Below, in pieces: positions 1 to 64,000 of a stretch of 64,000 nt of DNA. The position numbers and the translations under genes were made by a program. The notes beneath the pieces were generated by a model. That model was not told where the DNA came from. It did not search any database and was given only the letters and a program-made list of their open reading frames with translations. Source of the DNA: a virus; the IMG/VR virus record IMGVR_UViG_3300045988_122291, positions 32,001 through 96,000 of that record; one strand, written 5' to 3'. Numbering within the stretch: the first letter of the stretch is position 1; every line of letters begins with the position of its first letter.

Positions 1-1
1 T

Positions 2-1675
2 ATTATTGACGCTCCAAGCTATGAATATGCGCCAGAAACTAATACAGTATCTTTTAGTTTACTTGACCTTATGGCAAAGCTGACAGGTACTCGAAACGGC
101 TATTTGAAGGGTGCTCCTGTTGTGCTTAAAGCTGGTGAAAATATTCGTCAAACAATTATTGATACATTGGCTTTAGGTGGTTTTACTCAATATGTTGTCG
201 AAGAAGCGCCGTTTCCAAGTGTAATTCCTACAGACCTTGAATTTAATCAAGGTTCAACTGTGTATGATTTGCTATCAGGTTTAAGGGACATATATCCATA
301 CTATGAAATGTATTTTGATGTAAACGGTACATTTTTTTACAAGCGCAAGCCAACAGGTGAGAATGACCCAGTTGTTGTTGATGACACTACGTTTATTCCG
401 ATTGTTACCAACGAAAAGATTGAAGTTGACTTTCAGAATGTAAAGAATAGCATTGAAGTATGGGGACGAACTCACGACCCAGCACATTATTCCGACACTG
501 CGGAAGTTACTGACAATATTATTAAGCTGACTATTGAAGATGTAACAGCTTATACCGAAAACGTAGTGTATGGTTTTACAATGAAAAATAATAAGGGTTT
601 AACTGCACCAAAGCTAAAAATCAATGACCTTGCTGTATTGCCGATTAAAAATGATGATGGTACTGACACTAATATTGTTGCTGAAGAAGGCGATGTTTAT
701 TTTTGCGTTCAGTATAAAACAACTTATTGGCGATGGCTTGGACATTTGCAAGCATATGGTTTTGTCGAAGATACAAATGAAAAAAGCCCTTATTATGTAA
801 ATGGTTCAGTAGGACGTATTCGACTACCATTATATGATGGAGACTATGCGAATTGTCTGACAGATGATTTAGCATTGCAACGTGCTAAATACGAGTTATG
901 GCTTCATACCAATCTGAATGATACTGTAACATTAACTTGCGTTCCTGTGTATTGGTTTGACGTTAATATGCTTGTTGAATATACATTGAATCGCAATGGT
1001 GAAAAGCGTAAATATCTTATTACTTCAATTCAGCAAGGTCTTGCTCCAACAGATAATATGACTGTTACTATGGCAAGATATTATGGCGAAAATGAAGCTG
1101 ATACAGATTATGAGTTGCTTGAATATATTGAATCTGATGGAGACCAATGGATTGATGTTGGGTTCAATCCAAAGCAAGATACTCGTGTTTATGCCAAGGT
1201 TAGCCAATATCCGAATACTAAGGAAGGCGCATTGTTTGGTGCTCGTGATTCTGCGGACGGCACAGTGCATTATACATTTCGCACTAACAACAAAAAGTAT
1301 CGTACAGAATATGCTAATGTTTATGCTGAATTTGCTTCAGAAGTAAATTTTGAAGAACAGTTTACAGTAGATAAAGATGATAATGTAACTACTTTGAATA
1401 CAGATAAAACGGCTACAATCGCATATACAGGCGTGTTTACTTGCGCTAATAGTTTGTATATATTTGCTTGTAATACAGGCGGTAAAGCTGACCTAAAGAC
1501 CAAGGGTGTAAGAATCCATAGTCTTGTTATTTATGATGATGATAATGCTGTACGCAATCTCATTCCTGCTCGTCATAAAGAAACAGGCGAAATTGGTATG
1601 TATGATGGCGTAGAGCTAAAATTTTATAAAAATGCTGGTACTGGCAAATTTATTGCTGGTGCTGTTAAAAATTAA
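2..1675 (+). CDS. tail/baseplate-associated structural protein (5' partial)
   Basis: The frame is open from the window edge through the ATG at 71 (no stop in 2-70), so the gene probably starts upstream. It is the first gene of a + strand block of fiber-like genes. Confidence 0.45.
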   Translation: MIDAPSYEYAPETNTVSFSLLDLMAKLTGTRNGYLKGAPVVLKAGENIRQTIIDTLALGGFTQYVVEEAPFPSVIPTDLEFNQGSTVYDLLSGLRDIYPYYEMYFDVNGTFFYKRKPTGENDPVVVDDTTFIPIVTNEKIEVDFQNVKNSIEVWGRTHDPAHYSDTAEVTDNIIKLTIEDVTAYTENVVYGFTMKNNKGLTAPKLKINDLAVLPIKNDDGTDTNIVAEEGDVYFCVQYKTTYWRWLGHLQAYGFVEDTNEKSPYYVNGSVGRIRLPLYDGDYANCLTDDLALQRAKYELWLHTNLNDTVTLTCVPVYWFDVNMLVEYTLNRNGEKRKYLITSIQQGLAPTDNMTVTMARYYGENEADTDYELLEYIESDGDQWIDVGFNPKQDTRVYAKVSQYPNTKEGALFGARDSADGTVHYTFRTNNKKYRTEYANVYAEFASEVNFEEQFTVDKDDNVTTLNTDKTATIAYTGVFTCANSLYIFACNTGGKADLKTKGVRIHSLVIYDDDNAVRNLIPARHKETGEIGMYDGVELKFYKNAGTGKFIAGAVKN

Positions 1676-1692
1676 GGAAGGAGTGGTGTAAT

Positions 1693-2541
1693 ATGTCAAC
1701 TCGTTATCCTGACCTTTCTCTAACGACTTTCCCCGATAGTGTTGATACAACTTTTAAGACGTTTTTGAATATTAGTGCTTCAGATGGAGCACTAATTAAA
1801 GGGTACACAGATGCTATGTACGCTGGCAATCAAACATTGGCAACACAGTATTTAGCACAGATACCTTCTGCCACTCAAAAAATTATTCAGTCCAGCGATT
1901 TGAATAAAATGACTGAAGCAATTCTTGCTATTGAACGTTTTTATTCTACTGATATTAGTAGTGATATTGAGCAACGACAAGAAGCATGGAAAGCATTGAT
2001 TGATAATTTTGGTTATATTGGTGAATGGGATAGTAATACAGTTTATAAAAAGAACAATCTTGTGTCATATTCTATTGGAGACAATTCTAATATTTATATT
2101 GCTCTTAAAGATATGGATAGTGGAATTACTCCTACTAATGGTAACTATTGGCGTGTATTAACACAAAAAGGTAAACAAGGCGTATCTGGTACTGGTTTAG
2201 CATATCGAGCTAAATGGTCGTCAAGCGAAGATTATCAGAAAGATAATGCGGTAACTCATAATGGCGCTTTATGGCAATCTTTGACAAATAATTCAAATGT
2301 AGAACCGGGTACAAATGACGCTATTTGGAAATTAGTTATGCCATATGTGGTAACTGTTTACCCTATTCAAGATACTCAACCAACCAATCAAAATGAAGGC
2401 GAATTGTGGTTTGACACTTCTGGTAATCCTACTCAATATTATAAACTTGAACCTTTGTTAAATCCTGCAACCGCTTCTAACATTGCTGCTGGTTTTGAAG
2501 CGTATGATAGTCAAGGAAACTTGATTGTCGGAACAATGTAA
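1693..2541 (+). CDS. tail fiber-like protein
   Basis: SD AAGGAAGGAG lies upstream. Repeated modules of the type NLVSYSIGDNSNIYIALKD..PTNGNYW and NAVTHNGALWQSL resemble phage fiber carbohydrate-binding repeats. The next gene is a paralog. Confidence 0.45.
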   Translation: MSTRYPDLSLTTFPDSVDTTFKTFLNISASDGALIKGYTDAMYAGNQTLATQYLAQIPSATQKIIQSSDLNKMTEAILAIERFYSTDISSDIEQRQEAWKALIDNFGYIGEWDSNTVYKKNNLVSYSIGDNSNIYIALKDMDSGITPTNGNYWRVLTQKGKQGVSGTGLAYRAKWSSSEDYQKDNAVTHNGALWQSLTNNSNVEPGTNDAIWKLVMPYVVTVYPIQDTQPTNQNEGELWFDTSGNPTQYYKLEPLLNPATASNIAAGFEAYDSQGNLIVGTM

Positions 2542-2553
2542 GGGGTGTGTTTT

Positions 2554-3615
2554 ATGGCAAACCCTAATACTTTGTTCTCATGGATGAAATATCAAGATAT
2601 TCAATTATCAGATGTGGATTTACGTTCACAGTTTGAAGCGGATATGTCTGTTGGTAATTATGCGCAAGCATTACAGCTATTATCTAATAATCAAGCACAA
2701 TTTCGTGGTAAGTCTTGGATTGGCGATAGTGTAAATACTATTATAACAGGAATTTTAACCATTGAAAATTTATATGGAAATGGTGTAATAAATTATTTAT
2801 CTGACCTTACAATTAGCTTGCAAAGTTTAATAGATAATTATCGTAATATGGAAACTTATGATTCTTCTAAAGAATATAAAGAAATGAATTTTGTTTCATA
2901 TAATGAAGATATGTACATGGCTTTGCAAGAAATTCCAAAAGGAACATTGCCTACAGATAATAATTATTGGTTGTATATTGGACTAAAAGGTGAACAAGGT
3001 GCTTCTGGTGTTAATGTGCGACAACAATATGATTATTCTTCTACAAAAACTTATCAAGTTAATGATATTGTTGTGTATCAAAATCAAATATACGTTGCAC
3101 TTAAAACTAATATAGGTATTGCGCCAACTGATGAAACTAATTGGCTTTTATATCAAAAAGTTATTAAAGGTAATATTTTTGTAGGAGTTGAAGCACCGAC
3201 AGAAAATTTGGTTGAAGGTAAAGTTTGGTTTAAGACAAAAATAGACCCTTATACTTATGTTGGTAATAGTTCTATTGTTGGAACTTTTATGGTTTATCAT
3301 GAAAACGGTAGTTGGGAAGAAATGTATCCAAATACTGTTTTTGATTTGGTAGATATGGAACAATATTCAGTAAAAGGTTATGATTATTCCATAATTATAA
3401 CACAGTCTGAATGGAATAATCAAACAATAGAAATAAGCAATTCACATTTTACTGAAAGTTCTGTTGTTAATATTTTACCAGAAAGTACAATGACCGAAGC
3501 ACAATGGAAACAATATAATTTTCTTGAAAGTGTTGTAGTATCTAACGGCAAAATTATTATTACCGCAAACCATTCAATAACAGAAAATTTGCCGATAAAA
3601 ATTCTAATTAGATAA
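2554..3615 (+). CDS. tail fiber-like protein (paralog of 1693..2541)
   Basis: An ATG at 2554 follows AAGGGGTG; the track start at 2545 is a GTG. It has the same Y..N..V.Y....Y.AL....P....YW modules and the same N-terminal Q.L...Q layout as the previous gene. Confidence 0.45.
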   Translation: MANPNTLFSWMKYQDIQLSDVDLRSQFEADMSVGNYAQALQLLSNNQAQFRGKSWIGDSVNTIITGILTIENLYGNGVINYLSDLTISLQSLIDNYRNMETYDSSKEYKEMNFVSYNEDMYMALQEIPKGTLPTDNNYWLYIGLKGEQGASGVNVRQQYDYSSTKTYQVNDIVVYQNQIYVALKTNIGIAPTDETNWLLYQKVIKGNIFVGVEAPTENLVEGKVWFKTKIDPYTYVGNSSIVGTFMVYHENGSWEEMYPNTVFDLVDMEQYSVKGYDYSIIITQSEWNNQTIEISNSHFTESSVVNILPESTMTEAQWKQYNFLESVVVSNGKIIITANHSITENLPIKILIR

Positions 3616-3627
3616 GGAGGAAGTAAG

Positions 3628-3975
3628 TTGATAAAATTTCGTCTTTCAGATAAAGAAAACAATGAATATGTTGACTTGTTTCCTCGGACTTCTGTAAGAG
3701 CTATTGTCGATGGAGAAAATTTTCGTAAGACGCAAATTATAGAAGTTGAAGTTCCCGCTTTTAACGGAGTTACACAAAATATATCAATTCAGACAAACGC
3801 TAATATTGTTAATGCGCCATTTGAAGTGCATTTATTGAATGGAAACAAAAGAGATTATAACACCCTTAATCAAGTGCAAGTTGTTGAAGGGGCAGTAATT
3901 ATAACTCGATTAAACACGATGCCAGAAAACGCAATCAAAATTGCTTTGGTATTTTATGGAATAAGGGGTGAATAA
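3628..3975 (+). CDS. hypothetical virion-module protein
   Basis: TTG start after TAAGGAGGAAGTAAG. Tightly packed in the + strand structural block. Confidence 0.4.
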   Translation: MIKFRLSDKENNEYVDLFPRTSVRAIVDGENFRKTQIIEVEVPAFNGVTQNISIQTNANIVNAPFEVHLLNGNKRDYNTLNQVQVVEGAVIITRLNTMPENAIKIALVFYGIRGE

Positions 3976-3977
3976 AA

Positions 3978-4349
3978 ATGGCGAATAAAGGATTTGCTAT
4001 GAAGGTGAAAACTTCAAATGGATATGTCACATTATCTCCCCAAACTTTTTCTAACCAAGTAATTGATGCTGATTTTGGCGAAGTGTTTATAAAAGTTATT
4101 ACTTTAAGCGTAATGAATTGGAACGAAAATTTACAACAAACAGTTGATGTTACAGGGATTTTATCTTCTGACGCTCCTATTATAACAAAAGTTCTTGAAG
4201 GAACAACAGAGCAAATGAAACAGCAAGAAAAAGCGTTTAATTGTATCAATCCAATTACGGGTGTTTTTTCCACTAACAATGCAGTAAGATTTACTTGTAA
4301 AACAAAACCGCAAGTAGATTTTAAAATACAAATATATTGGACTCGATAA
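3978..4349 (+). CDS. hypothetical virion-module protein
   Basis: ATG after GGGGTGAATAAAA. Co-directional tight packing. Confidence 0.4.
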   Translation: MANKGFAMKVKTSNGYVTLSPQTFSNQVIDADFGEVFIKVITLSVMNWNENLQQTVDVTGILSSDAPIITKVLEGTTEQMKQQEKAFNCINPITGVFSTNNAVRFTCKTKPQVDFKIQIYWTR

Positions 4350-4366
4350 AGAAAGGAGTGTGAAAA

Positions 4367-5083
4367 ATGCCAGATTATATTAAAGCCCCTGACGGTGCGT
4401 ATCTATTCAAAGATAATGAAGTTGAAATTATCAAGGATGAATTGGGTAGACCTATTGTAACATTTAAGTCTGCTGGCACAACTGCTGTTAAATCAGTAAA
4501 TGGCAAAACAGGTGATGTTCAGATTTCTTGTGAAGATGTTCATGCTTTGCCAGATACTACTCAGTATGTAACGCCAGATAATCTCAAGATTCTTGAAGAT
4601 ACTGTTCAAGCCTTGAATAGCGAAGTCGGAGATTGCGAAAAGAAATTAGACGGCTTCAATATTCGCGTGATTGATGTTGAAGGTGCTATCGCTTCTAAGT
4701 TGACGTTGACTGGTGGCACAATGTTGGGTAATATTGACATGAATGAACACGCTTTGATTAACGCACAAAAAATTCATGTTGATGGTACTACACCTGTGTT
4801 CATTGGTTCAGTTATTGAAAAAATTGACAAGGGTGTAAGACTAACCAGCACTACAGAAGGTGAAGCCGCATTTGTTAAGCCAAATACTCAGAATACTTAT
4901 GTTCCTGTGTTTGGTGGTGCTCCAACAAATGCAAGCCACTTAACAACCAAAACATACGTTGATAACGAAATTAGCAACATGGAATCCAAGATGGACGGAC
5001 TTGTGCCATCTTTTACCGCTGATATGGAAGGCTATGTCCTCACTATTAAAAATGGTGTACCGACTTGGGTTCAACCATCTTAA
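4367..5083 (+). CDS. fiber/structural protein
   Basis: SD AAAGGAGTG upstream. The N-terminus MPDYIKAPDGAYLFKDNEVEIIKDELGRPIV is duplicated in the next ORF. Confidence 0.4.
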   Translation: MPDYIKAPDGAYLFKDNEVEIIKDELGRPIVTFKSAGTTAVKSVNGKTGDVQISCEDVHALPDTTQYVTPDNLKILEDTVQALNSEVGDCEKKLDGFNIRVIDVEGAIASKLTLTGGTMLGNIDMNEHALINAQKIHVDGTTPVFIGSVIEKIDKGVRLTSTTEGEAAFVKPNTQNTYVPVFGGAPTNASHLTTKTYVDNEISNMESKMDGLVPSFTADMEGYVLTIKNGVPTWVQPS

Positions 5084-5099
5084 TTAAAGGAGAGATTTC

Positions 5100-5300
5100 A
5101 TGCCGAAGAAACCTATAATGGCTCCTGATGGTGGCTATCTGCTCGATGGCGATGATTTTGTTATCACTAAAGACGAGTTGGGTAGACCAGTTATCAGTGT
5201 AGTAGGTGGGGCTACAGGGGATGTCAAAAAGATTGTGGAAGAACACAATGACGACCCGAACGCCCACGAAAAGATTGACCTCGATGGTGGCGAGTTGTAA
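5100..5300 (+). CDS. short paralog of the N-terminus of 4367..5083
   Basis: SD AAAGGAGAG upstream. MPKKPIMAPDGGYLLDGDDFVITKDELGRPVI aligns to the previous gene's N-terminus. Confidence 0.4.
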   Translation: MPKKPIMAPDGGYLLDGDDFVITKDELGRPVISVVGGATGDVKKIVEEHNDDPNAHEKIDLDGGEL

Positions 5301-5380
5301 TTCCACCAAAAGTATGCAAAATATGAGGATAACCTCATATAAATAAAAAATATATTTTTTATAAAAGGAGATTTTTTATT

Positions 5381-7015
5381 ATGGCTATTATTCAAATTAA
5401 GAGAACTTCTGAACTTGCCAAGATTACTGCCGCACAGCTAAAGGCTGGCGAACTTGCTGTTGTACTGGGTACTGGTGCTGACGCTGGTAAGCTGTATGTC
5501 GGTGTTGACGGCGTAGCTGGCACTGCCATTCCTGTAAAGGCTTCTGGTGCTGACATTGCTAATAAGCTGGCAAACGCTCAGAATTTCTCTATTGAAGGTG
5601 ACGTAACTGCTACTCCTGTTGCATTTGATGGCACTGGTGCTGTTGCGCTACAAGCTGTTATCGCTAACAAGGCTGTAACTAAGGCAAAGCTGGCTGATGA
5701 AGTTACCGCTTCTCTTGATAAGGCTGATTCCGCTGTACAAGAAGTTATCACTGGTAAGACCAACGGTACTATCAGCGTTGATGGCACTGACGTAGCAGTA
5801 TTTGGTCTTGGCGATGCGGCATACAAGACTGCTAAGTATTTTGAAGATGATGCTCAAACCAAGGCTGACGCTGTTAAGAATGCAGTAGTCAACACTATCA
5901 CTGCTGGCAATGGCGTTGCTGTAACTGGCACTGCTACTGAAAAGACCGTTGCGGTTGTTGTTGACCCGACTTCTGACGAGCATCTAACTGTTGGTGCTGA
6001 CGGTCTAAAGCTGACCCTACCTGCCGCTGACGAGTATAGTGTTGTTAAGGACGCTGACGCAGGTGAGTTCTCTGCTGTTTACCACCTGACCAAGAATGGT
6101 GCTAATGTTGGTGCGGCAATCAACATTCCTAAGGACTTGTTCGTTAAGTCTGGTGAAGTTGTTGTAAATCCAGAAGATCAACCTGCTGGCACTTACATTA
6201 AGCTGACCCTACAGAACCAAGAAGCACCTCTCTACATCAATGTTGCTACTCTAATTGACGCTTACACTGGTGTTGATGGTGACGAGATTACTGTTACCGT
6301 ATCTGAGGATAACAAGATTTCCGCAGTTATTAAGAACGGTACTATCGCTCTTGGTAAGCTGGTTCAAGGCGTACAAGACTCTATTGGTAAGGCTGACACT
6401 GCACTACAGAAGGCTGACATTGCAGAAGGCGCTACCAACGGTACTATTGCTGTAAAGGGCACTGACGTTGCTGTACACGGTCTAAAGGATGCGGCTTATT
6501 CAACTGTTACAGACCTGAACAAGCACGCTGATGACGCTGTTGACGCTCTAAAGGGTACTGAAGCTGATGCTACTACCGCTATCACTGTTTACGGTGCTCG
6601 TGCTCTGGCACAAAAGGGCGTAGACGATGCCGCTTCTGCAAAGGCTGAAGCTGACAAGAAGGTTGCTTCTGTAACTGCTGAAGATAAGTCTATCGTTGTT
6701 GGCGGTACTGCTACTGCTCCTACCGTTAAGGTTGGCGTATCTACTACCGAAGGCAATGCTCTAACTCTGGACGCTAACGGTCTATTCGTAGCTACTCCTT
6801 CTTCTATGGTTGCTGGCAACGGTATTACCATTGAGAACAACACTGTATCTGCAAAGGTAGTTGCCGCTAACGGTCTATCTGTTGATGCTTCTGGTATCAA
6901 GATGGCTCTTGGCTCTGCTACCACCGCTGGTGCTGTTAAGGGTTCTTCTGAAATTGCTATTGGTGCTGACGGTGCTATGACCGTAGATGTAATCGACTGC
7001 GGTTCTTTGGACTAA
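5381..7015 (+). CDS. Ala/Gly/Thr/Val-rich fiber protein with Mtd-N-like N-terminus
   Basis: SD AAAGGAGA upstream. The N-terminus IIQIKRTSELAKITAAQLKAGELAV..GKLYVG resembles the conserved N-terminal module of phage tropism/fiber proteins. Internal repeats: TNGTISVDGTDVAVFGLGDAAYKT and TNGTIAVKGTDVAVHGLKDAAYST. Codon usage differs visibly (GCT/GGT/ACT/GTT/CTG rich). A strong terminator follows. Confidence 0.5.
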   Translation: MAIIQIKRTSELAKITAAQLKAGELAVVLGTGADAGKLYVGVDGVAGTAIPVKASGADIANKLANAQNFSIEGDVTATPVAFDGTGAVALQAVIANKAVTKAKLADEVTASLDKADSAVQEVITGKTNGTISVDGTDVAVFGLGDAAYKTAKYFEDDAQTKADAVKNAVVNTITAGNGVAVTGTATEKTVAVVVDPTSDEHLTVGADGLKLTLPAADEYSVVKDADAGEFSAVYHLTKNGANVGAAINIPKDLFVKSGEVVVNPEDQPAGTYIKLTLQNQEAPLYINVATLIDAYTGVDGDEITVTVSEDNKISAVIKNGTIALGKLVQGVQDSIGKADTALQKADIAEGATNGTIAVKGTDVAVHGLKDAAYSTVTDLNKHADDAVDALKGTEADATTAITVYGARALAQKGVDDAASAKAEADKKVASVTAEDKSIVVGGTATAPTVKVGVSTTEGNALTLDANGLFVATPSSMVAGNGITIENNTVSAKVVAANGLSVDASGIKMALGSATTAGAVKGSSEIAIGADGAMTVDVIDCGSLD

Positions 7016-7033
7016 GATTAGTCAAAATTCCTA

Positions 7034-7062
7034 TTGACATTTCACAAATAGTGTGATACAAT
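7034..7062 (+). promoter_or_regulatory. sigma-A-type promoter (TTGACA-17-TGaTACAAT)
   Basis: TTGACA at 7034-7039, exact 17-nt spacer, TG extension, TACAAT at 7057-7062. Confidence 0.6.
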
Positions 7063-7065
7063 TAA

Positions 7066-7098
7066 GGGAGAGGGAAATATCCTTTCTCCCTATTTTTT
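7066..7098 (+). terminator. intrinsic terminator after the fiber gene, starting 4 nt after the -10 box
   Basis: GGGAGAGGGA..CCTTTCTCCC stem followed by TATTTTTT. Confidence 0.6.
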
Positions 7099-7122
7099 AC
7101 GAAAAGGAGGTTTGAGTCAGAG

Positions 7123-7779
7123 ATGCGAATAATTCTAAACGGTCGTGACGTATCGTACATTAACAATGACCGTGTTGTTGGCTTTGAAACAGACAATGAT
7201 GTGAATGAGTTCATTTGCGTTGTAGAAGATTCTATACCTACGCCAGCTTGGGGATATAAACTTGATGTTAAAGCCAAATTGGGTAACAAGATATTCTACA
7301 ACACAATTAACTTGACCAAGAGTAAAGACGCAGATAATGAGTATAGTGTTTTGCTTGGAGCGAATATGCTACCGCAAGGCAAATGTTTATGTAATATTCG
7401 CCGTATTTCGGGCAAAAAGGTCTATAACTCAGATGTGTTTGAAATGTGGGTTAAGAAGCCTGTACTTAGTTATTGTGGTGCATATCAGGAAGATGGATTT
7501 ATCCCCAGCGAGTTCTTTCAAATTGAGCAAAGAATGGACGAAATAAATAATCATCCTCCTGTCCCTGACGCAAGCGGATACTGGAAAATCTGGAATGCTG
7601 ATAAAGGCGAATATGAAATTTCAGATATTCCTTCTTCTGGTGGAACAGTATCTTTTATTGCTGGTGACGGTCTTGATATTCAAGATAACAAAATTTCAAT
7701 TAAAACAGATAAAAAGTCTATTTCCGTCAATGAAGATAACGAGATTTACGTTAATGGCATTGACGGTGATATTTTGTAA
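7123..7779 (+). CDS. hypothetical structural-module protein
   Basis: SD AAAGGAGG upstream. Co-directional with the fiber genes. Confidence 0.4.
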   Translation: MRIILNGRDVSYINNDRVVGFETDNDVNEFICVVEDSIPTPAWGYKLDVKAKLGNKIFYNTINLTKSKDADNEYSVLLGANMLPQGKCLCNIRRISGKKVYNSDVFEMWVKKPVLSYCGAYQEDGFIPSEFFQIEQRMDEINNHPPVPDASGYWKIWNADKGEYEISDIPSSGGTVSFIAGDGLDIQDNKISIKTDKKSISVNEDNEIYVNGIDGDIL

Positions 7780-7794
7780 GAAAGGAGATTATTT

Positions 7795-8448
7795 ATGGCG
7801 AAGAAAATTCAACTACTTCGCGGCAAAGAAGTTAAACTAAAATCTGCTACTAACCCTTCTGGTTATGTGCTTTCTGATGGCGAATTTTGTGTAGATACTA
7901 CTCAGCATAAAGTTTTTGTTGGTGATGCTAACGCTACACCAGATGGGCGTTTTGCATTAACTAATGAATCTGATGTTAAAGCACTACAAACTGAAGTCGA
8001 AAATGTTGCGCAAGATGTTGCAGATATTCAGCTTGATTACGCTAAAACTGCCAGTGGTAATACTATTACCGCTAATAGCGTTGCTGTCGGCAATGCAGAA
8101 GGTAAACTAACTGGTGTAAATGGCACAAATGGACAAGTAATGGGGTTTGGCGAGAATGGTGTTCCTCAAGCAATGAACATTTCTATGCCTGTTCCTGCTT
8201 ATAATCATGTAGCTTCTGCTACTATTCCCGCTACTGGTACTTCACCTGTTTCTGTAAGTATTCCGGGTATGCCAGCAGATTGTAATTGCTTTTTGTGTAT
8301 GCCAGCGTTTACAGAGTGGACTTCTCAGCCTCGTAACTGGAATAGATTGGTTGGTGTTGTAACTGATAACACAGCAGGTCGTATTCTTTTTCATCACACA
8401 AACTCTATTGATGTTGCAATTCCTTTTGTGGTCTTTTGGACTGCATAA
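7795..8448 (+). CDS. tail fiber / receptor-binding-like protein
   Basis: SD AAAGGAGA upstream. The N-terminus KIQLLRGKEVKLKSATNPSGYVLSDGEFCVDTTQHKVFVGD matches the Mtd-N-like fiber N-terminal pattern also seen in 5381..7015. Confidence 0.45.
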   Translation: MAKKIQLLRGKEVKLKSATNPSGYVLSDGEFCVDTTQHKVFVGDANATPDGRFALTNESDVKALQTEVENVAQDVADIQLDYAKTASGNTITANSVAVGNAEGKLTGVNGTNGQVMGFGENGVPQAMNISMPVPAYNHVASATIPATGTSPVSVSIPGMPADCNCFLCMPAFTEWTSQPRNWNRLVGVVTDNTAGRILFHHTNSIDVAIPFVVFWTA

Positions 8449-8456
8449 TAAATAAT

Positions 8457-8492
8457 AGGGAAGATAGTTAATTCTATCTTCCCTATTTTTTT
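8457..8492 (+). terminator. intrinsic terminator closing the + strand block (convergent junction)
   Basis: AGGGAAGATAG-TTAATT-CTATCTTCCCT followed by ATTTTTTT. Confidence 0.7.
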
Positions 8493-8518
8493 CGATTGTT
8501 ACTTTTAGACGGTAATTG

Positions 8519-9076
8519 TTACTTTAGACGGTATAGAGTATTTTCAATTTCTGACCATGACGCATAAGGATAAAGATTATATTTGTTATCTTTATTCCAC
8601 GGCTGACCAAATAATAAGCCCAATCTGCGAGGGCTTGAAGCCATAATCCATTTATAGACATTCTCGGCACAATCGTCAATAAGAACATCACCTTGTACCA
8701 GTTCTTTATGCTGTGTGATGACAATGTGGTCGTTAAGCCACTGTCCTGTAACATCTAATAAGTCTTTCAGACAGTACATTTTTTCACCAAGAGCAAGATT
8801 GAACACATAGGATGCAGTAACAAAGTAAATTTCGTGATTTTGATTAAGCAGATTAAAAGCGTTTTTAGCATCGTCAATTAACGTAACTTCATTGTGCCAA
8901 AACGTGACATCTTTAAGTTCAGCCCAAGGGTTAATATTCCTATATACGTTTTCAAACCAATGATAATGCGTTATGTTTTCAAGAGTATATCTTGTGCCAT
9001 AACGATTGTTAAGACGCTTGAGTAATGCTTCTTGAGTATTAAGTATTACGCCGTCTACATCAATTAAGATTCTCAT
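8519..9076 (-). CDS. 5'(3')-deoxyribonucleotidase (HAD/NT5C-like)
   Basis: The N-terminal MRILIDVDGVILNT carries the HAD DxDxV motif. Size and layout are typical of phage NT5C-type nucleotidases. Confidence 0.55.
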   Translation of the reverse strand: MRILIDVDGVILNTQEALLKRLNNRYGTRYTLENITHYHWFENVYRNINPWAELKDVTFWHNEVTLIDDAKNAFNLLNQNHEIYFVTASYVFNLALGEKMYCLKDLLDVTGQWLNDHIVITQHKELVQGDVLIDDCAENVYKWIMASSPRRLGLLFGQPWNKDNKYNLYPYASWSEIENTLYRLK

Positions 9077-9085
9077 GGATAATAT

Positions 9086-9256
9086 TCACCTTTTTTCTAT
9101 AAAATAATGCGGGCAATCTTCACAGCCTTCGCTTCTGCTGTTGCACCAACCGAAGATAGCATTGCCGTGATATTCCATGCTTTTATAGCATTGAGCAAGT
9201 GAATGTTGTAATTTTACGTTTTCAATAAATTCACTTATCCACTTACGAATCTTCAT
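9086..9256 (-). CDS. small Cys-rich protein
   Basis: I prefer the internal ATG at 9256 (GGAG 9 nt upstream). It overlaps the stop of the upstream gene. Confidence 0.35.
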   Translation of the reverse strand: MKIRKWISEFIENVKLQHSLAQCYKSMEYHGNAIFGWCNSRSEGCEDCPHYFIEKR

Positions 9257-9971
9257 TCTCGTCAACTCCGAACATCTGACCATACCAGCCTTCTTCAGTG
9301 AAAGCTAATTTATTGTTATTATCAGTGATTACCTTGGGGTCATCTGGGTCAGTCATGTCCCAGTAATCAAATGCTACATTGCAATTAAGGCAAGCAATAG
9401 CAGTATCTACCTTTGCGTTTACCTTTACGCCACAGCAAGGGCAAATATAAGACTTCTTCTGTGCGGGATTGACTTCTGGGAAAGTAGTGTTGCGAGTATA
9501 GTCGCAGATATGCGGGTCTACAATGCCATCGTCAATAAGGGACTGAATGAAGTCGCAGAAAGTGGGAGTTGCTTCGGTATGACCCCAACCAATACCTTGC
9601 GCCTTGTCACAGATAAGGTCACGGGATTCACATTCCTTCTTGAACTTTGCGTTATGGGACTTACCTCTGCAATCAATGATATGGTTGACCTTGCAATACA
9701 GATGAATCATTTCGTGCATAAGGGTTTCAGCAGTCTGATAGATACCGTCACCAAGACGTTCACCAGCAATACTAATTTCATACTTAATGTCGGTATCATC
9801 ATTGACATTGACATAAGTGTCGTCCCAGAAACATCCTGCAAGGTTATTACCATTCTTCTTTGCGCCTACAGTAAGGGTGATATAGGGCTGTGGGAGAGCG
9901 GATTCAAAATAATGCTCATTAAGGTGTTGGAATAAGGTTTCAAGATTCTTAATTACTTCATAGCTTGTCAT
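9243..9971 (-). CDS. SprT-like zinc metalloprotease domain protein
   Basis: HEMIH (HExxH) sits in a LMHEMIHLYC context. A C-terminal CPCCG...CLNC zinc ribbon is present. Confidence 0.5.
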   Translation of the reverse strand: MTSYEVIKNLETLFQHLNEHYFESALPQPYITLTVGAKKNGNNLAGCFWDDTYVNVNDDTDIKYEISIAGERLGDGIYQTAETLMHEMIHLYCKVNHIIDCRGKSHNAKFKKECESRDLICDKAQGIGWGHTEATPTFCDFIQSLIDDGIVDPHICDYTRNTTFPEVNPAQKKSYICPCCGVKVNAKVDTAIACLNCNVAFDYWDMTDPDDPKVITDNNNKLAFTEEGWYGQMFGVDENEDS

Positions 9972-9983
9972 GGTTATTCTCCT

Positions 9984-10379
9984 TTAATCATTAGAAGTGA
10001 TGGTTACGGGTGCAATCATTTCTGGCAGGAAGTTGACTTCGTAGTGATACTTGTCAACGTAAGCACCACTTACATCTTCGACAACGTAAATCGTCCAATC
10101 GTTAAGATATACAAGGTGCTTTTTGTAAATGCCCTTTCCAATTTCTACCGTGACTTCAAGTTCGTTGGTATTGTTGTTTGCAATAGCGAAGTTGCCAATA
10201 AGTTCAAACACAGGCTTGTCGGTACGAGCGTTAATGACTTCAAGCCTACGAGTTACGTTAAAATTATCGGCTTCTTTTGAAATGTTGTATGCAACGCGGG
10301 TACTCTGACGACCACAACCAGAAGCACATAGAAGGGTTACACCAGCTAATGCGCCAGCAATTACACGTTTGAGATTCAT
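9984..10379 (-). CDS. lipoprotein
   Basis: ATG at 10379 after GAAAGGAAA. Signal peptide ends in the lipobox LLCASGC. Confidence 0.55.
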   Translation of the reverse strand: MNLKRVIAGALAGVTLLCASGCGRQSTRVAYNISKEADNFNVTRRLEVINARTDKPVFELIGNFAIANNNTNELEVTVEIGKGIYKKHLVYLNDWTIYVVEDVSGAYVDKYHYEVNFLPEMIAPVTITSND

Positions 10380-10408
10380 ATAGATTTCCTTTCGTTTAGG
10401 GGAGCGGT

Positions 10409-10678
10409 TCATTCCGTTCCCCTGTTTTTTTCATCGTCATCATTGAACTCTGATAGAAGCCCATCGTCAAATCCATCATACCAACCTTTTTCATAAAAGA
10501 TTTCAGCTTGAGCAATGAATGTGGATAGCAGATTCATAAAGAGTGCTACTGTTTCTTGGTCATTCTCAAACGTCATGCCAAATAGTGACGCTTCTTTATC
10601 TGGAAGGTCGGTATCAACAAGTTTAATGACAGCGTAACCAGAGTTGTTATAATTGAAATGCAGTGTGGGATAAATCAT
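10409..10678 (-). CDS. hypothetical acidic protein
   Basis: Co-directional ORF with an acidic C-terminus. Confidence 0.4.
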   Translation of the reverse strand: MIYPTLHFNYNNSGYAVIKLVDTDLPDKEASLFGMTFENDQETVALFMNLLSTFIAQAEIFYEKGWYDGFDDGLLSEFNDDDEKNRGTE

Positions 10679-10689
10679 GGTTCATGCGC

Positions 10690-11262
10690 TTATTTGCCAG
10701 TAGAACCCAGTCCACCATTTCCTCTTGCTGTATCGCTCAGATTCTTTACTTCGTTGAAATCAATCTGCTGGTATCTGCGAAGTTCCATCTGTGCAATACG
10801 GTCGCCCTTGGCAATGGTAAAATCTGTGCCAGAAGTATTGAGAAGAATTACCTTAATCTCTCCACGATAATCTTCGTCAATTTCACCGCCTACAGTAATA
10901 ATGCCCTTGCTTGCAAGACCAGAGCGAGAACGAATCTTGAGCATGAAGCCTTCTGGCGGTTCGCAAGCAATGCCAGTGCCAATAACTGCGGTAGTGCCAA
11001 CGGGAACAATCTTATCTTCAACAGCATAAAGGTCACACAGACCAGCCTTTGCGCTACCGTACTTAGGGATAATAGCGTCCTCGTTCATCTTCTTAATCTT
11101 TACCTTGACCTTTGCCTTGGTAAACATCTCAAAGGTCTGCGCGGTCATCATCTGTACGAACTGGGGAAGGTCTACTTGCATAGATTGACCGATTGGTGGT
11201 TCACCACCCATTCGTTTGGGGTCGAAGTTTGGGGTTGCTTGATTGGGTAGAATGATTGACAT
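10690..11262 (-). CDS. dut: dUTP diphosphatase with about 55-aa N-terminal extension
   Basis: SD TAAGGAGGAA upstream. dUTPase motifs present: AGLDLY-like GLCDLYA, RSRSGLASKG, GGEIDEDYRGEIKVILLN, GDRIAQ. Confidence 0.8.
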   Translation of the reverse strand: MSIILPNQATPNFDPKRMGGEPPIGQSMQVDLPQFVQMMTAQTFEMFTKAKVKVKIKKMNEDAIIPKYGSAKAGLCDLYAVEDKIVPVGTTAVIGTGIACEPPEGFMLKIRSRSGLASKGIITVGGEIDEDYRGEIKVILLNTSGTDFTIAKGDRIAQMELRRYQQIDFNEVKNLSDTARGNGGLGSTGK

Positions 11263-11334
11263 AATGATTCCTCCTTAAATTTAGATACATAAAAGAATAA
11301 GTGTGTACTAATTGTCTTTCCTTAGTACACACTT

Positions 11335-11363
11335 ATTGTATCATGCTATTTAGTTCTTGTCAA
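11335..11363 (-). promoter_or_regulatory. sigma-A-type promoter (TTGACA-17-TGaTACAAT) abutting a 16-bp hairpin
   Basis: Minus strand: TTGACA (11358-11363), 17-nt spacer, TACAAT (11335-11340). Stem AATAAGTGTGTACTAA/TTAGTACACACTTATT starts inside the -10 box and is followed by TCTTTTAT. Confidence 0.55.
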
Positions 11364-11991
11364 TAGTTACTTCGTAAAAATCTTTCAAATAAGGGATTTT
11401 TTCGAGCATGGTGGAAACGAATACGCGCCACTCTGGAAGTCGATGATTTGCTCTCTGCTTACACATATTAAGTAGAGTTTCAAGGGAGCAATCATAGGTG
11501 TAGCGAATCATGTAACCACTGGGGAGCATATTGCGAATCTCTTGGAAAATAATTGGGTCTTTAGTATCAAGATAAATTTCACGCAGACGGTTAAGTTCCT
11601 TTAGAGTGCCGTCCCACCAAGCCTTATGTTCTGGGTCTTGATAGCACATTTCTTCAAAGCTAAAGTCCACAAGTTCAAATTCTTCAGAAGTGCCCTTGTG
11701 CATGAAACTGCATGAGTTACGAGCAGTGGCGACTTTGTAGGTGTCTTTTTCTGCACAGAAATAAGACGGCGCTACAATATCCATCTGAACGTGAATAAAG
11801 CGTAGGAACTTACGATGTTCTGTACCAGCCTTTACAAGACGTTTTGCAAGGTTAAGGTCAGCTTCACCAAGAGAGAATGTACCGTCTGGGTAAAAGAAGC
11901 TGTCTGACTTAGCCCATGAGTTGAGAGGATTTCGCATACCTCTAAAAGCGCCTTCCCAGCCGTAAGTTTGGATGTTATCAATTTTAATCAT
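11350..11991 (-). CDS. ThyX-like (flavin-dependent thymidylate synthase fold) protein, divergent
   Basis: ATG at 11991 after TAAGGAGGAA. The segment GTEHRKFLRFIHVQMDIVAPSYF...ATARNSCSFMH follows the ThyX GH.S..EH..F.F.I...SR....RHR..S..S.R layout, but I cannot find the RHR triad. Confidence 0.4.
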   Translation of the reverse strand: MIKIDNIQTYGWEGAFRGMRNPLNSWAKSDSFFYPDGTFSLGEADLNLAKRLVKAGTEHRKFLRFIHVQMDIVAPSYFCAEKDTYKVATARNSCSFMHKGTSEEFELVDFSFEEMCYQDPEHKAWWDGTLKELNRLREIYLDTKDPIIFQEIRNMLPSGYMIRYTYDCSLETLLNMCKQRANHRLPEWRVFVSTMLEKIPYLKDFYEVTIDKN

Positions 11992-12004
11992 TGGGGATTC
12001 CTCC

Positions 12005-12517
12005 TTATAAGTGTTGTACATAGTTTTCTTTATGAATAGTGCTGTGTTTGTCATTGTGGCGATTAACCCAAACAGTGCGAACAACAGCAGTACCATCTGC
12101 GTTCAAAATGATAGCGGCACAGGTGTCTTTATCAGGGAACTTGTTATTCTGCAAGCGAACAACAACCTTAGTTACGTTGCCAAGTTCAAATTCAGCTTCA
12201 ATTACTTCGCCGTGCAACATAGCTTTATAGCAATTATGAGGAAGGTGAAGTTCAGAAACACGCTTGAAATAGTGTCGTGTAGGGATAATAGTGTATTTCT
12301 TTCTCAAGGCGTACTGTACGGCATATTCAACTTCATCACACCAGAATACGTTCTTATTAAAAGTGCCGTCAAGAGAATGAATAAAAGTGTTAAAAAGATA
12401 ACTGTTAAGAGAATGGGACAAACAACTCCAAGGATAAGAGCAACCTTTGATAGACTGTTTTGCGCCGTTAATCTTAAAGTAGTCATCGTGAATGTCCACA
12501 TCAAAAGTAATCTTCAT
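12005..12517 (-). CDS. hypothetical protein
   Basis: SD AAGGAGAG upstream; a promoter lies directly upstream. Confidence 0.45.
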   Translation of the reverse strand: MKITFDVDIHDDYFKINGAKQSIKGCSYPWSCLSHSLNSYLFNTFIHSLDGTFNKNVFWCDEVEYAVQYALRKKYTIIPTRHYFKRVSELHLPHNCYKAMLHGEVIEAEFELGNVTKVVVRLQNNKFPDKDTCAAIILNADGTAVVRTVWVNRHNDKHSTIHKENYVQHL

Positions 12518-12560
12518 TTTAATCTCTCCTTAAAAAACAATACTTCTTGTTCATATAGAT

Positions 12561-12589
12561 AGTATATCACAAGAAGTATTGTAAGTCAA
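12561..12589 (-). promoter_or_regulatory. sigma-A-type promoter (TTGACT-17-TGaTATACT) nested in a terminator hairpin
   Basis: Arm ACAATACTTCTTGT lies in the spacer (12569-12582). Its complement is at 12537-12550, followed by TTTTT and then the SD. Confidence 0.6.
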
Positions 12590-12596
12590 GGGTTAT

Positions 12597-12833
12597 TTAG
12601 TTGTCAGAATTAAATAGTGTAACATTACAGTCAATCATGATAACATGGTTGTTGTTATAAGAATAGGTAACGTTATCTACACGAGCAATTTCACAACCAT
12701 TAGGTGAAGTGTAAATATATTCGCCTACACGCGGAGTGGGAGAACCAAGTGGCACTTCCCATTGTACATACGCATAGTCATTGTAATAACCTGTTTCTGC
12801 ATCAAGGTCAAATAGTCTGATTAGTGTGTTCAT
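12597..12833 (-). CDS. hypothetical protein
   Basis: Start overlaps the nrdG stop (ATGA-type junction). Confidence 0.4.
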   Translation of the reverse strand: MNTLIRLFDLDAETGYYNDYAYVQWEVPLGSPTPRVGEYIYTSPNGCEIARVDNVTYSYNNNHVIMIDCNVTLFNSDN

Positions 12834-13354
12834 TAAGTTCCCTCCATTAGAATAGGTTCTTTGTGATTGATAGACATACGAGAAAGGATGACACGCTGAT
12901 TACTTGAGCCACGCCATTTAAGCGTAAGGTCGCGCAGAGAATCAACATATTGTCCATCTACTACTACGTCACATAATGATATTAGGTTTTGGCGGTAGAT
13001 TCTCATGTCAGATTCATCGTTCCATATATCTTCCCACTTAAAGCCAGTCCATAGCCATACTGTTTTACCAAGGCTACGAGCGGTTAAAGCAAGTTGATTC
13101 ATAATGTGAAAGCCTGTGCTGTCTTGACATAGTGGGTCGCCACCTGTGAATGTAATTCCACTGCACCAAGGTTGGTGAAGTGTATCACAAACGAAATTAA
13201 ATTGTTCTTCACTAAATTCATCGCCATTACGGCTATCCCATGTTTCTGGGTTAAAGCAGTTTTTACAATGATGATTACAACCAGATACCCAAACTACGCA
13301 ACGTAAACCGCTACCGTTATTCATGTTACAAGAGTCAATTTTAATATAGTTCAT
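12833..13354 (-). CDS. nrdG: anaerobic ribonucleotide reductase activating protein (radical SAM)
   Basis: CNHHCKNC (CxxxCxxC) lies in VVWVSGCNHHCKNCFNPETW. Size and position next to nrdD fit. Confidence 0.8.
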   Translation of the reverse strand: MNYIKIDSCNMNNGSGLRCVVWVSGCNHHCKNCFNPETWDSRNGDEFSEEQFNFVCDTLHQPWCSGITFTGGDPLCQDSTGFHIMNQLALTARSLGKTVWLWTGFKWEDIWNDESDMRIYRQNLISLCDVVVDGQYVDSLRDLTLKWRGSSNQRVILSRMSINHKEPILMEGT

Positions 13355-13363
13355 ACTGACACC

Positions 13364-14326
13364 TCACATTGATTTACGGTCTTTGAACTCTGCGAGTTTG
13401 TGGTCTGCATACATGGTTCTGCCTTTGATTTTAGAATATCCTAAATACCCGTTCATTCTCTCAATACGAGTGATGTTTTTACTGCCACATTTAGGACATT
13501 CGTCCTTATCAATGAAAGAAGCACCGCAATCTTCACAATAATCAAGCTGTAGATTTACACCTTCATAGAAGCCCATATCCATTGCTCTACGAATGAGAGT
13601 TTTCATTGCTTCAATATTGTAGTCTGTAGTATAACGGCAGTATTGAATATTACCACCATTGCAGAGATGGAACATTGGATATTCAATATCTTGCTTTTGA
13701 ATAGGTGAAATATCTTCCCATACACCACAATGGAATGAATTAGAAGTGTAAGGACGGTCAGATACGCCCTTAATAATGCCGTATTTCTTGCGGAACTGCT
13801 CGACCTGCAAACCGCAAAGGGATTCAGCAGGAGTTCCGTAAAGAGCATATAGAATGTTGTCGATTTTCTTATACTTTTCAGCATAATCATTGATAAACTT
13901 CAGAACTTCAATAGCAAAAGTATTATCTTCAGCAATGGTTTTACCGTTGTACAGTACACTGGTTTCATTGAGTGCAGTAATACCAAAACTCATTGTCATA
14001 GGACGAAGGAAATCTTCGCCAATTTCTTCTTCTGGGTCAAAGTGACCGTTAAGGAAACCGCCTTGACAGAAAGCAAGTGGGTTAGTACCAGCTTTCTTGT
14101 GAGAAAGATAAGTAAATGTGCGCTTATGAATAGCGCGGCACATATCAAGATAATAAGTTAGTACATCATAAAAATCCTTGTTTTCTTGCTTTGCCTTAGC
14201 AAGAATCATAGGAAAGTGAAGAGAGATTGCTCCGAGGTTACAACGCCCTTCATATACAGGCTTGTCTTGGTCATCTGCGGGGTACATACCGCCACGCTCA
14301 TACCAAGGTGAAAGATTTGCTCGACA
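13364..14326 (-). CDS. nrdD: anaerobic ribonucleoside-triphosphate reductase, 3' exon
   Basis: Begins CRANLSPWYERGG with no ATG or SD. The C-terminus has the CEDCG..CPKCG zinc site and the glycyl-radical-type RMNGYLGY. Confidence 0.7.
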   Translation of the reverse strand, partial: CRANLSPWYERGGMYPADDQDKPVYEGRCNLGAISLHFPMILAKAKQENKDFYDVLTYYLDMCRAIHKRTFTYLSHKKAGTNPLAFCQGGFLNGHFDPEEEIGEDFLRPMTMSFGITALNETSVLYNGKTIAEDNTFAIEVLKFINDYAEKYKKIDNILYALYGTPAESLCGLQVEQFRKKYGIIKGVSDRPYTSNSFHCGVWEDISPIQKQDIEYPMFHLCNGGNIQYCRYTTDYNIEAMKTLIRRAMDMGFYEGVNLQLDYCEDCGASFIDKDECPKCGSKNITRIERMNGYLGYSKIKGRTMYADHKLAEFKDRKSM

Positions 14327-15147
14327 CAAGGGAATTATATCCCTTAGACTATATCATAATTGTTTGGTCAATTCTTCGCGCTTCCATAGCAAGAATTGCA
14401 CTTGCTATGTACTCTACTCGGTTACTTTCTGATACAACCCAAATTACATATCAGATACCCTTTTGATAGTCGTTTAACATACATATTCAAATTTGTAATT
14501 ATCAAAATAATTAGGACTTAGTTCGCCTTTTAGCACTCGCGCAATTTTGTGCCTATCCATATGTAAGCACCTACCAGCTTCACGAATAGAAGTGAAATTT
14601 TGCACATTGCCTTCTTTGTCAATAGCGCGAACAGCCGTGTTGTTTTTATGTGTTCTATTGCCACTATCCCAACCATGTTGTACATTATAAGCATTAGTAC
14701 ACCATTCAAGGTTTCCAAGACGGTTGTCTGTTTTATCAGAATTGATATGGTTAACGTACTTATAATTATTAGGATTTGGAATGAAACAATGCGCTAAGAT
14801 AACATGAACTCGTTCATGTACAAAAGTGTGGTCAGGTAAACTACGCATTACTTGTATATATCCATCACTGCCTTTATGTGGGGCGACTTGATTACCTGTA
14901 CGAGAGTTATAAAAGTTAAAATTTTCATCTACCAAAAATCCGTTGTATTCTTTATATTGCATTTTATCACCTTCTTTCGTATAAAATTATTTGAATATGC
15001 TTAGCACAGCGATTATTTCATACTTTTGTATGAACCTTCCCTGTTAGCAGAGATATTAACAAACCATTTCCTGTTTGAACTTACGTTATCTCCACACCAT
15101 ATATTTATATGTTCACGAAGTTTTACATGGGCTATCGTGTCATTTCA
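14327..15147 (-). mobile_element. putative group I intron carrying an HNH homing endonuclease
   Basis: The 5' exon ends ...ATG GGT (final U) directly before an in-frame TGA. The insert ends ...CCCTTG (final G) directly before TGT CGA. Joining gives ...ISRMG|CRANLSPW in frame. Confidence 0.55.
14474..14962 (-). CDS. HNH homing endonuclease (HNH_3-type)
   Basis: SD GAAGGTGA upstream. VHVILAHCFIPNP...VNHINSDKTDNRLGNLEW..NAYN. Sits inside the nrdD interruption. Confidence 0.7.
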   Translation of the reverse strand: MQYKEYNGFLVDENFNFYNSRTGNQVAPHKGSDGYIQVMRSLPDHTFVHERVHVILAHCFIPNPNNYKYVNHINSDKTDNRLGNLEWCTNAYNVQHGWDSGNRTHKNNTAVRAIDKEGNVQNFTSIREAGRCLHMDRHKIARVLKGELSPNYFDNYKFEYVC

Positions 15148-16335
15148 ACCCATTCGACTAATAGTTACACCATACTTTTTATAAATTTCTGGCGCATAAC
15201 CGTCACCTGTACACGAGATAAAATCAGGGTACATACATTTGCTACTGCAATCAATCGCTTCATCAAACAGCCATTCCAGTTCTTTACCTTCGCCGTGAAG
15301 TTCTTTATCATAAAGGAAACTTAGTTTAGGAAATAGTACAGGATGTTTGAAACCTTTCTTACCTTGCCCTTCCTTGCGTACTCTTAGGCAAACAGAAGAT
15401 AGCATAGATTCCATACGGTTAGTACCCAGACCAAAAGAAACAGCAGTAAACGGATAATCGCCACGACTTGAAGCCACAGAATTAAACTTCATTTCCCATG
15501 CTTGGAAACCTTGCTCTGCTTCACGAGCAACTTTATTAAAAGCATAAGTATCTGCCGCTTGTTCGAAGTCCTTGCCACCAGTATCACCTTGCCAATCTTC
15601 CACGATTGTAAAATAATCTTGGTAATATTTTTCATAACTCTTTTGAGCATAAGGAGCAAGTAGTTTATCAATTTCGCTGATTGTATAGCCACCATACTGA
15701 GCCGCCGCCATATTCATAGCAACATCAGCTACAAGGTCAAAAGCTACATCAAGGCTATGTGGTTCTTCATAATCGAGATTACCCATAGTAAATCCACCAG
15801 TAAGAATTGACTTCATATCAGCAAGGCAACAGTTTACACTATCAAGTCTTGAGCCACGGTCGTGAATATAGATATAGCCTTCAGACATAGCTTGTTCTTC
15901 TTCGATAGTAAGGAAGAATTTCTTGTAAAGTTCACTGTTTAATTCGTTATAGACAATAGCCTTTTGTGTGGTTACAAGAGCACTATCGGCATTAGCATTG
16001 CTTCTATCTCCGATAAAAGATAGAGACAGCTTTTTGCTATATACCTTATCCAACATTGAAGCAAAGGCACTCTTATTGTCACGATATTCACGATAAGATT
16101 TTGCTACCGCTGAATTAACCGAATCAAGAGCAACTTCTACCATATTGTGAATAGTATTGACAGGAACAGGAGTTTCATTGTACTGTAACTTGCCACGAAC
16201 GGTTGATACAACCTTATCTTCATCATTCTTAGATAAAGGCATACATACACGTTCCGCACTTTTTTGGATAGCTTTGCGAATCTTGTTTCCGTCAAAATTT
16301 ACGATAGCCCCATTCTTTTTAAGGACTTTAATCAT
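15148..16335 (-). CDS. nrdD: anaerobic ribonucleoside-triphosphate reductase, 5' exon (ATP-cone plus N-terminal barrel)
   Basis: ATP-cone-like MIKVLKKNGAIVNFDGNKIRKAIQKS. Continues into the class III RNR body and ends at SRMG. Confidence 0.7.
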
Positions 16336-16389
16336 AAATTATCACACTCCCTTGTATATAAATTTTTATAACCTACAATATTTTGTAGA

Positions 16390-16423
16390 ATACCATAGTA
16401 ACATAAAAATGTTACTATGGTAT
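16390..16423 (-). terminator. 15-bp perfect hairpin upstream of nrdD (terminator or processing site)
   Basis: ATACCATAGTAACAT-AAAA-ATGTTACTATGGTAT. No clear U tract follows. Confidence 0.35.
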
Positions 16424-16444
16424 GAACAAATTGTAAACAAATTA

Positions 16445-16720
16445 TTAACAATTATTTCTATACTTTACTTTCGTTTCGCGTTCGATTTGACAAATCTTTC
16501 CGTATATTACGCTTAGTGCTTCATATTCGCGTAAATCGAGCATGCCATAACCTCGCTTAAACAGGCATTGGTATACATAATTGTATTGGTCTACCAAGTA
16601 TTGAAAAATCAGCCTTTGCGATTCATATTTAAATTGGTACTCTTGAAAGTAGTCAATGTATGTTGGGTTGCTTGGGTCGTCAAAGAACTTAACTTGAAAT
16701 TCATTGTGTAAATCAAACAT
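16445..16720 (-). CDS. hypothetical protein
   Basis: Co-directional packed ORF. Confidence 0.4.
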   Translation of the reverse strand: MFDLHNEFQVKFFDDPSNPTYIDYFQEYQFKYESQRLIFQYLVDQYNYVYQCLFKRGYGMLDLREYEALSVIYGKICQIERETKVKYRNNC

Positions 16721-16920
16721 TACTTTAAGTCCTCATCAAAACCAATAACGCCAACTTCTGATTTATGAACAAAGATATGATTGCCATTAGCTTTCTTAAT
16801 CATCCAGTATTCTTCACTGCTAATAAATTGGTAGTTTACAACGTTGTAAAGATATAGCGAAGTACCCTGTGACGAAATAATTCTAAGTGTCTGTGGCTTA
16901 TCCATCAATTTACACCTCAC
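16720..16920 (-). CDS. hypothetical protein
   Basis: Overlapping start/stop junctions on both sides. Confidence 0.4.
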   Translation of the reverse strand: MRCKLMDKPQTLRIISSQGTSLYLYNVVNYQFISSEEYWMIKKANGNHIFVHKSEVGVIGFDEDLK

Positions 16921-17405
16921 TTCACGCTAATGCTCTTGTTCTCCACCAGCTTAACGCCATGTAGCGGAGTACCACTTTGTACCATCTTCTTGAGGTCAGC
17001 CTTACTATACTTGTAAGTTTCAATCTTAGTGCATAGGTCTTTGTGGAACTTGAGAAATTCTTCTTCGTTGACTTCGGTACTTGTAGACTTACGGAAAGAA
17101 ATCTTGCAACGCGCGGTTTCAAACTTGCTACCTTGCAGGTCATCGGACAGCATAGCCTTTAGACGATTGATAAGATTTTCCTTGACCTTTCTGCGTTTTG
17201 CAAGATTGACTTCTTCCTTCTTGATAGCGTCACACTCAGCTTCAACAGACTTAATATAGCAAGCGATGTTCTCAATCTTTTCGTCATGTGCTACTTGAAG
17301 CTGGTCAAGTAGCGACATATCGGTAAGGATTTCGCCAGTTTCTTCGTCAATCTCGATGTTGTTCATAAAGTCGAGAATCTGAGAGTTAATATCATATAGT
17401 GTCAT
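16917..17405 (-). CDS. Gp157-like protein (Siphovirus Gp157 family)
   Basis: N-terminal TLYDINSQILDFMNNIEIDEETGEILTD followed by a coiled-coil KRRKVKENLINRLK layout resembles the Gp157 family (from memory). Confidence 0.45.
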   Translation of the reverse strand: MTLYDINSQILDFMNNIEIDEETGEILTDMSLLDQLQVAHDEKIENIACYIKSVEAECDAIKKEEVNLAKRRKVKENLINRLKAMLSDDLQGSKFETARCKISFRKSTSTEVNEEEFLKFHKDLCTKIETYKYSKADLKKMVQSGTPLHGVKLVENKSISVK

Positions 17406-17427
17406 TTTGATTCCTCCATTAAATGGT

Positions 17428-17892
17428 TTATAGTTCTACGTTTTCGATTTCAGCGCGTACTTCAAGCGTATGCAGATACTCGCTCATTACATTTGCTTGA
17501 TGTTCAAGAAGCTCAATAGGACAATTCGGCTCAAAGTCAAGTTTTCCAGCTTCATACTTTACCAGCATATGGTGTAGAAGGGTGTATTTATTCTTGAGTT
17601 CGTGATACTCGTCAATCATACGGCTTACATAAGCAGGAACTTCTTCGACAGGTTCGTTTTCAGTAGGCTCATTCTCGCAATCACAAGAGTCATTACGAAG
17701 GGCAACCTTAAATTCAAAGTTGCCATTTCCGTTTTCGGGATAATTTTCTGCTTCAACTTTAACACTGTATACAGTAAATTTCGGCATAATTGCAATAATA
17801 TTTTCAATCTTGCCGCAATATGGCACGTTATTTGTTTCGAGTCGTTCAATCAGGTCGTCAACATCAATTAGTTCCTTCATCTGTGTTTTCAT
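17428..17892 (-). CDS. hypothetical protein
   Basis: Preferred ATG at 17892 after AAAGGAGAAAACACT. Confidence 0.4.
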   Translation of the reverse strand: MKTQMKELIDVDDLIERLETNNVPYCGKIENIIAIMPKFTVYSVKVEAENYPENGNGNFEFKVALRNDSCDCENEPTENEPVEEVPAYVSRMIDEYHELKNKYTLLHHMLVKYEAGKLDFEPNCPIELLEHQANVMSEYLHTLEVRAEIENVEL

Positions 17893-18079
17893 AGTGTTTT
17901 CTCCTTTTACTAATTTTAATACATTTGTGTCCACCGTGTCGTGTACCGTTAATTTTTACTTGCTTTTCAGTTACCTTTTCGATAGTTCCTTCTTCAAAGT
18001 TGGCTGAAGTGCTTGTTTCATGAATATAAACAACAGTATTTCCGACACGAAGTTCTTTACCAAAGTAATCTCGTGCCAT
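17864..18079 (-). CDS. hypothetical protein
   Basis: Co-directional ORF with a short overlap onto the next gene. Confidence 0.35.
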   Translation of the reverse strand: MARDYFGKELRVGNTVVYIHETSTSANFEEGTIEKVTEKQVKINGTRHGGHKCIKISKRRKHYENTDEGTN

Positions 18080-18084
18080 GAAAG

Positions 18085-18369
18085 TTATACCTTTTCGTAT
18101 GTTTTCTCGAACACATCCGGCTTGCAGGGGTAAAACTCACCGTTTACACCCTTGATGATGTAGTCACCGATTTCAGCGTATATTATGCCCTCAAGGCTGT
18201 CGATGAGTAATCTCCACTCCGTGGTACGTCCTTCCGTGTCTTGCCGGGCGGGAGTAAAAAACGCACCGTGAGTGCAGAAAGTACGGATTTCCTCTCGGTT
18301 CTCACCTGTCCACTGGACAGCTTTGATAACCACGGGCTTCTTACGATATTTCATAACCATTTTCTTCAC
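18085..18369 (-). CDS. hypothetical protein
   Basis: Common phage small-protein pattern KYRKKPVVIKAVQWTGEN. Confidence 0.4.
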   Translation of the reverse strand: MKKMVMKYRKKPVVIKAVQWTGENREEIRTFCTHGAFFTPARQDTEGRTTEWRLLIDSLEGIIYAEIGDYIIKGVNGEFYPCKPDVFEKTYEKV

Positions 18370-18563
18370 TCTCCAAAAATCATAATATATTTAGTTCCAT
18401 GTTCGGGGTCATGCTTGCGTAACCAATCCTTAAATTCCTTGTCAGTAGAACAACGATACATCATATTTTGTATTTCGTTCAAGTTTTGACGAATTGTGTC
18501 AAGGTCTTTGCGAACGCCGTTGATTAAAATTAAAATATCATTGCAAGATTTTAGGTTGACCAT
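18366..18563 (-). CDS. hypothetical protein
   Basis: Co-directional ORF with an ATGA-type junction. Confidence 0.4.
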   Translation of the reverse strand: MVNLKSCNDILILINGVRKDLDTIRQNLNEIQNMMYRCSTDKEFKDWLRKHDPEHGTKYIMIFGE

Positions 18564-18718
18564 GTTTCTTTTTCCTCTCGCTGTTTTTCTCTTTCCAGTA
18601 GCTCTAAAAGAATAGTATAAAGCGCTACATCTCGTGAGCTATATGCGTGATTTGTTCCTCGAATTGGTTCGGGCTTTAAGTATTCCTTACATTCTTTGAT
18701 AGCTTCGTTAATTGTCAA
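18551..18718 (-). CDS. hypothetical 55-aa protein (below the track cut-off)
   Basis: TTG start after GGAGTGATATAA. The translation TINEAIKECKEYLKPEPIRG...LLELLEREKQREEKETWST looks protein-like. It ends overlapping the next start. Confidence 0.4.
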   Translation of the reverse strand: MTINEAIKECKEYLKPEPIRGTNHAYSSRDVALYTILLELLEREKQREEKETWST

Positions 18719-18723
18719 TTATA

Positions 18724-18948
18724 TCACTCCTTTCTAATATCAATACCAGCGTATCTTAGAATATCGTATAAATCTTCGCTTAAATTGCCCACATAATCGC
18801 CATTTTCATCATAAAAGCTGTATGAAGTATAAGGCTTTGCTGTGATACCAGTGGCATCATACAACTTAGTGAAAAACACTTCGTCAACGCCATCGTATTC
18901 AAGATAGTCGTTTAATTCATTGAATTGCTTTTGAGAGATTGTTCTCAT
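18724..18948 (-). CDS. hypothetical protein
   Basis: Co-directional packed ORF. Confidence 0.4.
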   Translation of the reverse strand: MRTISQKQFNELNDYLEYDGVDEVFFTKLYDATGITAKPYTSYSFYDENGDYVGNLSEDLYDILRYAGIDIRKE

Positions 18949-19190
18949 TCTAATTCCTCCTGCAAGTCCATATTCACTGTTTCAGTACCACAAGCGTTCG
19001 GCTGTACCTTATACTCAAAGCCATACTGTTTCTCATAACCTTGCAACACACCTTCGATAGCTTCATAGCCTGTATCGAACCTATGAACATCATGGTTTGC
19101 CTTGTCAATTAGCTGTTCTGGGTCAATTTCATCTTCACATTCAACAATGTGATAGTGCTTAGTTAGTTCAACAATTAGATACTTAGCCAT
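18945..19190 (-). CDS. hypothetical protein
   Basis: ATG lies within the repeated AAAGGAGAAAACCAATGG junction. Confidence 0.4.
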   Translation of the reverse strand: MAKYLIVELTKHYHIVECEDEIDPEQLIDKANHDVHRFDTGYEAIEGVLQGYEKQYGFEYKVQPNACGTETVNMDLQEELE

Positions 19191-19380
19191 TGGTTTTCTC
19201 CTTTAGTGCGTCGATAATATTAGCAATTCCCTTTGCACAATCTTCGCACACCTCTGGATAATTCCTCGTGTGTGGAGCACGGCACATTCTATTTTTGCTA
19301 ATAATCGTAATATTATATACGTTTACTTGCTCAAGTGCAGACAGTTCCTTACCGCATACGTCACAAAAACATTTAACCAT
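19183..19380 (-). CDS. small zinc-ribbon protein
   Basis: ATG at 19380 lies within the same repeated junction. CDVCG...CEDC. Confidence 0.4.
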   Translation of the reverse strand: MVKCFCDVCGKELSALEQVNVYNITIISKNRMCRAPHTRNYPEVCEDCAKGIANIIDALKEKTNG

Positions 19381-19663
19381 TGGTTTTCTCCTTTCCATCT
19401 TTAATCGGATATTTTTGGAACATATTATATTGCCAAAACTCATTAACTGGACATAGATACATTGGTGTTTTGAAGATATAAAACATTTCACCAGTATTTT
19501 CATCTAAAGCAAAATGACTATGCTCATTCCAAATTAACTTAAATTGTTTGCCGAATTGTTCTTTTAGCCATTCTTCTTTAATCTTGTTTTTGCCATGATT
19601 TTCGCCCACTCGTGGCTGATATTTAAACCTTTTCATTTTAATCCTCTCTAATTTCGCATACAT
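19373..19663 (-). CDS. hypothetical protein
   Basis: Co-directional ORF. Ends KEKTNG like the next gene downstream. Confidence 0.4.
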   Translation of the reverse strand: MYAKLERIKMKRFKYQPRVGENHGKNKIKEEWLKEQFGKQFKLIWNEHSHFALDENTGEMFYIFKTPMYLCPVNEFWQYNMFQKYPIKDGKEKTNG

Positions 19664-19938
19664 CCCATTGTTCTATCTACAACTTCTTCAACTTGATACT
19701 GAATGATTTTTGCGATTGGAACATTTCTATAAAGAATGAAATGTGCAATTTCGTTGTTATCGCACTTGTTGCATAAATCTTTAACTGCTTCTTCTTGTGT
19801 ATTAAATTCACATGAGCAAATATGTCCTTTAGTAATATTTACAAAAGAATATTTTTTAGTAAATTTATGTTGCATAATCGTACACACACATTTAGTATCA
19901 TCATTCTTTGTCACAACAATTATTGGCAGGAAAACCAT
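19648..19938 (-). CDS. hypothetical protein
   Basis: Co-directional ORF. Confidence 0.35.
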   Translation of the reverse strand: MVFLPIIVVTKNDDTKCVCTIMQHKFTKKYSFVNITKGHICSCEFNTQEEAVKDLCNKCDNNEIAHFILYRNVPIAKIIQYQVEEVVDRTMGCMRN

Positions 19939-19971
19939 TATTTACACCTCTTTTAATTGATTGATTATATT

Positions 19972-20709
19972 TTACCTTACATCAATCGCTTTGTCAATAC
20001 GCTCTTTGGCGATTTCAAAATAATTTTCATCAAGCTCCATACCGATGAAATTACGATTTGTGTTGACGCAAGCTACGCCTGTACTGCCAGACCCCATACA
20101 GTTGTCGAGAACGGTCATTCCTTCGTTGGTATAAGTTTTAATCAGCCATTCAAGTAGGGCTACTGGCTTCTGAGTGGGATGTAAAGCACATTTTTGTTTA
20201 TCAGTTGAAAACGTTAATACGCTTGTAGGAAATCGTTCTGTACTATCATAAGTAGTTAAATTATACTCTCCATAATCTAATGTTTTAATACAGTTGCGTT
20301 TTTGATTTGCGGTGCTTGTTTTCCTTTGATGTCCGGTAGTTTTTTGAGGATTATATACTGGCAATTTTTTATAAAAACAACATATATTTTCATGCGCTCT
20401 TAATGGCATACGATTAGCATTAAGAAATCCTGTTGGAGTGGTTTTGTGCCAAATTAGATTATAACGCCACATTTTCTTATTACTGTTCATTAAATCAGCC
20501 ATAAACAAGCCGTCAGCAAATAACGCAATCATTCCATGTTCTTTAATAATCCTATTATATTGTTTCCATAAAGCGTCTAAAGGAAGAACCGTATCCCATT
20601 TGTTTCTGGCTGTGATTCCATAAGGCAAATCACATAGAATCATATCCACCGACTGGGAGGGGATATGGGGCATAAGTTCAAGGCAATCGCCATTCTTAAT
20701 ATCAATCAT
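19972..20709 (-). CDS. DNA methyltransferase (N6-A/N4-C, beta-class order)
   Basis: DLPYG catalytic motif near the N-terminus (ILCDLPYGI). AdoMet motif VLDNCMGSGSTGVA near the C-terminus. Confidence 0.75.
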   Translation of the reverse strand: MIDIKNGDCLELMPHIPSQSVDMILCDLPYGITARNKWDTVLPLDALWKQYNRIIKEHGMIALFADGLFMADLMNSNKKMWRYNLIWHKTTPTGFLNANRMPLRAHENICCFYKKLPVYNPQKTTGHQRKTSTANQKRNCIKTLDYGEYNLTTYDSTERFPTSVLTFSTDKQKCALHPTQKPVALLEWLIKTYTNEGMTVLDNCMGSGSTGVACVNTNRNFIGMELDENYFEIAKERIDKAIDVR

Positions 20710-20722
20710 GTTTGTTCTCTCC

Positions 20723-21187
20723 TTAGTTAATCTCTCTAAAATCCGTAATTACAGGGTCTCCACACCCATGCTCATAAAACTTATGCACATAGAAGAAATA
20801 TGTGTTAAGCGCATCTTTGACCTTATAAATGATATTAAAGTGCGTATTAAAATCCCAATCTGTCGGCTCACAAGCCATGTCTACCTTATACCAGTCCTTG
20901 GCAAATACTTCGGCGTGTTCTTCAAGCCAGTCTGGTGTGATTTCTTTTACACAGCAAGCATCATAAGAAAAACCTATATCTTTAGACCGAGAATGAACTA
21001 CGGTATAAGAAGTGTATTCATCATCACTGTTTTTCGTAACCGTGCAAATATGTCCCCAGTCACCTATGCGGCGAGAAACGCCCAAAATTTTCGCATGGTC
21101 AGGAAAGAAGTTTACAAACCCTTCATGCTTTTTGGCTTCTTTCAGCGCTTCAATCCACGGTTTGATGTATACTTTCATAGTTTCCAT
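20723..21187 (-). CDS. hypothetical protein
   Basis: SD AAGGAGG upstream; a promoter lies directly upstream. Confidence 0.45.
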   Translation of the reverse strand: METMKVYIKPWIEALKEAKKHEGFVNFFPDHAKILGVSRRIGDWGHICTVTKNSDDEYTSYTVVHSRSKDIGFSYDACCVKEITPDWLEEHAEVFAKDWYKVDMACEPTDWDFNTHFNIIYKVKDALNTYFFYVHKFYEHGCGDPVITDFREIN

Positions 21188-21214
21188 AATTAAAAACCTC
21201 CTTGATTTGATACT

Positions 21215-21243
21215 ATTGTACCATTATCAAGGAGGTCTGTCAA
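21215..21243 (-). promoter_or_regulatory. sigma-A-type promoter (TTGACA-17-TGgTACAAT) nested in an anti-SD/terminator hairpin
   Basis: Spacer arm ACCTCCTTGAT (plus-strand 21226-21236 complement) pairs with the SD arm ATCAAGGAGGT (21196-21206). TTTTAATT and the ATG follow. Confidence 0.6.
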
Positions 21244-21260
21244 GCATTTATTTTAAGTTT

Positions 21261-21617
21261 TTAGAGAGAATTATAGCCAGAATTTTGTTTAACCAAATCT
21301 TGAATACCTTCTGACAGCACTTCATACATCATTTCTGCGTCATCAGTTGTCCAATATTCATCACGAATCCTGTATTTAACCACACAATCTACGCCATAAT
21401 TTGTTAGAGCATCTTTGAATTGCTTCGCTAATTCTTTGCCATATACTGCTGGTTCGCCCATAATGGTTTTCACGCCATCCTTAGGCACAGAAACATAGTA
21501 TGTTCCAGACAGTGAAGCGGTATAGTTACTGGGTTCTTGCTGTATATAAAGCCCCATTATATATGTTTTTACGATAGTGGAAGTAAGTTCTAAATCTTTT
21601 TGTTGCTTTTCGTTCAT
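21261..21617 (-). CDS. hypothetical protein
   Basis: Co-directional ORF immediately after the helicase. Confidence 0.4.
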   Translation of the reverse strand: MNEKQQKDLELTSTIVKTYIMGLYIQQEPSNYTASLSGTYYVSVPKDGVKTIMGEPAVYGKELAKQFKDALTNYGVDCVVKYRIRDEYWTTDDAEMMYEVLSEGIQDLVKQNSGYNSL

Positions 21618-21620
21618 TGC

Positions 21621-23849
21621 TTAGTCCTCCTTCAACATATCTTTCAGCCAAGTATCTCGTGTAGTTTCTTCTTGCACTTTCAGGGCATCTCTCAGCACAT
21701 CTGTATCACTAATAACAATTAGCTTATCACGAGAGCGTGTCATAGCTACATAGCACAAGTTACGAGATAGTAGACGTTTATGTGACTGGTCGGCAAGGAA
21801 AATTACTGCCTTTGCACTCGACCCTTGGCTCTTGTGTGTAGAAATACAATAACCCAGAATCAAGTTTCTAAGGTCAGCACCTTCATAGACACCGTAGCCG
21901 TTCTCAAATTCGACAATAAGCGCATACCCTTTATCAGTTTCCATAACTTCGCGCACATAACCAATATCACCATTCATTACTTCGATAGGGAAAGAAGGGC
22001 TAAAAGAACCTTCATCATTCAGCGCAACAGCGGTCATGCGATAATTGTTCTTAGTGTTTAGTACCTTATCGCCCCACTTAAACTGAATCTTACCACCCTT
22101 GTTGTTATCTTCATATTCAACAGGCGTATAGTCCTTATCGTTGAAATGTGCTTGGATAGCACGATTGATTGCTACTGAGCCAGCTTCACCCTTGTTAAAC
22201 GGCGAAAGAATCATAATATCGTCCTTAGTATATCCTTCATCGAGCAAATGCTGATATTCTGTCATCGCTTGCTTAATAGGATTTGAAATCGGCTCAAACT
22301 CATAATCGTCATACTTTTCTGCTATATGGTCAATATTACCGTTACGAGTATCAGTTGCAATCGTGATTAGACCGCTTGTAGAATAGCGAAAAATCTTATT
22401 TAGACTTGCCACTGGTACAATTCCACTATTGATAACATCAACGATAAAATTGCCACATTGAATAGATGCTAACTGTGCAGGGTCACATACAAATACAAGT
22501 TTGCATTTATAGCCAACCTTCTTGAGAAGTTGTGCCATAAGGTGTACGCTTACCATTGAACTCTCGTCCACAATAACAACACCACGATACTGCATACACT
22601 GACCTTCTTGTTCATCCATGCTATGCTGTGCAAGAAAACGATGAATAGTAGAAGCCTTACGCCCTGTGCTATTAGCCAATACTTTACTTGCAATACCAGT
22701 AGGTGCTAATAACATATAGTCTGCGCACATATCTTCCAACATACGAACAAGCGCTTTGGTAGACGCTGACTTACCCGAACCACTATAACCACGAAGGACA
22801 CAAATATTCTGCTCCCAAGTATTATACAGCACTTGCATCTGCTCGTCAGTACACTTAAAGCCGTCAACTTCTCTGAACTTTTCAAAGTCTGGCTTGCTCA
22901 TAGTGTATTCTGTTTCAAAGATATTGCCTTGTAGCAGTCTATCTTTAATATGTTTTGTAATCGTTTCTTCAGCTTCATAAGTGTCAATCAACGCCGAATA
23001 ACCAGTAGTTTCATCATGATGAATAAAACGACAACCGTTTACTACTTCTGGAATATGCTCTTTGCATTCTGGAATCATTTCTTCTGCCATATAACCGAGA
23101 ACTTCTGCTTCAATGCGTGTATCACCTTCAAGTTCGTTCTCATGTAGAATATTAACACAGCCATATTCACAGCGAAGTTTGCTGTTTTTTAGGTCAGGAT
23201 AGCGTTTCAACACTTCTCTATCACTCTTAGCAAACGACCAGTTAATAACATCGTGATAAATACGGTAAGGATTTTCTTCAAAGTCTTGCTGAAGCAGTTC
23301 TGGACTCGCGTATTTGTCCGAAAGTTTCTGTACATCTTTGTCTTGCGTGATACCCAGTTCAGCACAAACGGGGAAGAAAAGAATGGATTCAAGGTTCTTC
23401 TTAATTTTGTCAATATACATTTCAACACGAACCTTGCCTACGTTGTAAATGTTATGATAATCAATATTTTTTTCTTCACCGCGAAGCACCATTTGAACAA
23501 AATGAGGATATGCTTCATGCACACGTTCAGCTTGAATATACTCCATCATCGTGCTTAGAATAGATATTTCTTTTTCTTCTTCAACTACAATCTCGTCTTT
23601 CTCCATCTTTAGACCCGGATAACCGACAAGAATATAACTTGCTGGACGTTTGGCGTTCTGATTAGGACGAATAGTAATTTCAACTTCATCACCTTCCTTA
23701 AAACCAAACAGATTGCTACCAGAGATAGAGAAACCACCCCACTTATCAAGTTCCATATTATAGTTTCCAATGGGTTTACAGCCCAAAATACGGAACTCAT
23801 CAAGATAATTGACGAATACTTGCTTTCTAATTTTGCATTTAACGTCCAT
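21621..23849 (-). CDS. RecD-like ATP-dependent DNA helicase
   Basis: Preferred ATG at 23849 after GGAGG. Walker A GYSGSGKSAST, Walker B VIVDESSMV, and C-terminal YCISTHKSQGSSAKAVIF typical of RecD/AAA_30-UvrD_C_2 helicases. Confidence 0.75.
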   Translation of the reverse strand: MDVKCKIRKQVFVNYLDEFRILGCKPIGNYNMELDKWGGFSISGSNLFGFKEGDEVEITIRPNQNAKRPASYILVGYPGLKMEKDEIVVEEEKEISILSTMMEYIQAERVHEAYPHFVQMVLRGEEKNIDYHNIYNVGKVRVEMYIDKIKKNLESILFFPVCAELGITQDKDVQKLSDKYASPELLQQDFEENPYRIYHDVINWSFAKSDREVLKRYPDLKNSKLRCEYGCVNILHENELEGDTRIEAEVLGYMAEEMIPECKEHIPEVVNGCRFIHHDETTGYSALIDTYEAEETITKHIKDRLLQGNIFETEYTMSKPDFEKFREVDGFKCTDEQMQVLYNTWEQNICVLRGYSGSGKSASTKALVRMLEDMCADYMLLAPTGIASKVLANSTGRKASTIHRFLAQHSMDEQEGQCMQYRGVVIVDESSMVSVHLMAQLLKKVGYKCKLVFVCDPAQLASIQCGNFIVDVINSGIVPVASLNKIFRYSTSGLITIATDTRNGNIDHIAEKYDDYEFEPISNPIKQAMTEYQHLLDEGYTKDDIMILSPFNKGEAGSVAINRAIQAHFNDKDYTPVEYEDNNKGGKIQFKWGDKVLNTKNNYRMTAVALNDEGSFSPSFPIEVMNGDIGYVREVMETDKGYALIVEFENGYGVYEGADLRNLILGYCISTHKSQGSSAKAVIFLADQSHKRLLSRNLCYVAMTRSRDKLIVISDTDVLRDALKVQEETTRDTWLKDMLKED

Positions 23850-23920
23850 ATAAATAAGACCTCCGTTCTTGCGATTATTGTACCACAGAACGAAGGTCTT
23901 GTCAAGCATTTTATTCGGTT

Positions 23921-24106
23921 TTATTCTTCTTCTCGACTAAATTGTTCAATCCAGTCGATGTAATTATTATAACCGCACCAAGGGCAATAAGCTACGCGAT
24001 AGTGTATAAGAGAGAACCAATTATCCTTAACTTTCCAATCAATCGTATCTTCATCGACTTCAAAGCGCTTATGACAGCCTTGGCAGTTTAGCTTTAGAAT
24101 AGCCAT
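23921..24106 (-). CDS. small zinc-ribbon protein
   Basis: CQGC...CPWCG. Confidence 0.4.
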   Translation of the reverse strand: MAILKLNCQGCHKRFEVDEDTIDWKVKDNWFSLIHYRVAYCPWCGYNNYIDWIEQFSREEE

Positions 24107-24108
24107 AA

Positions 24109-24447
24109 TTACACCTCTTGGTCTACAATCTCGACAATCTCTTGCAAAGCGTCTAAAGCAGTTTGAGATTGACGAACTCTCCCCAGTCCAGAAATGCGCT
24201 GAACAATTTCCTTAATGTCTATAAGAGCACGTTGAGCCGATTCAAGGTTTGCTTCATAAGATTCAAGTTCGTATTTAGTAGCGTCTAAATCGTTTTGAAC
24301 GTTAATAGGTTCTATGCAATTCTTGAGTTCTCTAAGAAAATCACCGCCCATATATTGATGAATATAATAGTAGCAATCTTCAAGGTCTTGAATAATTGCT
24401 TGACCACCATTCTTAATTGGTGTTACTGTCAATCTCTTCACCTCCAT
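24109..24447 (-). CDS. hypothetical protein
   Basis: Co-directional ORF. Confidence 0.4.
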   Translation of the reverse strand: MEVKRLTVTPIKNGGQAIIQDLEDCYYYIHQYMGGDFLRELKNCIEPINVQNDLDATKYELESYEANLESAQRALIDIKEIVQRISGLGRVRQSQTALDALQEIVEIVDQEV

Positions 24448-24581
24448 TCATCTTTTCGCGGAGAACAAAACAATATATCAATCAAAGATACTTTTCCGTC
24501 GCCATAAGTGGCGCATTTCTTCAACTGGCAAGTTTTACTCACTTTGTTGTAATAGATACAGTCTTTACACTGATTTCGCAT
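24438..24581 (-). CDS. small Cys-rich protein
   Basis: ATG at 24581 after GGAGGAACAGAATA. TAATG junction with the upstream gene. Confidence 0.35.
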   Translation of the reverse strand: MRNQCKDCIYYNKVSKTCQLKKCATYGDGKVSLIDILFCSPRKDEWR

Positions 24582-24934
24582 TATTCTGTTCCTCCTTTCA
24601 TTTTTGCCCCGCAGTTGGGGCAATAAGGCTTGCCGTACTCTTGCGAAAAATTCCGACAATGGGTGCATTGCTCTTCATAGTTTCCTGTTTCCAGATTGAA
24701 CCGTCCCGCGCCCCATTCTCCATACACTACTGGCGCAACGTCAGAAACATTTTGGCATTCCTCCAAACACCTCAAAGCCTTACGAATACCCCCACGCATC
24801 GACATACCATGTGCATCCGGTTTTTCGAGCATAAGTTCATACGTTGCGGCAGGAACAGTCAGTGGAATGCTATCTCTGACTTCCAATAACTTGTTCTTAT
24901 ATTCTTCATAGTTAATCAGTTTCATTGCTTTCAC
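24581..24934 (-). CDS. hypothetical protein with C-terminal zinc ribbon
   Basis: CTHC...CPNCG. Confidence 0.4.
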   Translation of the reverse strand: MKAMKLINYEEYKNKLLEVRDSIPLTVPAATYELMLEKPDAHGMSMRGGIRKALRCLEECQNVSDVAPVVYGEWGAGRFNLETGNYEEQCTHCRNFSQEYGKPYCPNCGAKMKGGTE

Positions 24935-27900
24935 CTATTCCTCCTTCGGCTCATAACCGTATCTGTAACTTTGTAACTCCATTGTACCATCATCTTCATT
25001 GATTGTCAAGATTTTTTGTAACTTGTGAGGGAAAATGCTGTTCTTGTAAGACTTGACACGGAACGTATCTTCACTGCGATAACCAGTAAGTACAAGACCC
25101 TGACCACGAGTAAACCAGCTTGTGTCCATGACAGTCTTTGTGCCGTCTGCGTGCTGTTCGCTAAATTGGGCTTTGTAAAATGGATAACTATGATTGTCGA
25201 AACGAGCCTGTACTACGTTGTTATTAGAATCAAGTACAGTAATAGTTGAATGAGCATCATTTCTTGCTATCACTGTACCCATAATTCGACTAAGCTGATA
25301 CTGTCGCCATTCACGCTTGCCGTACTTCTTAGTAACAAACACTGGCTCAGTAGGCAACTTATCAAATGTAGTAACATTGTATCTATCAGCGTCAATGCAA
25401 GTCAATTCATGCTCATTAGAGTAATAGGACAGTGCTTCAAAACTCCAATGATTAACGTTCATGTTAGGCAACTTATCACGCATACGAGCCTTGATAGATT
25501 GTTCGTTATACATCTTTAGGAACTCTGGCTGGTTAATATAAGCCTTTAGTTCTTCAGTGACGTTCTTGAATAGCTTCTCAAGCGACTTATCTACAACAAG
25601 GGTTCTGCCTTCCTCATCATACCACCAATCTACATTTTCTTCAAGTTGACTACGACACATTGAATCGAAGAAAACTAATGCTCGTTCGTCAAGCCAATAG
25701 ATTTTCTTTGATTTGAACTTGGGGTGTGTACCATAGAGGAATTGCTTTGAGCAAACGTATTTTTTGAAGGCAAGTGGCATGATAAGAGTGTTGGGTAGCT
25801 TACAGCCAATGCGTTGTAATTCAGCTAAATTAGCAGTGGTAAGCGTTTGTTTGCGAGGGGTAGAAAGGGCGAAGTACGCTTGCATGACGCGCATACGGTC
25901 AGGACAGAACTCATCAAAACAACCAGCCTTGATTAGTTGGATAAACTTGGATGGCGTGATAAGCGTACCTTGGTATGAGTTGCGTGTATAGAAGTCACGG
26001 AAAGAAGTGTAGGGGCGGTTTGCGATAATTTGTTGAGCAATTTCTGCGTTAATGGATGAAATACCGCCTAAACCGAAAAGAATAGTGTTATTTGCTTCAT
26101 CAACGCCAAAAGACATTTCTGCATGATTAGCTGGTGGTGGAGCAACAGCAATACCATTTTCTTTAGCTTTATATACAGAGCCAGCAATTTTACCATAGTC
26201 CGTAGTATTAGCCACATTATCACGTTCATCTTCTACGCCAGCTTGAGTAATTACAACAGCGGCGTTCCAATAAATCTTAGGGAACTTATAGTAAAGATTT
26301 AGTTCTTGCAAACATTCGGTGCTGTACTCGTTTGAATGGCTAAAGTCGAAGGCGTAAGATTTGGACATTTCAATTTGCACTTTCCATAGATAGTCAAGAA
26401 AAGCCTTGGTTCTGCCACATTCTGCGCCCTTACGGTACAATCTTTCTTCGGTTTCAGCAAGTGCTTCAGCATTTTTCTTCGCAACTGCCTTACGCGCCTT
26501 ATCCGATTCTTTTAGATTGAAGTTACATACACGCTCATCCATTAACACGCTCATCATGGTACTTTGAGCAATCATAAGACCGCAGTAGTTGCCAAGTAGT
26601 TCTTTAAGGATTTCTTGTTCTTCTTGTGGAATACCATAATTGGTCATATCTTGATACCATTCATTGATATTCTTGCGATAGCGAACATACATATCCATAG
26701 GCTGTTCACCATCAGCAACAGCAAGACGCATTAGACCGTTGGCAAGCGTAAGTTCAGTAAGATTCTGAGCACCGATTTTACGTAATGCTTCTTTGCCAGC
26801 CTTAGAGTCATACTGAAACGCAGAAGCCATAGTAGGCAACAAGTCCCACATTTCTTTTGTTGTCTTATCAAGTTTGTCATAAGACAAGTAATAATTGTAA
26901 GTATCTCTGAGCGAACCCTTATCTTCAATTTTACCGTTCTTTAACAGTAGTTCCATGCACGTTCTAATGGTTTGTAGACAGTCGATGGATAGCAGGTCGA
27001 ACTTGAGGTCGCCCGCATATTCAGCGTCATGCAAGTTAAATTGACTGCATACTGCACCGTTAGAAGATACCATGTAGCTACCTGTTTCTGTGTAATCGCC
27101 TTGAAGCACGTTAAGTGCGCCAGCGTGAACGCCAGAAGAAACAATCATACCTTCAAACGCAAGCGCAGTTTCAAGCAAGTCGTCATACTTCTTTACTTCT
27201 GCGACAAATTCTGGCACGGGTGCTCTGCCCTTCTTTTCATTGCCATATAAGCAATCTTTAAGAGAATAAATAGAGCCACGGACAGTAGGAATCAAAGACT
27301 TAATATATCCTACAGTATCAGAAGAAATACCCAATCCAGTTGCGGCACGTTCAAGTGCTGTTTTTGCAGACAACCTACCCCAAGTTACGCATTGGCAAGT
27401 TCTGCGCCAACCAAAATAGTCTTTAATAGCTTGAATAATTCGCTCTTTCTTAAAACTTTGAATATCAATATCACAATCGAAAATGCTTTCCGAACGAGCA
27501 ATAGAACAGAAACGCCACCAAGGGTAAAATTCTTTCGTTTCTGGGAGCATAGGGTCAATACCAGTGATGTTCAATAACTTATTAGTAAGATAGCAACCAG
27601 CCGAACCACGACCAATGCCAACATAACTATCGCCTTCAGTCCAAATAAGGTCTACTACCTTTTGCACAACAGTAAAATAATCTGCCATACATTCACCATC
27701 AAATGCTTCACCCAATCCTTTAACTTGCTCCATTTCAATGTTAATCTGAGCAAGATATTCTTTAATGTTCACTGGATGAATATTATTGTATTCGTACAGT
27801 CCTTTTTCTACTTGATAATAGTAGTATCGTTCATTAAGCGTACCTTCAGTAGCATAATATTTCACAAAAGGAAATTTATCATAATAGTCCTTATAGTAAT

Positions 27901-28864
27901 GCTTAATTTCAAATTCTGGAATCTTAGGCAATGCAGGTACACGAGTAGTCTTTTTAATGGTAATAGGCTGAACCTTGTCAGCAATCTGATTAGTCGTGTC
28001 AAACAATACGTCAATCATTTCGTCATTAAAACCACTTACATACATTTGTTCTCTAAGTTCTTGCGGAGTAAACAGATAGGTGGTCTGATAGAACTTCTCA
28101 GGTTCACGAGAATCACCGCCGTCTTTAGACTTTAGAAAAGCTGTGTGAATCTTTCTATCTTCTAGACGCATGAAATGAGAATCAGTAGTAACAATAATAG
28201 GAATGTTTAACTGTTCATGCAACTTCCACAATGAATTGTTGACCGTAATCTGTTCTTCGTTATCTTCCCAGCAAGGCTGACATTCAAGATAGAAATTATC
28301 CTTGCCAAACGTTCGCCAATTCCACTGAATAAATTCTTTAGCTTTAGCCGTATTGCCAGTAAGAATACACTTAGGCAAGAACCCGCCGATACATCCTGTG
28401 CTAACAGCCAAATGACCCTTGTCTTTGCCTACGACTTCTTCAAAGTCTGAGTAGAAACTTGGTCTACGCAACTGACCTTTATAAGTATAGCTTCTAAGCC
28501 ATGCTCTTGCAGATAATTCATACATTTGCTTTAGACCAATCTCATCCAATACAATTACCAAATAATGCCAATAGTATGGACGGTCGTTTTCACTAAAACG
28601 TAGATTATCTTCTTCTTCTGATAGTAGATAGAACTCATTGGCAAAGATATGCTGAAATGGACGCTGTTTGTCCAAAGCATTATATGCTTTTTCAAGTTCT
28701 ACATATCCACTTACAGTTTGGTGGTCTGAAATAGCATAACCTCTCAGACCATTTTCATAGCACCAGTTTACACATTTAGGGATATTACAAATAGCGTCAG
28801 CAAAACGAAGAACAGCGGAACTGTATTCACTGTGATTGTGTAGTGAAGTATATGTGTTAATCAT
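24935..28864 (-). CDS. dnaE: DNA polymerase III alpha-type replicative polymerase (PHP N-terminus)
   Basis: N-terminal PHP motif TSLHNHSEYS. At 1309 aa the length and layout fit the DnaE family. Confidence 0.75.
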   Translation of the reverse strand: MINTYTSLHNHSEYSSAVLRFADAICNIPKCVNWCYENGLRGYAISDHQTVSGYVELEKAYNALDKQRPFQHIFANEFYLLSEEEDNLRFSENDRPYYWHYLVIVLDEIGLKQMYELSARAWLRSYTYKGQLRRPSFYSDFEEVVGKDKGHLAVSTGCIGGFLPKCILTGNTAKAKEFIQWNWRTFGKDNFYLECQPCWEDNEEQITVNNSLWKLHEQLNIPIIVTTDSHFMRLEDRKIHTAFLKSKDGGDSREPEKFYQTTYLFTPQELREQMYVSGFNDEMIDVLFDTTNQIADKVQPITIKKTTRVPALPKIPEFEIKHYYKDYYDKFPFVKYYATEGTLNERYYYYQVEKGLYEYNNIHPVNIKEYLAQINIEMEQVKGLGEAFDGECMADYFTVVQKVVDLIWTEGDSYVGIGRGSAGCYLTNKLLNITGIDPMLPETKEFYPWWRFCSIARSESIFDCDIDIQSFKKERIIQAIKDYFGWRRTCQCVTWGRLSAKTALERAATGLGISSDTVGYIKSLIPTVRGSIYSLKDCLYGNEKKGRAPVPEFVAEVKKYDDLLETALAFEGMIVSSGVHAGALNVLQGDYTETGSYMVSSNGAVCSQFNLHDAEYAGDLKFDLLSIDCLQTIRTCMELLLKNGKIEDKGSLRDTYNYYLSYDKLDKTTKEMWDLLPTMASAFQYDSKAGKEALRKIGAQNLTELTLANGLMRLAVADGEQPMDMYVRYRKNINEWYQDMTNYGIPQEEQEILKELLGNYCGLMIAQSTMMSVLMDERVCNFNLKESDKARKAVAKKNAEALAETEERLYRKGAECGRTKAFLDYLWKVQIEMSKSYAFDFSHSNEYSTECLQELNLYYKFPKIYWNAAVVITQAGVEDERDNVANTTDYGKIAGSVYKAKENGIAVAPPPANHAEMSFGVDEANNTILFGLGGISSINAEIAQQIIANRPYTSFRDFYTRNSYQGTLITPSKFIQLIKAGCFDEFCPDRMRVMQAYFALSTPRKQTLTTANLAELQRIGCKLPNTLIMPLAFKKYVCSKQFLYGTHPKFKSKKIYWLDERALVFFDSMCRSQLEENVDWWYDEEGRTLVVDKSLEKLFKNVTEELKAYINQPEFLKMYNEQSIKARMRDKLPNMNVNHWSFEALSYYSNEHELTCIDADRYNVTTFDKLPTEPVFVTKKYGKREWRQYQLSRIMGTVIARNDAHSTITVLDSNNNVVQARFDNHSYPFYKAQFSEQHADGTKTVMDTSWFTRGQGLVLTGYRSEDTFRVKSYKNSIFPHKLQKILTINEDDGTMELQSYRYGYEPKEE

Positions 28865-29381
28865 AATATTTTAGTCCTCTTTCTTGCCATTCTTTAGGCA
28901 TTTTAGTAACCTTGTTAAGCCAACGCCAAACTGTTGGTGGATTCATATTGTTGTGCTGTTGACAAAATTCTGGTAGCGAACGATAAATTATGCCATCACA
29001 AATAATGGATTTTTGAATATGAGTTGTTTTAACGTCCTTTCGACCTTTTGCGATACGATGACAATGCTGTGGCGTATTGTTGTTTTCTACACTGGTTGTC
29101 CAATACAAATTATCAGCGCAATTATTTGTTCTTGTTTCGTCTTTATGCCCTACTTGCGGAAGATGGTCAGGGTTAGGGATAAACGCTTCAGCAACAATAC
29201 GATGCAACAGACAAAGTTTTGTTTTTCCGTAATTGCAACGTGCCAATCTTAAACTTACATACTGATTATTTCCAATATAGGTGGACATAATTTTGTTTGT
29301 AAATAAACTCTTAACTCTACCAAGATTGCTTACTTGATAGAATCCTTCATAACCTACAACGTCTTTCCAAATTTCTTCCAA
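28857..29381 (-). CDS. free-standing HNH homing endonuclease (NUMOD4 plus HNH_3)
   Basis: Preferred TTG at 29381 after AAGGAGGGG gives MEEIWKDVVGYEGFYQVSNLGRVKS (NUMOD4). HRIVAEAFIPNP...VGHKDETRTNNCADNLYW (HNH). The 3' end overlaps the polymerase start. Confidence 0.7.
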   Translation of the reverse strand: MEEIWKDVVGYEGFYQVSNLGRVKSLFTNKIMSTYIGNNQYVSLRLARCNYGKTKLCLLHRIVAEAFIPNPDHLPQVGHKDETRTNNCADNLYWTTSVENNNTPQHCHRIAKGRKDVKTTHIQKSIICDGIIYRSLPEFCQQHNNMNPPTVWRWLNKVTKMPKEWQERGLKYYD

Positions 29382-29430
29382 TATCAACCCCTCCTTAAAA
29401 CAAAAATGGGAATAGCTTTTAACTACTCCC

Positions 29431-29459
29431 ATTCTATCACATATCTATTCACTTGTCAA
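29431..29459 (-). promoter_or_regulatory. sigma-A-type promoter (TTGACA-17-TGaTAGAAT) abutting a terminator hairpin
   Basis: TAGAAT is immediately followed by GGGAGTAG-TTAAAAG-CTATTCCC plus ATTTTTG (29401-29430). Confidence 0.5.
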
Positions 29460-29655
29460 GTTCAAATCTAATATACGGATATTCTTTTATAGCGATTGCT
29501 CGTGCATTGTCTATTTCCATAGCATTCAAAAAATTATTGACCACAAGTTCAATACTACCATTGTGCTTTTTGAATACACTGGACTTATTGTCTAATTCAA
29601 TGCACCTTGCAAGCATCATAACCAATCTTTCAAATTGAAAATTTGTCATTATCAT
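29449..29655 (-). CDS. hypothetical protein
   Basis: Co-directional ORF. Confidence 0.4.
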   Translation of the reverse strand: MIMTNFQFERLVMMLARCIELDNKSSVFKKHNGSIELVVNNFLNAMEIDNARAIAIKEYPYIRFELDK

Positions 29656-29981
29656 TTTGATTGTTCCTTGTCAAGAAGTTCTTTTATCATTGACTTCAGT
29701 TCTTTAATCTCTTGTCTAAGCGTGTTGAACTCTTCCATAATTGTTGTGTTTGGCATATCTATTTTTCTATCGTTAATCTGAACAAAGCCTTGGTATAAAT
29801 CATTAAGGCGACCTGTCCATATGCGTTCATCTATCCAATCACTTATAGGAGCGTCTACGAATGACAAAACTATTTGATAATCATTATAATCATTATTCAA
29901 AGGATAGAAGTCTGTGATTTTAAACTTATCTCCATCTTTAGAGATAAGAATGTCACCAATGTTAATATCGTTTACATTCAT
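29652..29981 (-). CDS. hypothetical protein, MN-x-NDI-x-GDI family (copy 3)
   Basis: Shares the N-terminus MNVNDINIGDILISKDGDKFKITDFY and the C-terminal coiled coil ..LKSMIKELLDKE with the two upstream genes. Confidence 0.45.
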   Translation of the reverse strand: MNVNDINIGDILISKDGDKFKITDFYPLNNDYNDYQIVLSFVDAPISDWIDERIWTGRLNDLYQGFVQINDRKIDMPNTTIMEEFNTLRQEIKELKSMIKELLDKEQSK

Positions 29982-29997
29982 ACTGTCTCACCTTTGA

Positions 29998-30393
29998 TTA
30001 CTCCTTGTCAAGAAATTCTAACATCATTTTTCTAAGTTTTCTGAGTTCGTCACCACAAGCGTTCAACTCACAAAAAGCGTTGTCAATCTTACGAGCAACT
30101 TTTTCATATTGCTCCAACACAACACTCTTGACTGGATTCAATACATTCTCTCCAATCTTATCAAAAGTTTTATTTAGATTGTCAATCTGTCCCACCCACG
30201 CATAATCGGTATACGCATAAATGGTTTCAGAATCACTTTTGTTTATAGTGTTTACAGAACTAAAATCAAGGGGTTGCAAATCAAGTCGAATTTCTCCGCG
30301 TTTTCTATAAGTGTAATAAAAATTTATAATTTTATATCTAACGCCTTCTTTGGTAATAGCAATATCGCCCATGTAAATATCATTAAGGTTCAT
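29998..30393 (-). CDS. hypothetical protein, same family (copy 2)
   Basis: MNLNDIYMGDIAITKEGVRYKIINFY ... LRKMMLEFLDKE. Confidence 0.45.
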   Translation of the reverse strand: MNLNDIYMGDIAITKEGVRYKIINFYYTYRKRGEIRLDLQPLDFSSVNTINKSDSETIYAYTDYAWVGQIDNLNKTFDKIGENVLNPVKSVVLEQYEKVARKIDNAFCELNACGDELRKLRKMMLEFLDKE

Positions 30394-30707
30394 AATGTAT
30401 GTAACACCGCCTTATTCAACGTTTCTTTGATAGCTTTAACTTCTTCAGTCAGCCTAATAACTTGTTCTCGCAAAGCCTTGAAATCGCTCATACTAACTGT
30501 TTGCAGATTCTCACTGCCAACAAACACAAAGTATTTATACATATTTTTTTCAAGACCGTGATATTCGCTAACATATCCGTTATTATTTACTGGCTTAATG
30601 CAAAGGTCATACCATACTTCGCCGTTATGGCTTTTCATTTCAGCTTTGGTGATAATTCCCAACGCACCTTCGATAGTCTTAATTCCCATGCCTTCACGAA
30701 TATTCAT
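30390..30707 (-). CDS. hypothetical protein, distant member of the same family (copy 1)
   Basis: Similar size and C-terminal heptad segment REQVIRLTEEVKAIKETL. Confidence 0.4.
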   Translation of the reverse strand: MNIREGMGIKTIEGALGIITKAEMKSHNGEVWYDLCIKPVNNNGYVSEYHGLEKNMYKYFVFVGSENLQTVSMSDFKALREQVIRLTEEVKAIKETLNKAVLHTL

Positions 30708-30710
30708 TGA

Positions 30711-31091
30711 TTATACCTCCAACAGCTTATGTATCAACGTCCAATTATAACGTCTTACTTCAGCGCACTTCTTATTATATTCTTCTCGCGCTTTCTTACT
30801 ACGAGCATAATTGTCTGGATAATTAGGGTTCTTCATTAGCATTTCCTTATAGCACTCACTATCTACATATACCTTGCCATCACGAACCCACAGCTCCTTA
30901 TCAGCAATGTTATCTACCTTTTTGAAAGCGTCTAAATACTTCTTTCTATCTATTGCACTAAAACCTTTATTCTTCAAATATTGACACGCTTTACACACAG
31001 AATATTCTTCATCGGACAGTGCAAGTTCTTGTTTGGCACGGAATTGTCTATAAGCAATATATTTTTCACACTCTTCATAGGTAAAAAACAT
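30711..31091 (-). CDS. hypothetical protein (possibly the 3' part of a frameshifted gene)
   Basis: No convincing SD before the ATG at 31091. Its frame stays open upstream to 31166. Confidence 0.35.
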   Translation of the reverse strand: MFFTYEECEKYIAYRQFRAKQELALSDEEYSVCKACQYLKNKGFSAIDRKKYLDAFKKVDNIADKELWVRDGKVYVDSECYKEMLMKNPNYPDNYARSKKAREEYNKKCAEVRRYNWTLIHKLLEV

Positions 31092-31588
31092 CTCGTTCTC
31101 AAAACATCTGATACTATCAGCACGGCTCTTGCCAAAGAATCCAGTGTCATGCGCTTGAAACTTCTCTCAGTAAGGATATAACCATTACCGTCCTTTTTAG
31201 CGTTTGAATCAACGTAGAATACGTTCTTATAAGAAATTGGTACAAGCCAGCCCTTAACAAGATACCGATATACAGCTTGTCTACTACGCCAGTTAAGGAT
31301 AGCTCCCTTGCTCTCAGGATAAATCAAACGTTCTTCACGCTCATAGGAGCAATGCGACTTATAGGTAAATTTCTTTGCGCTGACCTTACAAGATACTTGT
31401 TGAACTTCATACCAAGGCTTACCATTGATATAAGTTTCAACGTTAGGTACAATACGTTTTAGACCTTCATCAGTTAAGTAAACGCACATTGGTCTGACAT
31501 TGCCCTTAGCATAGCTATGATTTATTGCGTCATCACAGACGTTAGGGATATAGTAAATGTTTTTCTTTACGATTTCCATAGTTTTCAC
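30974..31588 (-). CDS. hypothetical protein (118-nt out-of-frame overlap with the next ORF)
   Basis: SD AAGGAGAGTG upstream. The last ~38 codons look low-complexity. Confidence 0.4.
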   Translation of the reverse strand: MKTMEIVKKNIYYIPNVCDDAINHSYAKGNVRPMCVYLTDEGLKRIVPNVETYINGKPWYEVQQVSCKVSAKKFTYKSHCSYEREERLIYPESKGAILNWRSRQAVYRYLVKGWLVPISYKNVFYVDSNAKKDGNGYILTERSFKRMTLDSLARAVLIVSDVLRTRCFLPMKSVKNILLIDNSVPNKNLHCPMKNILCVKRVNI

Positions 31589-31651
31589 TCTCCTTATGTG
31601 ACTATTGTATCACGGAACATCTGTTATGTCAATAGTCAAAATACCGCGCAG

Positions 31652-32065
31652 TCATTGCTCAATCCTTTCTTCAGCCGTACCAAAGTTAGTAGTATAAACC
31701 ACCCTTTTAACACCCAAACTCTTAATCATTTTCATACACCCAGCGCACGGTCTTGCCATGCCATTCTCACCATCGCATTTTCTCTTACGAGCAATGTAGA
31801 CCGTTACTTTAGACCACTCAATTTCTTCGTTAAGCAGTGGAGCAAGCGCGTGTATCTCTGCATGAAGATAATGCGGTTTATCATCTTCTGGGAAACGCTC
31901 TCTATTATATTTCTTCTGCAAGGGATGAGTCTTGCAAGTATTGAACGCTGTGTTAAGCACCGTATTCTTCTGCGCCACTACACAGCCCATATGGTATCTA
32001 CCATAGTCACTGCAATCAGCAATAGACAAGGCATGAGCCAGCATTTTCTTGTCATTCTTGTTCAT
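31652..32065 (-). CDS. dCMP deaminase (cytidine/deoxycytidylate deaminase zinc motif)
   Basis: HAEIHAL ... PCAGCMKMI (H-A-E and PCxxC). Confidence 0.75.
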   Translation of the reverse strand: MNKNDKKMLAHALSIADCSDYGRYHMGCVVAQKNTVLNTAFNTCKTHPLQKKYNRERFPEDDKPHYLHAEIHALAPLLNEEIEWSKVTVYIARKRKCDGENGMARPCAGCMKMIKSLGVKRVVYTTNFGTAEERIEQ

Positions 32066-32066
32066 A

Positions 32067-32273
32067 TTAAACGAACCATTTAATTATACCATACAAGTAA
32101 AAGACCCAAAGAATGATAATTGATAAACAAGCAAACATAATAATTTCCCAGCTTTCTTCATAATATTCTTTATCCAGCAAACGTATTGCTTTCCATTCGT
32201 CAAGGATTAACCATATTGCGTTTACTGTCATAAAAATCATCATAAAGAAAGAAAGAATAAAAAGAGCAAACAT
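32067..32273 (-). CDS. small membrane protein
   Basis: Two hydrophobic helices. Confidence 0.4.
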   Translation of the reverse strand: MFALFILSFFMMIFMTVNAIWLILDEWKAIRLLDKEYYEESWEIIMFACLSIIILWVFYLYGIIKWFV

Positions 32274-32291
32274 TTATAATTCACCTCACAA

Positions 32292-32519
32292 TTAGCATAC
32301 AAAAAGGATAACCCACGCAACCATACACAGCAGAACAATATACCATTCAATCCAATTTCCCCAGAACAGTACAGGTGTTTGGTGCTTTCTAAGCCAATAC
32401 TTCATATCTTTATATACATTGTATGAACTCAGACCAAAAGCAAGCAAGAGAATTGGAACAACAGTCCAACGAATAAACTCTACAAAAACCTTATCATTAC
32501 CCATCATTTTCGCTCCCAA
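32292..32519 (-). CDS. small membrane protein
   Basis: Two hydrophobic helices. Confidence 0.4.
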   Translation of the reverse strand: MGAKMMGNDKVFVEFIRWTVVPILLLAFGLSSYNVYKDMKYWLRKHQTPVLFWGNWIEWYIVLLCMVAWVILFVC

Positions 32520-32854
32520 TCAATCAGCACTTCGATATATCTCATTCTACATTGGTCATTTGGCACATCACTAGACACGACCTTATATCCCTTTTGCTCA
32601 AGCGCTCTCATAAGTCGCTGTTCAGCCAATACAGAAATGAGGTTAGCATTGTACACGATACGAGGATTGACCGCTTGAGCGTCGTTAATGCGCTTCATCA
32701 TTTCAATGTGCATAGTGCTCTTGAGGTAAGAGTAACCGCTTACGTCCTTGAAGCCCTGCTTAGTCTTGACCAGATTATTAAAGATGCCGATGTTCTTACG
32801 AATCATCTTCATATATTCTTCCTTAGTTGGAAGTACGTTAAATGTGCTTGCCAT
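32504..32854 (-). CDS. hypothetical protein
   Basis: Co-directional ORF. Confidence 0.4.
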   Translation of the reverse strand: MASTFNVLPTKEEYMKMIRKNIGIFNNLVKTKQGFKDVSGYSYLKSTMHIEMMKRINDAQAVNPRIVYNANLISVLAEQRLMRALEQKGYKVVSSDVPNDQCRMRYIEVLIDWERK

Positions 32855-32856
32855 AT

Positions 32857-33078
32857 TTATTCTTCCACCTTTACAATAAGACTTTTCTCAACAAGCCATG
32901 TATGATTACCCGAAGTGCCGCTATCTTCACCCCAATTTACGAGAACCATTTTTTTATCCCTCGTTGTCATCACTGCTTCACCAATTACTGTACAGTCGGG
33001 ATAGAACTCAGGGGAAACAATGTGTGCTACATCGTTCTTCATATGCACTTTATCGCCAACACAAAATCGAATTTCCAT
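32857..33078 (-). CDS. single-domain member of the GD-x-V / YP small-barrel family
   Basis: FCVGDKVHMKNDVAHIVSPEFYPDCTVIGEAV aligns to repeats in 33101.., 44391.. and 48886... Confidence 0.4.
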   Translation of the reverse strand: MEIRFCVGDKVHMKNDVAHIVSPEFYPDCTVIGEAVMTTRDKKMVLVNWGEDSGTSGNHTWLVEKSLIVKVEE

Positions 33079-33100
33079 ATTTATTCTCCTTTATTTACGT

Positions 33101-33463
33101 TCAAACATGATAGTTCATACCTGCTCTAAAAGATTCAATCAACAAATCCTTAATGATTTCTTGTTCTTCTGCGCTGAAATTCTTTAGAACATTTTTGTTA
33201 ATGTTCTTTTTAATATAAATCCATGATTCTGTTTTAGGTAAAACATAAGGCTTTAATTTATCTTCTTCATCACACCACATATCAAAACAACTTGTATTTT
33301 CTCCTGTGACAAAATAAATATATCCATCGCCATAACACTTTACTTGAGTAACAATCCCCAGCGGAAATTTAGGATAAATGTCTTGTAAAAATTCTGGTAT
33401 TTCCTTGGTTACTTTATCACCAATCTTAAACTTTGCTTTCTTAAACTTTAACTTCGCCTTCAT
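33101..33463 (-). CDS. GD-x-V / YP family protein
   Basis: ATG at 33463 after AAGGAGGTTG. FKIGDKVTKEIPEFLQDIYPKFPLGIVTQV. Confidence 0.4.
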   Translation of the reverse strand: MKAKLKFKKAKFKIGDKVTKEIPEFLQDIYPKFPLGIVTQVKCYGDGYIYFVTGENTSCFDMWCDEEDKLKPYVLPKTESWIYIKKNINKNVLKNFSAEEQEIIKDLLIESFRAGMNYHV

Positions 33464-33508
33464 AAAAACAACCTCCTTAATATAACATAGCAATGTACGG
33501 CATAATCA

Positions 33509-33676
33509 TCAACCAAAAAGATAGTACACAGTAACAAGAGAAGTTACAAAATACACAATTAAGATATATCCAAAAATAAGTGTGTATTCTGAAGTAATAG
33601 CTAAATATAACAGCACTACAAAAATAGTAGTCCACAGCGTAATACCCAACGAAACCATAATAATTGTACCTACCAT
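33509..33676 (-). CDS. small membrane protein
   Basis: ATG at 33676 after ACAAAGGAGGTTGT; a promoter lies directly upstream. Two TM helices. Confidence 0.4.
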   Translation of the reverse strand: MVGTIIMVSLGITLWTTIFVVLLYLAITSEYTLIFGYILIVYFVTSLVTVYYLFG

Positions 33677-33705
33677 AAAAAACAACCTCCTTTGTTTATG
33701 TATCA

Positions 33706-33734
33706 ATGATACCACAAAGGAGGTTGTGTGTCAA
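33706..33734 (-). promoter_or_regulatory. sigma-A-type promoter (TTGACA-17-TGgTATCAT) nested in a 14-bp anti-SD/terminator hairpin
   Basis: Spacer arm ACAACCTCCTTTGT (complement of 33714-33727) pairs with the SD arm ACAAAGGAGGTTGT (complement of 33682-33695). TTTTTT and the ATG follow. Confidence 0.6.
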
Positions 33735-33750
33735 GAGAAATTATGAAATT

Positions 33751-34104
33751 TTATGAGATTTCAAGTGTGCCATAAGAGATTTCACCATAATCACCCAGAG
33801 AAGATAATTTTACGTCTACTTTGATAGAGAAACCATACTCATTACCTGTAGTAAATTCTTTGATAATTAAATGAACACCACCATTTTGACATTGCATTAA
33901 AATATCACAAGTCTCTCCCGTATTAGACATGAGTTTCGGTGAAAGCAAAAATCGTGAATTGTAATAGTCTCTAATGTAAATATAGCTTGTAGCAGGAACA
34001 TAAAATTCTCTATAAAAATCAGACCCCATATACAAGTCGTCAATCTTCTTATAAATCATAGCCCCACTTGTTTTCTCAATTTTTCCAGCTACAATCGCGT
34101 TCAT
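33751..34104 (-). CDS. hypervariable small protein, MNGIVTGK family, copy A (dispersed)
   Basis: MNAIVAGKIEKTSGAMIYKK N-terminus and ..GTLEIS C-terminus are shared with the array copies. A poly-G leader precedes it. Confidence 0.6.
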   Translation of the reverse strand: MNAIVAGKIEKTSGAMIYKKIDDLYMGSDFYREFYVPATSYIYIRDYYNSRFLLSPKLMSNTGETCDILMQCQNGGVHLIIKEFTTGNEYGFSIKVDVKLSSLGDYGEISYGTLEIS

Positions 34105-34185
34105 CGTACCACCTCCTTAGAGATGACACGGTTTACGTTACTGTGAAATGCCCCCCCCAAGTGAGCGCATAGTTTGGTAATTCAT
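34105..34185 (-). promoter_or_regulatory. leader cassette A: SD-led uORF 34138..34185 (MNYQTMRSLGGGISQ) containing G8 (34151-34158)
   Basis: AAAGGAGAAAATATT-ATG. With G8 the uORF stops at TAA 34138-34140. With G7 or G10 it reads ...SKEVVR and stops at a TGA overlapping the ATG of copy A (ATGA at 34101-34104). Confidence 0.6.
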
Positions 34186-34204
34186 AATATTTTCTCCTTT
34201 GTTT

Positions 34205-34486
34205 TTAATCTTTCTTAGGCGTAGTATAAGACTTAGCGTTTTCACTGTCGCCCATACCAAGAACACCATTTTGTGTAGTCGGGTCAACAAGTGCGTTCCA
34301 TACGTTGACACAGACAAGGAAGAGACAGTAAGGATTACTGATAGTACCCTTCAGCACGTTGAGCACGCCTGCCCATGTGGTCAAATCTGCCGCTGTTAGA
34401 CCTGCGTAAGCAAGTGCAGTAGCGAATGCACCAAGAATTACATTTACCCAAAACGCATAGTTTTTAATTCTCACCTTTAGATTCAT
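34205..34486 (-). CDS. holin (LL-H / phage_holin_4-like)
   Basis: Three hydrophobic segments and a polar tail ..DPTTQNGVLGMGDSENAKSYTTPKKD. Lies immediately downstream of the endolysin with an ATGA-type junction. Confidence 0.65.
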   Translation of the reverse strand: MNLKVRIKNYAFWVNVILGAFATALAYAGLTAADLTTWAGVLNVLKGTISNPYCLFLVCVNVWNALVDPTTQNGVLGMGDSENAKSYTTPKKD

Positions 34487-36210
34487 TACTCTTCACTCCC
34501 ATACATACCCACTCTATCGTTAATAACAAGAACTCGTAGCAAATCTTCACTTAGGTCAAGACCCTTGCCATTACCCTTGAGATAGCCCTTATTCACGAGC
34601 TTAATGATAGTGTCCTTACCCCAGTCTGGAACTGAAGCAATGCTATCATATACCTTATTGTACTTAGCGTACACTTCTTCAGCTACATTGCCAGCAACCT
34701 TCTTAGCTTCGGTCTGAGCAATAGCTGTGGTTTCTGCTTTAGTCAAATCTTCCACTCCTTTAACCATGTTTAGGAAATTAGTCCACTGTTCATAATGTCG
34801 CACGAAGGGGTCTGGACAATTACCTACAATAAATGTTTTTGTACCTTGGCGCACAAGAATATATCCTGTTGGCACACTTACACAAGACACTTTAGTTGTA
34901 CGAGTTTTTACACTCTTCTGAACACCACCAATACTATAATTAGCTGTTAAGCGATCAATAGCAAGATAATCATAACGAGTGCTTCTACCTAATCGTGTTT
35001 TGTTAGTACGATACCCCTTAGTCGCGCAAACAGCTTGTACAACGTCTAAGTTATTTTGAATAGAAGAAGTATAAAGATGTCCTGCTTCGCAACCGTCTAC
35101 TTGTAAACATTCGTTCCAAAATACGTCATATTGGTGTTGATTCATTTCCAATAAATTATATTGGAAATGCTTATCTTTAAGCCACTGTTCACACCAATAG
35201 TAAAGGTCTGTGCCATAATTACGGTAACTTACACTACCATCTTTCTTGTTAGAAACAGTATAGTCAATCATTAGGTTATCAAGAATCTCTTTAACTCTAT
35301 CAATCTTGCGTTGTTTCTTAACATGAAACTCAATGCCACATACATCTTGGTAAGTTCCCTTCATATAATGTCCGTCACCTTGTACCCATACAAGGAATCG
35401 AATTTCATCATCAGTGAGAGGTAAACCAGACCCAATATACATAGCACCGTTTTTAACTAAGTTTTGTCGAGAGCCTGTAAGCATATCTCCCCATAGTTGC
35501 TCACGCCATTTATATGTTCCAGTCTTTTTATTAAAATTATTGTTTGCCGCCCACATACGATGATTAGAAGTTGCTTCAAGACCATGACAGCTTAGAACTT
35601 CAGCTTCATAAGGCTCAACCACGCTACTAACAGCGCCAAAAGATAGTCTATCAGTATTAGTGTCATACTGCATAACTTCTTCTCCAACCTTAATATCTCC
35701 AAGAGCCTTCCAACCTTCGCGTGTTAGAAGTTCGGTTGAATCCAAAGGTAAACAATACTTATGTGTAACATGATAGTGCATACATACATGCTTAATATCA
35801 ACCCCATACTGTTCCATAAGCCATTGCACGAGCTTTACAGTACGCTTCTGGGTTTCCATAGTAATTACATATTCGCCATTCTTCCAGTCGCTGCACATTT
35901 CAATACCAATGGAATTAACGTTGCGACAGCTATTGTAATAATAGCCTGTTTCACTACCACAATGCCATGCAGTATTAGCAAGGTTTACAGTCTGCCAAAT
36001 TTCGTTCTCATCAACAAAGAAATGTGCGCTTGCATTAAGCCCACTACAACGAGCAAAATAATCTGCATTGTTCTTTGCAGTATCGCCCTTGCCAGCAGTA
36101 AAGTGAATAACAATCCATTGAATCTTATGCTTTACGCCATTCTTTGTGCGACCATACATAAAATTGGAAGGATTGCATTCCTTAAATTGAAAATATGGTT
36201 TTTCTGCCAT
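34486..36210 (-). CDS. N-acetylmuramoyl-L-alanine amidase endolysin (Amidase_2/PGRP) interrupted by an intein; SLH-like C-terminus
   Basis: WIVIHFTAG, AHFFVD, AWHCG, NSIGIEMC and H-x5-K-x-C split as HYHVTHKY|intein|CPDPF. The C-terminal VPDWGKDTIIKLVNKGYLKGNG..LSEDLLRVLVI looks SLH-like. Confidence 0.75.
   Translation of the reverse strand: MAEKPYFQFKECNPSNFMYGRTKNGVKHKIQWIVIHFTAGKGDTAKNNADYFARCSGLNASAHFFVDENEIWQTVNLANTAWHCGSETGYYYNSCRNVNSIGIEMCSDWKNGEYVITMETQKRTVKLVQWLMEQYGVDIKHVCMHYHVTHKYCLPLDSTELLTREGWKALGDIKVGEEVMQYDTNTDRLSFGAVSSVVEPYEAEVLSCHGLEATSNHRMWAANNNFNKKTGTYKWREQLWGDMLTGSRQNLVKNGAMYIGSGLPLTDDEIRFLVWVQGDGHYMKGTYQDVCGIEFHVKKQRKIDRVKEILDNLMIDYTVSNKKDGSVSYRNYGTDLYYWCEQWLKDKHFQYNLLEMNQHQYDVFWNECLQVDGCEAGHLYTSSIQNNLDVVQAVCATKGYRTNKTRLGRSTRYDYLAIDRLTANYSIGGVQKSVKTRTTKVSCVSVPTGYILVRQGTKTFIVGNCPDPFVRHYEQWTNFLNMVKGVEDLTKAETTAIAQTEAKKVAGNVAEEVYAKYNKVYDSIASVPDWGKDTIIKLVNKGYLKGNGKGLDLSEDLLRVLVINDRVGMYGSEE
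34819..35754 (-). mobile_element. intein (312 aa, residues 153-464) with LAGLIDADG-type homing endonuclease domain
   Basis: Starts CLPLDSTELLTREGW (block A Cys). Block B ATSNHRMW. LAGLIDADG-like FLVWVQGDGHY and ECLQVDGCEAG. Ends TKTFIVGN followed by the +1 Cys (TGT 34816-34818). Confidence 0.65.
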
Positions 36211-36229
36211 TATATCGTCTCCTTTCTTT

Positions 36230-36261
36230 AAGATAAAAGGGGAGAATATATCTCCCCTTAT
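36230..36261 (-). terminator. intrinsic terminator between the paralog operon and the endolysin gene
   Basis: Minus strand: AAGGGGAGA-TATAT-TCTCCCCTT followed by TTATCTT. Confidence 0.6.
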
Positions 36262-36267
36262 TTCAAA

Positions 36268-36471
36268 TTAAAGACCGTTATCAGCAAGTAGCTTGCGATA
36301 ATCAGCGGACAGGAGAGTTGCGCCAGTCTTTTCCTCGCGCCACTTAATGTAGACCGCACGTGCGAGGTCATCACGAGGAATGTTGTGCTTGTTGTCCCAC
36401 TGGTCGAGCTGTACACCAATGTCACCGGGGAGCTTTGCGATGTGTCGATGTTGTAGTTTGTAATTGTACAT
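36268..36471 (-). CDS. hypothetical protein
   Basis: Preferred ATG at 36471 after AAAGGAGAAG. Confidence 0.4.
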   Translation of the reverse strand: MYNYKLQHRHIAKLPGDIGVQLDQWDNKHNIPRDDLARAVYIKWREEKTGATLLSADYRKLLADNGL

Positions 36472-36502
36472 ATTTTTTTCTTCTCCTTTGTTTGCTTGAT
36501 TT

Positions 36503-36898
36503 TTATTCAAAGTAGCCTATTTCAATTTTATCAAAATAGTCACTCAAATAACCACTTAAACTTCTAATGTGTATTTCATCTCGGTCGGAATTATACCAAA
36601 CTGAAAATAATGAGTAATTTTGCCTCGGATAGTTTTTGGGTGATACATAGAAATTATTTTCTTTGTCATCGCTACTAATATCTCCCATAAAATTAGTGGG
36701 GAAAATAATAACTTCTTTTCCATCTGAAGTTTCTCTGTAAAATCTAAAAAGAATATTGTTTTTCGGCGTGCGATATAAATTTGTATTGTATAGCGTTAAA
36801 TTGTAATCATTCGGCATATTCCATGATTGTGTTACATGAAACACCATAGTGTCTCCGACACTTTTAGTTTCCTGTTTATTAGTGACAATAGCATTCAT
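36503..36898 (-). CDS. hypervariable small protein, MNGIVTGK family, copy H (no leader of its own)
   Basis: MNAIVTNKQETKSVGDTMVF... ends ..KIEIGYFE. Follows copy B after TAA-19 nt-ATG with SD AGGCGGTGA. Confidence 0.55.
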   Translation of the reverse strand: MNAIVTNKQETKSVGDTMVFHVTQSWNMPNDYNLTLYNTNLYRTPKNNILFRFYRETSDGKEVIIFPTNFMGDISSDDKENNFYVSPKNYPRQNYSLFSVWYNSDRDEIHIRSLSGYLSDYFDKIEIGYFE

Positions 36899-36917
36899 AC
36901 TGTCACCGCCTTTGAAG

Positions 36918-37220
36918 TTACTTTATGGAAATTCGATAGAATTTTGCATTTAATCCTTCTCTGTTGTTTGTTGCCCCCATTATATTTCCATTTTCGAAAT
37001 ATAAATGAACCGATGGTGCGTCTGGACTGACAGAAAAAGTTTTTCCGTCCCATTTTCCAATAGAGAAATCGTAACTGTAAAGAATATAAACACAAGGGTC
37101 GTTCGCTTTTGGTGTTTCTATTACTGTTCCATGGTATTCTATCCAAAAAGAACTGTTGTACACTATTTCGAACTCTTTGCTTGTTCCTAATCCAATGGGC
37201 AAAGTAATAATTCCGTTCAT
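36918..37220 (-). CDS. hypervariable small protein, MNGIVTGK family, copy B (shortened N-terminal motif)
   Basis: Only MNGIITLPIG of the family motif is retained. Preceded by leader cassette B. Confidence 0.5.
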   Translation of the reverse strand: MNGIITLPIGLGTSKEFEIVYNSSFWIEYHGTVIETPKANDPCVYILYSYDFSIGKWDGKTFSVSPDAPSVHLYFENGNIMGATNNREGLNAKFYRISIK

Positions 37221-37286
37221 TTACTCTGCCCCCCCCAGTTTAATCTGAAGAATGCTCATTGCTCAAATTCCTTTCTGAGCAATGAG
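37221..37286 (-). promoter_or_regulatory. leader cassette B: uORF 37221..37259 (MSILQIKLGGAE) with G8 (37229-37236); its ATG lies in an 11-bp hairpin
   Basis: CTCATTGCTCA-GAAAGGAATT-TGAGCAATGAG hairpin (37255-37286). The uORF stop TAA (37221-37223) abuts ATG 37220. With G7 the stop would become ATGA-overlapping. Confidence 0.5.
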
Positions 37287-37291
37287 AAGGT

Positions 37292-37666
37292 TTATTCAAA
37301 AGTGCCGATTTCTACTGAAGAAAGGTTATTTCTCATTTTAAAATTATCAGAAACTCCCAAAGCAAGTCTTATGCTGGGGTCTGAATATTTTTTTACAACC
37401 TCTACCCAATCTGCTTCGTTAGGCGAAAGATATGTCGCAATCGTCGAACTGTCGTTATCTACCATTACAAAGCGCATTGAAATATAAGCTACTCTGTCAC
37501 CAAAAGATTCTATTTTTAAGAAATAAGGTGGCTCAAGATAAGAAGTATTTGGCACATAAAAATACATGAGTGCAGTTGCTTCTGTAGGAACACTGCCTAC
37601 TAAAGCAGTTTTCCATACCAAACTTCCAGCCTGTTTCTCTTGCTTACCAGTCACAATACCGTTCAC
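37292..37666 (-). CDS. hypervariable small protein, MNGIVTGK family, copy C (GTG start)
   Basis: (GTG)NGIVTGKQEKQAGSLVWK... ends ..VEIGTFE. Confidence 0.6.
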   Translation of the reverse strand: MNGIVTGKQEKQAGSLVWKTALVGSVPTEATALMYFYVPNTSYLEPPYFLKIESFGDRVAYISMRFVMVDNDSSTIATYLSPNEADWVEVVKKYSDPSIRLALGVSDNFKMRNNLSSVEIGTFE

Positions 37667-37818
37667 TCTTGTGCACCTTCTTTCGGTGCATACTTCTCAT
37701 TGCTCAAATAATTTAGTGGGAGACTATGCCCCCCCCCAGTTGAAACTGAGGTTGACTTACAAATACACATTTTTGTGTCTCCTTTGTTATGTGTTGTTTG
37801 TAATTTGAGCAATGGGAA
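37663..37818 (-). promoter_or_regulatory. leader cassette C: uORF 37663..37770 (35 aa) with G9 (37729-37737), in the coupled (ON) frame
   Basis: ACAAAGGAGACACAAAA-ATG. MCICKSTSVSTGGGHSLPLNYLSNEKYAPKEGAQE. The TGA overlaps the GTG start (GTGA). SD hairpin TGCACC-GAAAGAA-GGTGCA (37672-37690). Flanking arms CATTGCTCAAAT/ATTTGAGCAATG (37803-37814 and 37698-37709). Confidence 0.65.
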
Positions 37819-37821
37819 GGG

Positions 37822-38178
37822 TTAAGAAAATAATTCAAAACCTAAATTACTATATTCATTAGTAGTAATAGTATTGGTATTGAAATTTATGGTAAGCGTT
37901 GCAACTGAAGAGCTACCTATGCCATTAAGAGTGATAACCGATTGTTTATAAATAGCCCCTGTTTCATATCCAGAACTGCTATTTATAACAATCGCATATT
38001 TCTCTTGAGGAAAAATCACACAATAGGTCGTATAATAACTACGATATGTTTCAGTAGCAATAACTGAATATTTATCTATATCAGTAATCGTTGCATTACC
38101 ATTGTAGTATTGCCGAACAGCAGAAGTTGGCACTTTACCACCAGTTGTTTCAATCTTACCCGTTACAATTCCGTTCAT
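37822..38178 (-). CDS. hypervariable small protein, MNGIVTGK family, copy D
   Basis: MNGIVTGKIETTGGKVPTS... ends ..LGFELFS. Confidence 0.6.
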   Translation of the reverse strand: MNGIVTGKIETTGGKVPTSAVRQYYNGNATITDIDKYSVIATETYRSYYTTYCVIFPQEKYAIVINSSSGYETGAIYKQSVITLNGIGSSSVATLTINFNTNTITTNEYSNLGFELFS

Positions 38179-38332
38179 CCAACAGCACCAACTTTCTTCA
38201 GTGCTGTTCCATTGCTCAAATTAAAGTTTAGGAGAATGCTAACGCATTGCCCCCCCCCAACTGAAGTCAGGGTTGACTGAATGTTAAACATAAATGTTCT
38301 CCTTTTGTATAGTTTTTATTTGAGCAATGGAA
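38175..38332 (-). promoter_or_regulatory. leader cassette D: uORF 38175..38291 (38 aa) with G9 (38250-38258), in the coupled (ON) frame
   Basis: CAAAAGGAGAACATTT-ATG. MFNIQSTLTSVGGGQCVSILLNFNLSNGTALKKVGAVG. The TGA overlaps the ATG (ATGA). Hairpin AACAGCAC..GTGCTGTT (38181-38208). Flanking 15-nt arms at 38318-38332 and 38207-38221. Confidence 0.65.
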
Positions 38333-38337
38333 GGGAA

Positions 38338-38691
38338 TTACCAATAAATGAAAACTGCCATATTCGTTCCGACATATGTTAATGTCATTGCTGAGAAATC
38401 GACAGTATACAATGCTGAAGTTGAAGTAGCGGGAGAATAAAAAGTATAGACAGTATCGGTAATTATTTTTCTATCTTCCCAATCAACGGGTTGAGGGAGA
38501 TATATGATATATTTTCCTTGTGGATATATCTCATAGCATCCGTGCGAACTTATATATGTTCTAATGCACCTTAATTTAGATATATCGAAAGGAGAATTTG
38601 TTTTATCAATAACAGGTCTTTCTATGCTTGTAGGCACAGTATCACTTATACTTTGCTTTTCTTCAATTTTACCGCTAACAATCCCATTCAT
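38338..38691 (-). CDS. hypervariable small protein, MNGIVTGK family, copy E
   Basis: MNGIVSGKIEEKQSISDT... Confidence 0.6.
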   Translation of the reverse strand: MNGIVSGKIEEKQSISDTVPTSIERPVIDKTNSPFDISKLRCIRTYISSHGCYEIYPQGKYIIYLPQPVDWEDRKIITDTVYTFYSPATSTSALYTVDFSAMTLTYVGTNMAVFIYW

Positions 38692-38838
38692 ACAGTCACC
38701 TGCTTTCGGTGACTAACATTGCTCAAAAAGGACTTTCGCCCTATTAGGAAGTTATTGCCCCCCCCAAGTGAAACATAAGTTCACTCAGAGAAAACTTGAT
38801 ACGCATGGTATCACTCCTTGTTATTTAATTGAGCAACG
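38692..38838 (-). promoter_or_regulatory. leader cassette E: uORF 38744..38806 (MRIKFSLSELMFHLGGAITS) with G8 (38758-38765), uncoupled (OFF) frame
   Basis: CAAGGAGTGATACC-ATG. With G9 it would read ...GGGNNFLIGRKSFLSNVSHRKQVTV and stop at a TGA overlapping ATG 38691 (ATGA). SD hairpin GTCACC-GAAAGCA-GGTGAC (38695-38713). Flanking arms at 38829-38838 and 38717-38726 with one G-U. Confidence 0.65.
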
Positions 38839-38860
38839 TGTGTGAAGGGTGGTTAAGTGG

Positions 38861-39202
38861 TTAGGAAATTTCGAGAATGCCAAGTTCTAATGAGTTCATA
38901 CATTCGCTAAAAGGAATGAAACGTGAAGCAGAATTAGTTCGAACCATACAAGCGCCTTGCCACTGGCTACAATAAATGTTGTCTGGTAAATCCAGTGTTA
39001 TGTGCCTTTCATCATCTCGCGAAATCACGAAATTTTTCACGCAAATTAAAGTAATATTATTACTTTTATCTATAATACGAATATACTTCAAAGCATTATA
39101 GTCAAAAGTAAAATTTGATTGACTTAAATCAATCGACTGTTCACTCTTAAACACCATACTACCAGCAGTCTTTTCAATCTTGCCAGTTACTATACCATTC
39201 AT
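38861..39202 (-). CDS. hypervariable small protein, MNGIVTGK family, copy F
   Basis: ATG at 39202 (the track starts at GTG 39205). MNGIVTGKIEKTAGSMVFK... ends ..LGILEIS. Confidence 0.6.
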   Translation of the reverse strand: MNGIVTGKIEKTAGSMVFKSEQSIDLSQSNFTFDYNALKYIRIIDKSNNITLICVKNFVISRDDERHITLDLPDNIYCSQWQGACMVRTNSASRFIPFSECMNSLELGILEIS

Positions 39203-39314
39203 CACAAGACCTCCTTTCGGAGGTTGCCAATCCTGTTGCTCAAAGGAAAGGCATTTCCAATCATTAGGTTAGAACAATGCCCCCCAAGTGAATGAGAGTT
39301 TTAGTCTTAATCAT
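39203..39314 (-). promoter_or_regulatory. leader cassette F: uORF 39264..39314 (MIKTKTLIHLGGIVLT) with G6 (39280-39285), uncoupled (OFF) frame
   Basis: TAAGGAGAATACAT-ATG. With G7 it would read ...GGHCSNLMIGNAFPLSNRIGNLRKEVL and stop at a TGA overlapping the start (UGAUG). SD hairpin ACCTCC-GAAA-GGAGGT (39209-39224). Confidence 0.65.
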
Positions 39315-39325
39315 ATGTATTCTCC

Positions 39326-39754
39326 TTACATATTGTCTACAATTTCGTGCATCTTATCTTCAAGATGAATCGCAACGAACGATAGTAACGCCCATGCACA
39401 ACAGAAGAATAGATTACACTGTCCAAAAAAGAAGGTAAACGGTAAGTGGCTGTAATCCCACACATCCATATGCAGGATGTTATTCAGCACTACACCAGTT
39501 AATCCTTCAAGAACTGTGATAACCACGGTTCCAATTACTACTTGTTGCCATTGCTTGAATTGGTGTTTTCCTTCGTTTAGCAGTCCTACAATAACGAAAC
39601 ATAGCCCGCCGAGAACTGCCATAGTCCAGTTGGTTGGTTTGCCTTTCCAAATGGTTTCGATGGCGAAGTAAAGCATACCACCCATCACACCAAACAGCGC
39701 ATGGACAAGTATTGAATTTAGTTTATGCTTCATAGCTTTAAGCCAACTTAGCAA
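39326..39754 (-). CDS. integral membrane protein (about 4 TM)
   Basis: Four hydrophobic helices. Lies directly upstream of the paralog array in the same operon. Confidence 0.5.
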   Translation of the reverse strand: MLSWLKAMKHKLNSILVHALFGVMGGMLYFAIETIWKGKPTNWTMAVLGGLCFVIVGLLNEGKHQFKQWQQVVIGTVVITVLEGLTGVVLNNILHMDVWDYSHLPFTFFFGQCNLFFCCAWALLSFVAIHLEDKMHEIVDNM

Positions 39755-40418
39755 GCATAGCGTCCATCTGAGCCTTTGCAGAAGCCAATACCTTAACTTC
39801 TTGTTCTGCCAGCTTACCAGTTAGTTCAGTTGCAAGGGTTACTGCCTTAACAGCGTCCTTATCTTCACAGCTATTTACATACTGTTTTAGCAAGTTACCG
39901 TGTGTAGTCAGCTTAGTGATGAGCGTTTGCATACTCACGTACAAGCTGACAATATCAGCCTTTGGATAAATTACACATTCCTTGCCGTCAGCATGGTAAG
40001 GAAATTCTTCAACGCCCATAACAACTGCATTAAAGATATTACCAATGTTGGCTTGGTCGTTTGCTGTTAGGCTGAAATGTTCATCACCATAAGAAGTCTT
40101 AACGTCAACGCCAGCATAAATAGTTTGCTCAACTGAATTGTTAAGAGAATTGATAACTTGACCACGAAGTTCTTCAATAGTCGGCTCATAAGGAGTAGGA
40201 GCTTCTTCCTTGTCCCAGTGAACCGTATTACCTACGCATTCCCAAATCTTATAATCTGACTTCTTGAGAGTGCAAAGTTCTTCGTCAATGTCAGTGACAA
40301 ATCGAATTGTATCACCAAGTTCAATATCATGAACCTTATCAAGCGTAATGTAGCAACGTTCGGAATTGATGATACCTTCTACATTTTCATATGTTTTCTT
40401 ATTAGTAATTAGTTTCAT
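39738..40418 (-). CDS. DUF4376-like (tail-fiber-associated domain) protein
   Basis: The central segment INSLNNSVEQTIYAGVDVKTSYGDEHFSLTANDQANIGNIFN resembles the DUF4376 domain of fiber and fiber-assembly proteins (from memory). Confidence 0.4.
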   Translation of the reverse strand: MKLITNKKTYENVEGIINSERCYITLDKVHDIELGDTIRFVTDIDEELCTLKKSDYKIWECVGNTVHWDKEEAPTPYEPTIEELRGQVINSLNNSVEQTIYAGVDVKTSYGDEHFSLTANDQANIGNIFNAVVMGVEEFPYHADGKECVIYPKADIVSLYVSMQTLITKLTTHGNLLKQYVNSCEDKDAVKAVTLATELTGKLAEQEVKVLASAKAQMDAMLAKLA

Positions 40419-40816
40419 TAAACTACCTCACCTACTACTTGAACAGTAAAATCTACTGAAGGCTTTGTAGAGCCAGAAGTTCTTAGAGTCAAAGTATTCG
40501 TACCTGTTGTGCCGTAATCTGCAAGCAATGCAAATGCAGTTTTCTGATTAGCCGCCGCTGTTGCGTCAGAACTCGGCAGAAGATAAATAATTGGCTGATA
40601 GCGCATATTGATAGCAAGACCACTAATTGTTTGTGTTTGCTGATAAACACCGCCACTTGAACTCCAACCACCAGAATAGAAAGTAGCTGTACCAAAAACG
40701 GTCTTGCCTACTTCAAGGTTTTGTCGTGCGCCTTGGGCAGTTGTTGCACCAGTGCCACCGTCAGGGATTGGAACAGGGTAAACGTAACCTTGCCCTGTTA
40801 TTGCTCCATAACCCAT
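40418..40816 (-). CDS. short tail-fiber-like protein
   Basis: The N-terminal PIPDGGTGATTAQGARQNLEVG motif is characteristic of phage fiber N-termini. Confidence 0.45.
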   Translation of the reverse strand: MGYGAITGQGYVYPVPIPDGGTGATTAQGARQNLEVGKTVFGTATFYSGGWSSSGGVYQQTQTISGLAINMRYQPIIYLLPSSDATAAANQKTAFALLADYGTTGTNTLTLRTSGSTKPSVDFTVQVVGEVV

Positions 40817-40870
40817 TCAATCACTTCCTTTTGTCAAAATTTAGGCGAATCTCTCGCCTTTGATATTAGC

Positions 40871-40899
40871 ATTATACCACATCCTTATACATTTGTCAA
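40871..40899 (-). promoter_or_regulatory. sigma-A-type promoter (TTGACA-17-TGgTATAAT) heading the fiber-like/paralog operon
   Basis: Consensus -35, 17-nt spacer, TG extension, consensus -10. Confidence 0.65.
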
Positions 40900-40921
40900 G
40901 AGGTAAATTGTAAATAATTTG

Positions 40922-42013
40922 TTAATTATTTAGAATATCAATCGTCCGTGCTTCATACAGCTTTTGCCATGCCTGAAAATCGCGGTCTACTGCATTTTCC
41001 TTGCGTTCAAGTAAACCCAAGCTATCCCACACAACATCAACTTGTGCAAGACCAGACCAAAGTTCAGCTTGCTTCATAATCTTATTGTTCCATTGCTCAA
41101 ACTCTGTGTCTGTGCCGCCAGTAGCATCATTATCTACAATAAGAACAACATGATTAACGCCCAACTTTAACAGTTGATTCCTGCGTTGTAAGCCAAGCTG
41201 TGAGCCGAACATAGCGACTGCTGTTGATTGTGAGCCGAGAAAGCTATGCAATTTAAGCACCGCTTTCTCGCTTTCGGCAATCATTACAGTACCAGTACGT
41301 TCTATTTCATATTGGTTCTGCGCCAATCCATATAGCACTGCGTTAGTAGGGAACTTATAGATAGTGCCATCCAACAGTTGCAAAGGTCGATATTTACCAT
41401 TTATTGCATTTTCACCCCAATACCTGCAACGAATCCCTACTAAGTCATAATTTTCATTGAACACAGGAATGGTCGTTCCCCATTCTCGTCCATACCAGCC
41501 GATACGAAACAAGGCTTGCGTTTCTTCGCTTATGCCTTCATTCACCCATTCTTGGCATGGTACATTGGGAATAGCGTCAAGAATAGAAATATCATAAGTC
41601 GGCAATAAACTACCGCCGTTTCGTACTGTAATGAACTTCTCAAGTCCAGACCAATCCGTGATATTAGGGTTGGCTACACGCTGAACTTGAGAAGATTCAA
41701 TACCAGTAACATCAAGAATGTAATTTACTGCGTCTACGAAAGAACAAGGTTGCTTTAGTAGAGATAATCGTGTTTGGGTTAGTGAGATAATGTCGTATGA
41801 ACGTCCAGCGGTTAAGCCAAGATAAATGCTTGTATCTGGATAAAATAGTAACTTTGCTGAACCATCTAAAGCATTAACATTCTTATCGCCAGTAAAGTAA
41901 ACAATTTCATTTGGGTGTTCCATGTAGATAGGAATACCCAACGACTTCATTATCTTTTTGTGGTCGTCAATAGTTAATCGGGCTTTCAGAGCCTTAGTAT
42001 TTATCTTAGCCAT
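40922..42013 (-). CDS. dnaG: DNA primase (Toprim domain)
   Basis: Toprim Glu in VMIAESEKAVLKL and DxD in VVLIVDNDATGG. Confidence 0.55.
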   Translation of the reverse strand: MAKINTKALKARLTIDDHKKIMKSLGIPIYMEHPNEIVYFTGDKNVNALDGSAKLLFYPDTSIYLGLTAGRSYDIISLTQTRLSLLKQPCSFVDAVNYILDVTGIESSQVQRVANPNITDWSGLEKFITVRNGGSLLPTYDISILDAIPNVPCQEWVNEGISEETQALFRIGWYGREWGTTIPVFNENYDLVGIRCRYWGENAINGKYRPLQLLDGTIYKFPTNAVLYGLAQNQYEIERTGTVMIAESEKAVLKLHSFLGSQSTAVAMFGSQLGLQRRNQLLKLGVNHVVLIVDNDATGGTDTEFEQWNNKIMKQAELWSGLAQVDVVWDSLGLLERKENAVDRDFQAWQKLYEARTIDILNN

Positions 42014-42031
42014 TTCCAGCCCGTCCTTTAC

Positions 42032-42460
42032 TTAGTCGATACTTGCTTCGTAATATCCTTTAGCTACATAGAAGTAAATCCCATCGTCCCTGTTCAGTGC
42101 AAACAAGACAGAATCACCACAAGCAATAAACTTTAGTGGCTCTTCTGGATGAGTGCGAAAATAATCAGCGGCTTCGCGAATCCAACCGTTAATGATTTGG
42201 TCTCTCTGCGGAACACCACCATTAAAATCATAAAAATTTTCTGGAAAATGCGGTGGATTATTTAGTGAAATTTCTTCTTCTTCCATGCAATGCCCGCTAC
42301 ACTCGGGGCAAAGCACATATGTTTGCTTATATTCATTGTGCCACGTTTCATCACTGCCGTACTCAAATTCACAACCACAAATAGGGCAAGTTGTGCGCTT
42401 TGTTACAATTTCGGGTGCGGTACTCTTAGTATCACCGTGCTTAATTACCTTCATCTTCAT
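42032..42460 (-). CDS. zinc-ribbon protein
   Basis: CPICG...CPECSGHC. Confidence 0.4.
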   Translation of the reverse strand: MKMKVIKHGDTKSTAPEIVTKRTTCPICGCEFEYGSDETWHNEYKQTYVLCPECSGHCMEEEEISLNNPPHFPENFYDFNGGVPQRDQIINGWIREAADYFRTHPEEPLKFIACGDSVLFALNRDDGIYFYVAKGYYEASID

Positions 42461-43595
42461 CCTCCTGTTCTTCTTGTGAAATACCGTAAGTTACAATAAA
42501 TTCCTTTACTGCTTTAGCAAATTCGTCAATCTCAGCTTGTGTAGTAGGGTTGACACCGCCGTCAAAACTTAGGCGAATACATTCGCTTGCTTCTTTTTCA
42601 GAATAGCCAGTGTGCATCAGCACACGATACCGCCCCTCACCATCTTCACATGAACTGTGTCCTACGCCAATATAAATCTTTTTGCTTGCAAGGAAAACTT
42701 GCAATGCGTCAGCGTATACACCGTTGATACGAAGGCATACAATATCAGTGATGTAATCTTCTGCGCCAGATAGAGCCATTGTACTGTGCTTAACACCTTG
42801 TTCAAACAGCGCGTTTCTAACGGCATTGTCCCATTCTTCTGTACAGCGATGATTATAATGCACTACACTACGCATAAGCGCATAAGCTGTACTTGTTGCA
42901 CTGTCAACGTCAGGAGTACCGATATAATCAATGCCGTTTAACCATTTATTAAATCGGTCGCTTACCCAAATGAAGCCTTGACCCTTTTCGCCGTGGAACT
43001 TGTGTGCACTTGCGATAATACAGTCACAGAAATTTTCAAGGTTCTTTGGAATATCATACTTGCCAATACTTGCGGTCATGTCGCAAACAAAGAAGCCGTT
43101 AAGTTCTCGTGCTACAGCACCAATATCGGCAACAGGGAAAACTTCACCAGTGATATTAGAAACAAGCTGACAGAATGTGATAGGAATGCAATTACGCCAC
43201 ATCTTATCTTTTACAATATCTTTGTCTTTCAGTTCATCAATATTGCAAACAAAGACGCCTCTTTCGCTGTTAGCAATACATTCGTGTTCATAGGGGGATT
43301 GAAGCAATGTGTGCCATTTAATTTTATCATTTTTGCTTTCATCTTCATCAGCGTCACTCATAGAATCGCTCCAAGCTTCTCTAATCTTATCAAATAGATA
43401 CTTGAACATCACACTCGCCGTACCACCAAACACAACCTTACCAGAACTTACACCGAGAGAGCACTTTACACTGGCTTCAGCGTTAGTTAACGCTTCACGG
43501 CTTTCTTCACCATAAGGTGTATTAGTGTTCAGCCAATGACATTGATATGAAGCATATTTAGGAAAAGTGGTAGCCGCGCTATCAAGATAAATCAT
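42441..43595 (-). CDS. class V aminotransferase / cysteine desulfurase-like protein
   Basis: N-terminal IYLDSAATT. PLP-lysine motif SAHKFHGEKGQG. Candidate catalytic Cys in GVGHSSCED. Confidence 0.55.
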   Translation of the reverse strand: MIYLDSAATTFPKYASYQCHWLNTNTPYGEESREALTNAEASVKCSLGVSSGKVVFGGTASVMFKYLFDKIREAWSDSMSDADEDESKNDKIKWHTLLQSPYEHECIANSERGVFVCNIDELKDKDIVKDKMWRNCIPITFCQLVSNITGEVFPVADIGAVARELNGFFVCDMTASIGKYDIPKNLENFCDCIIASAHKFHGEKGQGFIWVSDRFNKWLNGIDYIGTPDVDSATSTAYALMRSVVHYNHRCTEEWDNAVRNALFEQGVKHSTMALSGAEDYITDIVCLRINGVYADALQVFLASKKIYIGVGHSSCEDGEGRYRVLMHTGYSEKEASECIRLSFDGGVNPTTQAEIDEFAKAVKEFIVTYGISQEEQEDEDEGN

Positions 43596-43813
43596 TCGTC
43601 ATCACCTCCGATATTATTATACATAGTAATAATAAGATTTCCAAGAAAACACGTTAATACATTTATTCCCCAGAAAATAACATTAAAACCGATTTCTTGA
43701 GCCGAAACATTAACTTCCTTTGGTTCACCATCCATTGCGCTGTCAGCCAGCATATAAGCCGTTTTTACACAGCCAACGAACAGATAAATTAAAGCAAATA
43801 TCCAAAGTGTCAT
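43592..43813 (-). CDS. small membrane protein
   Basis: Two TM helices. Confidence 0.4.
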   Translation of the reverse strand: MTLWIFALIYLFVGCVKTAYMLADSAMDGEPKEVNVSAQEIGFNVIFWGINVLTCFLGNLIITMYNNIGGDDE

Positions 43814-44172
43814 TCTGTAATTTCTCCAATCTTTGATAGTGATTTAATATGCTTGATGCCATCCTTATCAATAAAATAAGAATAATACCAAATCTCACCA
43901 TTAAGTTCATAGGTGAAAATATTGTGTGTATCGCCCCATGCGCTTGTAATGCTCTCACTGGCAATTAGCTTACCATGATTAACAAGAAACTTAAGGTCGA
44001 TATGTGGCTTAACTTGCTGTTCAGTAAGGGTAACTTCTTTTCCTCGTGTCAAAATAACTGTATAAGTAATCACAGGACTTGTCATAGTATCAGCATCAAT
44101 TACAATACCGTCACCATAAATTGTTTTTACTTCCATGTTCTTTTCGTACACTGTCATCTTGTTTTCCTCCAA
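43810..44172 (-). CDS. hypothetical protein
   Basis: Co-directional ORF. Confidence 0.4.
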   Translation of the reverse strand: MEENKMTVYEKNMEVKTIYGDGIVIDADTMTSPVITYTVILTRGKEVTLTEQQVKPHIDLKFLVNHGKLIASESITSAWGDTHNIFTYELNGEIWYYSYFIDKDGIKHIKSLSKIGEITE

Positions 44173-44318
44173 ATTTTAATTCCATCAACAACAAGCCAAC
44201 ACACAAGTACACACCACCAAATTGTACCAAGCAGTAGCTTTGCATTCATAAAATTAACCAATGTGTAAAAGAAACTAACGATTGTAAATATTACACACAT
44301 CCACGTTGGCATTTCCAT
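44154..44318 (-). CDS. small membrane protein
   Basis: ATG at 44318 after AAAGGAGGTG; a promoter lies upstream. Confidence 0.4.
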   Translation of the reverse strand: MEMPTWMCVIFTIVSFFYTLVNFMNAKLLLGTIWWCVLVCWLVVDGIKIWRKTR

Positions 44319-44359
44319 AAGATACACCTCCTTTTGATGAACAACGTTCTTATGTGTTA

Positions 44360-44388
44360 ATGTATCATAAGAACGTTGATTTGTCAAG
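44360..44388 (-). promoter_or_regulatory. sigma-A-type promoter (TTGACA-17-TGaTACATT) nested in a 13-bp hairpin
   Basis: Arms CAACGTTCTTATG / CATAAGAACGTTG at 44367-44379 (in the spacer) and 44343-44355. Confidence 0.55.
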
Positions 44389-44390
44389 AA

Positions 44391-44789
44391 TCAATTTTTA
44401 ACTGTATTCTTAGGCTTAATCTTAAACGGTTTGCCCTTTATTGCGCGACCATAACCAGAACGATAAGCGTCTACTACCATCTTCTTTACTTCATCGTGAA
44501 AAATATCAACATCTGCTAAAAAAGTAACAATCCGCTCCATTTTTGGTTTCAACATTTTCCATACTTCTTCATCGGTGCATTCTATGAATTCAACTCCATC
44601 TTCGCAAATCCACCAACAATCATCACCCGAAGTAGTACCTTTTTCCCACTGAATCTCATAGATATAATGTTTATCTGTTTCGTCAATATCCATGATTACG
44701 CCTGTAGTGCCGTAAGGAGGATAAATCTTTGGATACATAGCGTGCCTTTCCTTGTCCGCCATTACTACATTATCGCCAACTTTAAGCAT
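44391..44789 (-). CDS. GD-x-V / YP family protein with shared C-terminal module
   Basis: MLKVGDNVVMADKERHAMYPKIYPPYGTTGVIMDI plus VWKMLKPKM...VKKMVVDAYRSGYGRAIKGKPFKIKPK, the latter also present in 48886..50049. Confidence 0.45.
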   Translation of the reverse strand: MLKVGDNVVMADKERHAMYPKIYPPYGTTGVIMDIDETDKHYIYEIQWEKGTTSGDDCWWICEDGVEFIECTDEEVWKMLKPKMERIVTFLADVDIFHDEVKKMVVDAYRSGYGRAIKGKPFKIKPKNTVKN

Positions 44790-44898
44790 AGTTATTCTCC
44801 TTTACATTTCCACCAACAAACGGCTTGTTCTTTCTTCCTCTGTTGTGCGATTGATAAGCATTTCTTTAATAAAAATCTCCTTTCCTTATGTTGATATT

Positions 44899-44927
44899 AT
44901 TGTAACACAAGGAAAGGAGAATGTCAA
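44899..44927 (-). promoter_or_regulatory. sigma-A-type promoter (TTGACA-17-TGtTACAAT) nested in a terminator hairpin
   Basis: Arms at 44905-44919 (spacer) and 44877-44891, followed by ATTTTTATT. Confidence 0.55.
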
Positions 44928-45096
44928 GAAAAACTTATGGAATTTTTACTGATATTAAATTACCGCTAATATTTAGTGAAACAATGGTTTGTTGACATTT
45001 TCATCGCTAAAATAATGAAATTCTTGCTTCATAGATTATAGCATTGTTATAATTGCTTTAGTCTTATACAATCTCCACAAGCGTAGATTATACTGT

Positions 45097-45136
45097 TCGG
45101 TTATGCCCTAACCTACTCGGTTATGCCCTAACCTAC
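45097..45136. repeat. perfect 2 x 20-nt tandem repeat TCGGTTATGCCCTAACCTAC just 3' of tnpB
   Basis: Copies at 45097-45116 and 45117-45136, 17 nt from the tnpB stop codon. Confidence 0.8.
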
Positions 45137-45152
45137 AGTTTATTTATAATTA

Positions 45153-46262
45153 TTATGAATAAGCTATTTCAAGCCCTTTTTTCAAGATGTTAACACTTGC
45201 GTTAATATCTCTATCATGTTTAGTATGGCACTCAGGACACTCCCAAGTACGAACATCCAGATTCTTAACCAGAGGATTCTTGTAACCACAGTAGCTACAA
45301 GTCTGGCTACTTGGGTACATAGTAGGGACACTGATTACCGTATTACCATACCATTCACCTTTATACTTGAGCATAGCAAAGAATTTAGACCACGAAGCAC
45401 TTGCGATTGACCGCGCAAGATTATGATTACGCATCATACCTTTTACATTCAAGTCCTCTATGCAGATAGTTTGGTTTTCGCGTATCAGCATAGTTGACTG
45501 CTTTTGTAAAAAGTCATTTCTTTGATTAGTAATCTTTTCGTAGATACAAGCTAACTTAATACGTTGTTTATTACGATTGTTAGAGCCTAATTGCTTACGA
45601 GAAAGACCGCGCTGTGCTCTAATGAGTTTACGAGCAGATTTCTCTAAAAACTTTGGATTAGGAATTTTGTTACCGTTACTATCTGTATAGAAATCTTTAA
45701 TTCCCACATCAATACCAACAGTTCCATTTGCATTGTTCATAAGCTGTGGCTCAAAATCAACATTGAGAACTACGAAATATTTGCCAGACGGTGTTCTTTC
45801 AACAGTGACATTGTTAATATGCCCAACTTCCATAGATTGTTTAATTTTTATATATCCCAATTTAGGCAATCTAATATATTTCCCTACAATGCGAATAGTA
45901 TTTACATGGTTAATCGTTCTATAAGACTGATAATTGTTATGTTTATTCTTAAATTTTGGATATTTAGACTTTTTAGCAAAGAATTTTTTATAACCTTTAT
46001 CTAAATCTCTTAAAGATTGCTGCAGAGCAATAGAATCCAATTCTTTAAGAAAATTAAATTCTTCTTGTTGTTTAAGTGCCGTTAGCATGGCACAAGTTCC
46101 ACTATACCCAACACTAATGCCATTTTTATAGGAATCTCTACGCATAACCAGACCTTTATTATACACAAGTCTGCAACCGCCAAAAATTCGATTTATTAAA
46201 TTTTTCTGTGTTTTATTGGGATAGACCCTGAATTTAATACCTTTTTGCATATAATTTCCCAT
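45153..46262 (-). CDS. tnpB: TnpB (IS200/IS605-family RNA-guided endonuclease), no tnpA adjacent
   Basis: N-terminal [29 protein letters not shown]. RuvC D in [11 protein letters not shown] and E in [11 protein letters not shown]. Zinc finger CSYCG..CPECH followed by [10 protein letters not shown]. Confidence 0.85.
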
Positions 46263-46331
46263 ACATTATGACATATTTCTGAATGAATTTCTTTATATAA
46301 AAGTGTGTGCGCGAGATAGTAAAACCTTTTC

Positions 46332-47189
46332 TCACATAAAAGCAGAGGTTTGAATCTTAGTAATCATGTTACTTAGAGCAACAGCAAGTTCTTGCCTTGT
46401 TACTTGCTTATTAGGATTGAACTTACCATAATTATCGCCCTGCATAACACCGTACTTTGTCACGATTTCAACAGCATCACGCGCCCAATCATCAACATTA
46501 TCCTTATCTTCATACATCGCCAGAGGGTCTTTCTTCAGATAAACACAAAATGCGTTATCCACTTTACGATTTTCAGACGGATTATTCACAACCTTGCCGT
46601 CATGCAGTTTTCTTACGCTACCACCGCCGTCAAGGTTCATAGCATAAAATGCTCGATATTGCAGAAAAATTGCAGTCATTTGCTCAAAAGTCATACCCGG
46701 TGCATCAACAGTAAGAATAAGAACACTGCCATCTTCTCTAACACCAATAGCAGTACGAGCTGTCTTGTAATTAAGAGTTTTAGCGTTTCCATAGTCCTTA
46801 TTAGCTTTACCATTGATGATAAGCATGGGATAAGCTGTCATGAAGTCACGCCATTCATGGCTTGCATCCTTACCATAGATAAGAGTCTGTGCGCCATTCC
46901 ATACCGTGCCCATGCCTTCAAAGTTGTTCTTATAATTCTGCTCTTCGTACATAGAAACGAATGACATAACATTATGTCCAGACTTCATGTTGAACAAACC
47001 GCCATTAACCATGATGTTCGGCTTCTTCTCGGCACGATTATAATAATGTTCAAGCATTTCAGTCGGTTCTGCCAGTTTAACAAAACGAACTTCGTCAATG
47101 CTTTCAATAGGGATAATATCAAGCTGTGTGTACTCATTTACACGGACAGTCTGAAAGTGTCTATATTCATTCAAAATAAATCTCTCCAA
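46332..47189 (-). CDS. phosphodiester glycosidase (NAGPA/DUF2233) domain protein with C-terminal SLH domain
   Basis: RTAIGVREDGSVLILTVDAPGMTFEQM...AMNLDGGGSV. C-terminal DDWARDAVEIVTKYGVMQGDNYGKFNPNKQVTRQELAVAL (SLH). Confidence 0.65.
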   Translation of the reverse strand: MERFILNEYRHFQTVRVNEYTQLDIIPIESIDEVRFVKLAEPTEMLEHYYNRAEKKPNIMVNGGLFNMKSGHNVMSFVSMYEEQNYKNNFEGMGTVWNGAQTLIYGKDASHEWRDFMTAYPMLIINGKANKDYGNAKTLNYKTARTAIGVREDGSVLILTVDAPGMTFEQMTAIFLQYRAFYAMNLDGGGSVRKLHDGKVVNNPSENRKVDNAFCVYLKKDPLAMYEDKDNVDDWARDAVEIVTKYGVMQGDNYGKFNPNKQVTRQELAVALSNMITKIQTSAFM

Positions 47190-48889
47190 TCATCATTGTC
47201 AGCAAGCGACCTAACTTTGCTTTTAGGCGTAATCTCATACTGTTGAATCATAGCTTGGGGATAATAACGACCGTTCCATTCGTTTGTATAAAGGGTTACT
47301 ATTGCTTCAAACGTAAACTTGTCATATTTTTCCCATTCAGCGGATTGTTCTTCGTTTAATCTAAACTTGATAAAATCTACGCCATAAGCACTGATTTTAC
47401 CTGTAGTTGTTTTCTTTCTAAATAGGCGAACCCAGTTCTGATAGCAAGTGAACTTAACATAGAATACTGGCTCAACAACACCGCTACCTGCGCTACCCCA
47501 CATATCTTTATATTCTTCACAGTTCATGCAGAGTGGAAGATTGATTTGCTGTGGAGACAACTTTGCTGTAACATCTATTGTATCACAAATCACATCATTT
47601 GTCAAGTGCGAATCGAGATATTTTAGAAGTTTTTTTAGATTGGCTTTAGGCATGATTAAGCCAGAAGCGCACTCATGACCTTCAGCTTTGGCAAGTCGTG
47701 ATTCATTGATAATATTTGCAATAGGAAATGGCGAACGCATACTACCAGAATATTGTGTGGGATTGACTGGACGTAAAATAAAAGCTGGCTTATTCACAAG
47801 TGATAGCATCTTGTTCGCTACCAGCCCAGTATAGTTAGCTTGTTCGTTCTTAATAAATCCGACAGTGGCTTTATGCTCGTTATCCATATCTTCGCTAACC
47901 TTAGACATAATCTCGTCTACAGTCTTACGTTGTTCGTTTACAGCCTTACGAAGAACGGCAATACCTTCAGCCATATCACGTTCACCAACAAGCGATTCAA
48001 AGAAAATGCGTTTGCTTTCTTGGTCATTACTACGGCATAAGGCATTGATTGGTGGAATACAGCCGAATGAAAAGCCATGTGGGTCTGTTTCACCCTTATA
48101 ATTTAGCGTTTGCACAAGTTCATTTAGTTCTGGTGCGTAGACAAGATTCTTAATTCCGTCTATAAAATACGCTCGGTTTTCAAGGCTTGTCATATTACAT
48201 ACATCACTAATTAGACTAACGGCGATAAAAGGTGTGTATTCTTGATAAATTTTAATCTCGGTATCTGGGTCTAAATAAAGTTCGCCATATCGCTCAATCA
48301 GCTTAAAGGTAACACCTGTACCTGATAAGGCTGTGTTTAGCCCAGTGCCAAGATGATGATTAACCACTGTGGCGTAGTTGTTGCTTGTGGGCGTGGTTTC
48401 ATGGTGGTCTACACAAATTGTATATACGCCATTTTCTTTCAGCGTCATACAAGGTTCATTGTCGCTTGACCCCGCGTCAGGAATGATTAGTAGCTTTGCG
48501 CCAGAATCAATAACTTGTTGTACTATGTTCTCGTTTGGTGCTCTCAAACCATGAGCCTTGCCTTCGTGATGAAAAACAATAAGATTGTCTTGTGGCACGT
48601 TGAGATATTCTTTTAGAAATTTGTAAATTATTGCGCCTGAACACTGACCATCGACATCGGAGTCAACTAAAATTGCAATTTTCCCACCGTTTTCAACCGC
48701 TGTCTTAATCTCAGCGCAAGCGACATCAATGTTAGGATAATCACCAGCATAATCATAGCAATAAGCCACATCACCATTGCCAGAGAGGTCGATATAATGC
48801 TCGACCTCTTCTTCATTTACACCGCAAGCAACAAGATATTCACGAATGAAATCTCCTGTAACCTTATTTAAGAGTGGGCGTACCTTCAT
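47171..48889 (-). CDS. DHH-family phosphoesterase / RecJ-like ssDNA exonuclease
   Basis: DHH motifs VDSDVDGQCSG, IIPDAGSSD and VDHHE. Confidence 0.65.
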   Translation of the reverse strand: MKVRPLLNKVTGDFIREYLVACGVNEEEVEHYIDLSGNGDVAYCYDYAGDYPNIDVACAEIKTAVENGGKIAILVDSDVDGQCSGAIIYKFLKEYLNVPQDNLIVFHHEGKAHGLRAPNENIVQQVIDSGAKLLIIPDAGSSDNEPCMTLKENGVYTICVDHHETTPTSNNYATVVNHHLGTGLNTALSGTGVTFKLIERYGELYLDPDTEIKIYQEYTPFIAVSLISDVCNMTSLENRAYFIDGIKNLVYAPELNELVQTLNYKGETDPHGFSFGCIPPINALCRSNDQESKRIFFESLVGERDMAEGIAVLRKAVNEQRKTVDEIMSKVSEDMDNEHKATVGFIKNEQANYTGLVANKMLSLVNKPAFILRPVNPTQYSGSMRSPFPIANIINESRLAKAEGHECASGLIMPKANLKKLLKYLDSHLTNDVICDTIDVTAKLSPQQINLPLCMNCEEYKDMWGSAGSGVVEPVFYVKFTCYQNWVRLFRKKTTTGKISAYGVDFIKFRLNEEQSAEWEKYDKFTFEAIVTLYTNEWNGRYYPQAMIQQYEITPKSKVRSLADNDDWRDLF

Positions 48890-50049
48890 ACGTTCACACC
48901 ATTTACACGAAGATAATCACGAATTGGGACAAGAGCCTTAAACTTAGGGTTATAAATTTCTGAATTATACTCTGACTTGCTAACGTCTTGTTCGAATGTC
49001 ATAGACGCACAATGTTTATTGCCAAAGCACCTTACACCATTATACTTACCAATCGCCCACGGCTTGATGTCACTCAGCGCCATTAACTTATCGCCACAAT
49101 ATAAAGCCCTAATGCTCTTACTATCGAACTTTCCTACCGCTTTACTAAACGGAATAGCTACATACATTTCACAGTTTGGGTCGCCAATAACGTCAAAGCC
49201 GTCAGCCCACAAACCACCATCGGAATCATAAATAAAATTACTGTAAATTTCCATGCCTTGCTCACCATGAAAAGCGTGGTCAAATCCAGATACTGTATAG
49301 CTATTATCAAGGTCTGCATAAATTGTGACAATCATCTTGCCACCAAGTACATCATCAATCAACTTTTCAATGCTCGGCTTCTCATCCACCTTCGGCTTAA
49401 TCATAAAGCTACGACCCTTGGTAGCGCGACCATATCCAGAGCGATATGCGGCGACAACCATGTTCTTGACAATAGGAGAATACATATCAAGATTTTCAAT
49501 ATGGGCTGGAACAAGCTGTCTCATCTTTGGCTTTAGCATTTCCCACACTTCGTCATCGGTGTATTCGCAAAGTTTAATATCTTTTTCTTCACACCACCAT
49601 GCTTTTTTTGCTGCATAATTACCGTTGATATTCACGCCTTCAGCTTCGCCCCAGTCAACCAATACATCGCCATCATCTTTATCTTTATCTTTGATAATGC
49701 CGACAGACCCAACGGCAGGATAAAATTGACTCAATCTCTTATGCTTGTCACCATTGGTGAAAACAACCTTATCACCAATATTAAATTTATTCATATTACA
49801 AACTTCCTTTTGTGTATTTGCATTAACTTTTTCCAGTTTCTTTGCGGTACACCACCAAGCATATTTATCTTCAGAAATATTCCAATCTACTCCCGAATCT
49901 TGACCCCAATCAACAAGAACAACTTCACCACTGGACGCACACTGAACCACGACACCAATACTGCCCTTTGCAGGAAATTTTTTTGGACAGTACTCATGAT
50001 GTTCTTTATCCTTCATCATTACTTCATCACCAACATTAAACTTACTCAT
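48886..50049 (-). CDS. protein with two N-terminal GD-x-V / YP repeats plus the shared YRSGYGRA module
   Basis: FNVGDEVMMKDKEHHEYCPKKFPAKGSIGVV, FNIGDKVVFTNGDKHKRLSQFYPAVGSVGII, and VWEMLKPKM..VKNMVVAAYRSGYGRATKGRSFMIKPK. Confidence 0.45.
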   Translation of the reverse strand: MSKFNVGDEVMMKDKEHHEYCPKKFPAKGSIGVVVQCASSGEVVLVDWGQDSGVDWNISEDKYAWWCTAKKLEKVNANTQKEVCNMNKFNIGDKVVFTNGDKHKRLSQFYPAVGSVGIIKDKDKDDGDVLVDWGEAEGVNINGNYAAKKAWWCEEKDIKLCEYTDDEVWEMLKPKMRQLVPAHIENLDMYSPIVKNMVVAAYRSGYGRATKGRSFMIKPKVDEKPSIEKLIDDVLGGKMIVTIYADLDNSYTVSGFDHAFHGEQGMEIYSNFIYDSDGGLWADGFDVIGDPNCEMYVAIPFSKAVGKFDSKSIRALYCGDKLMALSDIKPWAIGKYNGVRCFGNKHCASMTFEQDVSKSEYNSEIYNPKFKALVPIRDYLRVNGVNV

Positions 50050-50465
50050 GCAAATTTCTCCTTTAGATATTTAATAATTTCTTCTTCACTATAATCATCT
50101 TGCACCCAAATTTTATAATTATCTGCATATAAACGCAAGCAATCACCATTTTGTGCGAATATAAAAAAATCTTCTATCACGGTCGAAAATCTCATGTGAC
50201 TGAAATAACTTTTAAGCCAATAAATATTGCCATCAATAAAAGGCAGAAAACCAATTTCGCAATCTCTGAGAATTTTGTTACACTTATCAGTAAAATCATC
50301 AGTGGAAAGAATGTATTTGTTGTTAATATGGTGTACAACACCATCCATATCTTGTACATAACACATGGTATCTTCTTTCATAGGGTCTGTACAAAGATAA
50401 TTAAACATTTTTCCAAAGTTTATACCATAAGCATCAACGTTAATCACTTTGTCTTTATATTCCAT
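50046..50465 (-). CDS. hypothetical protein
   Basis: Co-directional ORF. Confidence 0.4.
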   Translation of the reverse strand: MEYKDKVINVDAYGINFGKMFNYLCTDPMKEDTMCYVQDMDGVVHHINNKYILSTDDFTDKCNKILRDCEIGFLPFIDGNIYWLKSYFSHMRFSTVIEDFFIFAQNGDCLRLYADNYKIWVQDDYSEEEIIKYLKEKFA

Positions 50466-50498
50466 AATATCACCTCTAATAATTATATTATTATTTAT

Positions 50499-50933
50499 TT
50501 ATTCATCGTCAAGGTCTTGAGGATTTTCATGAAAATTTTCTCTTAAAAACTGGTCAAGGCGCTGTGCATACATACTTGTTTCGGTTTTATAACCAATCAC
50601 CCAAGTAGCGCCATTAGAATCAATAGCCCTGCTCCAAGTACCGTCTTTAGTCCAGAACATTGCTTCGTTGAAATTTTCATCAAAACCAACTTTCTCGAAA
50701 ACAGAAGGCGCGTGGGGGAAAGAATGCTCAACACTTTCCCACACAAGAGCCAAACCATGAAGCCAATCATTACACTTTTCAATAAAATAATCAGCTTCCA
50801 CTACATCACTGTCATCGGGGTAATAAGCACTGCCATCCGAAGCAACAAAACGACAATTCCCAAAAGTATCTGTTGTCATTTCACCAATTTTACCAAATAC
50901 CAGCTCATCTTTACCAATGTAAACACATTTCAT
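50499..50933 (-). CDS. hypothetical protein
   Basis: SD AAAGGAGA upstream; a promoter lies directly upstream. Confidence 0.45.
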   Translation of the reverse strand: MKCVYIGKDELVFGKIGEMTTDTFGNCRFVASDGSAYYPDDSDVVEADYFIEKCNDWLHGLALVWESVEHSFPHAPSVFEKVGFDENFNEAMFWTKDGTWSRAIDSNGATWVIGYKTETSMYAQRLDQFLRENFHENPQDLDDE

Positions 50934-50960
50934 AATAAAAATCTCCTTTCTTATGATAAG

Positions 50961-50989
50961 AGTATATCACAAGAAAGGAGATATGTCAA
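50961..50989 (-). promoter_or_regulatory. sigma-A-type promoter (TTGACA-17-TGaTATACT) nested in an anti-SD/terminator hairpin
   Basis: Arms at 50967-50981 (spacer) and 50942-50956 (contains the SD), followed by TTTTTATT and the ATG. Confidence 0.6.
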
Positions 50990-51006
50990 CATTATTTATA
51001 AAATTT

Positions 51007-51387
51007 TTATTCCAAAAATCCAAAAGTTAAAGATTTTAATAAACCAAAAGAAGAAGTTCCTGCTATATGTTGTTTCTCCCAATATATATCGTCATCATCA
51101 CGTGTCCGGAAGCGGTAAAATTTAATACTTTCATAAATTGAATCATTTTCACCCAAAAGTTCAAAAGAACCACCTACACTGAATGAATTTATAGACAGAT
51201 AAGTATATGCTATTCCTGTTGGTTGTTGCATACCTATTCTTAGCGTATATTTATAAAATCTTCCAACCAAATCATAATATCTTAATTCATACGGAGAGTT
51301 GTCATTCGCAACATCCCATACAGCAACTTCGTTAAATACCAAACTTCCGGCTGGCTTTTCCATTTTACCAGAGATAATTGCGTTCAT
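51007..51387 (-). CDS. hypervariable small protein, MNGIVTGK family, copy G (dispersed)
   Basis: MNAIISGKMEKPAGSLVFNE... ends ..LTFGFLE. Preceded by a poly-G leader. Confidence 0.6.
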   Translation of the reverse strand: MNAIISGKMEKPAGSLVFNEVAVWDVANDNSPYELRYYDLVGRFYKYTLRIGMQQPTGIAYTYLSINSFSVGGSFELLGENDSIYESIKFYRFRTRDDDDIYWEKQHIAGTSSFGLLKSLTFGFLE

Positions 51388-51465
51388 GCAATCACCTCCT
51401 TACTGCTTACAGCGTTAAGCCGTATGCCCCCCCCAAGTGGAAACAAAGTTTACTAATTTAAACAT
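51388..51465 (-). promoter_or_regulatory. leader cassette G: uORF 51415..51465 (MFKLVNFVSTWGGHTA) with G8 (51427-51434), uncoupled frame
   Basis: AAAGGAGGGCATTTTT-ATG. With G7 or G10 it would read ...WGGIRLNAVSSKEVIA and stop at a TGA overlapping ATG 51387 (ATGA). Confidence 0.6.
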
Positions 51466-51504
51466 AAAAATGCCCTCCTTTAATTTATGTTATGAGGAAA
51501 ATCC

Positions 51505-53043
51505 TCACTTTAACTTAGGCTTTGGGATTGATACAAATTTATTGTAAGAATCGCACACAAAAAAATCGGTATTACGCATAGTGCTCATATCAAAATAATG
51601 GAATATCTTGAGTTTACGGTCTTGATATTCGCCAAATCGTGACTTGTGAATATATGTAATACGGTTAGGAACAAGCGTGTTATTTAGCCCCTTTTCTCTT
51701 TGGTGCTTAATAAACGGCTCTACCAGCTTCATTTCTTTCGGTCTGTCTTTAGCGGCTAATACAACACAACCAAAGTCAACCTTAGTTCGTGAAGCCTTAG
51801 AAGAAGAAATACAGCTTTCGTCAGGGAAGTCTAATTGCTTTTCATTGCCATTGGTCTGCGTCATTGTAAGCAAGCCAACATTGTACTTCTCTGCATATGC
51901 TTTAAGGTCTGTCGCCAGTCCTCTTAAAGCCATATCTTCACGCGCTTGCACGCCTGTATTTGCACGATACTCCATAGACAATGCGCTGTTAAGCATCATA
52001 TAGTCGAAACAGCCATACACTGCGCCATAGCCTTCTACGCACTCTTTAATCTTACGGTCGATATTAGCCGATGTAAAATCAGGCATATCAATCAATCTAA
52101 GGTCGCAACTCTTGATAATCTCTGCGGCTTTGATAACTCGCTTGCGTTCTTCATCAGTACAGTTACCCATAGTAATTGTGTTTGACGGTACGTTAGCTAT
52201 ACACGCAAGAAACATAGGTTGCATCTCTGTACGCTGTGCCAACTCAGTGTGGATAAAGAATCCTGCGCCTTGATAATTGGGATTAGGAATAAAGTCTTGC
52301 GCTTCATCGTCCCAATATTGGTCTACACAAAGACCGCAAATATCGGCTACAGCCATACGAGTTTTACCCACAGAACTTGGACAAGACCGCATAAACAAAT
52401 GTCCACGGTTAAAACCATGCGCTAATTCTGTTTGATAAGGTGAATATAAGAACGCGCCATAAGACGGCTTTTCATCAAATTCAGCAAGCAATCCTTCAAT
52501 ATCCTCGCCTACTGTCATCTCTTCACGCACATACTTGCTATCGTACTTTGTCCTTAGGCTGTTTGCTTTATACTCAACAGCATTAAGAATCTGCTCAATA
52601 GTTAGCTTTTCCAGCTTTGCGCGTTCATCAGATTCATTACCAAGCGTATCATAAAATTCTTTAATATCCACGCCTTGCTCGTCAAGTTCTCTTAGCAGAG
52701 CAAACTTGCGGATAACAGAATAATAATACTCATAGTTATCTGGGTTTGCCAATTCCTTTACTGTGTAAATAAAGTCAAGGTAATTATTGTCTCGACAAAC
52801 TTCCATTTGTGGAACATGATTCTGAAGTACAGATTCAATTTCAACTTCTGTAACTTCGCCTACGCCACTTCTTGCCAGCTTTGCAATACACACAAAGATG
52901 ACTTGATGAAAGTTTGATGGAGCAAATGTAGCTTTATCCAACGGATATTCTGGTAATGATAGCAACTGTGGTCGCTTCATTAAACTACCAAGCATCAACG
53001 ATGCAAGGTTTACATCATAAAGTTCCATCGGAATCAACCCCAA
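51505..53043 (-). CDS. dnaB: DnaB-like replicative helicase
   Basis: N-terminal LGSLMKRPQLL pattern. Walker A SCPSSVGKT. RecA-like C-terminal domain. Confidence 0.7.
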   Translation of the reverse strand: MGLIPMELYDVNLASLMLGSLMKRPQLLSLPEYPLDKATFAPSNFHQVIFVCIAKLARSGVGEVTEVEIESVLQNHVPQMEVCRDNNYLDFIYTVKELANPDNYEYYYSVIRKFALLRELDEQGVDIKEFYDTLGNESDERAKLEKLTIEQILNAVEYKANSLRTKYDSKYVREEMTVGEDIEGLLAEFDEKPSYGAFLYSPYQTELAHGFNRGHLFMRSCPSSVGKTRMAVADICGLCVDQYWDDEAQDFIPNPNYQGAGFFIHTELAQRTEMQPMFLACIANVPSNTITMGNCTDEERKRVIKAAEIIKSCDLRLIDMPDFTSANIDRKIKECVEGYGAVYGCFDYMMLNSALSMEYRANTGVQAREDMALRGLATDLKAYAEKYNVGLLTMTQTNGNEKQLDFPDESCISSSKASRTKVDFGCVVLAAKDRPKEMKLVEPFIKHQREKGLNNTLVPNRITYIHKSRFGEYQDRKLKIFHYFDMSTMRNTDFFVCDSYNKFVSIPKPKLK

Positions 53044-53116
53044 TCTGTTTTGTCATTTATCGCTATTAAAAAAGCAATAGCAATGGCTAAGATAAACCAC
53101 TTTGCCATTTCTGTCA

Positions 53117-53686
53117 CTAAAAATCAACTGCCTTCACATTGTAGTTAGTTCGGTTTCCTTCTCGCTCGATTTCTACACTTTCTTCTTCGGGTAGAACAAA
53201 CGTCTTATTTGCCTTCAATTTTTCCATGAACTGATAAAACGGTTCAATATATCGAGGGAAAAATTGTGTCAAGCTAATCTTTGGGTCGAACTGATGATTG
53301 TCGTACATTAGTGCATATACTATTATACCACGAAGCTGAGAATAGTCAAGACCAAATTTCTCCATATAGTTGCTGGCTTGACGTTGCCACAATGGGAAGT
53401 TACGATAATCTTCTGGATATGTCACATTAAGCAAATCCAAGAATTTGCGATATTCGCCATCACCATTATCTCGCATATCTTTCTGGCGTTGTTTTTCTTC
53501 ACGCTTTTGTCGTGCTTTTTCTTCACGCGCTCTTGCTTTGGTTTCGTCTTGAATTTGACGTTCTTCTGCCTTGGCAAGTAAGTATGCGTCATAGCACTCT
53601 TGACTGCAAAAATGGTTCGTTTTATAACGCTTACCATTATATCGCTGACCTCTGGGGATGTCTGCCCCACATACGTCACAAGTCAT
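53117..53686 (-). CDS. zinc-finger protein with a Lys/Arg/Glu-rich helix
   Basis: CDVCG...FCSQEC, then KAREEKARQKREEKQRQK. Confidence 0.4.
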   Translation of the reverse strand: MTCDVCGADIPRGQRYNGKRYKTNHFCSQECYDAYLLAKAEERQIQDETKARAREEKARQKREEKQRQKDMRDNGDGEYRKFLDLLNVTYPEDYRNFPLWQRQASNYMEKFGLDYSQLRGIIVYALMYDNHQFDPKISLTQFFPRYIEPFYQFMEKLKANKTFVLPEEESVEIEREGNRTNYNVKAVDF

Positions 53687-53737
53687 TGTTTGTTCACCTC
53701 CAATACAAAGACCGTAGCTATCTCTAACTACGGTCTT

Positions 53738-53766
53738 ATTCTACCACATATTTATCGGTTTGTCAA
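53738..53766 (-). promoter_or_regulatory. sigma-A-type promoter (TTGACA-17-TGgTAGAAT) abutting a 10-bp hairpin
   Basis: TAGAAT is directly followed by AAGACCGTAG..CTACGGTCTT (53708-53737) and then TTGTATT. Confidence 0.55.
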
Positions 53767-53775
53767 GAAAAATTT

Positions 53776-54828
53776 TTAATCTTCTACAACAATTCCCATA
53801 TCACAAGCAAAAGTTACAAGCTGATTGTAGATATTCTCAAGTTCAACGAGATTGTCATTAGTACATTCGCTAATCTTGTGACCTTCACCAAGTTCAATGG
53901 CAACAACTTCCTTAACCTTCTCTGGATACTTATGACCAACAGCGGCAAAGTAAGGCTTAATCATAGCAATCCATGTATCCTTGTCATAGCCGTCATGGCT
54001 TTCAGTCCAGTCAGACAGTTCAGCGCCTTCTTCCTTTGCGGAACGCTCAATAGCCTTAGTGATGGCTTCTTCAAGTCCCTTTGCAGTAAACGGCTTAATA
54101 TAAGTCTGTACAGCATAACGAGAACGAGCGAATACGGTCTTTGTTTGCTTACAAATAGCGGTAGAAGGAATTACGTCACCATTTTCATCAATGCCGTTTG
54201 GCTTTAGATAAAAACAGAAATCGCAAATATCACGGACAAAACGAGTAGAGGACTTGATATTATTAGTGCCCTTTGGCTGAGTAAACTCAAACTTCTCGCC
54301 AGAAATCTCGTCAGCGACTTCAATCTTTTCTTCGTGACCAATAAATACAACTGTATAGCCAACAGAACATAGACGGTTAATCTGTGTGCGGAAATCCTTA
54401 CGATAAATAGAATAGCCATTCTGCTTACCAGTAATCTCACTTAGGTCGCGTACACCAAATTCTTGACAAACAGAATTTTCAGCCAGCTCTACGAGGTTTT
54501 CAACGGGGTCAATAACGATTGTCTGGAATTTACGTTGCATAACCTTCCAAGATTCAATCTTCTCTCCCTTATTCTCTGGGTCATCAATCAGCTTATCATT
54601 GACAAGCTGATTGACAAAATCCTTAAATACACTCCAACGAGTGACTGGGGTCTTATAACATTTTACGCCATTACCACCCGGCTCAAGCATAAGCAACAGT
54701 GGCTTGGGAAGTTTAGAACAAACATAGCTTTTGCCTGTACCATTTGTTCCGTATAGATAAATTTTCTGACCCTTAATAGAACCAACGATTGATTCTTCTT
54801 CAAGGTCTAATAGATTAACTTTAGCCAT
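53776..54828 (-). CDS. AAA_24 / Sak4-like RecA-fold ATPase
   Basis: Walker A YLYGTNGTGKS. Walker B-like TIVIDPV. Confidence 0.6.
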   Translation of the reverse strand: MAKVNLLDLEEESIVGSIKGQKIYLYGTNGTGKSYVCSKLPKPLLLMLEPGGNGVKCYKTPVTRWSVFKDFVNQLVNDKLIDDPENKGEKIESWKVMQRKFQTIVIDPVENLVELAENSVCQEFGVRDLSEITGKQNGYSIYRKDFRTQINRLCSVGYTVVFIGHEEKIEVADEISGEKFEFTQPKGTNNIKSSTRFVRDICDFCFYLKPNGIDENGDVIPSTAICKQTKTVFARSRYAVQTYIKPFTAKGLEEAITKAIERSAKEEGAELSDWTESHDGYDKDTWIAMIKPYFAAVGHKYPEKVKEVVAIELGEGHKISECTNDNLVELENIYNQLVTFACDMGIVVED

Positions 54829-54845
54829 TGGATTTCACCTCTTGA

Positions 54846-55958
54846 TTAAAAGTCAATGTTGTCAATGTCGTATGGGTCGCCATCTGGCACTGGGTCAGCA
54901 ATCGGCTTCTTCTTCTGAGCGGACGCAGTTGCCTTTGCCTTGGCACGAGCCTTGCTATTGTTAAACGCAGAACCAGAGGTAGGAGTGCTATTCTGCTGTG
55001 GCTTACCCTTAATTGCTTCAGCTTCAAGCTCTTCAATCTTTCCCTTGCGAACCTTTAGAGCCGCCTTGATAGTTTCTGGGTCAAGCCACATAGTCTCAAT
55101 AGCGACTTCATTACCCTCTTCATCGGTATAGGTCTTTTCTTCTGGCTCTTCGACCTGCATTGGGTCAATCTCACGCAGAACCATAATGCTACGATACATA
55201 GAGTTATTATTCTCGGACGGGTCATCGCCAGTACGAGCCTTCTTGCCAATAACACGACCCTTAGTGGGCTTCTTAACTTCGACCTGCTGACCCATAGCAT
55301 TAACAAGCTCCATCTTTAGATTAGAACGAGTCTGTGCTGGCTCAAAAGCGTCAAAATCGCTGTCACCTTCGAGGATAAGTTCACCAGCATCTTCATCGGT
55401 GGTAATCTCAATCGGGAATACCTCGCCATTGTAGGTAACGCCAAGCATCTTAATCAGTGCTCGACCTGTTTCCTCATCATTCACAATCTCAGGAGCAACC
55501 TTAGTTACAAAACCGTTCTTTAGATTGATGTTAAAGAAATCTTCTGTATCGTCTGGTACGTTAGTAGACGCAGAGCGAATATTGTAACGCAGAGAATAAC
55601 CTGCCTTCTTCTCCTTGTAGGAAGGATAATCATTCGGCTGAATCTCGCCCTTAATGCGGACGCGAGTAGCCGGAATATTGGAATTTCCGTTAATCATCGG
55701 ATTCCACTCAAGCATAGACTGTGCCATGCCCCACTGACGCGCTTCACCGCCATCATAGCCGACAGAAGGGAAGTATGCGCGAATAGTAGTAATCAGATTA
55801 TTGGTCTTAATCGCCACAGTACCACGAACTACCTGACACGGTACAGTTTCCTGACCGTGGTTAATCTTCTGCGTGCCATCAACCAGTTCAAGGTTCAACT
55901 CGCTTACAGTTCCTACACAAGCAAATACAAAATCAGTCTTATTCAGCGTTGTTTCCAT
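54846..55958 (-). CDS. putative ssDNA-binding protein
   Basis: Lies between the AAA_24 ATPase and other replication genes. Basic linker followed by an acidic C-terminal tail ..DPYDIDNIDF, reminiscent of SSB tails. Confidence 0.35.
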   Translation of the reverse strand: METTLNKTDFVFACVGTVSELNLELVDGTQKINHGQETVPCQVVRGTVAIKTNNLITTIRAYFPSVGYDGGEARQWGMAQSMLEWNPMINGNSNIPATRVRIKGEIQPNDYPSYKEKKAGYSLRYNIRSASTNVPDDTEDFFNINLKNGFVTKVAPEIVNDEETGRALIKMLGVTYNGEVFPIEITTDEDAGELILEGDSDFDAFEPAQTRSNLKMELVNAMGQQVEVKKPTKGRVIGKKARTGDDPSENNNSMYRSIMVLREIDPMQVEEPEEKTYTDEEGNEVAIETMWLDPETIKAALKVRKGKIEELEAEAIKGKPQQNSTPTSGSAFNNSKARAKAKATASAQKKKPIADPVPDGDPYDIDNIDF

Positions 55959-56012
55959 AAATAAATCTCCTTAAATAAATGAAAATAAATATTATAAGCG
56001 GGTTAAACCCGA

Positions 56013-56264
56013 TTATTCCTTGTTTGCCACAATATCTTCGATAGAAGCCATTGCTTTAAGCGTCTTGTTGTCCATGTTTAGCTTCTTCTGAATACGTTCA
56101 GCTTCGGCATTGAAATACTCGATAGCGTCCTTCTTATTCATTTTGTTGGCGATGCGCTTAGAAGCAATCATCGCCGCACAATAGCCAATAAGAATGCCAA
56201 TGTTACGTTGTTCGGTGAAACGCTTGGTTAGTTCTTTCTTTAGTACAATCTGAAACTCGTCCAT
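56013..56264 (-). CDS. hypothetical protein
   Basis: Co-directional ORF. Confidence 0.4.
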   Translation of the reverse strand: MDEFQIVLKKELTKRFTEQRNIGILIGYCAAMIASKRIANKMNKKDAIEYFNAEAERIQKKLNMDNKTLKAMASIEDIVANKE

Positions 56265-56761
56265 TACTGCACCTTCTTTAGACCCTTTCGACCAACAAGA
56301 AAATACTTCTTGCTCAATTCATTAACAATTAGATAGACTTCCTTAGTCTGTTCAAAAACAGCGGAATCAACAACACGAAATGTACCAGAATCATAATTTG
56401 ACAGTCTACCGCCCCAATCAAGAAGAATATCATTTGCCAACTTTGTATTACCTAAGTCGCGCTGTGCATTAGCAAACGTAACAATCCAATCACGAGCCGT
56501 TGGGTAACACCAACCATTGTCTGCCACTGTTACCTCATCAGTAACCATAATCTCGTCCTTATGCTCAAAGTAGTCATTTAGTACCCAACCAGCGTCAAAC
56601 TTATCGTCTGGATGGCACTTGTAACTCTTACTCTTATCGCGGTTTTTCTTGTAGAAATGCACTGCGTCCTCAAAGCCAACAGGAGTAATAACGGTTTCAT
56701 TACCGTTAATTGTCAGCATAAAACCTCCTTCAATTTCATAAGGTGCTTTGTTCTTGTCCAT
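56264..56761 (-). CDS. hypothetical protein
   Basis: Co-directional ORF. Confidence 0.4.
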   Translation of the reverse strand: MDKNKAPYEIEGGFMLTINGNETVITPVGFEDAVHFYKKNRDKSKSYKCHPDDKFDAGWVLNDYFEHKDEIMVTDEVTVADNGWCYPTARDWIVTFANAQRDLGNTKLANDILLDWGGRLSNYDSGTFRVVDSAVFEQTKEVYLIVNELSKKYFLVGRKGLKKVQ

Positions 56762-56791
56762 TGTTTTTACCTCCGTTTTGTTGTTTGTATT

Positions 56792-58048
56792 TTATAATGC
56801 CCCACAAATTTTTCTCCTTTCAGTCAAAAACGAAGTTTTTGTACTTACAAAAAGAAGATTTTTATAATTTATAGAGCCATTATTTACTTTAATTCCTGTA
56901 AGATTCCGAATATCAAAATATCCACTGTTTCTTCTTCCGAAAACAAAATATTCTTCACCTTTGTATTTAACTTTATCAAATAATCTAAAACCTTTAACAA
57001 AATACGGTGCTTGATTGTTTTTTCTAAGCCCTCCTTTGTAAATTTTTTGCTTGTGTATTTTTCTGTTATGACATCTAACCTTTTTTTGAAAATAATAATA
57101 TCCAAGAGATTGTGCATTTGGATTACCACTAATACAACGAGCATCTATATAATGTCCTTTTGGTAAATTATGCGAAATTCTAACTCGCTTAGTAATATAT
57201 CCATAAGTTTCTTGCACACTTGAATATTTTTTCTTTAATTCAAGAATTAAAGTTTTCTTCATAACGTTCATAAAAGTAGCATCTCTAAAAGATTTTCCGC
57301 TACAAACTGTATTTGGTAATTTAATCAAACCTTTATGATAGTCTCTGTGACATGATTTGCATAAAGTAACTAAATTACTTGGAGAATTGCCACCAGTTTT
57401 GCGAGACTTAATATGATGAACATTTAAGATTTGGTCTTTAGACTTGCCTTTGCAACATTGACAAGTATGATTATCTCTAAATAATACATATTCTCTTACG
57501 TTCCAAAAGCCTTCTTGCTCTCCATGCTGATACTCTGTATTACTAATATTTGGATTTTTGAGTTTTTGAGTGTCAAAAGAAGCTACTTCAACAATTATAT
57601 TCTTGATAGGAAGAATGTGACAAATATTGTCAATAACTGTTAAATGTGTTTGTACCTTTTGCTTAACGCTCGGTGCTAACCACCCCTTCTTTTTTGAAGA
57701 AACGCGATTATTAAATCTTGGCTTTCGATACCTCGTTTTTCTATATCTTCGTGCTCTTCGACATTCTTTTCGAGAAGAAAGCAAATTAACAATATCATTT
57801 CTCAACTCGATTTCTGCTTCATACATTACTTTTGTTTGAGTAGAAGCAGATGCTCCAATATACTTGCTCCCTGCATCAATTCCCAAACTAATATTTTGAA
57901 CATATTTAGTAGAATTATACAAAAGTTGTATAACAAATGGACATCGTTTTATTACTTTAGCTTTTCCTTCTTTTAGCAAACGTCTAACTTTACCATGTCT
58001 GGAAGTAGGCATAAGGGGATTGCCTTGAGCGTCTAAAACATAAACCAT
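56792..58048 (-). CDS. iscB: IscB (OMEGA-family RNA-guided nuclease: PLMP, RuvC and HNH)
   Basis: MVYVLDAQGNPLMPTSRHGKVRRLLKEGKAKVIKRCPFVIQL (PLMP/RRXRR N-terminus). RuvC-I LGIDAGSKYIG. HNH CQCCKG..LNVHHIKSRKTGGNSPSNLVTLCKSCH. 418 aa. Confidence 0.8.
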   Translation of the reverse strand: MVYVLDAQGNPLMPTSRHGKVRRLLKEGKAKVIKRCPFVIQLLYNSTKYVQNISLGIDAGSKYIGASASTQTKVMYEAEIELRNDIVNLLSSRKECRRARRYRKTRYRKPRFNNRVSSKKKGWLAPSVKQKVQTHLTVIDNICHILPIKNIIVEVASFDTQKLKNPNISNTEYQHGEQEGFWNVREYVLFRDNHTCQCCKGKSKDQILNVHHIKSRKTGGNSPSNLVTLCKSCHRDYHKGLIKLPNTVCSGKSFRDATFMNVMKKTLILELKKKYSSVQETYGYITKRVRISHNLPKGHYIDARCISGNPNAQSLGYYYFQKKVRCHNRKIHKQKIYKGGLRKNNQAPYFVKGFRLFDKVKYKGEEYFVFGRRNSGYFDIRNLTGIKVNNGSINYKNLLFVSTKTSFLTERRKICGAL

Positions 58049-58244
58049 TATTTACCTCACTTATCAAATAAGTAATTCAGACAAAAGTCTGTTGTGTAAC
58101 CTTCGCCAATGTTGTAATAGCTTTTTACATTTAGCACACTGATTTAATGCCAAACAATAGAGCAAAGGACTAAGTTAAACATCCTTTGGTATTATAACTA
58201 AAACAACGTAGTCATTAAAGACTTAGGCTAATTAGAACTCTTAT
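58049..58244 (-). ncRNA. candidate IscB omega RNA scaffold
   Basis: A 196-nt non-coding gap lies immediately 5' of iscB, which is where IscB omega RNAs are encoded. No covariance model was run. Confidence 0.35.
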
Positions 58245-59081
58245 TCAGAAAACAAGAGTTCTAATAGCTTCGTTAATCTGATTCTGTTCATGCTTAATGT
58301 AACGAGTAGTAGTAGCGATAGAATTATGTCCCAACATTGCACTAATAGTTGCTACACCTACGCCATTAGCATTAGCAATAGTAGCCGCTCCCGCTCTAAG
58401 CGCATGATTAGTGATTTCATTCCAGAACGGAATGCCAGCACGCTTTGCGGTCAACTTCAGCATCTTGTTAAGATTGCTATTATCAAGATGTTCACCACGT
58501 TCAGAAGTGAAAAGATACTCACCATCTGCACGTTCAAACTTGATATAGTTATCAATGCTTTCCTTTGCCTGTTCGTTGATGTAAATCGTGCGTTCCTTCG
58601 CACCCTTGCCGAGAATAACAATCTGATTGTCAATCATGTTATTGTAATCCTCAAAAGTGATAGAAGTCAGTTCACTAAAACGAAGTCCGGTAGAGCAATA
58701 CAGAGCAATAACTGCAACATCTCTGAACTTTTTGCAGTTATGAAGCATCTTGCTTACGTCCTCTGCGGAGATATAATGCTTTTCCTTGTTCTTAATCTTA
58801 GGAGAAGTAAAGTCAAGAGCAGGATTCTCATTGATAACCTTGGCAGAAGTCAGAAACTTGAAGTAATTTCTAACTGCACTAATCTGGATATTCATGGATG
58901 CGGTAGACAGATTGCTGATAGACGCTTTCCATGCGGTCAAGTCGAGGAAAGTGATTTCTTCGACAGGCTTGTTAACGAACGCCAGCATCTTATCTACATA
59001 AAGCAGATAATTCTTGATAGTGTTTTTGGATTTCTTATCAGCTACCAGAGAAGCCTTGTAATACTCGTTAATGTTAGTCAT
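58245..59081 (-). CDS. tyrosine recombinase / integrase (XerC/D-like)
   Basis: ATG at 59081 after GAAGGAGAG. Catalytic-region pattern ALYCSTGLRFSEL, NHALRAGAAT, LGHNSIATTTRYI. Confidence 0.75.
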   Translation of the reverse strand: MTNINEYYKASLVADKKSKNTIKNYLLYVDKMLAFVNKPVEEITFLDLTAWKASISNLSTASMNIQISAVRNYFKFLTSAKVINENPALDFTSPKIKNKEKHYISAEDVSKMLHNCKKFRDVAVIALYCSTGLRFSELTSITFEDYNNMIDNQIVILGKGAKERTIYINEQAKESIDNYIKFERADGEYLFTSERGEHLDNSNLNKMLKLTAKRAGIPFWNEITNHALRAGAATIANANGVGVATISAMLGHNSIATTTRYIKHEQNQINEAIRTLVF

Positions 59082-59113
59082 TTGAAATCTCTCCTTCGTT
59101 TCTTGATGTATGT

Positions 59114-59142
59114 ATTGTAACATGGTACAAGCCAAAAGTCAA
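59114..59142 (-). promoter_or_regulatory. sigma-A-type promoter (TTGACT-17-TGtTACAAT) for the recombinase
   Basis: -35 at 59137-59142, 17-nt spacer, -10 at 59114-59119. Confidence 0.6.
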
Positions 59143-59150
59143 TAGATTTT

Positions 59151-59205
59151 TCAAAAAAATCAGAAAAGAATTTCCCGACTCATACATGGCAAGATGAGTC
59201 GGGAA
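59151..59205 (-). terminator. intrinsic terminator ending the tRNA transcription unit
   Basis: 12-bp stem TTCCCGACTCAT/ATGAGTCGGGAA followed on the minus strand by ATTCTTTTCTGATTTTTTTG. Confidence 0.7.
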
Positions 59206-59336
59206 TTATGGAGGTGAAAAACCATGAAGAACGAAGCCTTCTATGGCACAGATATGGTTGGCACAAGACTTAGGACTTTAACCTAAACGAACAGTTTTGG
59301 AGACTGTCATGCTAACAATTACATCAGTCTTGCATA

Positions 59337-59411
59337 TGGAGCGCTATGGCGTAATCGAAACGCTATCTTCAGTTTGGAAAACTGAGGTTCTTACCGTTAA
59401 ACTAATAGCGC
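59337..59411 (-). tRNA. tRNA-Gly (anticodon UCC), CCA encoded
   Basis: Hand fold: acceptor GCGCTAT/ATAGCGC, anticodon stem TCAGT/ACTGA, loop TTTCCAA, T arm with TTCGATT loop. Confidence 0.7.
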
Positions 59412-59527
59412 AAATTGTCCCGCGACCCAAAGGTACGTCATGTGCACTTGACTTGTTTTCCACTGGGAATCGCAGTACAGTCATGAGCTAAACCGCAATA
59501 AACGTGAACTTAACAAACGGGGAACAT

Positions 59528-59603
59528 TGGTAGCGATGGTGCGATTCGGACGCACGAAATCATGGAGTCAAAGTCCATTGCCTTACCGCTTGGCTACACC
59601 GCT
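59528..59603 (-). tRNA. tRNA-Gln (anticodon UUG), CCA encoded
   Basis: Acceptor AGCGGTG/CATCGCT, anticodon stem ATGGA/TCCAT, loop CTTTGAC, T stem GTGCG/CGCAC. The variable region looks 1 nt long in my fold. Confidence 0.65.
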
Positions 59604-59769
59604 ATATTTCTCCTACGATGACGGGTCGCAGGAGAGAAATATGAAATTATGCCGACACGTTTGAGCGTGTCTATTAAATTGTTTGTCTGCCGTACCAGAC
59701 GATGTGTGTGGAATGTATATTTTTATTTTCTGCACTTAATACAAAAAATTTACCTTGTACGGAAGGCAT

Positions 59770-59845
59770 TGGTCTCCCATCGCAGGCTCGAACTGCGGAC
59801 TTCTTGATTAAAAGTCAAGTGCTCTACCAACTGAGCTAATGGAAG
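59770..59845 (-). tRNA. tRNA-Lys (anticodon UUU), CCA encoded
   Basis: Acceptor CTTCCAT/ATGGGAG, D arm GCTCAGTTGGTAGAGC, anticodon loop CTTTTAA, T arm CGCAG-TTCGAGC-CTGCG. Confidence 0.8.
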
Positions 59846-59872
59846 ATTTGATTGGGGCAAATGCCCCATCAC

Positions 59873-59977
59873 TTATCGTAGATTGTAACGGTCTACACCG
59901 CGCATATTCTTCTGCATCTCAAGATTTGCTTCATAGAGACCACGGAAGAAATGCTTAATATTGCTCTTAACACCCAT
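59873..59977 (-). CDS. 34-aa ORF (below the track cut-off)
   Basis: Strong SD TAGGAGGTGATACCG-ATG directly downstream of a consensus promoter. MGVKSNIKHFFRGLYEANLEMQKNMRGVDRYNLR. Confidence 0.4.
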   Translation of the reverse strand: MGVKSNIKHFFRGLYEANLEMQKNMRGVDRYNLR

Positions 59978-60001
59978 CGGTATCACCTCCTAACATTATC
60001 T

Positions 60002-60030
60002 ATTGTATCACACTTATCTCATTTTGTCAA
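60002..60030 (-). promoter_or_regulatory. sigma-A-type promoter (TTGACA-17-TGaTACAAT)
   Basis: Overlaps the 3' end of the sigma-factor gene. Confidence 0.6.
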
Positions 60031-60628
60031 GTGTTTTTAGAATTTTTTCGATATAAATTTTTCTTTCAGCGTCATCGTCACTATAACGTTTTACATATCT
60101 GGAATTGCGCTTATAATAATCTCGCAAATTTCTCACAACAGCAGAACATCTACTAAAAGAAACACCTGTATCTTCGCTTAGTTCTCGGCACGTTTTATTC
60201 TCAATTCTACCAAGTAAAACTTTAAGCGTTGTCAATGGTAGTTTTTCGATAAACCATTCTGCCCATATCTTCCCCAGCGCTTCAGCTTCAGTATTTTGCT
60301 TAGAAGCAATAAATTCTTCTAAAGCATATGTTGCTTTTTCGCTGACCGAAGAAACTTCTGCGCTTAAAGAAAGTGTTTCCATGCCAAATAAGCTATCATG
60401 TCTCATTACACTGCGTATACTATTAAGCATACATTTATAAGCAAGCGTAGAAAATTTTGTTGTGCCATTAAAAGTTAATGCCGCTTTGCACAATCCAATA
60501 GCACAAATATCATACCATTCGTTGATACTTAGAGCTTGATTATTCAAAAAAGAATAAATTAGATTGTGGTTTTCTTCTACCAGCTTTCTTTGTTCATTAT
60601 TCAGTTTTGAAATTTTTGTTTCGCGCAT
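60014..60628 (-). CDS. sigma-70 family RNA polymerase sigma factor
   Basis: Region-2-like KLVEENHNLIYSFL...DICAIGLCKAA. C-terminal HTH CRELSEDTGVSFSRCSAVVRNL (region 4). Confidence 0.55.
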   Translation of the reverse strand: MRETKISKLNNEQRKLVEENHNLIYSFLNNQALSINEWYDICAIGLCKAALTFNGTTKFSTLAYKCMLNSIRSVMRHDSLFGMETLSLSAEVSSVSEKATYALEEFIASKQNTEAEALGKIWAEWFIEKLPLTTLKVLLGRIENKTCRELSEDTGVSFSRCSAVVRNLRDYYKRNSRYVKRYSDDDAERKIYIEKILKTLDKMR

Positions 60629-60652
60629 AAGTATCTTCCTTTTAATTTTTAG

Positions 60653-60726
60653 TGGAGCGAATGACGGGTACTGCCCCCGCGTCCTCAGTTTGGGAAACTA
60701 AAATTCTACTATTGAACTACATCCGC
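60653..60726 (-). tRNA. tRNA-Gly-like (anticodon CCC) with a non-canonical T loop
   Basis: Acceptor GCGGATG/CATTCGC plus TCCA, anticodon loop TTCCCAA. The T arm GCGGG-GGCAGTA-CCCGT lacks the TTC consensus. Confidence 0.45.
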
Positions 60727-60824
60727 ATATGATAACAGGGAACGAGTTAGAAAGAAGGTATGTCAAAAGAAGGAGAAAAAATCTCGTTCCCTGTTATTTA
60801 CTTATGTTTATTATGTTTTAGAAG

Positions 60825-60968
60825 TTATCGCTTAAACTTCGGCAGAAGGTTATGATTTGCGTCCTCAAGCATATTCTGCACTGCAAGGTCATACTTCTGC
60901 TTCTCGGTCATAGGCTTGTTCTTCTTTTCGTTTTCCTTTGCTCGGCGGTTATTCTTAGCCATTTTCAT
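60825..60968 (-). CDS. about 46-aa basic ORF (below the track cut-off)
   Basis: GAAAGGAA SD upstream. MKMAKNNRRAKENEKKNKPMTEKQKYDLAVQNMLEDANHNLLPKFKR. Confidence 0.35.
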   Translation of the reverse strand: MKMAKNNRRAKENEKKNKPMTEKQKYDLAVQNMLEDANHNLLPKFKR

Positions 60969-60984
60969 TTCGTTCCTTTCAAAA

Positions 60985-61626
60985 TCAGTTTACAATGTAC
61001 ACATTACGATATTGTACACCAAGGTTGCTTGCTTCAGACTTAGAGCCTACTGCAATATCAATAATGTTGCCCTTAATTGCACCGCCTGTATCAGCGCAAT
61101 AAAAAACACCATTAAAACCTTCAATTCTAATCTTAGAGCCAAGAGGAATTACACGAGGGTCAACAGCTACAGTATACCACGGTGTTACTGGTGTACCAAG
61201 AGCAGTAATTGAACCGCCTTCATCGGCTGAGCCTGTGTAGAAAGTACATTTCATACGAGCTACAAGTCGACCACGCTTGGCTTCTTCTGCTTTTCTCTTA
61301 GCTTCTTCTTCAGCCTTGCGCTTTGCTTCTGCTTCGCGTTCAGCATTGAGCGCTTTGTTATAATCTTCTGTTAGTGCTACTACGGTTTCATTATGTTCAT
61401 CCCACTTGTCCTTGGCATGGAGAATAATGAAATCATCTTCTTCTGCTCCCAGAGTTCTTGCACATTCAGCAAGCTGGTGAGCAGTGTTTCGCATTGTGAT
61501 TGCTTCATCGAGATTGGATTTAATCTCCGCACTCGTCTGGCTTGAAGCAAAAGCCGATGTAGAAAGACATACACCAACCATCACTACGGTAGCGAAACTT
61601 TTTGTTAGTTTGTTTCCAAACTTCAT
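60985..61626 (-). CDS. secreted 3D-domain peptidoglycan hydrolase
   Basis: ATG at 61626 gives a signal peptide MKFGNKLTKSFATVVMVGVCLSTSAFA. Coiled-coil EAEAKRKAEEEAKRKAEEAKR. 3D domain CTFYTG...VAVDPRVIPLGSKIRIEGF..FYCADTGGAIKGN.IDI. Confidence 0.65.
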   Translation of the reverse strand: MKFGNKLTKSFATVVMVGVCLSTSAFASSQTSAEIKSNLDEAITMRNTAHQLAECARTLGAEEDDFIILHAKDKWDEHNETVVALTEDYNKALNAEREAEAKRKAEEEAKRKAEEAKRGRLVARMKCTFYTGSADEGGSITALGTPVTPWYTVAVDPRVIPLGSKIRIEGFNGVFYCADTGGAIKGNIIDIAVGSKSEASNLGVQYRNVYIVN

Positions 61627-61673
61627 TGGTATCGCGTCCTTTCGTTTATTTTGGTTTTTGTTCTCTTGAACAA

Positions 61674-61752
61674 TGGTAGCCCGTGTGGTGCTCGAAACCA
61701 CGAAATCTTCCGGTTATGAGCCGGATGCTTTAACCAACTTAGCTAACGGGCT
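61674..61752 (-). tRNA. tRNA with CAU anticodon (Met or lysidine-dependent Ile), CCA encoded
   Basis: Acceptor AGCCCGT/ACGGGCT, anticodon stem TCCGG/CCGGA, loop CTCATAA, T arm GTGGT-TTCGAGC-ACCAC. The variable region is 7 nt in my fold. Confidence 0.65.
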
Positions 61753-61782
61753 ATATATCGAGGGCATATTGCCCTCAGTATT

Positions 61783-61863
61783 TTACTTAGTGCTGTGACG
61801 CTTGGTGCAGTCACCATAACACCATTCTTCAAAGTCTACTGACTTGTCATACTGATAACCCAT
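61783..61863 (-). CDS. 26-aa ORF (below the track cut-off)
   Basis: AAAGGAGGTAAGTATC-ATG directly downstream of a consensus promoter. MGYQYDKSVDFEEWCYGDCTKRHSTK. Confidence 0.35.
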   Translation of the reverse strand: MGYQYDKSVDFEEWCYGDCTKRHSTK

Positions 61864-61891
61864 GATACTTACCTCCTTTGTTCACTTAAAC

Positions 61892-61920
61892 ATTGTATCA
61901 CGACCTTTCGCCGTTGTCAA
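61892..61920 (-). promoter_or_regulatory. sigma-A-type promoter (TTGACA-17-TGaTACAAT)
   Basis: -35 at 61915-61920, 17-nt spacer, -10 at 61892-61897. Confidence 0.6.
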
Positions 61921-62082
61921 GTATAATTTTTAATTTGATATTGCGTACTACTGCAAGAAGCGAAACGAAATTTGTTCTTGTCTCTGTTTATATATGGCTC
62001 TACACTTGGAACAAATATCTGCAAATATTTGTGCGTAGTCGCACCATACGCCGCTCATTTCATACGCTATATCATTTATGTT

Positions 62083-62142
62083 TGGCTGAACAGGACTTGA
62101 ACCTGTATCTCACACGCGTGTTCCCAATTACACCATCAGTCA
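62083..62142 (-). other. tRNA-like remnant (acceptor, D and T arms; anticodon arm missing)
   Basis: TGACTGA..GTGT-AATTGGGA-ACAC..ACAGG-TTCAAGT-CCTGT-TCAGCCA. Only 11 nt (part of the palindrome ACACGCGTGT) sit where the anticodon arm should be. Confidence 0.3.
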
Positions 62143-62263
62143 ATATAAACCCGTCTTTATTCATCAAACCTGAAGCCACAGGTAACGGTTGTGATGATTA
62201 TTTTTGAAAGGAGTCGTGCTTCTGGTAGTAATAGAAGCACATGAAAAATGAAAAAGATGTGGT

Positions 62264-63103
62264 CTATTTAATCTTCTTTTGTTGTTTCTTATATCTTTCC
62301 ATATACTTATGAAGAATTTGTTTTAATTCATCTGACAATTCTTCGTCTGCATATCTAAAAATATAACCAGCGGAAGTATGATGTGATTTGTATTTTTCTT
62401 CTTTGGAAAGACACATCCATAAATGTCGAAAAGTCACCTTAGGTAATTGTCTACAACATTCTTTTAGAGAAGGAAACCATTGCTCTTCTCCTGTATGTTT
62501 ATTGATTGCGATAACTGGTTGTGATGCTTTTTCAGCAAAAATTTGAGATGCTTTTTCAAGGATTTCTGGATGCCTTTCAGCAACATCTCTGTTTGAATCA
62601 GCATGAGAAATAAAACAACAAGTTTCTTTACTATATAATTTGTTTCCCTTAACAAGAGTATCTTTATCCAACATAATCATTTGTAAAGGATTTTGAATCC
62701 AAAATTCAAAACCTTGTAACTCTGTTACATCTCGATAAAAATTTGCGAAATCTTCCCATTCTTTAGAACAAGTTGTGCCTTTATAAGTAGGATATTTTTC
62801 TTGAAATTTATCTGAACAACGATAAATCATGTGTCGCCATTTCTCGTAAACTCTTTTATAAAATTCGTCACGAAGAACATCTTTAGACAAAGAATTATAT
62901 CCCATGCCATAAACAGTTCGCGCATACTCACCGTTATTCTCGCCATGTCTACATTGAGTATGACATTCACGAATTTCTTTTAATGGCTTATACACTTCCA
63001 TACCACACACTTTACATTTTGCATGATAAAGAATGTGACCATGTTTCCGTTGCTCAGTTTGATAGATATTTGTATAAATCCCAATATCTTCAATCTTATT
63101 CAT
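62264..63103 (-). CDS. hypothetical protein, possibly homing-endonuclease-like, embedded in the tRNA region
   Basis: N-terminal zinc-type CKVCG..H..C.H. The segment KWRHMIYRC...YKGTTCSKEWEDFANFYRDV resembles free-standing phage endonuclease DNA-binding modules (weak, from memory). Confidence 0.3.
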   Translation of the reverse strand: MNKIEDIGIYTNIYQTEQRKHGHILYHAKCKVCGMEVYKPLKEIRECHTQCRHGENNGEYARTVYGMGYNSLSKDVLRDEFYKRVYEKWRHMIYRCSDKFQEKYPTYKGTTCSKEWEDFANFYRDVTELQGFEFWIQNPLQMIMLDKDTLVKGNKLYSKETCCFISHADSNRDVAERHPEILEKASQIFAEKASQPVIAINKHTGEEQWFPSLKECCRQLPKVTFRHLWMCLSKEEKYKSHHTSAGYIFRYADEELSDELKQILHKYMERYKKQQKKIK

Positions 63104-63204
63104 TTGTAATTCACCTTTTCTGAATTTTAATTTTAGCGAAGGCTCAAAGGAAAAGGCTTTGTTGTCTCAATAATTAGCTTTATTATTGCTACCCTATCGC
63201 TAAG

Positions 63205-63283
63205 TGGTGCTACTGAGAGGACTCGAACCTCCAACTTACGAATTTTGAGTTCGTCACCTATCTGCCAATTGGGTTACAGTAGC
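63205..63283 (-). tRNA. tRNA with CAA (Leu) anticodon but a short 5-nt variable loop
   Basis: Acceptor GCTACTG/CAGTAGC, A73 and CCA. Anticodon stem ACGAA/TTCGT, loop CTCAAAA, T arm GGAGG-TTCGAGT-CCTCT, large D loop. Confidence 0.5.
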
Positions 63284-63631
63284 ATATATAATATCCACGA
63301 CATAGCCTTATCATCGTGGTAGGGATCTATTGGCTGTTACATACCCTTTATGTAATTCTCTTGATTACCAGTCATCCCAGTTTTTCATCTCAAAGAGAGT
63401 CAAGCATTATGGGATTAGCTTGATTTAATTTCAAATTCTTGTATTAAATACCTCAATGAAACTGCGTTATCCTTTAAAGAATACGCTGACCAACTAACAA
63501 AGAACTTGAAGCGCTGTTCATCTCTGAACTGTTTATAGTCAACGACCCATCATCTAAAACCGATGGGCTTGTAACTCGATACGACTTCGCTATTACATTT
63601 TAGGGCGTAATAGGTTATTCGTAAGCATAAA

Positions 63632-64000
63632 TTACCTATCAGGACACGCGCTTGCCCCTATAATTCTTTTTCCCTCGACAAGTATGTTCTTAGCAGCATT
63701 TATATCTCTGTCGTGAACAGTACCGCAAACAGGACACTTCCACTCTCTAATCCACAATGGTTTCTTTCCTGTGATAGTTCCACAACACGAACAAATCTGT
63801 GAACTTGGAAACCATCTACCGATTTTCTGAATGATTCTACCTTTAGCAACCGCTTTATATTCCAGCATACTTACAAATTCAGCCCAACCAACATCAAAAA
63901 CGCTCAAAGCTAAATGACGATTTTTCATAAGTCCTTTTACATTTAAGTCCTCTAAAGCTATAACTTGGTTCTCGTTAATTAGCTTATAAGAAACTTTGTG
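63632..64000 (-). CDS. tnpB: TnpB, C-terminal part (gene continues beyond the window end)
   Basis: The frame is open to position 64000 (..NQVIALEDLNVKGLMKNRHLA). CSCCG..CPVCGTVHDRDINAAKNI. Confidence 0.75.
   Translation of the reverse strand, partial: HKVSYKLINENQVIALEDLNVKGLMKNRHLALSVFDVGWAEFVSMLEYKAVAKGRIIQKIGRWFPSSQICSCCGTITGKKPLWIREWKCPVCGTVHDRDINAAKNILVEGKRIIGASACPDR

Follow-up and report, generated by a model that had tools for sequence, protein, structure and literature searches.

What do runs of G do upstream of a tandem array of related phage genes? The array lies in a stretch of 64,000 nucleotides, here called the window, from a gut Clostridia-type phage. Read together with its relatives, the sequence points to an answer: the units upstream of the genes, which we call cassettes, are probably phage contingency loci in which tract-length phase variation would act via translational coupling. 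All features described below lie on the minus strand of the window.

Eight paralogs of an orphan family

A profile search over all ORFs of the window matched exactly eight, all of them minus-strand paralogs from a single orphan family. Six form a tandem array, namely F (113 aa; 38861..39202), E (117 aa; 38338..38691), D (118 aa; 37822..38178), C (124 aa, with a GTG start; 37292..37666), B (100 aa and divergent; 36918..37220), and H (131 aa and without a tract of its own; 36503..36898). The remaining two, X1 (117 aa; 33751..34104) and X2 (126 aa; 51007..51387), are dispersed. At the N-terminus the paralogs have MN[GA]I[VI]xGKxEK in common, and at the C-terminus phi-G-x-phi-E. An earlier description of this DNA, made from the letters alone (the sequence-only reading), had proposed six tandem same-strand paralogs with common termini, and this was borne out. 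Its view that the bodies of the proteins are unrelated was wrong, as paralog-to-paralog HMM matches cover the full length and two paralogs, when modeled, gave similar all-beta folds. The same reading did not recognize the family, which is an orphan. A structure search with the confident model of paralog C (pLDDT 88) gave no significant match in the PDB. The weak top matches include fibre tips and tailspikes (E 0.04-0.12, not significant).

Long G runs are confined to leader ORFs

Homopolymer counting found seven G or C runs of at least 6 in the 64-kb window, each upstream of a paralog and inside a short leader ORF, and none in the whole window outside the seven cassettes. All seven are runs of C on the plus strand and are thus G on the mRNA. 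The exclusivity that had been noted by eye was therefore confirmed by the count, with 7/7 runs on the sense strand and in one context. Tract lengths in the window range from G6 to G9, and the flank is CA(C/A)(T/C)T-Gn-CA in every case. All seven leader ORFs combine an AAGGAG-type SD and an ATG with a tract inside the ORF, an arrangement that the sequence-only reading had described, rightly in each case, for the leaders before F, E, D, C, and B.

One leader frame in each cassette ends on the paralog start

Tract length sets which of three frames a leader follows. In all seven cassettes, exactly one frame ends on a TGA that overlaps the paralog start (ATGA or GTGA), and the other two stop 22-69 nt earlier, with cassette B as a special case (an abutting TAA and a bridge frame, described below). 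We call the overlapping frame ON and the earlier-stopping frames OFF. Every cassette, those of relatives included, has overlapping stop and start codons (ATGA, GTGA, or TTGA) in its ON frame, and cassettes are positioned with single-nucleotide precision with respect to the paralog start. No frame of any cassette yields a fusion of leader and paralog.

Frame analysis assigned a predicted state to each tract at its sequenced length. Leader D (38 aa; 38175..38291) is predicted to be ON at G9 (tract 38250..38258), its TGA overlapping the ATG of the paralog, and leader C (35 aa; 37663..37770) is likewise predicted to be ON at G9 (tract 37729..37737), its TGA overlapping the GTG of the paralog. Leader F (39264..39314) has 16 aa as sequenced and is predicted to be OFF at G6 (tract 39280..39285); the ON state is predicted at G4 or G7, and at G7 the leader would have 37 aa and end on GTGATG. 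Leader E (38744..38806), with 20 aa, is predicted to be OFF at G8 (tract 38758..38765) and ON at G6 or G9, and at G9 it would have 39 aa and end on ATGA. The leaders of the dispersed copies, X1 (15 aa; 34138..34185) and X2 (16 aa; 51415..51465), both carry G8 (tracts 34151..34158 and 51427..51434) and are predicted to be OFF, with ON states at G7 and G10.

The chance that the six long cassettes should all have an open coupling frame is about 7e-5 by dinucleotide shuffles. With early closure of both other frames added, the chance falls to 2.5e-7, but common descent links cassettes F, E, D, and C, and the product of shuffle probabilities therefore overstates their independence.

Paralog initiation sites are predicted to be masked

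The SD of the paralogs lies in the 3′ arm of a predicted hairpin with an energy of -9 to -16 kcal/mol. Such hairpins cover the SD of F (GGAGG; -12.7 kcal/mol; 39204..39236), E (GGTG; -11.7 kcal/mol; 38693..38715), D (-13.7 kcal/mol; 38181..38208), and C (-9.5 kcal/mol; 37672..37690), and a 10-bp hairpin covers the SD and ATG of H (-13.2 kcal/mol; 36881..36907). The 11-bp hairpin over the SD of X1 (GGAGG; -13.2 kcal/mol; 34105..34130) retains its pairing despite one-sided changes in relatives, and sequestration is less clear in X2 than in the other cassettes. Stem sequences vary between cassette types while the position of the hairpin is constant, and the stems accommodate wobble changes as well as the insertion of 12 nt in the loop. 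The median fold energy of the initiation region is -11.5 kcal/mol for the paralogs versus -4.5 kcal/mol for 33 other SD-bearing genes of the window (Mann-Whitney p=3e-4). Leader initiation regions are weakly structured in five of the seven cassettes (-0.1 to -4.7 kcal/mol), the exceptions being B and X2.

These features suggest how a cassette might work. The ribosome-binding site of each paralog would be locked in its hairpin, and ribosomes would enter at the upstream leader ORF, where a strong and mostly unstructured SD and ATG precede the G tract. Slipped-strand mispairing during DNA replication would add or remove one G and change the leader frame. In the ON frame, the leader ribosome would pass the 3′ arm of the inverted repeat (see below) and the hairpin and terminate on the TGA overlapping the paralog start, unmasking the site for termination-reinitiation. 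In either OFF frame, translation would end 22-69 nt short of that point, leaving the hairpin closed. Since each of the seven tracts would vary independently, a phage population would contain many combinations of expressed paralogs, as in bet-hedging. We infer from the sequence that slippage is frequent within one population and that the coupling controls protein output. The hairpins might permit substantial independent initiation, in which case the cassette would be a modulator rather than an ON/OFF switch, and RNA polymerase slippage on G8-G9 could blur the states.

Cassette B is predicted to serve two paralogs

Leader B (12 aa; 37221..37259) carries a G8 tract (37229..37236) at which its TAA abuts the ATG of paralog B (TAA-ATG), and at G7 or G10 a TGA overlaps that ATG. 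At G9, leader B would instead be read for 121 codons across the whole of B in frame +2 (36895..37259), and this bridge frame ends on a TGA that overlaps the ATG of H exactly (ATGA). Frame +2 contains no stops in B, whereas its seven paralogs in the window have 10-18 and some 35 paralogs elsewhere have 7-21, and codon shuffling gave P<5e-5 for a stop-free frame over B. Moreover, a distant relative (locus L006) has the same bridge design over an unrelated gene body of 107 aa (P<5e-5), together with two tracts in series. The sequence-only reading had left H outside the system, wrongly, as H can be reached from the tract of B via the bridge frame. Cassette B thus appears to act as a three-way router, in which two frames would serve B and the third, through the stop-free overlapping frame, would deliver ribosomes to the ATGA of H.

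The bridge frame also bears on whether the leaders could be classical attenuators, in which stalling on rare GGG (Gly) codons, in response to charged tRNA-Gly or another signal, would refold the hairpins downstream and so expose the paralog SD. The G run would in that case serve as codons and not as a mutable tract. With its short leader, its repeated identical codons, and its alternative hairpins, the cassette does resemble such a device, but attenuation has no use for a stop-free frame across B. Further, four of the seven cassettes of the window have, as sequenced, a frame that ends 30-64 nt upstream of the paralog start and does not reach the hairpin. The ON frame is conserved also in cassettes that use another frame, and tract length is polymorphic (see below). 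We consider attenuation very unlikely.

Tract length differs between otherwise identical cassettes

Tract lengths, taken as assembly consensus values and compared between samples, differ among cassettes that are identical outside the tract: G7, G8, and G9 were found in the slot of a 140-aa paralog, G8, G9, and G10 in the C-type slot, and G7 and G8 in the D-type slot. As otherwise identical cassettes differ in the number of Gs, they differ in predicted ON/OFF state, and this was the case for cassette types c10, c29, c30, and c31. Over 64 cassette instances in 16 contigs, lengths range from G5 to G10 with a mode of G8, and the predicted states are 18 ON, 45 OFF, and 1 abutting. The sequence-only reading had proposed a contingency locus, and the comparison of lengths across related genomes had been set beforehand as a test on which that proposal could fail. 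That lengths vary, and that G/C runs are not scattered in the window, supports the proposal.

Variation of this kind could in principle come from sequencing. Homopolymers are error prone, and the first base of contig L005 falls within a tract. The length differences might reflect errors of sequencing or assembly, and the leaders might be chance ORFs in the spacers of a duplicated family. The tracts, however, occupy orthologous positions in independent metagenomic assemblies from several studies at coverage of up to 354x, the chance probability of the frame logic is at most 7e-5, and the bridge frames, each at P<5e-5, span two unrelated gene bodies. An artefact is extremely improbable.

Another explanation places slippage in expression rather than in replication. 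The tract would be fixed, RNA polymerase slippage or ribosomal frameshifting on GGG would give a constant low ON fraction, and the differences in DNA would be incidental. The three-frame architecture would suit this equally, and polymerase slippage has been reported at lengths that include G8-G9; for RNA polymerase, however, slippage is best documented on A/T runs rather than on G runs. Moreover, it is the DNA tract that differs in length between otherwise identical cassettes, and the predicted states differ accordingly. RNA-level slippage and DNA-level switching do not exclude each other; as a replacement for DNA-level switching, we regard slippage in expression as unlikely.

Cassettes act as recombination joints

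The sequence-only reading had also reported a conserved element, TTGAGCAA(T/C), and a hairpin over the paralog SD, and both are present. The element has an upstream inverted partner in cassettes E, D, C, and B. In E, D, and C, the result is an inverted repeat of 10-13 bp around the leader segment, with 5′ and 3′ arms at 38829..38838 (CGTTGCTCAA) and 38717..38726 (TTGAGCAATG) in E, 38320..38329 (CATTGCTCAA) and 38210..38219 in D, and 37805..37814 and 37698..37707 in C. In B, the pairing forms a local hairpin that spans the leader's SD and ATG (37257..37284; -18 kcal/mol over the initiation region), in agreement with the earlier description of that cassette. The switch model does not account for the long-range inverted repeat. 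Cassette types are conserved among phages while the intervening gene bodies differ, and the F cassette of the window is a hybrid with its junction at the tract; cassettes thus act as recombination joints.

The repeats and the mosaicism together raise the question of whether the cassettes are DNA recombination elements (invertons, in which a promoter or leader segment inverts, or integron attC-like or MITE-like elements) delimited by the inverted repeat CATTGCTCAA/TTGAGCAATG, with the G run as a passenger. The inverted repeats of E, D, and C, the local hairpin of B, and the conserved cassette types with a hybrid F would fit. Homologous recombination at conserved linkers is nevertheless enough to explain the mosaicism, and no inverted cassette occurs among the 64 in the 16 contigs. 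The sense strand carries no C runs, and in 19 related loci no C run of at least 6 was found on the opposite strand. Furthermore, no recombinase gene was found in the operon, the position of the cassette is nucleotide exact with respect to the paralog start, and X1, X2, and the F cassette of the window lack the 5′ arm of the repeat while their switch logic is complete. We give hardly any credence to mobile elements of this type and retain tract-length phase variation.

Operon context and a candidate role in host recognition

The array belongs to an operon headed by a sigma-A-type consensus promoter (TTGACA-17-TG-TATAAT, 12/12; 40871..40899) and closed, after a last gene of 80 aa (36268-36510), by a terminator-like hairpin and T run (36237..36259). 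Gene 1 encodes a tail-fibre-like protein of 132 aa (40418..40816; phrog_11393, E 9e-4), the N-terminus of which (MGYGAITGQ) resembles that of the paralogs in a post hoc motif search. Next is a Tfa-like tail-fibre assembly chaperone of 226 aa (39738..40418; phrog_1348, 7e-9), assigned to DUF4376 by homology: the protein itself has no Pfam match, P0153, a homologue with 77% identity, reaches 25.6 bits against PF14301 (cut-off 25), and another homologue (P0229) matches PF14301 (DUF4376) at 34.2 bits. A membrane protein of 142 aa (PF06541; 39326..39754) follows; the stop codon of its gene and the SD of leader F overlap.

The fibre-like gene and the Tfa-like chaperone hint at host recognition, which is our best guess for the function of the paralogs, held at a little under even confidence. 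A more specific and rather doubtful possibility is that the array is a switchboard routing ribosomes to one masked cistron or another, and that the paralogs are interchangeable receptor-binding tips that dock by their common N-terminal peptide on a single fibre/Tfa module. The stop-free overlapping frame would then be a route kept for that purpose, and the serial tracts of L006 would form a decision tree. We found no description of such a routing mechanism for any virus or cell. If this account were true, one phage genotype would give rise to progeny with many host-range combinations.

Relation to known switching systems

The array is probably a new wiring of slippage-type simple-sequence repeat (SSR) phase variation. 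In bacteria (Neisseria opa, lgt, and pilC; Haemophilus lic and lex2A-lex2B), slipped-strand mispairing sets the frame and hence the ON/OFF state, and many independent loci give combinatorial phenotypes, as the array might. The nearest precedent for control by an upstream ORF is lex2A, where the repeat sits in a short ORF that precedes lex2B. The present array differs in being viral, in its overlapping stop and start codons and SD-sequestering hairpin, and in the three-way router built on a stop-free frame.

The Mu G segment with Gin, the P1 C segment with Cin, and shufflons switch by site-specific DNA inversion. As in the array, a tail fibre and a DUF4376/Tfa-type chaperone have alternative variable genes next to them, for host recognition in these modules and candidates for it in the array, and switching is stochastic, here predicted. 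They differ in that no inversion or invertase was seen in the array, and the paralogs are at most candidate parts of a fibre.

Masked sites opened by upstream translation are known from MS2 coat-to-lysis/replicase coupling, overlapping UGAUG/AUGA junctions within operons, and ermC-type leaders, in which coupling is constitutive or physiologically controlled. Like the array, these systems have a downstream site closed by structure and overlapping stop and start codons (for background on MS2, see PMC5934652). In the array, by contrast, a mutable DNA tract is predicted to decide whether the upstream ribosome arrives.

Among phages, contingency loci of coliphages T2 and T4 produce reversible frameshift variants at homopolymers, read as bet-hedging (Gomez, Barrick & Waters 2025 preprint, PMC12633550). 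Homopolymer repeats in a phage genome and the bet-hedging reading are common to both cases. The T2/T4 loci are mostly A/T runs of at least 6 scattered in ordinary ORFs (PMC12633550), and, unlike the loci here, they lack an array of paralogs as well as any dedicated cassette, leader ORF, or hairpin.

In the Campylobacter phages of the genus Fletchervirus, hypermutable poly-G tracts lie in receptor-binding protein genes (Sorensen et al. 2021, Cell Rep 35:109214, as relayed in PMC12633550 and PMC12823448). According to these summaries, the tracts are, as here, sense-strand G runs of about 7-11 nt in several copies per phage genome, and changes in their length switch variable host-interaction genes and create subpopulations, a behavior predicted here for candidate host-interaction genes. 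The Fletchervirus tract lies in the coding sequence of the regulated protein, which is truncated by the frameshift. In the present array, a leader ORF of its own contains the tract, and changes in tract length never shift the frame of the regulated protein; the predicted means of control is the arrival of the leader ribosome at the paralog start. The two also differ in host clade and protein family.

RESULTS

An orphan family of small paralogs

Eight window ORFs of 100 to 131 aa constitute a single family, comprising the tandem paralogs F, E, D, C, B, and H (36503-39325, minus strand) and two dispersed copies, X1 and X2. Members have in common the N-terminus MN[GA]I[VI]xGKxEK and the C-terminus phi-G-x-phi-E, and when a family profile was searched against all window ORFs, exactly these eight were matched. 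The ORF at 21261-21617, a borderline HMM match (E of 0.011), was rejected as a family member on reading through its sequence. Synonymous sites within the conserved N-terminal codons of the paralogs vary freely as judged by reading, which argues that the N-terminal peptide is constrained as protein and not as DNA. The sequence-only reading had not recognized the family, and the databases agreed: the paralogs had no significant match in Pfam or PHROGs, tblastn with one member detected none among GenBank phages, and a scan of GTDB genomes found none. An Rfam search over 33-52 kb of the window likewise gave no significant match. IMG/VR yielded one locus only. The orphan family is small, with 86 clusters (50% identity) among 1.8 billion representatives, and every member is a stand-alone metagenomic protein of about 100 to 146 aa; profile comparison indicated no relation to the 132-aa and 226-aa neighbors.

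Poly-G tracts and the leader frame

Seven G/C runs of at least 6 nt occur in the 64-kb window (38% G+C); all seven read as G in the mRNA sense, share the flank CA(C/A)(T/C)T-Gn-CA, and lie upstream of a paralog, so that the homopolymer count confirms the earlier claim that such runs are exclusive to this context. In every cassette (the region 5′ of a paralog), the tract is located inside a leader ORF with an AAGGAG-type Shine-Dalgarno (SD) sequence and an ATG. Tract lengths from n-3 to n+3 were simulated for each cassette, and in 7/7 exactly one frame took the leader to a TGA overlapping the paralog start, the overlap being GTGA for C and F and ATGA otherwise; the remaining two frames stopped 22 to 69 nt upstream of that start. 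We refer to the first outcome as ON and to the earlier stops as OFF, both as predicted states. At the sequenced lengths, D and C (G9 each) are predicted ON, F (G6), E, X1, and X2 (each G8) are predicted OFF, and the leader of B (G8) ends in a TAA that directly abuts the B ATG. That each OFF tract is one step from ON was dropped as an argument, as it holds for any three-frame system and carries no information. By dinucleotide shuffling of the tract-to-start segment, the probability of an open coupling frame in all six long cassettes was 7e-5, and that of an open coupling frame together with early closure of both other frames was 2.5e-7, where F, E, D, and C share ancestry and hence do not count as fully independent events. 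A mutable tract in a small upstream ORF would set paralog expression through translational coupling and, because that ORF is separate, the paralog protein itself would never be damaged.

Masked initiation sites

Every paralog except B is preceded by a hairpin of -9 to -16 kcal/mol that ends 1 to 6 nt before the start and holds an SD-like GGTG or GGAGG in its 3′ arm, the X2 hairpin being less clear-cut than the others; in H, the SD and ATG are within a 10-bp hairpin. The stems vary by cassette type (CCTCC/GGAGG, GTCACC/GGTGAC, ACAGCAC/GTGCTGT, TGCACC/GGTGCA, CAGTGCC/GGTGCTG, and CGTGTCATCTC/GAGGTGGTACG), and among variants in related contigs pairing is kept through wobble changes, with a 12-nt loop insertion tolerated in one. 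RNAalifold on 18 cassettes recovered a long-range inverted repeat and missed the SD hairpin owing to misalignment of the cassette types at that point; per-sequence folds with a control gene set were used instead. Median fold energy was -11.5 kcal/mol for paralog initiation regions versus -4.5 kcal/mol for 33 other SD-bearing window genes (p=3e-4), and 5/7 leaders have a weakly structured initiation region.

Tract length varies among related loci

The window was compared with 19 related loci, two of which (L004, from SRR1761705, and L005, from ERZ1749166) were identical to it. Tracts in the 64 cassette instances of 16 contigs ranged from G5 to G10 with a mode of G8, and the predicted states were ON in 18, OFF in 45, and abutting in 1. 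Cassettes identical outside the tract were found in different predicted states. For example, the slot of a 140-aa paralog was G7 in L012, G8 in L013 and L017, and G9 (predicted ON) in L014-L016, L018, and L019, and the C-type slot was G8, G9 (predicted ON), or G10. The ON frame is kept in every cassette type, including a further type with a TTG start and a TTGA overlap. Tract lengths are thus not invariant across related genomes, which supports the contingency locus proposed in the sequence-only reading. Moreover, no related locus contained an opposite-strand tract, and we conclude that the cassettes do not invert.

Stop-free overlapping frames

Leader B stops on the TGA overlapping the B ATG at G7 or G10. 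At G9, it extends to 121 codons, passes through the whole of B in frame +2, and ends at the TGA overlapping the H ATG, such that tract B could also choose between two downstream genes, B and H. Frame +2 of B has no stops (P<5e-5 by codon shuffling), compared with 10 to 18 in the seven other window paralogs and 7 to 21 in about 35 paralogs at other loci. In L006, a distant relative from IMG/VR, a B-type tract is followed by an unrelated 107-aa gene that also lacks any frame +2 stop (P<5e-5), and the bridging frame ends at the ATGA of the next paralog. The same locus (L006:3554-4360; IMG/VR UViG_3300045988_114464) has two G8 tracts in series within one leader. Tract 1 would decide ribosome access to tract 2, and tract 2 would select the 107-aa gene or the next paralog; 6/9 combinations of the three frame classes per tract are predicted OFF. 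Two independent stop-free overlapping frames would be hard to explain unless ribosomes use them, and they are the strongest internal evidence that upstream ribosome delivery matters.

Inverted repeats and recombination joints

The element CATTGCTCAA(AT) pairs with its complement in a long-range stem of 10 to 13 bp, within which cassettes E, D, and C have the leader SD, leader ATG, and tract; the inverted repeat of B is a local hairpin over the leader start. Both OFF-frame stops precede the 3′ arm, which only ON-frame ribosomes would therefore cross, and the 5′ arm starts 6 to 8 nt past the stop of the preceding paralog in cassettes D, C, and B. From this placement, we infer that the stem may either insulate each switch from its neighbor or tie the switch to translation of the preceding gene. 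The switch does not depend on the stem, since X1, X2, and the window F cassette are without the 5′ arm.

Cassette types are conserved across the lineage, and the gene bodies in each slot differ. Set against L012:5340-5450 and L010, the window F cassette (39202-39325, minus strand) is a hybrid in which two cassette types meet precisely at the poly-G tract: its 5′ half resembles the cassette of a 131-aa first paralog and its 3′ half the F-type cassette. That paralog is found in L001-L003, L009, L010, and L012-L019 and is absent from the window, and the position of the junction indicates that one paralog was deleted at the tract. On these sequence comparisons, the cassettes are predicted recombination joints. 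The extra 131-aa paralog has a TTG start, MNGIIQKIAEEKD, and the tract of its cassette is interrupted in L001-L003 (G-A-GGGGGG).

Operon and genome context

The array region lies on the minus strand of the phage genome, in an operon headed by a perfect sigma-A-type promoter at 40899-40871 (-) and closed by a terminator-like hairpin at 36259-36237 (-). Reading from the promoter, genes for a 132-aa fiber-like protein, a 226-aa protein, and a 142-aa membrane protein precede the array, and an 80-aa gene follows it. The product of the 226-aa gene is Tfa-like, and its homologs exceed the Pfam threshold for DUF4376, a domain of Mu U/Tfa tail-fiber chaperones (PMC7882524, PMC10579305). The array operon and the replication genes have the same promoter type. 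A near-consensus extended -10 promoter (TTGACA-17-TGnTACAAT) recurs on the minus strand, for example at 11363, 21243, 23905, 25009, 31632, 33734, 44927, 47605, 50989, 53766, 60030, and 61920, punctuating the gene blocks of that strand. One copy is directly downstream of X1 and another lies downstream of X2, and therefore X1 and X2 close their transcription units.

The window encodes a DnaB-like helicase, a primase, a RecJ-like exonuclease, a 1309-aa DNA polymerase III alpha, a holin, an amidase endolysin, and tail genes. Among cultured phages, those of Enterocloster bolteae such as PMBT24 are closest, with 39% polymerase identity; megablast of 15 kb of the window against GenBank phages gave no significant match. 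The conserved 226-aa neighbor by itself accounts for more than 140 clusters, many on 100- to 114-kb contigs, and the lineage looks common in human gut metagenomes.

Paralog structure

Paralog C was modeled with confidence (pLDDT 88.4) as an all-beta domain, for which the PDB gave no significant match (best E of 0.04), and a less confident family model (pLDDT 76.6) matched the T7 gp17 tip at an E of 0.12 and TM of 0.40, which is not significant. The best BFVD fold match (E of 0.014) was also counted as not significant, and we therefore assign the paralogs to no fold family. The weak top matches, none significant, lean to fiber tips and tailspikes. Our best guess, a tentative one, is that the paralogs are exchangeable host-recognition modules; alternatively, they may have an intracellular role, e.g., in anti-defense. 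Among window ORFs, the motif G[AIVL][IV][TS]G[KQR] is confined to four paralogs and the 132-aa fiber-like protein (40805-40816, minus strand), at residues 3-4. It may be a shared docking peptide, only a lead given that the pattern was drawn up after the sequences had been viewed.

DISCUSSION

Bacteria classically use repeat slippage for phase variation. Phage poly-G tracts are known in Fletchervirus receptor-binding genes and have been noted in BPP-1 and PB1-like phages, and T2 and T4 have A/T-run contingency loci; reported phage cases are few and always place the tract inside the affected ORF (PMC12633550). In contrast, the window cassettes carry it in a separate leader ORF. Literature searches turned up no switch, phage or bacterial, that works by translational coupling from a leader ORF, and no case of routing via an overlapping frame. 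The locus is a predicted modular alternative to in-gene phage tracts, combining a mutable tract with translational coupling, and the cassette could offer synthetic biology a compact, portable stochastic-switch design. Should the paralogs prove to be host-recognition proteins, the locus would give gut phages a new way of hedging bets on host range. Kinship of the lineage with cultured Enterocloster phages makes the idea testable.

PMBT24 (OQ326496.2) itself has 11 G/C runs of at least 6 nt; a keyword search of its genome paper text gave nothing on homopolymers, frameshifts, or phase variation. Three of the runs, at record positions 47928, 78325 (-), and 73710 (-), have the flank ctaaaccgcttcccaactGn and sit inside the 5′ end of paralogous ORFs beginning M[SAP][IV]LNRFPTGGG, and 3/3 of these ORFs are out of frame in the record as deposited. 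Only G11 opens a 285-aa ORF, deposited as G10, and only G8 opens a glycine-rich ORF of 445 aa that matches "minor tail protein", deposited as G9.

Other elements were seen in the window. In the amidase endolysin (34486-36210, minus strand), 311 aa are inserted precisely between Cys153 and Cys465; the insertion holds the LAGLIDADG-like motif LVWVQGDGHY and was not recognized by Pfam. The 263-aa endolysin of L001, otherwise 90-96% identical, is without it, which makes the insertion look like an intein carrying a homing endonuclease. A TnpB/OrfB_IS605 gene (Cas12f-like TNB domain) lies within the replication region at 45153-46262 (-), and a gene for a 418-aa HNH homing endonuclease lies at 56792-58048 (-). 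Together with the intein, these genes suggest a genome rich in selfish elements.

Follow-up and report, generated by a model that had tools for sequence, protein, structure and literature searches.

The window (the whole 64-kb stretch of phage DNA that was analysed) contains seven runs of at least six G residues, every one of which lies inside a short leader ORF belonging to one gene family; overlapping matches to GGGGGG number 21, compared to 4.5 expected. The phage carries eight copies of this family, which consists of very variable stand-alone proteins of 100–131 aa, and seven of the copies are preceded by a leader and a tract (Table 1). Each of the seven leader ORFs is short, has a strong SD (AAGGAG-type, 8–9 nt from the ATG) and is followed by one paralog. 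The poly-G tract lies about 10 codons into the leader ORF and measures G6 to G9 in the window. The regulated paralog ORFs contain no run of six or more G residues, so the tracts are confined to the separate leaders. An earlier note on this DNA had described five such units (B to F); those five stand, but the total is seven, with units A and G of the same build.

Table 1. Leader, tract, RNA and paralog features of the locus, unit by unit
Unit	Feature	Position in window	Strand	Details
G	Leader ORF	51415..51465	(-)	As assembled, 16 codons, MFKLVNFVSTWGGHTA, short phase; SD AAGGAGG 8 nt upstream of ATG
G	Poly-G tract	51427..51434	(-)	G8; coupled phase would be G7 or G10
G	Paralog G	51007..51387	(-)	126 aa, MNAIISGKMEK...; start in hairpin 51373-51396 (predicted); after DnaB-like helicase gene
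F	Leader ORF	39264..39314	(-)	As assembled, 16 codons, short phase; stop ends 39264
F	Poly-G tract	39280..39285	(-)	G6; coupled phase G7
F	Hairpin	39209..39224	(-)	ACCTCCgaaaGGAGGT; buries SD 6 nt before start (predicted)
F	Right-arm-like motif	39234-39244	(-)	TTTGAGCAACA
F	Paralog F	38861..39202	(-)	113 aa from ATG 39202
E	Leader ORF	38744..38806	(-)	As assembled, 20 codons, short phase; stop ends 38744
E	Poly-G tract	38758..38765	(-)	G8; relatives G7, G8 or G9
E	RNA elements	38694..38839	(-)	Left arm 38829-38839 ACGTTGCTCAA; right arm 38716-38726 TTGAGCAATGT; SD hairpin 38694-38714
E	Paralog E	38338..38691	(-)	117 aa
D	Leader ORF	38175..38291	(-)	As assembled, ATG 38291, 38 codons, coupled phase; TGA overlaps ATG 38178 (ATGA)
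D	Poly-G tract	38250..38258	(-)	G9; relatives G7, G8 or G9
D	RNA elements	38182..38332	(-)	Left arm 38318-38332; right arm 38207-38221 (15-bp perfect helix); SD hairpin 38182-38207
D	Paralog D	37822..38178	(-)	118 aa
C	Leader ORF	37663..37770	(-)	As assembled, ATG 37770, 35 codons, coupled phase; TGA overlaps GTG 37666 (GTGA)
C	Poly-G tract	37729..37737	(-)	G9; relatives G8, G9 or G10
C	RNA elements	37673..37814	(-)	Left arm 37803-37814; right arm 37698-37709 (12-bp helix); SD hairpin GCACCgaaagaaGGTGC 37673-37689
C	Paralog C	37292..37666	(-)	124 aa, GTG start; AlphaFold model beta-sandwich, pLDDT 77
B	Unit B, short module type	37221..37286	(-)	Tight inverted-repeat hairpin 37255-37286; leader ATG 37259 inside right arm
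B	Poly-G tract	37229-37236	(-)	G8, at SD distance from start; TAA 37221-37223 abuts ATG 37220
B	Paralog B	36918..37220	(-)	100 aa
B'	Paralog B'	36503..36898	(-)	131 aa; no leader, no tract; 17 nt after B; internal control
	Terminator-like hairpin and T run	36237..36259	(-)	Closes F-to-B' array and 67-aa gene, ahead of endolysin gene
A	Leader ORF	34138..34185	(-)	As assembled, 15 codons, short phase
A	Poly-G tract	34151-34158	(-)	G8; coupled phase G7 or G10
A	SD hairpin	34105-34130	(-)
A	Paralog A	33751..34104	(-)	117 aa, downstream of holin gene; then terminator-like hairpin 33682-33727

Gain or loss of a single G moves the leader stop by 50–70 nt. In 7/7 window units, one tract phase brings the leader to a TGA that overlaps the paralog start, and the remaining two phases terminate 1–8 codons past the tract. 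The central claims of the earlier note, that tract length decides where the leader ends and that one phase produces a stop/start overlap of the coupling type, therefore hold throughout the window; they also hold in the single-tract units of related phages, the one exception being a decayed two-tract unit in the relative L142. The frames and lengths that had been read by hand for units C and D were confirmed, as were the 16-codon stop of unit F, which G7 would extend to a leader of 37 codons with a TGA at 39202-39204 (TGATG at 39200-39204), and the abutting TAA of unit B, where G7 gives ATGA. For unit E, the stop after 20 codons and the ATGA at 38691 with G9 were reproduced, and the long leader has 39 codons. 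The assignment of C and D as ON, E and F as OFF and B as abutting is correct as a description of the sequence, with no expression data behind it. With G9, unit B reads out of frame across the gene; two of its tract phases could be permissive. Unit F has a chimeric leader, made up of two that relatives carry separately.

Across about 30 related contigs, all single-tract units have one phase in which the leader stop overlaps or adjoins the paralog start (as ATGA, GTGA, TTGA or TGATG), and the pattern of one coupled and two early-stopping phases recurs, again with the exception of the decayed L142 unit. Since every paralog has Asn (AAY) as its second codon, the ATGA overlap arises automatically. 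No such constraint accounts for the +1 frame remaining open over 39–89 nt while the other two close at once. We assessed this feature in 12 distinct units, less than 80% similar to one another, from related metagenomic phages of about 110 kb. The +1 (coupling) frame was open in 11/12 units (a fraction of 0.28 expected by chance, P ~1e-5), and 10/12 had the +1 frame open with both others closed (a fraction of 0.18 expected); P is about 1e-5 to 5e-6 over these tests. It should be noted that these units are paralogs, so the samples in these tests are not fully independent. Taken by themselves, the five units of the window yield a chance product of only about 0.002; the earlier statement that the pattern was very unlikely by chance was thus overstated for the window, and becomes a strong one when the relatives are included. 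Furthermore, gene callers run on the relatives called the long leader (35–42 aa) only in contigs with a coupled-phase tract.

The leaders do share the letters (F/Y/P)LSN, as had been observed, but these do not represent a conserved peptide. They derive from TTTGAGCAAT, a motif conserved at the DNA/RNA level that forms the right arm of an inverted repeat, and leader peptides show no conservation except for the Gly run.

We used predicted folding to compare the start regions of the paralogs with those of other genes. Paralog start regions in the window had a mean of -11.7 kcal/mol compared to -4.7 kcal/mol for 62 other genes (Mann-Whitney p = 2.4e-5), and the regulated starts sit just past a predicted hairpin that buries their SD. 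The same hairpin is kept by at least nine different stem sequences, ends 2–8 nt before the start, and its stems covary through compensatory changes. By prediction only, the downstream initiation region would be occluded on its own. The start region of paralog B' is unstructured (-3.8 kcal/mol). In internal array units, there is also a long-range helix of 10–15 bp around the leader, with two covarying pairs and three arm mismatches that are G.U pairs, valid only in the sense RNA; neither the first array unit nor the isolated units A and G have this helix. Inverted-repeat arms of 12–19 bp lie 85–102 nt apart around the leaders, and repeats of 12–19 bp also flank whole genes. The stops of both OFF phases lie upstream of these structures, right arm and SD hairpin alike. 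A distance of only 22–36 nt separates the 'OFF' stops of units A and G from the start, and these stops might still open the hairpin.

In most units the G tract can also pair with a pyrimidine run upstream of it to form a hairpin, but this is no more stable than in tract-keeping shuffles (z about -1), and we make no claim for it. A scan at Rfam gathering thresholds detected nothing at the leaders, and only a HEARO RNA and seven tRNAs elsewhere. Promoter-like sites were not enriched (17 found, 22 expected), and none of them places a tract in the -35/-10 spacer; for these reasons a promoter-spacing model was dropped.

Tract length differs between contigs that are otherwise nearly identical. Over 9,259 nt with one substitution, the sole indel between L129 and L130 is in tract E (G7 vs G8); over 5,596 nt without any substitution, the sole indel between L133 and L136 is in tract D (G7 vs G8); and L001 and L002 differ in tract C (G8 vs G10). 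Tract lengths of G7, G8, G9 and G10 are thus found among contigs that come from different samples and assemblers and show 0–1 substitutions over 5–9 kb. Polymorphism was seen in each of the six unit types that were observed at least 12 times, and tracts are kept at G6 or longer across the whole phage clade. As far as can be judged from sequence, such differences are the signature of a contingency locus, and tract lengths may be useful as a marker for phage population states in metagenomes. The tract lengths are those of assembly consensus, and homopolymer errors are not fully excludable; each contig comparison provided only 0–4 control A/T runs of seven or more. When the membrane protein and the holin were used to look for further contigs of the strain in the window, all matches came from the same sample or assembly, so the window's own tract lengths are without independent replication. 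The modal length is G8 almost everywhere, in most units whatever the coupled length. For three unit types, no observation was in the coupled phase (MKTKTLI, 0/21; unit A, 0/12; G-type, 0/4), so some units may be regulated differently or kept off.

The protein family comprises 74 clusters at 50% identity, all of whose members are stand-alone. The paralogs had no match among Pfam, PHROGs, NCBIfam or PDB sequence profiles, and two models compared with PDB and BFVD by Foldseek had no match at E<=1e-3. While not significant, the best Foldseek matches were fibre tips (T7 gp17, E 0.085; adenovirus, siadenovirus and reovirus fibre heads, E 0.2–0.7). The products are, by inference, small beta-sandwiches with a conserved N-terminal tail, and may serve as receptor-binding tips or in another host-interaction function. 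This uncharacterised, fast-evolving family probably sits at the phage-host interface in the human gut; the fibre-tip similarity is weak and function is inferred. The locus had no megablast match among 50,697 phage records. No relative was present among the GTDB genome contigs scanned, so no prophage or host can be assigned. A search of IMG/VR with the loose pattern TGGGGGG-N(20-50)-TTGAGCAA returned nearly all chance matches, L066 being the sole relative.

We interpret the locus as a case of poly-G phase variation acting through translational coupling from a leader ORF, resulting in combinatorial expression of a hypervariable protein set. Without expression, ribosome or protein data, we put the probability of this reading at roughly 60%. 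On the mRNA, the proposed module would run from a strong SD and ATG through the leader ORF, the poly-G tract (G6–G10) and 39–89 nt to the SD hairpin and the start codon; in internal array units the 39–89 nt stretch would hold the right arm of the long-range helix, and the paralog SD would form the 3' arm of the hairpin. Polymerase slippage that adds or removes at least one G would set the reading frame of the leader. In the ON frame, ribosomes would translate across both RNA structures, helix arm and SD hairpin, before terminating at the TGA that overlaps the start; this would unmask the start site and also deliver ribosomes to it. In the other two frames (OFF or low), ribosomes would stop 1–8 codons past the tract, upstream of the structures, and the start would stay buried. 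Each paralog has its own tract, and a population would therefore hold many combinations of expressed paralogs, a form of bet-hedging.

This is the mechanism that the earlier note had proposed, and it appears to be supported by the tract polymorphism, the covarying hairpins that bury the SD and the position of the OFF stops upstream of the structures. The anatomy, the frame logic, the conservation of the open frame, the polymorphic tracts and the structured starts with compensatory stem changes are established here; control of translation by coupling is inferred. An effect of tract state on expression of the gene product is likewise inferred, from the frame logic and start-site hairpins only, as is frequent, reversible switching within a population, for which we have only consensus contigs. 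It is possible, though we would not yet assume it, that a clade of ~110-kb gut phages uses a portable leader-ORF/poly-G/SD-hairpin/overlap cassette as a translational switch before each fibre-tip-like paralog, allowing 2^7 or more combinations per genome. If true, this would be a purpose-built phage switch module that acts via a leader ORF and coupling, not gene truncation, and whose repetition along a paralog array yields combinatorial states. It would also represent a class of phase-variation mechanism not found in the literature searched.

A different explanation retains the hypermutable tracts and places control at the level of mRNA rather than initiation: early termination in the leader would expose untranslated, structured RNA to cleavage (e.g., by RNase III at the long-range helix) or to Rho termination. 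The helix around the leaders of internal array units, with its covarying and sense-only G.U pairs, and the position of both OFF-phase stops just 5' of its right arm are what such polarity would lead one to expect. There is also a precedent in H. influenzae hmw1A, where the number of heptamer repeats in the 5'-UTR tunes an RNase III hairpin and processing in a rheostat-like manner (PMC12721329). That system resembles the present locus in that a repeat in a transcribed leader acts post-transcriptionally with a conserved RNA helix, but it has no leader ORF and no frame logic (PMC12721329). However, the units that lack the long-range helix keep both the frame logic and the SD hairpin, and a pure polarity model does not need the stop/start overlap. 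We therefore consider polarity alone unlikely. The polarity and coupling models are not mutually exclusive.

If slippage or frameshifting occurred at the level of RNA or the ribosome, every genome would produce a mixture of short and long leaders, and the DNA length differences would be noise or neutral. Eight to ten identical bases can make RNA polymerase slip, and the modal G8 is common to most units whatever their coupled length. However, DNA tract differences are the only indels in contigs otherwise identical over 5–9 kb from different samples and assemblers, and gene-length changes follow these differences. In addition, frame 0 (the paralog's own) is closed upstream in 12/12 distinct units, so a leader-paralog fusion is impossible in any frame; a longer fused product from a shifted frame, the criterion for programmed frameshifting, is not available. 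We regard this explanation as improbable. We give similarly little credence to the idea that tandem duplication left junk leaders whose tracts are neutral mutational hot spots, or artefacts of assembly, with no regulatory role. The units are paralogous, which means that shared features could be inherited, and homopolymers are error-prone, but the sequences between tract and start have diverged (<80% similar, with indels) and nevertheless leave exactly one frame open with early stops elsewhere. Neutrality also does not account for start hairpins that are kept by compensatory changes, or for tracts maintained at G6 or longer throughout the clade.

Attenuation by a leader peptide, as in ermC or cat, would require that a paused ribosome opens the SD hairpin, with the G tract encoding Gly-Gly-Gly only and its length incidental. 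A short leader ORF followed by a hairpin that sequesters the downstream SD is the classical layout for such control. However, the leader peptides are not conserved beyond the Gly run, so the criterion of a conserved stalling peptide is not met (alternative pairings were checked only superficially), and attenuation explains neither the +1 frame that is open to the start codon nor the tracts being the most variable sites in the genome, making it a poor candidate. Lastly, the inverted repeats (12–19 bp, flanking leaders and whole genes) could be sites of DNA inversion or cassette shuffling that constitute the real switch, and leaders do recombine at or near the tract to give chimeric leaders and cassette loss (window, L142), but of the features of an invertible switch only the flanking repeats are present: leaders are in one orientation in all ~30 related contigs with no sense-strand poly-C run, no recombinase gene lies within 9 kb, the three arm mismatches pair only in sense RNA and the arms are only about 90 nt apart, leaving this possibility very remote.

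In bacterial pathogens, phase variation through slipping repeats is a key means of bet-hedging. To our knowledge, it has only recently been recognised in phages, where the repeats lie inside ordinary coding sequences. Sorensen and colleagues are said to have found in 2021 that hypermutable polyG tracts in Campylobacter phages generate subpopulations that differ in the expression of host-interaction genes. That study (Cell Rep 35:109214) is cited in PMC12823448 and PMC11868660. Those phages share with this one a poly-G tract in a phage genome and length change at high frequency, seen here as contig polymorphism. However, in those phages the regulated gene carries the tract within its own coding sequence and is truncated directly, whereas the tracts of this locus are confined to separate leader ORFs. 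Here, furthermore, seven members of one paralog family each have their own switch, and the hosts of the Campylobacter phages are unrelated. T-even and other phages have contingency loci in which simple repeats cause reversible frameshifts, a bet-hedging strategy against host defences (Gomez, Barrick and Waters 2025, bioRxiv, PMC12633550). These are mostly poly-A runs within ordinary genes (agt, rIIA), without a leader-ORF, hairpin or overlap module (PMC12633550).

Neither full-text literature searches nor a 2025 phase-variation review revealed a repeat tract coupled through an upstream ORF. In trpE-trpD, MS2 coat-replicase, secM-secA and ermC-type control, ribosomes on an upstream ORF open a hairpin over the downstream SD. 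The ATGA or TGATG overlaps and sequestered SD of these classical cases are shared with this locus, but their upstream frame is fixed, whereas at this locus the upstream ORF extends to the overlap or stops short of it depending on the length of a hypermutable tract. Phages also make alternative host-interaction proteins within one population by Mu Gin or P1 Cin inversion and by diversity-generating retroelements. These rely on site-specific inversion or mutagenic retrohoming, not repeat slippage (for such systems see PMC12823448). No recombinase or reverse transcriptase was found near the locus (for recombinase families, among genes within 9 kb). In Neisseria, opa (CTCTT repeats) and pilC (poly-G) are independently switching paralogs that create combinatorial surface repertoires. 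There the repeat is in the gene's own 5' coding region (signal peptide) and not in a coupled upstream ORF, while the possession of a separate tract by each paralog is common to Neisseria and this locus (on opa and pilC see PMC3745409 and PMC5320596).

Eight paralogs of a small variable protein (100–131 aa each) are encoded in the window, all on the minus strand. They share the N terminus MNGIVTGKIEK and a C terminus ending in G(T/Y)(L/F)E, and are very variable in the middle. All of them except B' follow a short leader ORF with a run of Gs and an AAGGAG-type SD placed 8–9 nt ahead of the leader ATG; apart from these seven leader tracts, the 64 kb has no other stretch of six or more Gs.

Genes, leaders and RNA features in the window
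Feature	Position	Strand	Detail
DNA polymerase	24935-28864	minus	PHP / DNA pol III alpha-like
Paralog A	33751-34104	minus	after holin gene
Endolysin	34486-36210	minus	Amidase_2, 574 aa
Tandem array	36503-39202	minus	six paralogs (F, E, D, C, B, B')
Unit F leader	39202-39314	minus	chimeric
Primase-like protein	40922-42013	minus	PRK08624 / Toprim
TnpB-like gene	45153-46262		IS605 OrfB/TnpB-like
Paralog G	51007-51387	minus	after DnaB-like helicase gene
Helicase	51505-53043	minus	DnaB-like
IscB-like protein	56792-58048	minus	418 aa, RRXRR + HNH
HEARO RNA	58091-58265	minus	Rfam RF02033, 100 bits
Seven clustered tRNA genes	59262-63283	minus	

A script added or removed one or two Gs at every tract and recomputed the leader stop. 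In every one of the seven units, a single phase (the coupled phase) places the leader TGA over the paralog start, as ATGA, GTGA or TGATG, and in the remaining two (short) phases the leader stops 1–8 codons past the tract. As assembled, C and D are coupled, B has a TAA abutting the ATG, and A, E, F and G are short. In B-type modules the tract itself is spaced from the start like an SD, and two phases are potentially permissive. An earlier note had derived the same frame logic for units B–F from reading the sequence; the script reproduced all of its coordinates and codon counts, and the logic extends to units A and G.

The ATGA overlap is automatic, because codon 2 is Asn in all paralogs. What is not automatic is an open +1 frame over 39–89 nt combined with almost immediate closure of the two other frames. 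Dinucleotide shuffles give an open +1 frame by chance at approximately 0.21–0.43 per unit, so that the five units recognised in the earlier note together give only ~0.002. Its judgement that five of five was very unlikely by chance therefore overstates what the window alone can support, and becomes strong once relatives are added. Among 12 distinct units (single-tract, <80% similar), the +1 frame is open in 11 (expected fraction 0.28), and it is open with both other frames closed in 10 (expected fraction 0.18), with P ~1e-5 to 5e-6 for these counts. It should be noted that the units are paralogs, so the trials are not fully independent. The sole exception among the distinct units is a decayed two-tract leader.

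Tract lengths were compared across ~30 contigs from phages of ~110–114 kb and two more distant IMG/VR relatives. Orthologous units carry G8, G9 or G10 in unit C; G7, G8 or G9 in units D and E; and G8 or G9 in unit A. Two further unit types from the relatives, MKTKTLI and MNLRFN (named by their peptide letters), carry G6, G8 or G9 and G7 or G8, respectively. Contigs paired across different samples have practically no indels other than tract changes: L129 and L130 differ by one substitution and one tract change over 9,259 nt, L133 and L136 by one tract change and no substitutions over 5,596 nt, and tract C is G8 versus G10 between L001 and L002. Judged from sequence alone, this polymorphism has the pattern typical of contingency loci that are hypermutable in the DNA itself. 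The proposal in the earlier note would have been refuted if the counted lengths had proved to be assembly errors with one frame in every unit; the units do not have a single frame in common, which answers this condition, with the caveat that for the window's own tract lengths the only confirmation comes from assemblies of probably one and the same sample. Most of the 125 tract observations (92) are in a short phase, with 29 in the coupled phase, 3 that read through and 1 that abuts. Units with a coupled length of G9 are often in the ON phase and those needing G7 almost never are; the coupled phase was seen in none of 21 MKTKTLI-type and none of 12 unit A tracts.

In some relatives a single gene is preceded by a leader with two G8 tracts, separated by 46 nt (L004 5554-5660; L066 1354-1460, minus), which would make nine phase combinations possible. 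A decayed two-tract copy at ~100-260 of L142 has an interrupted G5 as its second tract. The circularly overlapping contig ERZ1749166 NODE_36 (L126 position 1 / L140 end) breaks exactly at the unit B tract, with G7 at its start and G8 at its end within the 55-nt overlap, which may reflect mixed tract lengths in the sample.

In almost every unit, the purine-rich SD forms the 3' arm of a hairpin that ends 2–8 nt before the paralog start. This geometry is kept by at least nine different stems, including CACC/GGTG, CCTCC/GGAGG, CAGCAC/GTGCTG and CACCTCGC/GTGGGGTG. Mean folding energy is -11.7 kcal/mol for the seven start regions in the window versus -4.7 for 62 other genes (p = 2.4e-5), and the start region of leaderless B' is open (-3.8). 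Both early-stop frames end upstream of the hairpin structures, and so only the coupled phase is predicted to take ribosomes through them. Internal array units have an additional long-range helix, with its left arm just past the stop of the previous gene and its right arm 4–15 nt beyond the early stops. It contains two covarying pairs, and its G.U pairs are valid only on the sense RNA. Candidate roles for this helix are those of a processing site, insulator or ribosome-scanning barrier; units A and G and the first unit of the array lack it.

We propose that slippage at the tract would set the leader reading frame. The long frame would open the start site and deliver ribosomes (ON), the short frames would leave the start buried (OFF or low), and every paralog would switch independently. 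The anatomy, conservation and polymorphism are observed here, while the effect on expression is inferred. In units A and G, the OFF stops are near enough to the start that expression may be leaky; this, the excess of short phases, the rarity of the coupled phase in units needing G7 and the two potentially permissive phases of B-type modules sit less easily with the proposal. RNA-level polarity may act alongside coupling. Neutral junk does not account for the conservation of the open frame and of compensated hairpins; sensory attenuation by the leader peptides is opposed by their lack of conservation, and leader–paralog fusion via frameshifting by the closure of frame 0. DNA inversion at inverted repeats was rejected because all contigs have a single orientation and no recombinase is nearby, and a promoter-spacer role for the tracts was also rejected.

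Bacterial multigene families, opa among them, are known to switch paralogs independently, with the repeats located within the genes themselves and not in a leader. Stop/start overlaps that couple translation, and leaders that unmask an SD, are classical devices with fixed frames, whereas here tract length decides the frame. Poly-G phase variation has reportedly been described in Campylobacter phages by Sorensen in 2021 (cited in PMC12823448), with the repeat within the regulated coding sequence. The poly-A contingency loci recently described in T-even phages have the same placement (PMC12633550). In contrast to both, the tract here lies in a separate leader ORF. Full-text searches of the literature and a search by terms within a 2025 phase-variation review found no repeat tract acting via a coupled upstream ORF.

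No sequence family matched the paralogs. AlphaFold models of C (pLDDT 77) and F (pLDDT 81) are both beta-sandwiches, for which Foldseek returned nothing significant. The top-ranked, non-significant matches for both were viral fibre receptor-binding tips, including T7 gp17 (E 0.085); others were adenovirus, siadenovirus and reovirus fibre heads and phage tail-fibre C termini. In the N-terminal MNGIVTGKIE, the amino acids are conserved while synonymous sites vary freely, and the segment is predicted to be disordered; these features suggest a tail used for docking. Directly upstream are two small fibre-like genes, coding for proteins of 226 aa (39738-40418) and 132 aa (40418-40816). A receptor-binding role remains a tentative lead rather than a finding, and a role in anti-defence or in some other interaction with the host is just as possible.

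Among 1.84 billion representative proteins, searched exhaustively, the family forms 74 clusters, all stand-alone proteins of ~60–144 aa; in a profile search, its members came only from Caudoviricetes contigs of gut metagenomes. The gene order common to the ~30 contigs is membrane protein, array, 67-aa gene, Amidase_2 lysin, holin and unit A. A MAG label, and nothing else, hints at a host in the Lachnospiraceae. Replication genes surround the lysis cassette and array, placing the array in a replication/lysis region and not a classical tail module; a replicase encoded by the phage may have a bearing on how often slippage occurs.

Relatives also carry a leaderless, tractless paralog (L001 9976-10010; L129 ~11005-11040; L144 ~9025-9060). 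Its ATG is enclosed in a tight inverted-repeat hairpin of 12 bp (-16 kcal/mol), within the right arm, and comes 8 nt past the stop codon of the unit C gene, itself tract-controlled, which suggests translation coupled to that gene. In the unit F leader, the 5' half corresponds to the leader of a TTG-start paralog of 131 aa that relatives have, and the 3' half to the following unit's leader (compared with L001 7352-8001 and L142 6870-7000), indicating that one cassette was lost via recombination at or beside the G tract. A similar, independent chimera occurs in L142.

The endolysin contains a 311-aa insertion (residues ~154–464) absent from the 263-aa orthologue in L001. It begins with Cys (C|LPLDSTELL) and ends in FIVGN followed by Cys; from these residues only, it bears a putative intein signature, although Pfam flagged no Hint domain in the endolysin. 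An intein in a lysin would be unusual. The HEARO RNA adjoins the IscB-like gene and, with the separate TnpB-like gene, gives the phage two mobile elements of the RNA-guided-nuclease type.

Follow-up and report, generated by a model that had tools for sequence, protein, structure and literature searches.

Paralog array and its genomic setting

The window (the whole stretch of viral DNA analysed, 64,000 nucleotides) carries an array of six paralogous ORFs, F, E, D, C, B, and A, at 36503..39205 on the minus strand, and two more paralogs, G and H, lie outside this array. The array sits beside fibre-like genes, and the paralogs are small variable proteins in which the termini are conserved and the core varies. 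The ORFs and the signals around them are as follows.

40871..40899, minus strand: consensus promoter of the sigma-70-like type (TTGACA-17-TATAAT, TG present), lying 5' of both the fibre-like genes and the array
38861-39205, minus strand: paralog F ORF
38338-38691, minus strand: paralog E ORF
37822-38178, minus strand: paralog D ORF
37292-37666, minus strand: paralog C ORF
36918-37220, minus strand: paralog B ORF
36503-36898, minus strand: paralog A ORF
36237..36259, minus strand: intrinsic-terminator-like hairpin with a T run, 3' of the array and the following 80-aa gene, just 5' of the endolysin gene
33751-34104, minus strand: paralog G ORF, outside the array
51007-51387, minus strand: paralog H ORF, outside the array, start at 51387

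We found no megablast match to positions 33500-41000 among the INPHARED phages and no relatives of paralog D among the viral contigs searched. The 226-aa neighbour protein had no match in 185,579 bacterial and archaeal genomes and thus offered no prophage or host clue. The comparison set comprised 25 loci (L001-L025) from related gut-phage contigs, several of which overlap or are near-duplicates.

Pfam and PHROG scans of the paralogs returned nothing significant, and a Foldseek search with an AF2 model (pLDDT 74.7) gave no match below E = 0.02. The Foldseek list was headed by the fibre tip of T7 gp17 and by tail-fibre or BppU proteins, none of them a significant match. As a hint only, these matches suggest that the paralogs may resemble fibre tips and have a putative role in host recognition. 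The paralog profile also matched giant repeat proteins (P0018 and P0051, the latter consisting of Flg_new repeats), and these matches look compositional. Relatives fall into only 84 clusters at 50% identity.

Hairpins at the paralog starts

A preliminary description of this DNA had placed a hairpin immediately 5' of four paralog start codons (F, E, D, and C). We recovered all four at the positions below, where they fold from the minus (coding) strand at -8.5 to -12.5 kcal/mol, and they persisted when the whole cassettes were folded. Furthermore, unit G has a fifth hairpin of the same kind, which was absent from that description and abuts the ATG directly.

39209-39224, minus strand: unit F hairpin, ACCTCC-GAAA-GGAGGT, -9.5 kcal/mol; the 3' arm is the Shine-Dalgarno (SD) sequence, with the GUG-AUG start 3-6 nt downstream
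38695-38713, minus strand: unit E hairpin, GTCACC-GAAAGCA-GGTGAC, -8.5 kcal/mol; extends to 38693-38715 as (U)AGUCACC-GAAAGCA-GGUGACU(G)
38181-38208, minus strand: unit D hairpin, AACAGCAC...GTGCTGTT, -12.5 kcal/mol, 11 bp
37672-37690, minus strand: unit C hairpin, TGCACC-GAAAGAA-GGTGCA, -8.9 kcal/mol
37255-37286, minus strand: unit B inverted-repeat hairpin, CUCAUUGCUCA-GAAAGGAAU-UGAGCAAUGAG, preceding a mini-leader
34105-34130, minus strand: unit G hairpin, CGTGTCATCTC-TAAG-GAGGTGGTACG (RNA CGUGUCAUCUC-UAAG-GAGGUGGUACG), -13.2 kcal/mol

The burial of the ribosome-binding site in a hairpin therefore holds for units F, E, C, and D, and also for G. It is not universal, since paralog H of the window has a polyG leader in which no SD hairpin was found, and unit A has neither a leader nor a 5' hairpin (shuffle z = +0.69). 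The SD had been assigned to the 3' arm, and this was borne out in unit F and, as the SD-like GGUGA, in unit E. In unit D, for which no strong SD had been apparent, SD-like purines (AGAAAG) lie in the hairpin loop, and the stem ends 2 nt 5' of the ATG. The same arrangement, with SD-like purines in the loop and the spacer covered by the stem, is seen in D-type and GCTGGCA-type cassettes generally.

The GAAAG-type loop had been taken as a special motif. Instead, it proved to be the 5' half of an extended SD sequence (GAAAGGAGGTGA), which is used genome-wide and occurs in 10 of 74 ordinary genes versus 2.2% expected. It follows that the 5' arm of the hairpin is a cis copy of the anti-SD.

Leader ORFs and frame geometry

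The paralogs other than A are preceded by short leader ORFs that contain a polyG tract. In every cassette, inverted repeats of 11-15 bp that flank a leader segment of about 95 nt form a long-range helix, P1.

39264..39314, minus strand: unit F leader, OFF, 16 codons; polyG 39280-39285 (6 G); long frame at 7 or 10 G, its terminal TGA overlapping the start at 39202/39205
38744..38806, minus strand: unit E leader, OFF; polyG 38758-38765 (8 G); long frame at 6 or 9 G
38829-38838/38717-38726, minus strand: unit E P1 arms
38175..38291, minus strand: unit D leader, long frame ON, 38 codons; polyG 38250-38258 (9 G); TGA overlaps the ATG (ATGA)
38207..38332, minus strand: unit D P1, 5' arm 38318-38332 and 3' arm 38207-38221, enclosing the leader RBS, the polyG tract, and the early stops
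37663..37770, minus strand: unit C leader, long frame ON, 35 codons; polyG 37729-37737 (9 G); stop overlaps the GTG (GTGA)
37803-37814/37698-37709, minus strand: unit C P1 arms
37221..37286, minus strand: unit B hairpin and 12-codon mini-leader; polyG 37229-37236; ends in TAA directly before the ATG
34138..34185, minus strand: unit G leader, OFF; polyG 34151-34158 (8 G); long frame at 7 or 10 G
51415..51465, minus strand: paralog H leader, OFF; polyG 51427-51434 (8 G)

The proposal that a ribosome on the long-frame leader would pass through the stem, while one stopping early would not reach it, agrees with the geometry. In every listed cassette, in the window and in the fetched loci, exactly one of the three polyG frames runs through the hairpin; relative to the paralog start, it stops at +1 (ATGA) or -2 (TGATG). 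Stops in the two remaining frames fall 22-93 nt short of that start (pooled over unique cassettes, median -60, with 93% at or beyond -45), and the hairpin occupies roughly -30 to -2. In unit G, only 5 nt separate the 5' base of the stem from the closest early stop upstream of it, so a ribosome terminating there might open a few base pairs.

Altogether, 100 cassettes with this frame geometry were found in 26 sequences, and 73 of them are OFF-frame in the consensus. The commonest tract length, n = 8, is OFF in all cassette types. Across the window and the fetched loci, orthologous tracts vary between 6 and 10 G, a homopolymer of about 7 or more being long enough to slip. Along 6.5 kb, L004 and L005 are identical except for a single mismatch and a tract of 8 G in one and 10 G in the other. 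All of these sequences are consensus assemblies, in which homopolymers can be miscalled.

Could the leader frame be changed mainly during expression, as ribosomes shift frame or RNA polymerase slips on the G run, behind a hairpin gate that is real? Every cassette would then yield a fixed, low long-frame fraction, as the prevalence of OFF cassettes and of n = 8 might suggest. G runs of 8-9 are slippery, and several tracts are closely followed on the 3' side by a small hairpin (e.g., AAUGC-GUUA-GCAUU in D and AGGGC-GAAA-GUCCU in E). However, these structures vary in position and form across cassette types, and tract length is clearly different in the DNA of near-identical genomes. We therefore regard slippage during expression as an unlikely main route, while noting that it and DNA-level switching are not mutually exclusive.

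Stability against controls

The stems had been predicted to be more stable than shuffled controls, and they exceeded both the shuffles and the genome background, with F alone marginal. For segments -40..+3, the dinucleotide-shuffle z was -2.71 for E, -3.76 for D, and -3.42 for C, but only -1.40 for F. Paralog starts occupy MFE ranks 1-5, 8, and 9 among the 82 predicted gene starts in the window, where the control starts average -3.6 +/- 2.5 kcal/mol. The cost of opening -16..+2 was higher at the paralog starts than at 74 controls (Mann-Whitney p = 0.0007). Over all loci, the median MFE was -12.6 at 48 unique paralog start regions versus -4.0 at 307 controls (p about 1e-18), and the mean shuffle z over 72 unique leader-coupled starts was -1.94, some cassettes outside the window having weak hairpins (maximum z = +0.94).

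The leader starts in the same cassettes, on the other hand, are unstructured (MFE -4.2 vs -12.3 kcal/mol at the paralog starts), and no hairpin was found at 14 ordinary gene pairs in which the stop codon overlaps the next start (mean MFE -3.3). The hairpin free energies, -8.5 to -13.7 kcal/mol overall, are comparable to the SD:anti-SD duplex energies of -10 to -16 kcal/mol; consequently, the block may be leaky.

Rfam gave no relevant match in 33500-41000 at E <= 1. The terminator scan called no SD hairpin terminator-like on the minus (coding) strand, where no terminator-like T run follows the hairpins; within cassettes, it made a single weak call on that strand, at the polyG tract of unit F. 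The palindrome of unit C scores as a terminator on the antisense strand only.

Alternatively, the hairpins might act as RNA stability, processing, or insulation elements (e.g., RNase barriers), with an incidental overlap of the SD and leader-independent translation of the paralogs. The occurrence of P1 in every cassette suggests a larger RNA architecture, and paralog H in the window goes without the SD hairpin; both would fit such a role. The position of the hairpins argues against it: their end always lies 0-6 nt 5' of the start codon, the SD or the spacer is always included, and the long frame of the leader always terminates exactly on the start codon. Ordinary intercistronic junctions of the same genome, moreover, lack such structures. 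We consider this explanation improbable.

Covariation and conservation

The preliminary description had also noted that the stems differ between units while pairing is kept, and related phages confirm this with compensatory and G:U-type changes, such as U-A > U-G > C-G and ACCUCC/GGAGGU versus CACUCC/GGGGUG. Covariation of the SD hairpins was assessed within cassette types (alignments A4, A5, and A7) because cross-type MAFFT alignments (A2 and A6) set the 3' arms out of register; RNAalifold on the cross-type alignment A6 recovers P1 only. In sequences that were few, related, and hand-picked by the analyst, E/C-type stems were 92% paired vs 78.5% in shuffles (0/500 as high), with three pairs changing on both sides, and F/H-type stems were 85.7% paired vs 66.6% (0/500), with five such pairs. 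A third stem class was 100% paired with 5/9 pairs varying, in five sequences, a number at which the shuffle control is uninformative. In L001 and L017, an extra GCAA-capped stem replaces the loop of unit F, and the outer stem is kept.

Are the hairpins by-products, that is, chance palindromes arising from purine-rich SDs or from selection on the leader peptide? The low z of the F segment would allow this, and the paralog start regions are richer in G+C than the controls (0.456 vs 0.372). Yet composition was controlled by the dinucleotide shuffles, compensatory double changes are seen, and structure is absent from leader starts whose SDs are just as strong. The long-frame leaders do share K-E/Q-V-like C-termini, but the K-E-V similarity arises because the SD (AAGGAGGT) is read in frame. 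Furthermore, CCGAAAG is read in two codon phases, that in C differing from that in E and F, which places the conservation at the nucleotide rather than the peptide level. A by-product origin is, thus, highly improbable.

Even less probable is an action of the palindromes as DNA, either as invertase or recombinase sites bounding invertible leader segments or as regulator operators. The inverted repeats that flank each leader segment would suit such a function, and the conserved cassette ends could promote recombination. However, 59 of 61 long-loop repeat pairs hold polyG in the gene orientation and none holds polyC, so no inverted copy of the segment was seen. The changes in P1 and in the SD hairpin obey RNA wobble rules, with G:U intermediates, and the stem sequences differ between units, which leaves no common operator. 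Among the neighbouring genes, PHROG and Pfam scans found no invertase, the sole recombination-type match being a TnpB-like gene, and these limited family scans found no reverse transcriptase.

Possible phase-variable translational coupling

What, then, would the leader and the hairpin do together? The hairpins, their excess stability and covariation, the frame geometry, and the polyG length polymorphism are best read as an obligatory, phase-variable translational coupling, to which we assign a probability of roughly 0.7. The leader ORF, short and with a strong, unstructured RBS, would be constitutively translated. Its polyG tract of 6-10 G would be hypermutable and would set the frame by slipped-strand gain or loss of G, probably in a frequent and reversible manner. 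In two frames, the ribosome would halt about 50-80 nt before the paralog and leave the RBS locked in the hairpin, whose 5' arm would mimic the anti-SD (OFF); the hairpin would presumably block independent initiation. In the third frame, the ribosome would read through, melting the hairpin and the 3' strand of P1, terminate at the overlapping stop (ATGA, GTGA, or TGATG), and probably re-initiate at the paralog start with the freed SD (ON). The hairpin would thereby tie expression strictly to the leader frame, and it is in this sense that, judging from the sequence, the coupling appears obligatory.

More tentatively, and with somewhat less than even confidence, we suggest that the cassette (P1, leader, polyG, SD hairpin, and overlapping stop/start) is a portable contingency switch placed before 6-8 interchangeable, possibly fibre-tip-like proteins in an uncultured human-gut phage lineage (about 100-113 kb). 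Each virion lineage would express a random subset of the paralogs, in up to about 2^7 combinations, as a bet-hedging of host range or host interaction. The switch cassettes are 88-100% identical between phages and the payload ORFs only 55-60%; conservation of the module above its payloads suggests that the module is the unit under selection.

Should the switch operate as proposed, phase variation would not have to reside within the regulated gene, and a roughly 150-nt module could bring any ORF 3' of it under stochastic ON/OFF control and leave the protein unaltered. It would add a third route to phage phenotypic diversity beside DNA inversion and diversity-generating retroelements, and would offer a compact, testable design for synthetic stochastic switches. 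Gene calling in metagenomic phages would also be affected, because a consensus records one state per switch.

Comparison with known systems

Coupling through ribosome-mediated unfolding of an RBS-sequestering structure operates in E. coli rpmI-rplT (infC operon) and in the MS2 coat-to-replicase and coat-to-lysis pairs. As in those systems, the downstream SD and start lie here in a local structure that only a ribosome from the upstream ORF would open, and the stop and start overlap or abut. There, however, a real gene whose frame never changes serves as the upstream ORF, whereas its place is taken here by a dedicated 12-45-codon leader, repeated as part of a module 6-8 times per genome. Since a mutable polyG tract sets the leader frame, the coupling itself would be switchable.

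In the translational attenuation of ermC and cat by leader peptides, drug-induced stalling is the signal and an alternative hairpin arises. The cassettes likewise have a short leader ORF 5' of an SD-burying hairpin, and the position of the ribosome would decide whether the SD is exposed. Unlike in ermC and cat, the signal here would be genetic (tract length) and the ribosome would read through the hairpin to the overlapping stop; no alternative-pairing element as in erm/cat was identified in the cassettes.

Phages also alternate their host-interaction proteins by inversion (the Mu Gin/G-segment and P1 Cin systems) and by diversity-generating retroelements. An array of alternative small variable proteins beside fibre-like genes is common to those systems and to this one, but inversion was not seen here, and neither an invertase nor a reverse transcriptase emerged from the limited family scans.

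Bacterial contingency loci are known from Campylobacter, Neisseria, and Haemophilus. Hypermutable polyG tracts in receptor-binding protein genes of Campylobacter Fletchervirus phages are described by Sorensen et al. (Cell Rep 2021, as cited in PMC12823448 and PMC10877375). As far as the citing articles recount that work, the length of a G tract there, as in contingency loci and as proposed here, switches a gene ON or OFF, and a genome with several independent tracts gains combinatorial diversity. In the same accounts, the tract lies inside the regulated ORF, whose protein is truncated by a frameshift; the tract described here belongs to a separate ORF 5' of the paralog, to which hairpin-gated coupling would link it. 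The payload is free of the tract, and the switch would be portable (cassettes 88-100% conserved, ORFs 55-60% identical). We did not find hairpin-gated uORF phase variation described for phages or bacteria in the literature searched. Hairpin-gated coupling and polyG phase variation are thus each known, and it is their modular combination that appears to be new.

Genomic setting of the paralogs

Every gene of the region is carried on the minus strand. Six small paralogous genes (units F, E, D, C, B and A) form an array between a fibre-like gene pair, followed by a CmpB-like gene, and the lysis module. Upstream of the operon lies a consensus promoter, and downstream of it a terminator-like hairpin.

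Features of the region
40899..40871, −, consensus promoter
40816..40418, −, fibre-like gene 1, paired with fibre-like gene 2
40418..39738, −, fibre-like gene 2, matching PHROG tail fibre phrog_1348
39754..39326, −, CmpB-like membrane protein
39205..38861, −, paralog F, array
38691..38338, −, paralog E, array
38178..37822, −, paralog D, array
37666..37292, −, paralog C, array
37220..36918, −, paralog B, array
36898..36503, −, paralog A, array
36259..36237, −, terminator-like hairpin
36210..34486, −, Amidase_2 endolysin, lysis module
34486..34205, −, holin, lysis module
34104..33751, −, paralog G, outside the array after the holin, with its own polyG leader (region 33751-34199)
51387..51007, −, paralog H, outside the array among replication genes, with its own polyG leader (region 51007-51480)

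The surrounding genes encode a primase, DNA polymerase, helicases and a RecJ-like exonuclease. The phage is uncultured, and syntenic contigs of 100–113 kb are present in human-gut metagenomes. Of 50,697 phage records, none closely matched a query with 33500-41000, and a 226-aa neighbour found no relatives in 185,579 bacterial and archaeal genomes. The endolysin (34486-36210, −) has 574 aa here compared with 262–263 aa in the related loci L004 and L007; the extra stretch of ~310 aa, located after the amidase domain, begins with Cys, ends in ...VGN|C, has no Pfam match and looks intein-like. A TnpB-like gene (45153-46262, −) with HTH_OrfB_IS605, OrfB_IS605 and Cas12f1-like TNB domains also lies within the phage genome.

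What do the paralogs encode? They share an N-terminal MNGIVTGKIEKTAGS and a C-terminal GTLEI around a variable core, and match no Pfam or PHROG family. Their family is small: a set of 1.84 billion representative proteins contains 84 clusters of it at 50% identity. The AF2 model of paralog F (pLDDT 74.7) is an all-beta domain of eight strands. None of its Foldseek matches was significant; the top ones were the fibre tip of T7 gp17 (E = 0.07, TM 0.37), the heads of adenovirus fibres, and tail proteins of the BppU or gp12-like kind. The place of the paralogs beside the fibre-like genes fits a possible role in host recognition. Repeated stretches of two giant repeat proteins, P0018 (5703 aa) and P0051 (1019 aa, made up of Listeria-Bacteroides (Flg_new) repeats), match the paralog profile; these matches are probably compositional, and a distant fold relationship is possible.

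Stable hairpins at the paralog starts

The preliminary description placed hairpins immediately 5' of the F, E, C and D starts, and these positions proved exact on the minus strand. A similar hairpin, the fifth, lies before paralog G.

Hairpins before the paralog starts
39209-39224, −, unit F, ACCUCC-GAAA-GGAGGU, −9.5 kcal/mol
38695-38713, −, unit E, GUCACC-GAAAGCA-GGUGAC, −8.5 kcal/mol
37672-37690, −, unit C, UGCACC-GAAAGAA-GGUGCA, −8.9 kcal/mol
38181-38208, −, unit D, AACAGCAC...GUGCUGUU, −12.5 kcal/mol
34105-34130, −, unit G, −13.2 kcal/mol

The first four were retained in minimum-energy folds of the whole cassettes. Compared with dinucleotide shuffles of the −40..+3 segments, E, D and C were clearly more stable (z = −2.71, −3.76 and −3.42), whereas F reached only −1.40; the value for G was −2.61. 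The excess is clearer against the genome's own background than against shuffles. When the 82 starts predicted in the window were ranked by MFE, places 1–5 went to D, G, F, E and H, place 8 to B and place 9 to C, with control starts averaging −3.6 ± 2.5 kcal/mol, and the opening energy of −16..+2 was higher at paralog starts than at 74 controls (p = 0.0007). When loci fetched from related gut-phage contigs (L001–L025) were included, the median MFE was −12.6 kcal/mol for 48 unique paralog start regions; the 307 controls had −4.0, and several of the most stable among them proved to be additional cassette members. Over 72 unique leader-coupled starts, the shuffle z-score averaged −1.94.

Three internal controls support a link between hairpin and leader: the hairpin is absent from 14 ordinary stop/start-overlapping gene pairs (mean MFE −3.3) and from 5' of the leaderless unit A (z = +0.69), and leader starts are open compared with paralog starts of the same cassettes (MFE −4.2 versus −12.3). 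Unit A (36882-36906, −) has a small helix, GUGACA...UGUCAC, in which codons 5–6 pair with the 3' part of the SD and the ATG sits in the loop. The 144-aa gene just 3' of H (start region 50933, −) has one of the most structured RBSs of the window, with an opening energy of 16.6 kcal/mol and its SD AGAAAGGAGA paired almost throughout.

The description of the hairpins themselves needs revision. GAAAG-type loops do not hold up as a motif, as GAAAG also occurs at −25..−4 of 10 of 74 ordinary genes (2.2% expected), and only F has a true C-GAAA-G tetraloop. Loop and 3' arm together read GAAAGGAGGU(GA), the complement of a Firmicute-type 16S 3' end (...GAUCACCUCCUUUCU); the 5' arms (ACCUCC, UCACC) thus copy the anti-SD in cis. 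Placement of the SD in the 3' arm, described for F, E and C, is not general: D and a class with the stem GCUGGCA have SD-like purines in the loop, and their stem spans the spacer as far as the start codon. What the cassettes have in common is a stable helix at −30..−2, with the SD not always in its 3' arm. Burial of the RBS stands for F, E, C and D, but H in the window has a leader without an SD hairpin; its orthologues do have one (UCACCUCGC-GAAA-GUGGGGUGA in L004, ACCUCA-GAAA-UGAGGU in L022).

Pairing is kept while the stems vary

As proposed from the window, the stems differ while pairing is kept, and pairing-preserving changes occur within cassette types. In the E type, GUCACC/GGUGAC changes to GGUGGC (U-G) in L007 and to GCCACC/GGUGGC (C-G) in L019. 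Two double changes separate the F-type stem ACCUCC/GGAGGU from its counterpart CACUCC/GGGGUG in L018 and L023. In L001, L015 and L017, UA-UAC-GCAA-GUA-A takes the place of the GAAA loop of F; it forms an added inner stem that again ends in a GNRA loop, on top of the retained outer stem. The disruptive changes observed (C in L010, D in L007, E in L001) all fall at or near helix ends.

Pairing in the aligned stems
E/C type: 8 sequences; 92.2% of cells paired; shuffle mean 78.5%, 0/500 as high; 3 pairs changed on both sides; slid registers 23–50%
F/H type: 9 sequences; 85.7% of cells paired; shuffle mean 66.6%, 0/500 as high; 5 pairs changed on both sides; slid registers 32–62%
Third class, GCUGGCA-UGAAGGGAAG-UGUCGGC: 5 sequences; 100% paired; shuffle mean 98.2%, 138/500 as high (uninformative at this size); 1 pair changed on both sides; varying pairs 5/9; slid registers 22–44%

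As the sets are small, the sequences related and the registers picked by the analyst, these counts support the stem structure without being proof of it.

Could the hairpins be mere by-products? The dinucleotide shuffles and the covariation contradict this, as does codon phase: CCGAAAG is split into codons as C-CGA-AAG in E and F and as CCG-AAA-G in C, indicating conservation of nucleotides and not of leader amino acids.

The polyG tract sets whether the leader frame crosses the hairpin

Units F, E, D, C, G and H are each preceded by a short ORF, the leader, that contains a G run and has AAGGAG as its strong SD; unit B has a shorter version. Leaders of all listed cassettes from the window and related loci were translated at the observed tract length and with −2 to +2 Gs. 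Exactly one frame class per cassette crosses the hairpin, as predicted for the long frame, and its stop overlaps the paralog start at +1 (ATGA or GTGA) or −2 (TGATG). The other two classes, expected to fall short, end 22–93 nt upstream (pooled over unique cassettes, median −60; 93% at or beyond −45), and the start-nearest helix lies at about −30 to −2. Long-frame leaders commonly end in K-E/Q-V because the SD AAGGAGGU is read in frame. A role of the hairpins purely in RNA stability or insulation would not explain the exact stop/start overlap.

With a detector independent of the paralog N-terminus, 100 cassettes were found in the consensus sequences of the window and L001–L025, 27 in the ON frame, which reads through to the paralog start, and 73 in an early-stopping OFF frame. 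Window states are ON for D and C (both 9 G) and OFF for F (6 G) and for E, G and H (all 8 G). Eight Gs, the commonest length over all these cassettes, is OFF in every full leader type (F, E, D, C, G, H and X); the exception is the mini-leader of unit B (8 G), whose stop TAA directly precedes the ATG. Relative to 8 G, the F, G, H and X types would reach the ON frame by losing a single G, and the E, D and C types by gaining one. The consensus sequences usually hold 1–3 ON cassettes per genome.

Orthologous tracts vary among close relatives (every length from 7 to 10 G in unit C, from 6 to 9 G in unit F and from 7 to 9 G in unit E), these lengths being assembly consensus, where homopolymers may be miscalled. 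Over 6.5 kb, L004 and L005, from different samples, differ by one mismatch and in the unit C tract (8 versus 10 G). Judged by these sequence comparisons, the polyG tract is mutable.

The mini-leader of unit B (within 37221-37286) is a 35-nt stretch with polyG that relatives lack. In these (L004 9985-10010; L007 10030-10055), the paralog starts at an ATG inside TTGAGCAATG. This ATG belongs to the 3' arm of a hairpin (−13 kcal/mol) whose loop carries an SD-like GAAAGGAAT. The unit B-type paralog may therefore be coupled to the upstream phase-variable paralog C.

A predicted long-range helix brackets each leader

Single-sequence folds and RNAalifold gave a helix of 11–15 bp, P1 (CAUUGCUCAAAU/AUUUGAGCAAUG), around each leader.

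P1 arms
38829-38838/38717-38726, −, unit E
38318-38332/38207-38221, −, unit D
37803-37814/37698-37709, −, unit C

The P1 repeat CATTGCTCAAAT...ATTTGAGCAATG encloses the leader, the polyG tract and the early stops, and its 3' strand is translated in the long frame only. Across cassette types, P1 covaries from CA...UG to UG...CA via G:U intermediates. DNA-level inversion of the leader segment is contradicted by these changes, which obey wobble rules, and by inverted copies being found in 0 of 61 repeat pairs. The switch cassettes are 88–100% identical compared with only 55–60% for the payload ORFs (37292-39205 versus L004 and L007). Consequently, the module looks portable, and the pattern suggests payload exchange or diversification bounded by cassettes.

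Proposed mechanism and known systems

Phase-variable, obligatory translational coupling is the best-supported reading of these sequences. Leader translation would be constant. At an OFF length, the ribosome would stop early, the hairpin would stay closed and the paralog would be silent; at an ON length, the ribosome would read on, melt the hairpin, end at the overlapping stop and re-initiate. RBS hairpins of −9 to −14 kcal/mol are strongly inhibitory (MS2, synthetic RBS work). The SD:anti-SD duplexes in the cassettes are also strong (−10 to −16 kcal/mol), so some leaky paralog expression is possible. Slippage on the G run during expression could act in place of, or beside, DNA switching.

Ribosome-opened RBS hairpins (rpmI-rplT, MS2), leader-peptide attenuation (ermC) and polyG phase variation are all established. 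Campylobacter phages show the last of these, according to the passages of PMC12823448 and PMC10877375 that cite Sorensen 2021. In the full-text literature searched, we found no account of a mutable tract that sits in a dedicated upstream ORF and is read out via hairpin-gated coupling. Hairpin-gated coupling switched by such a tract therefore appears to be a new combination of known kinds.
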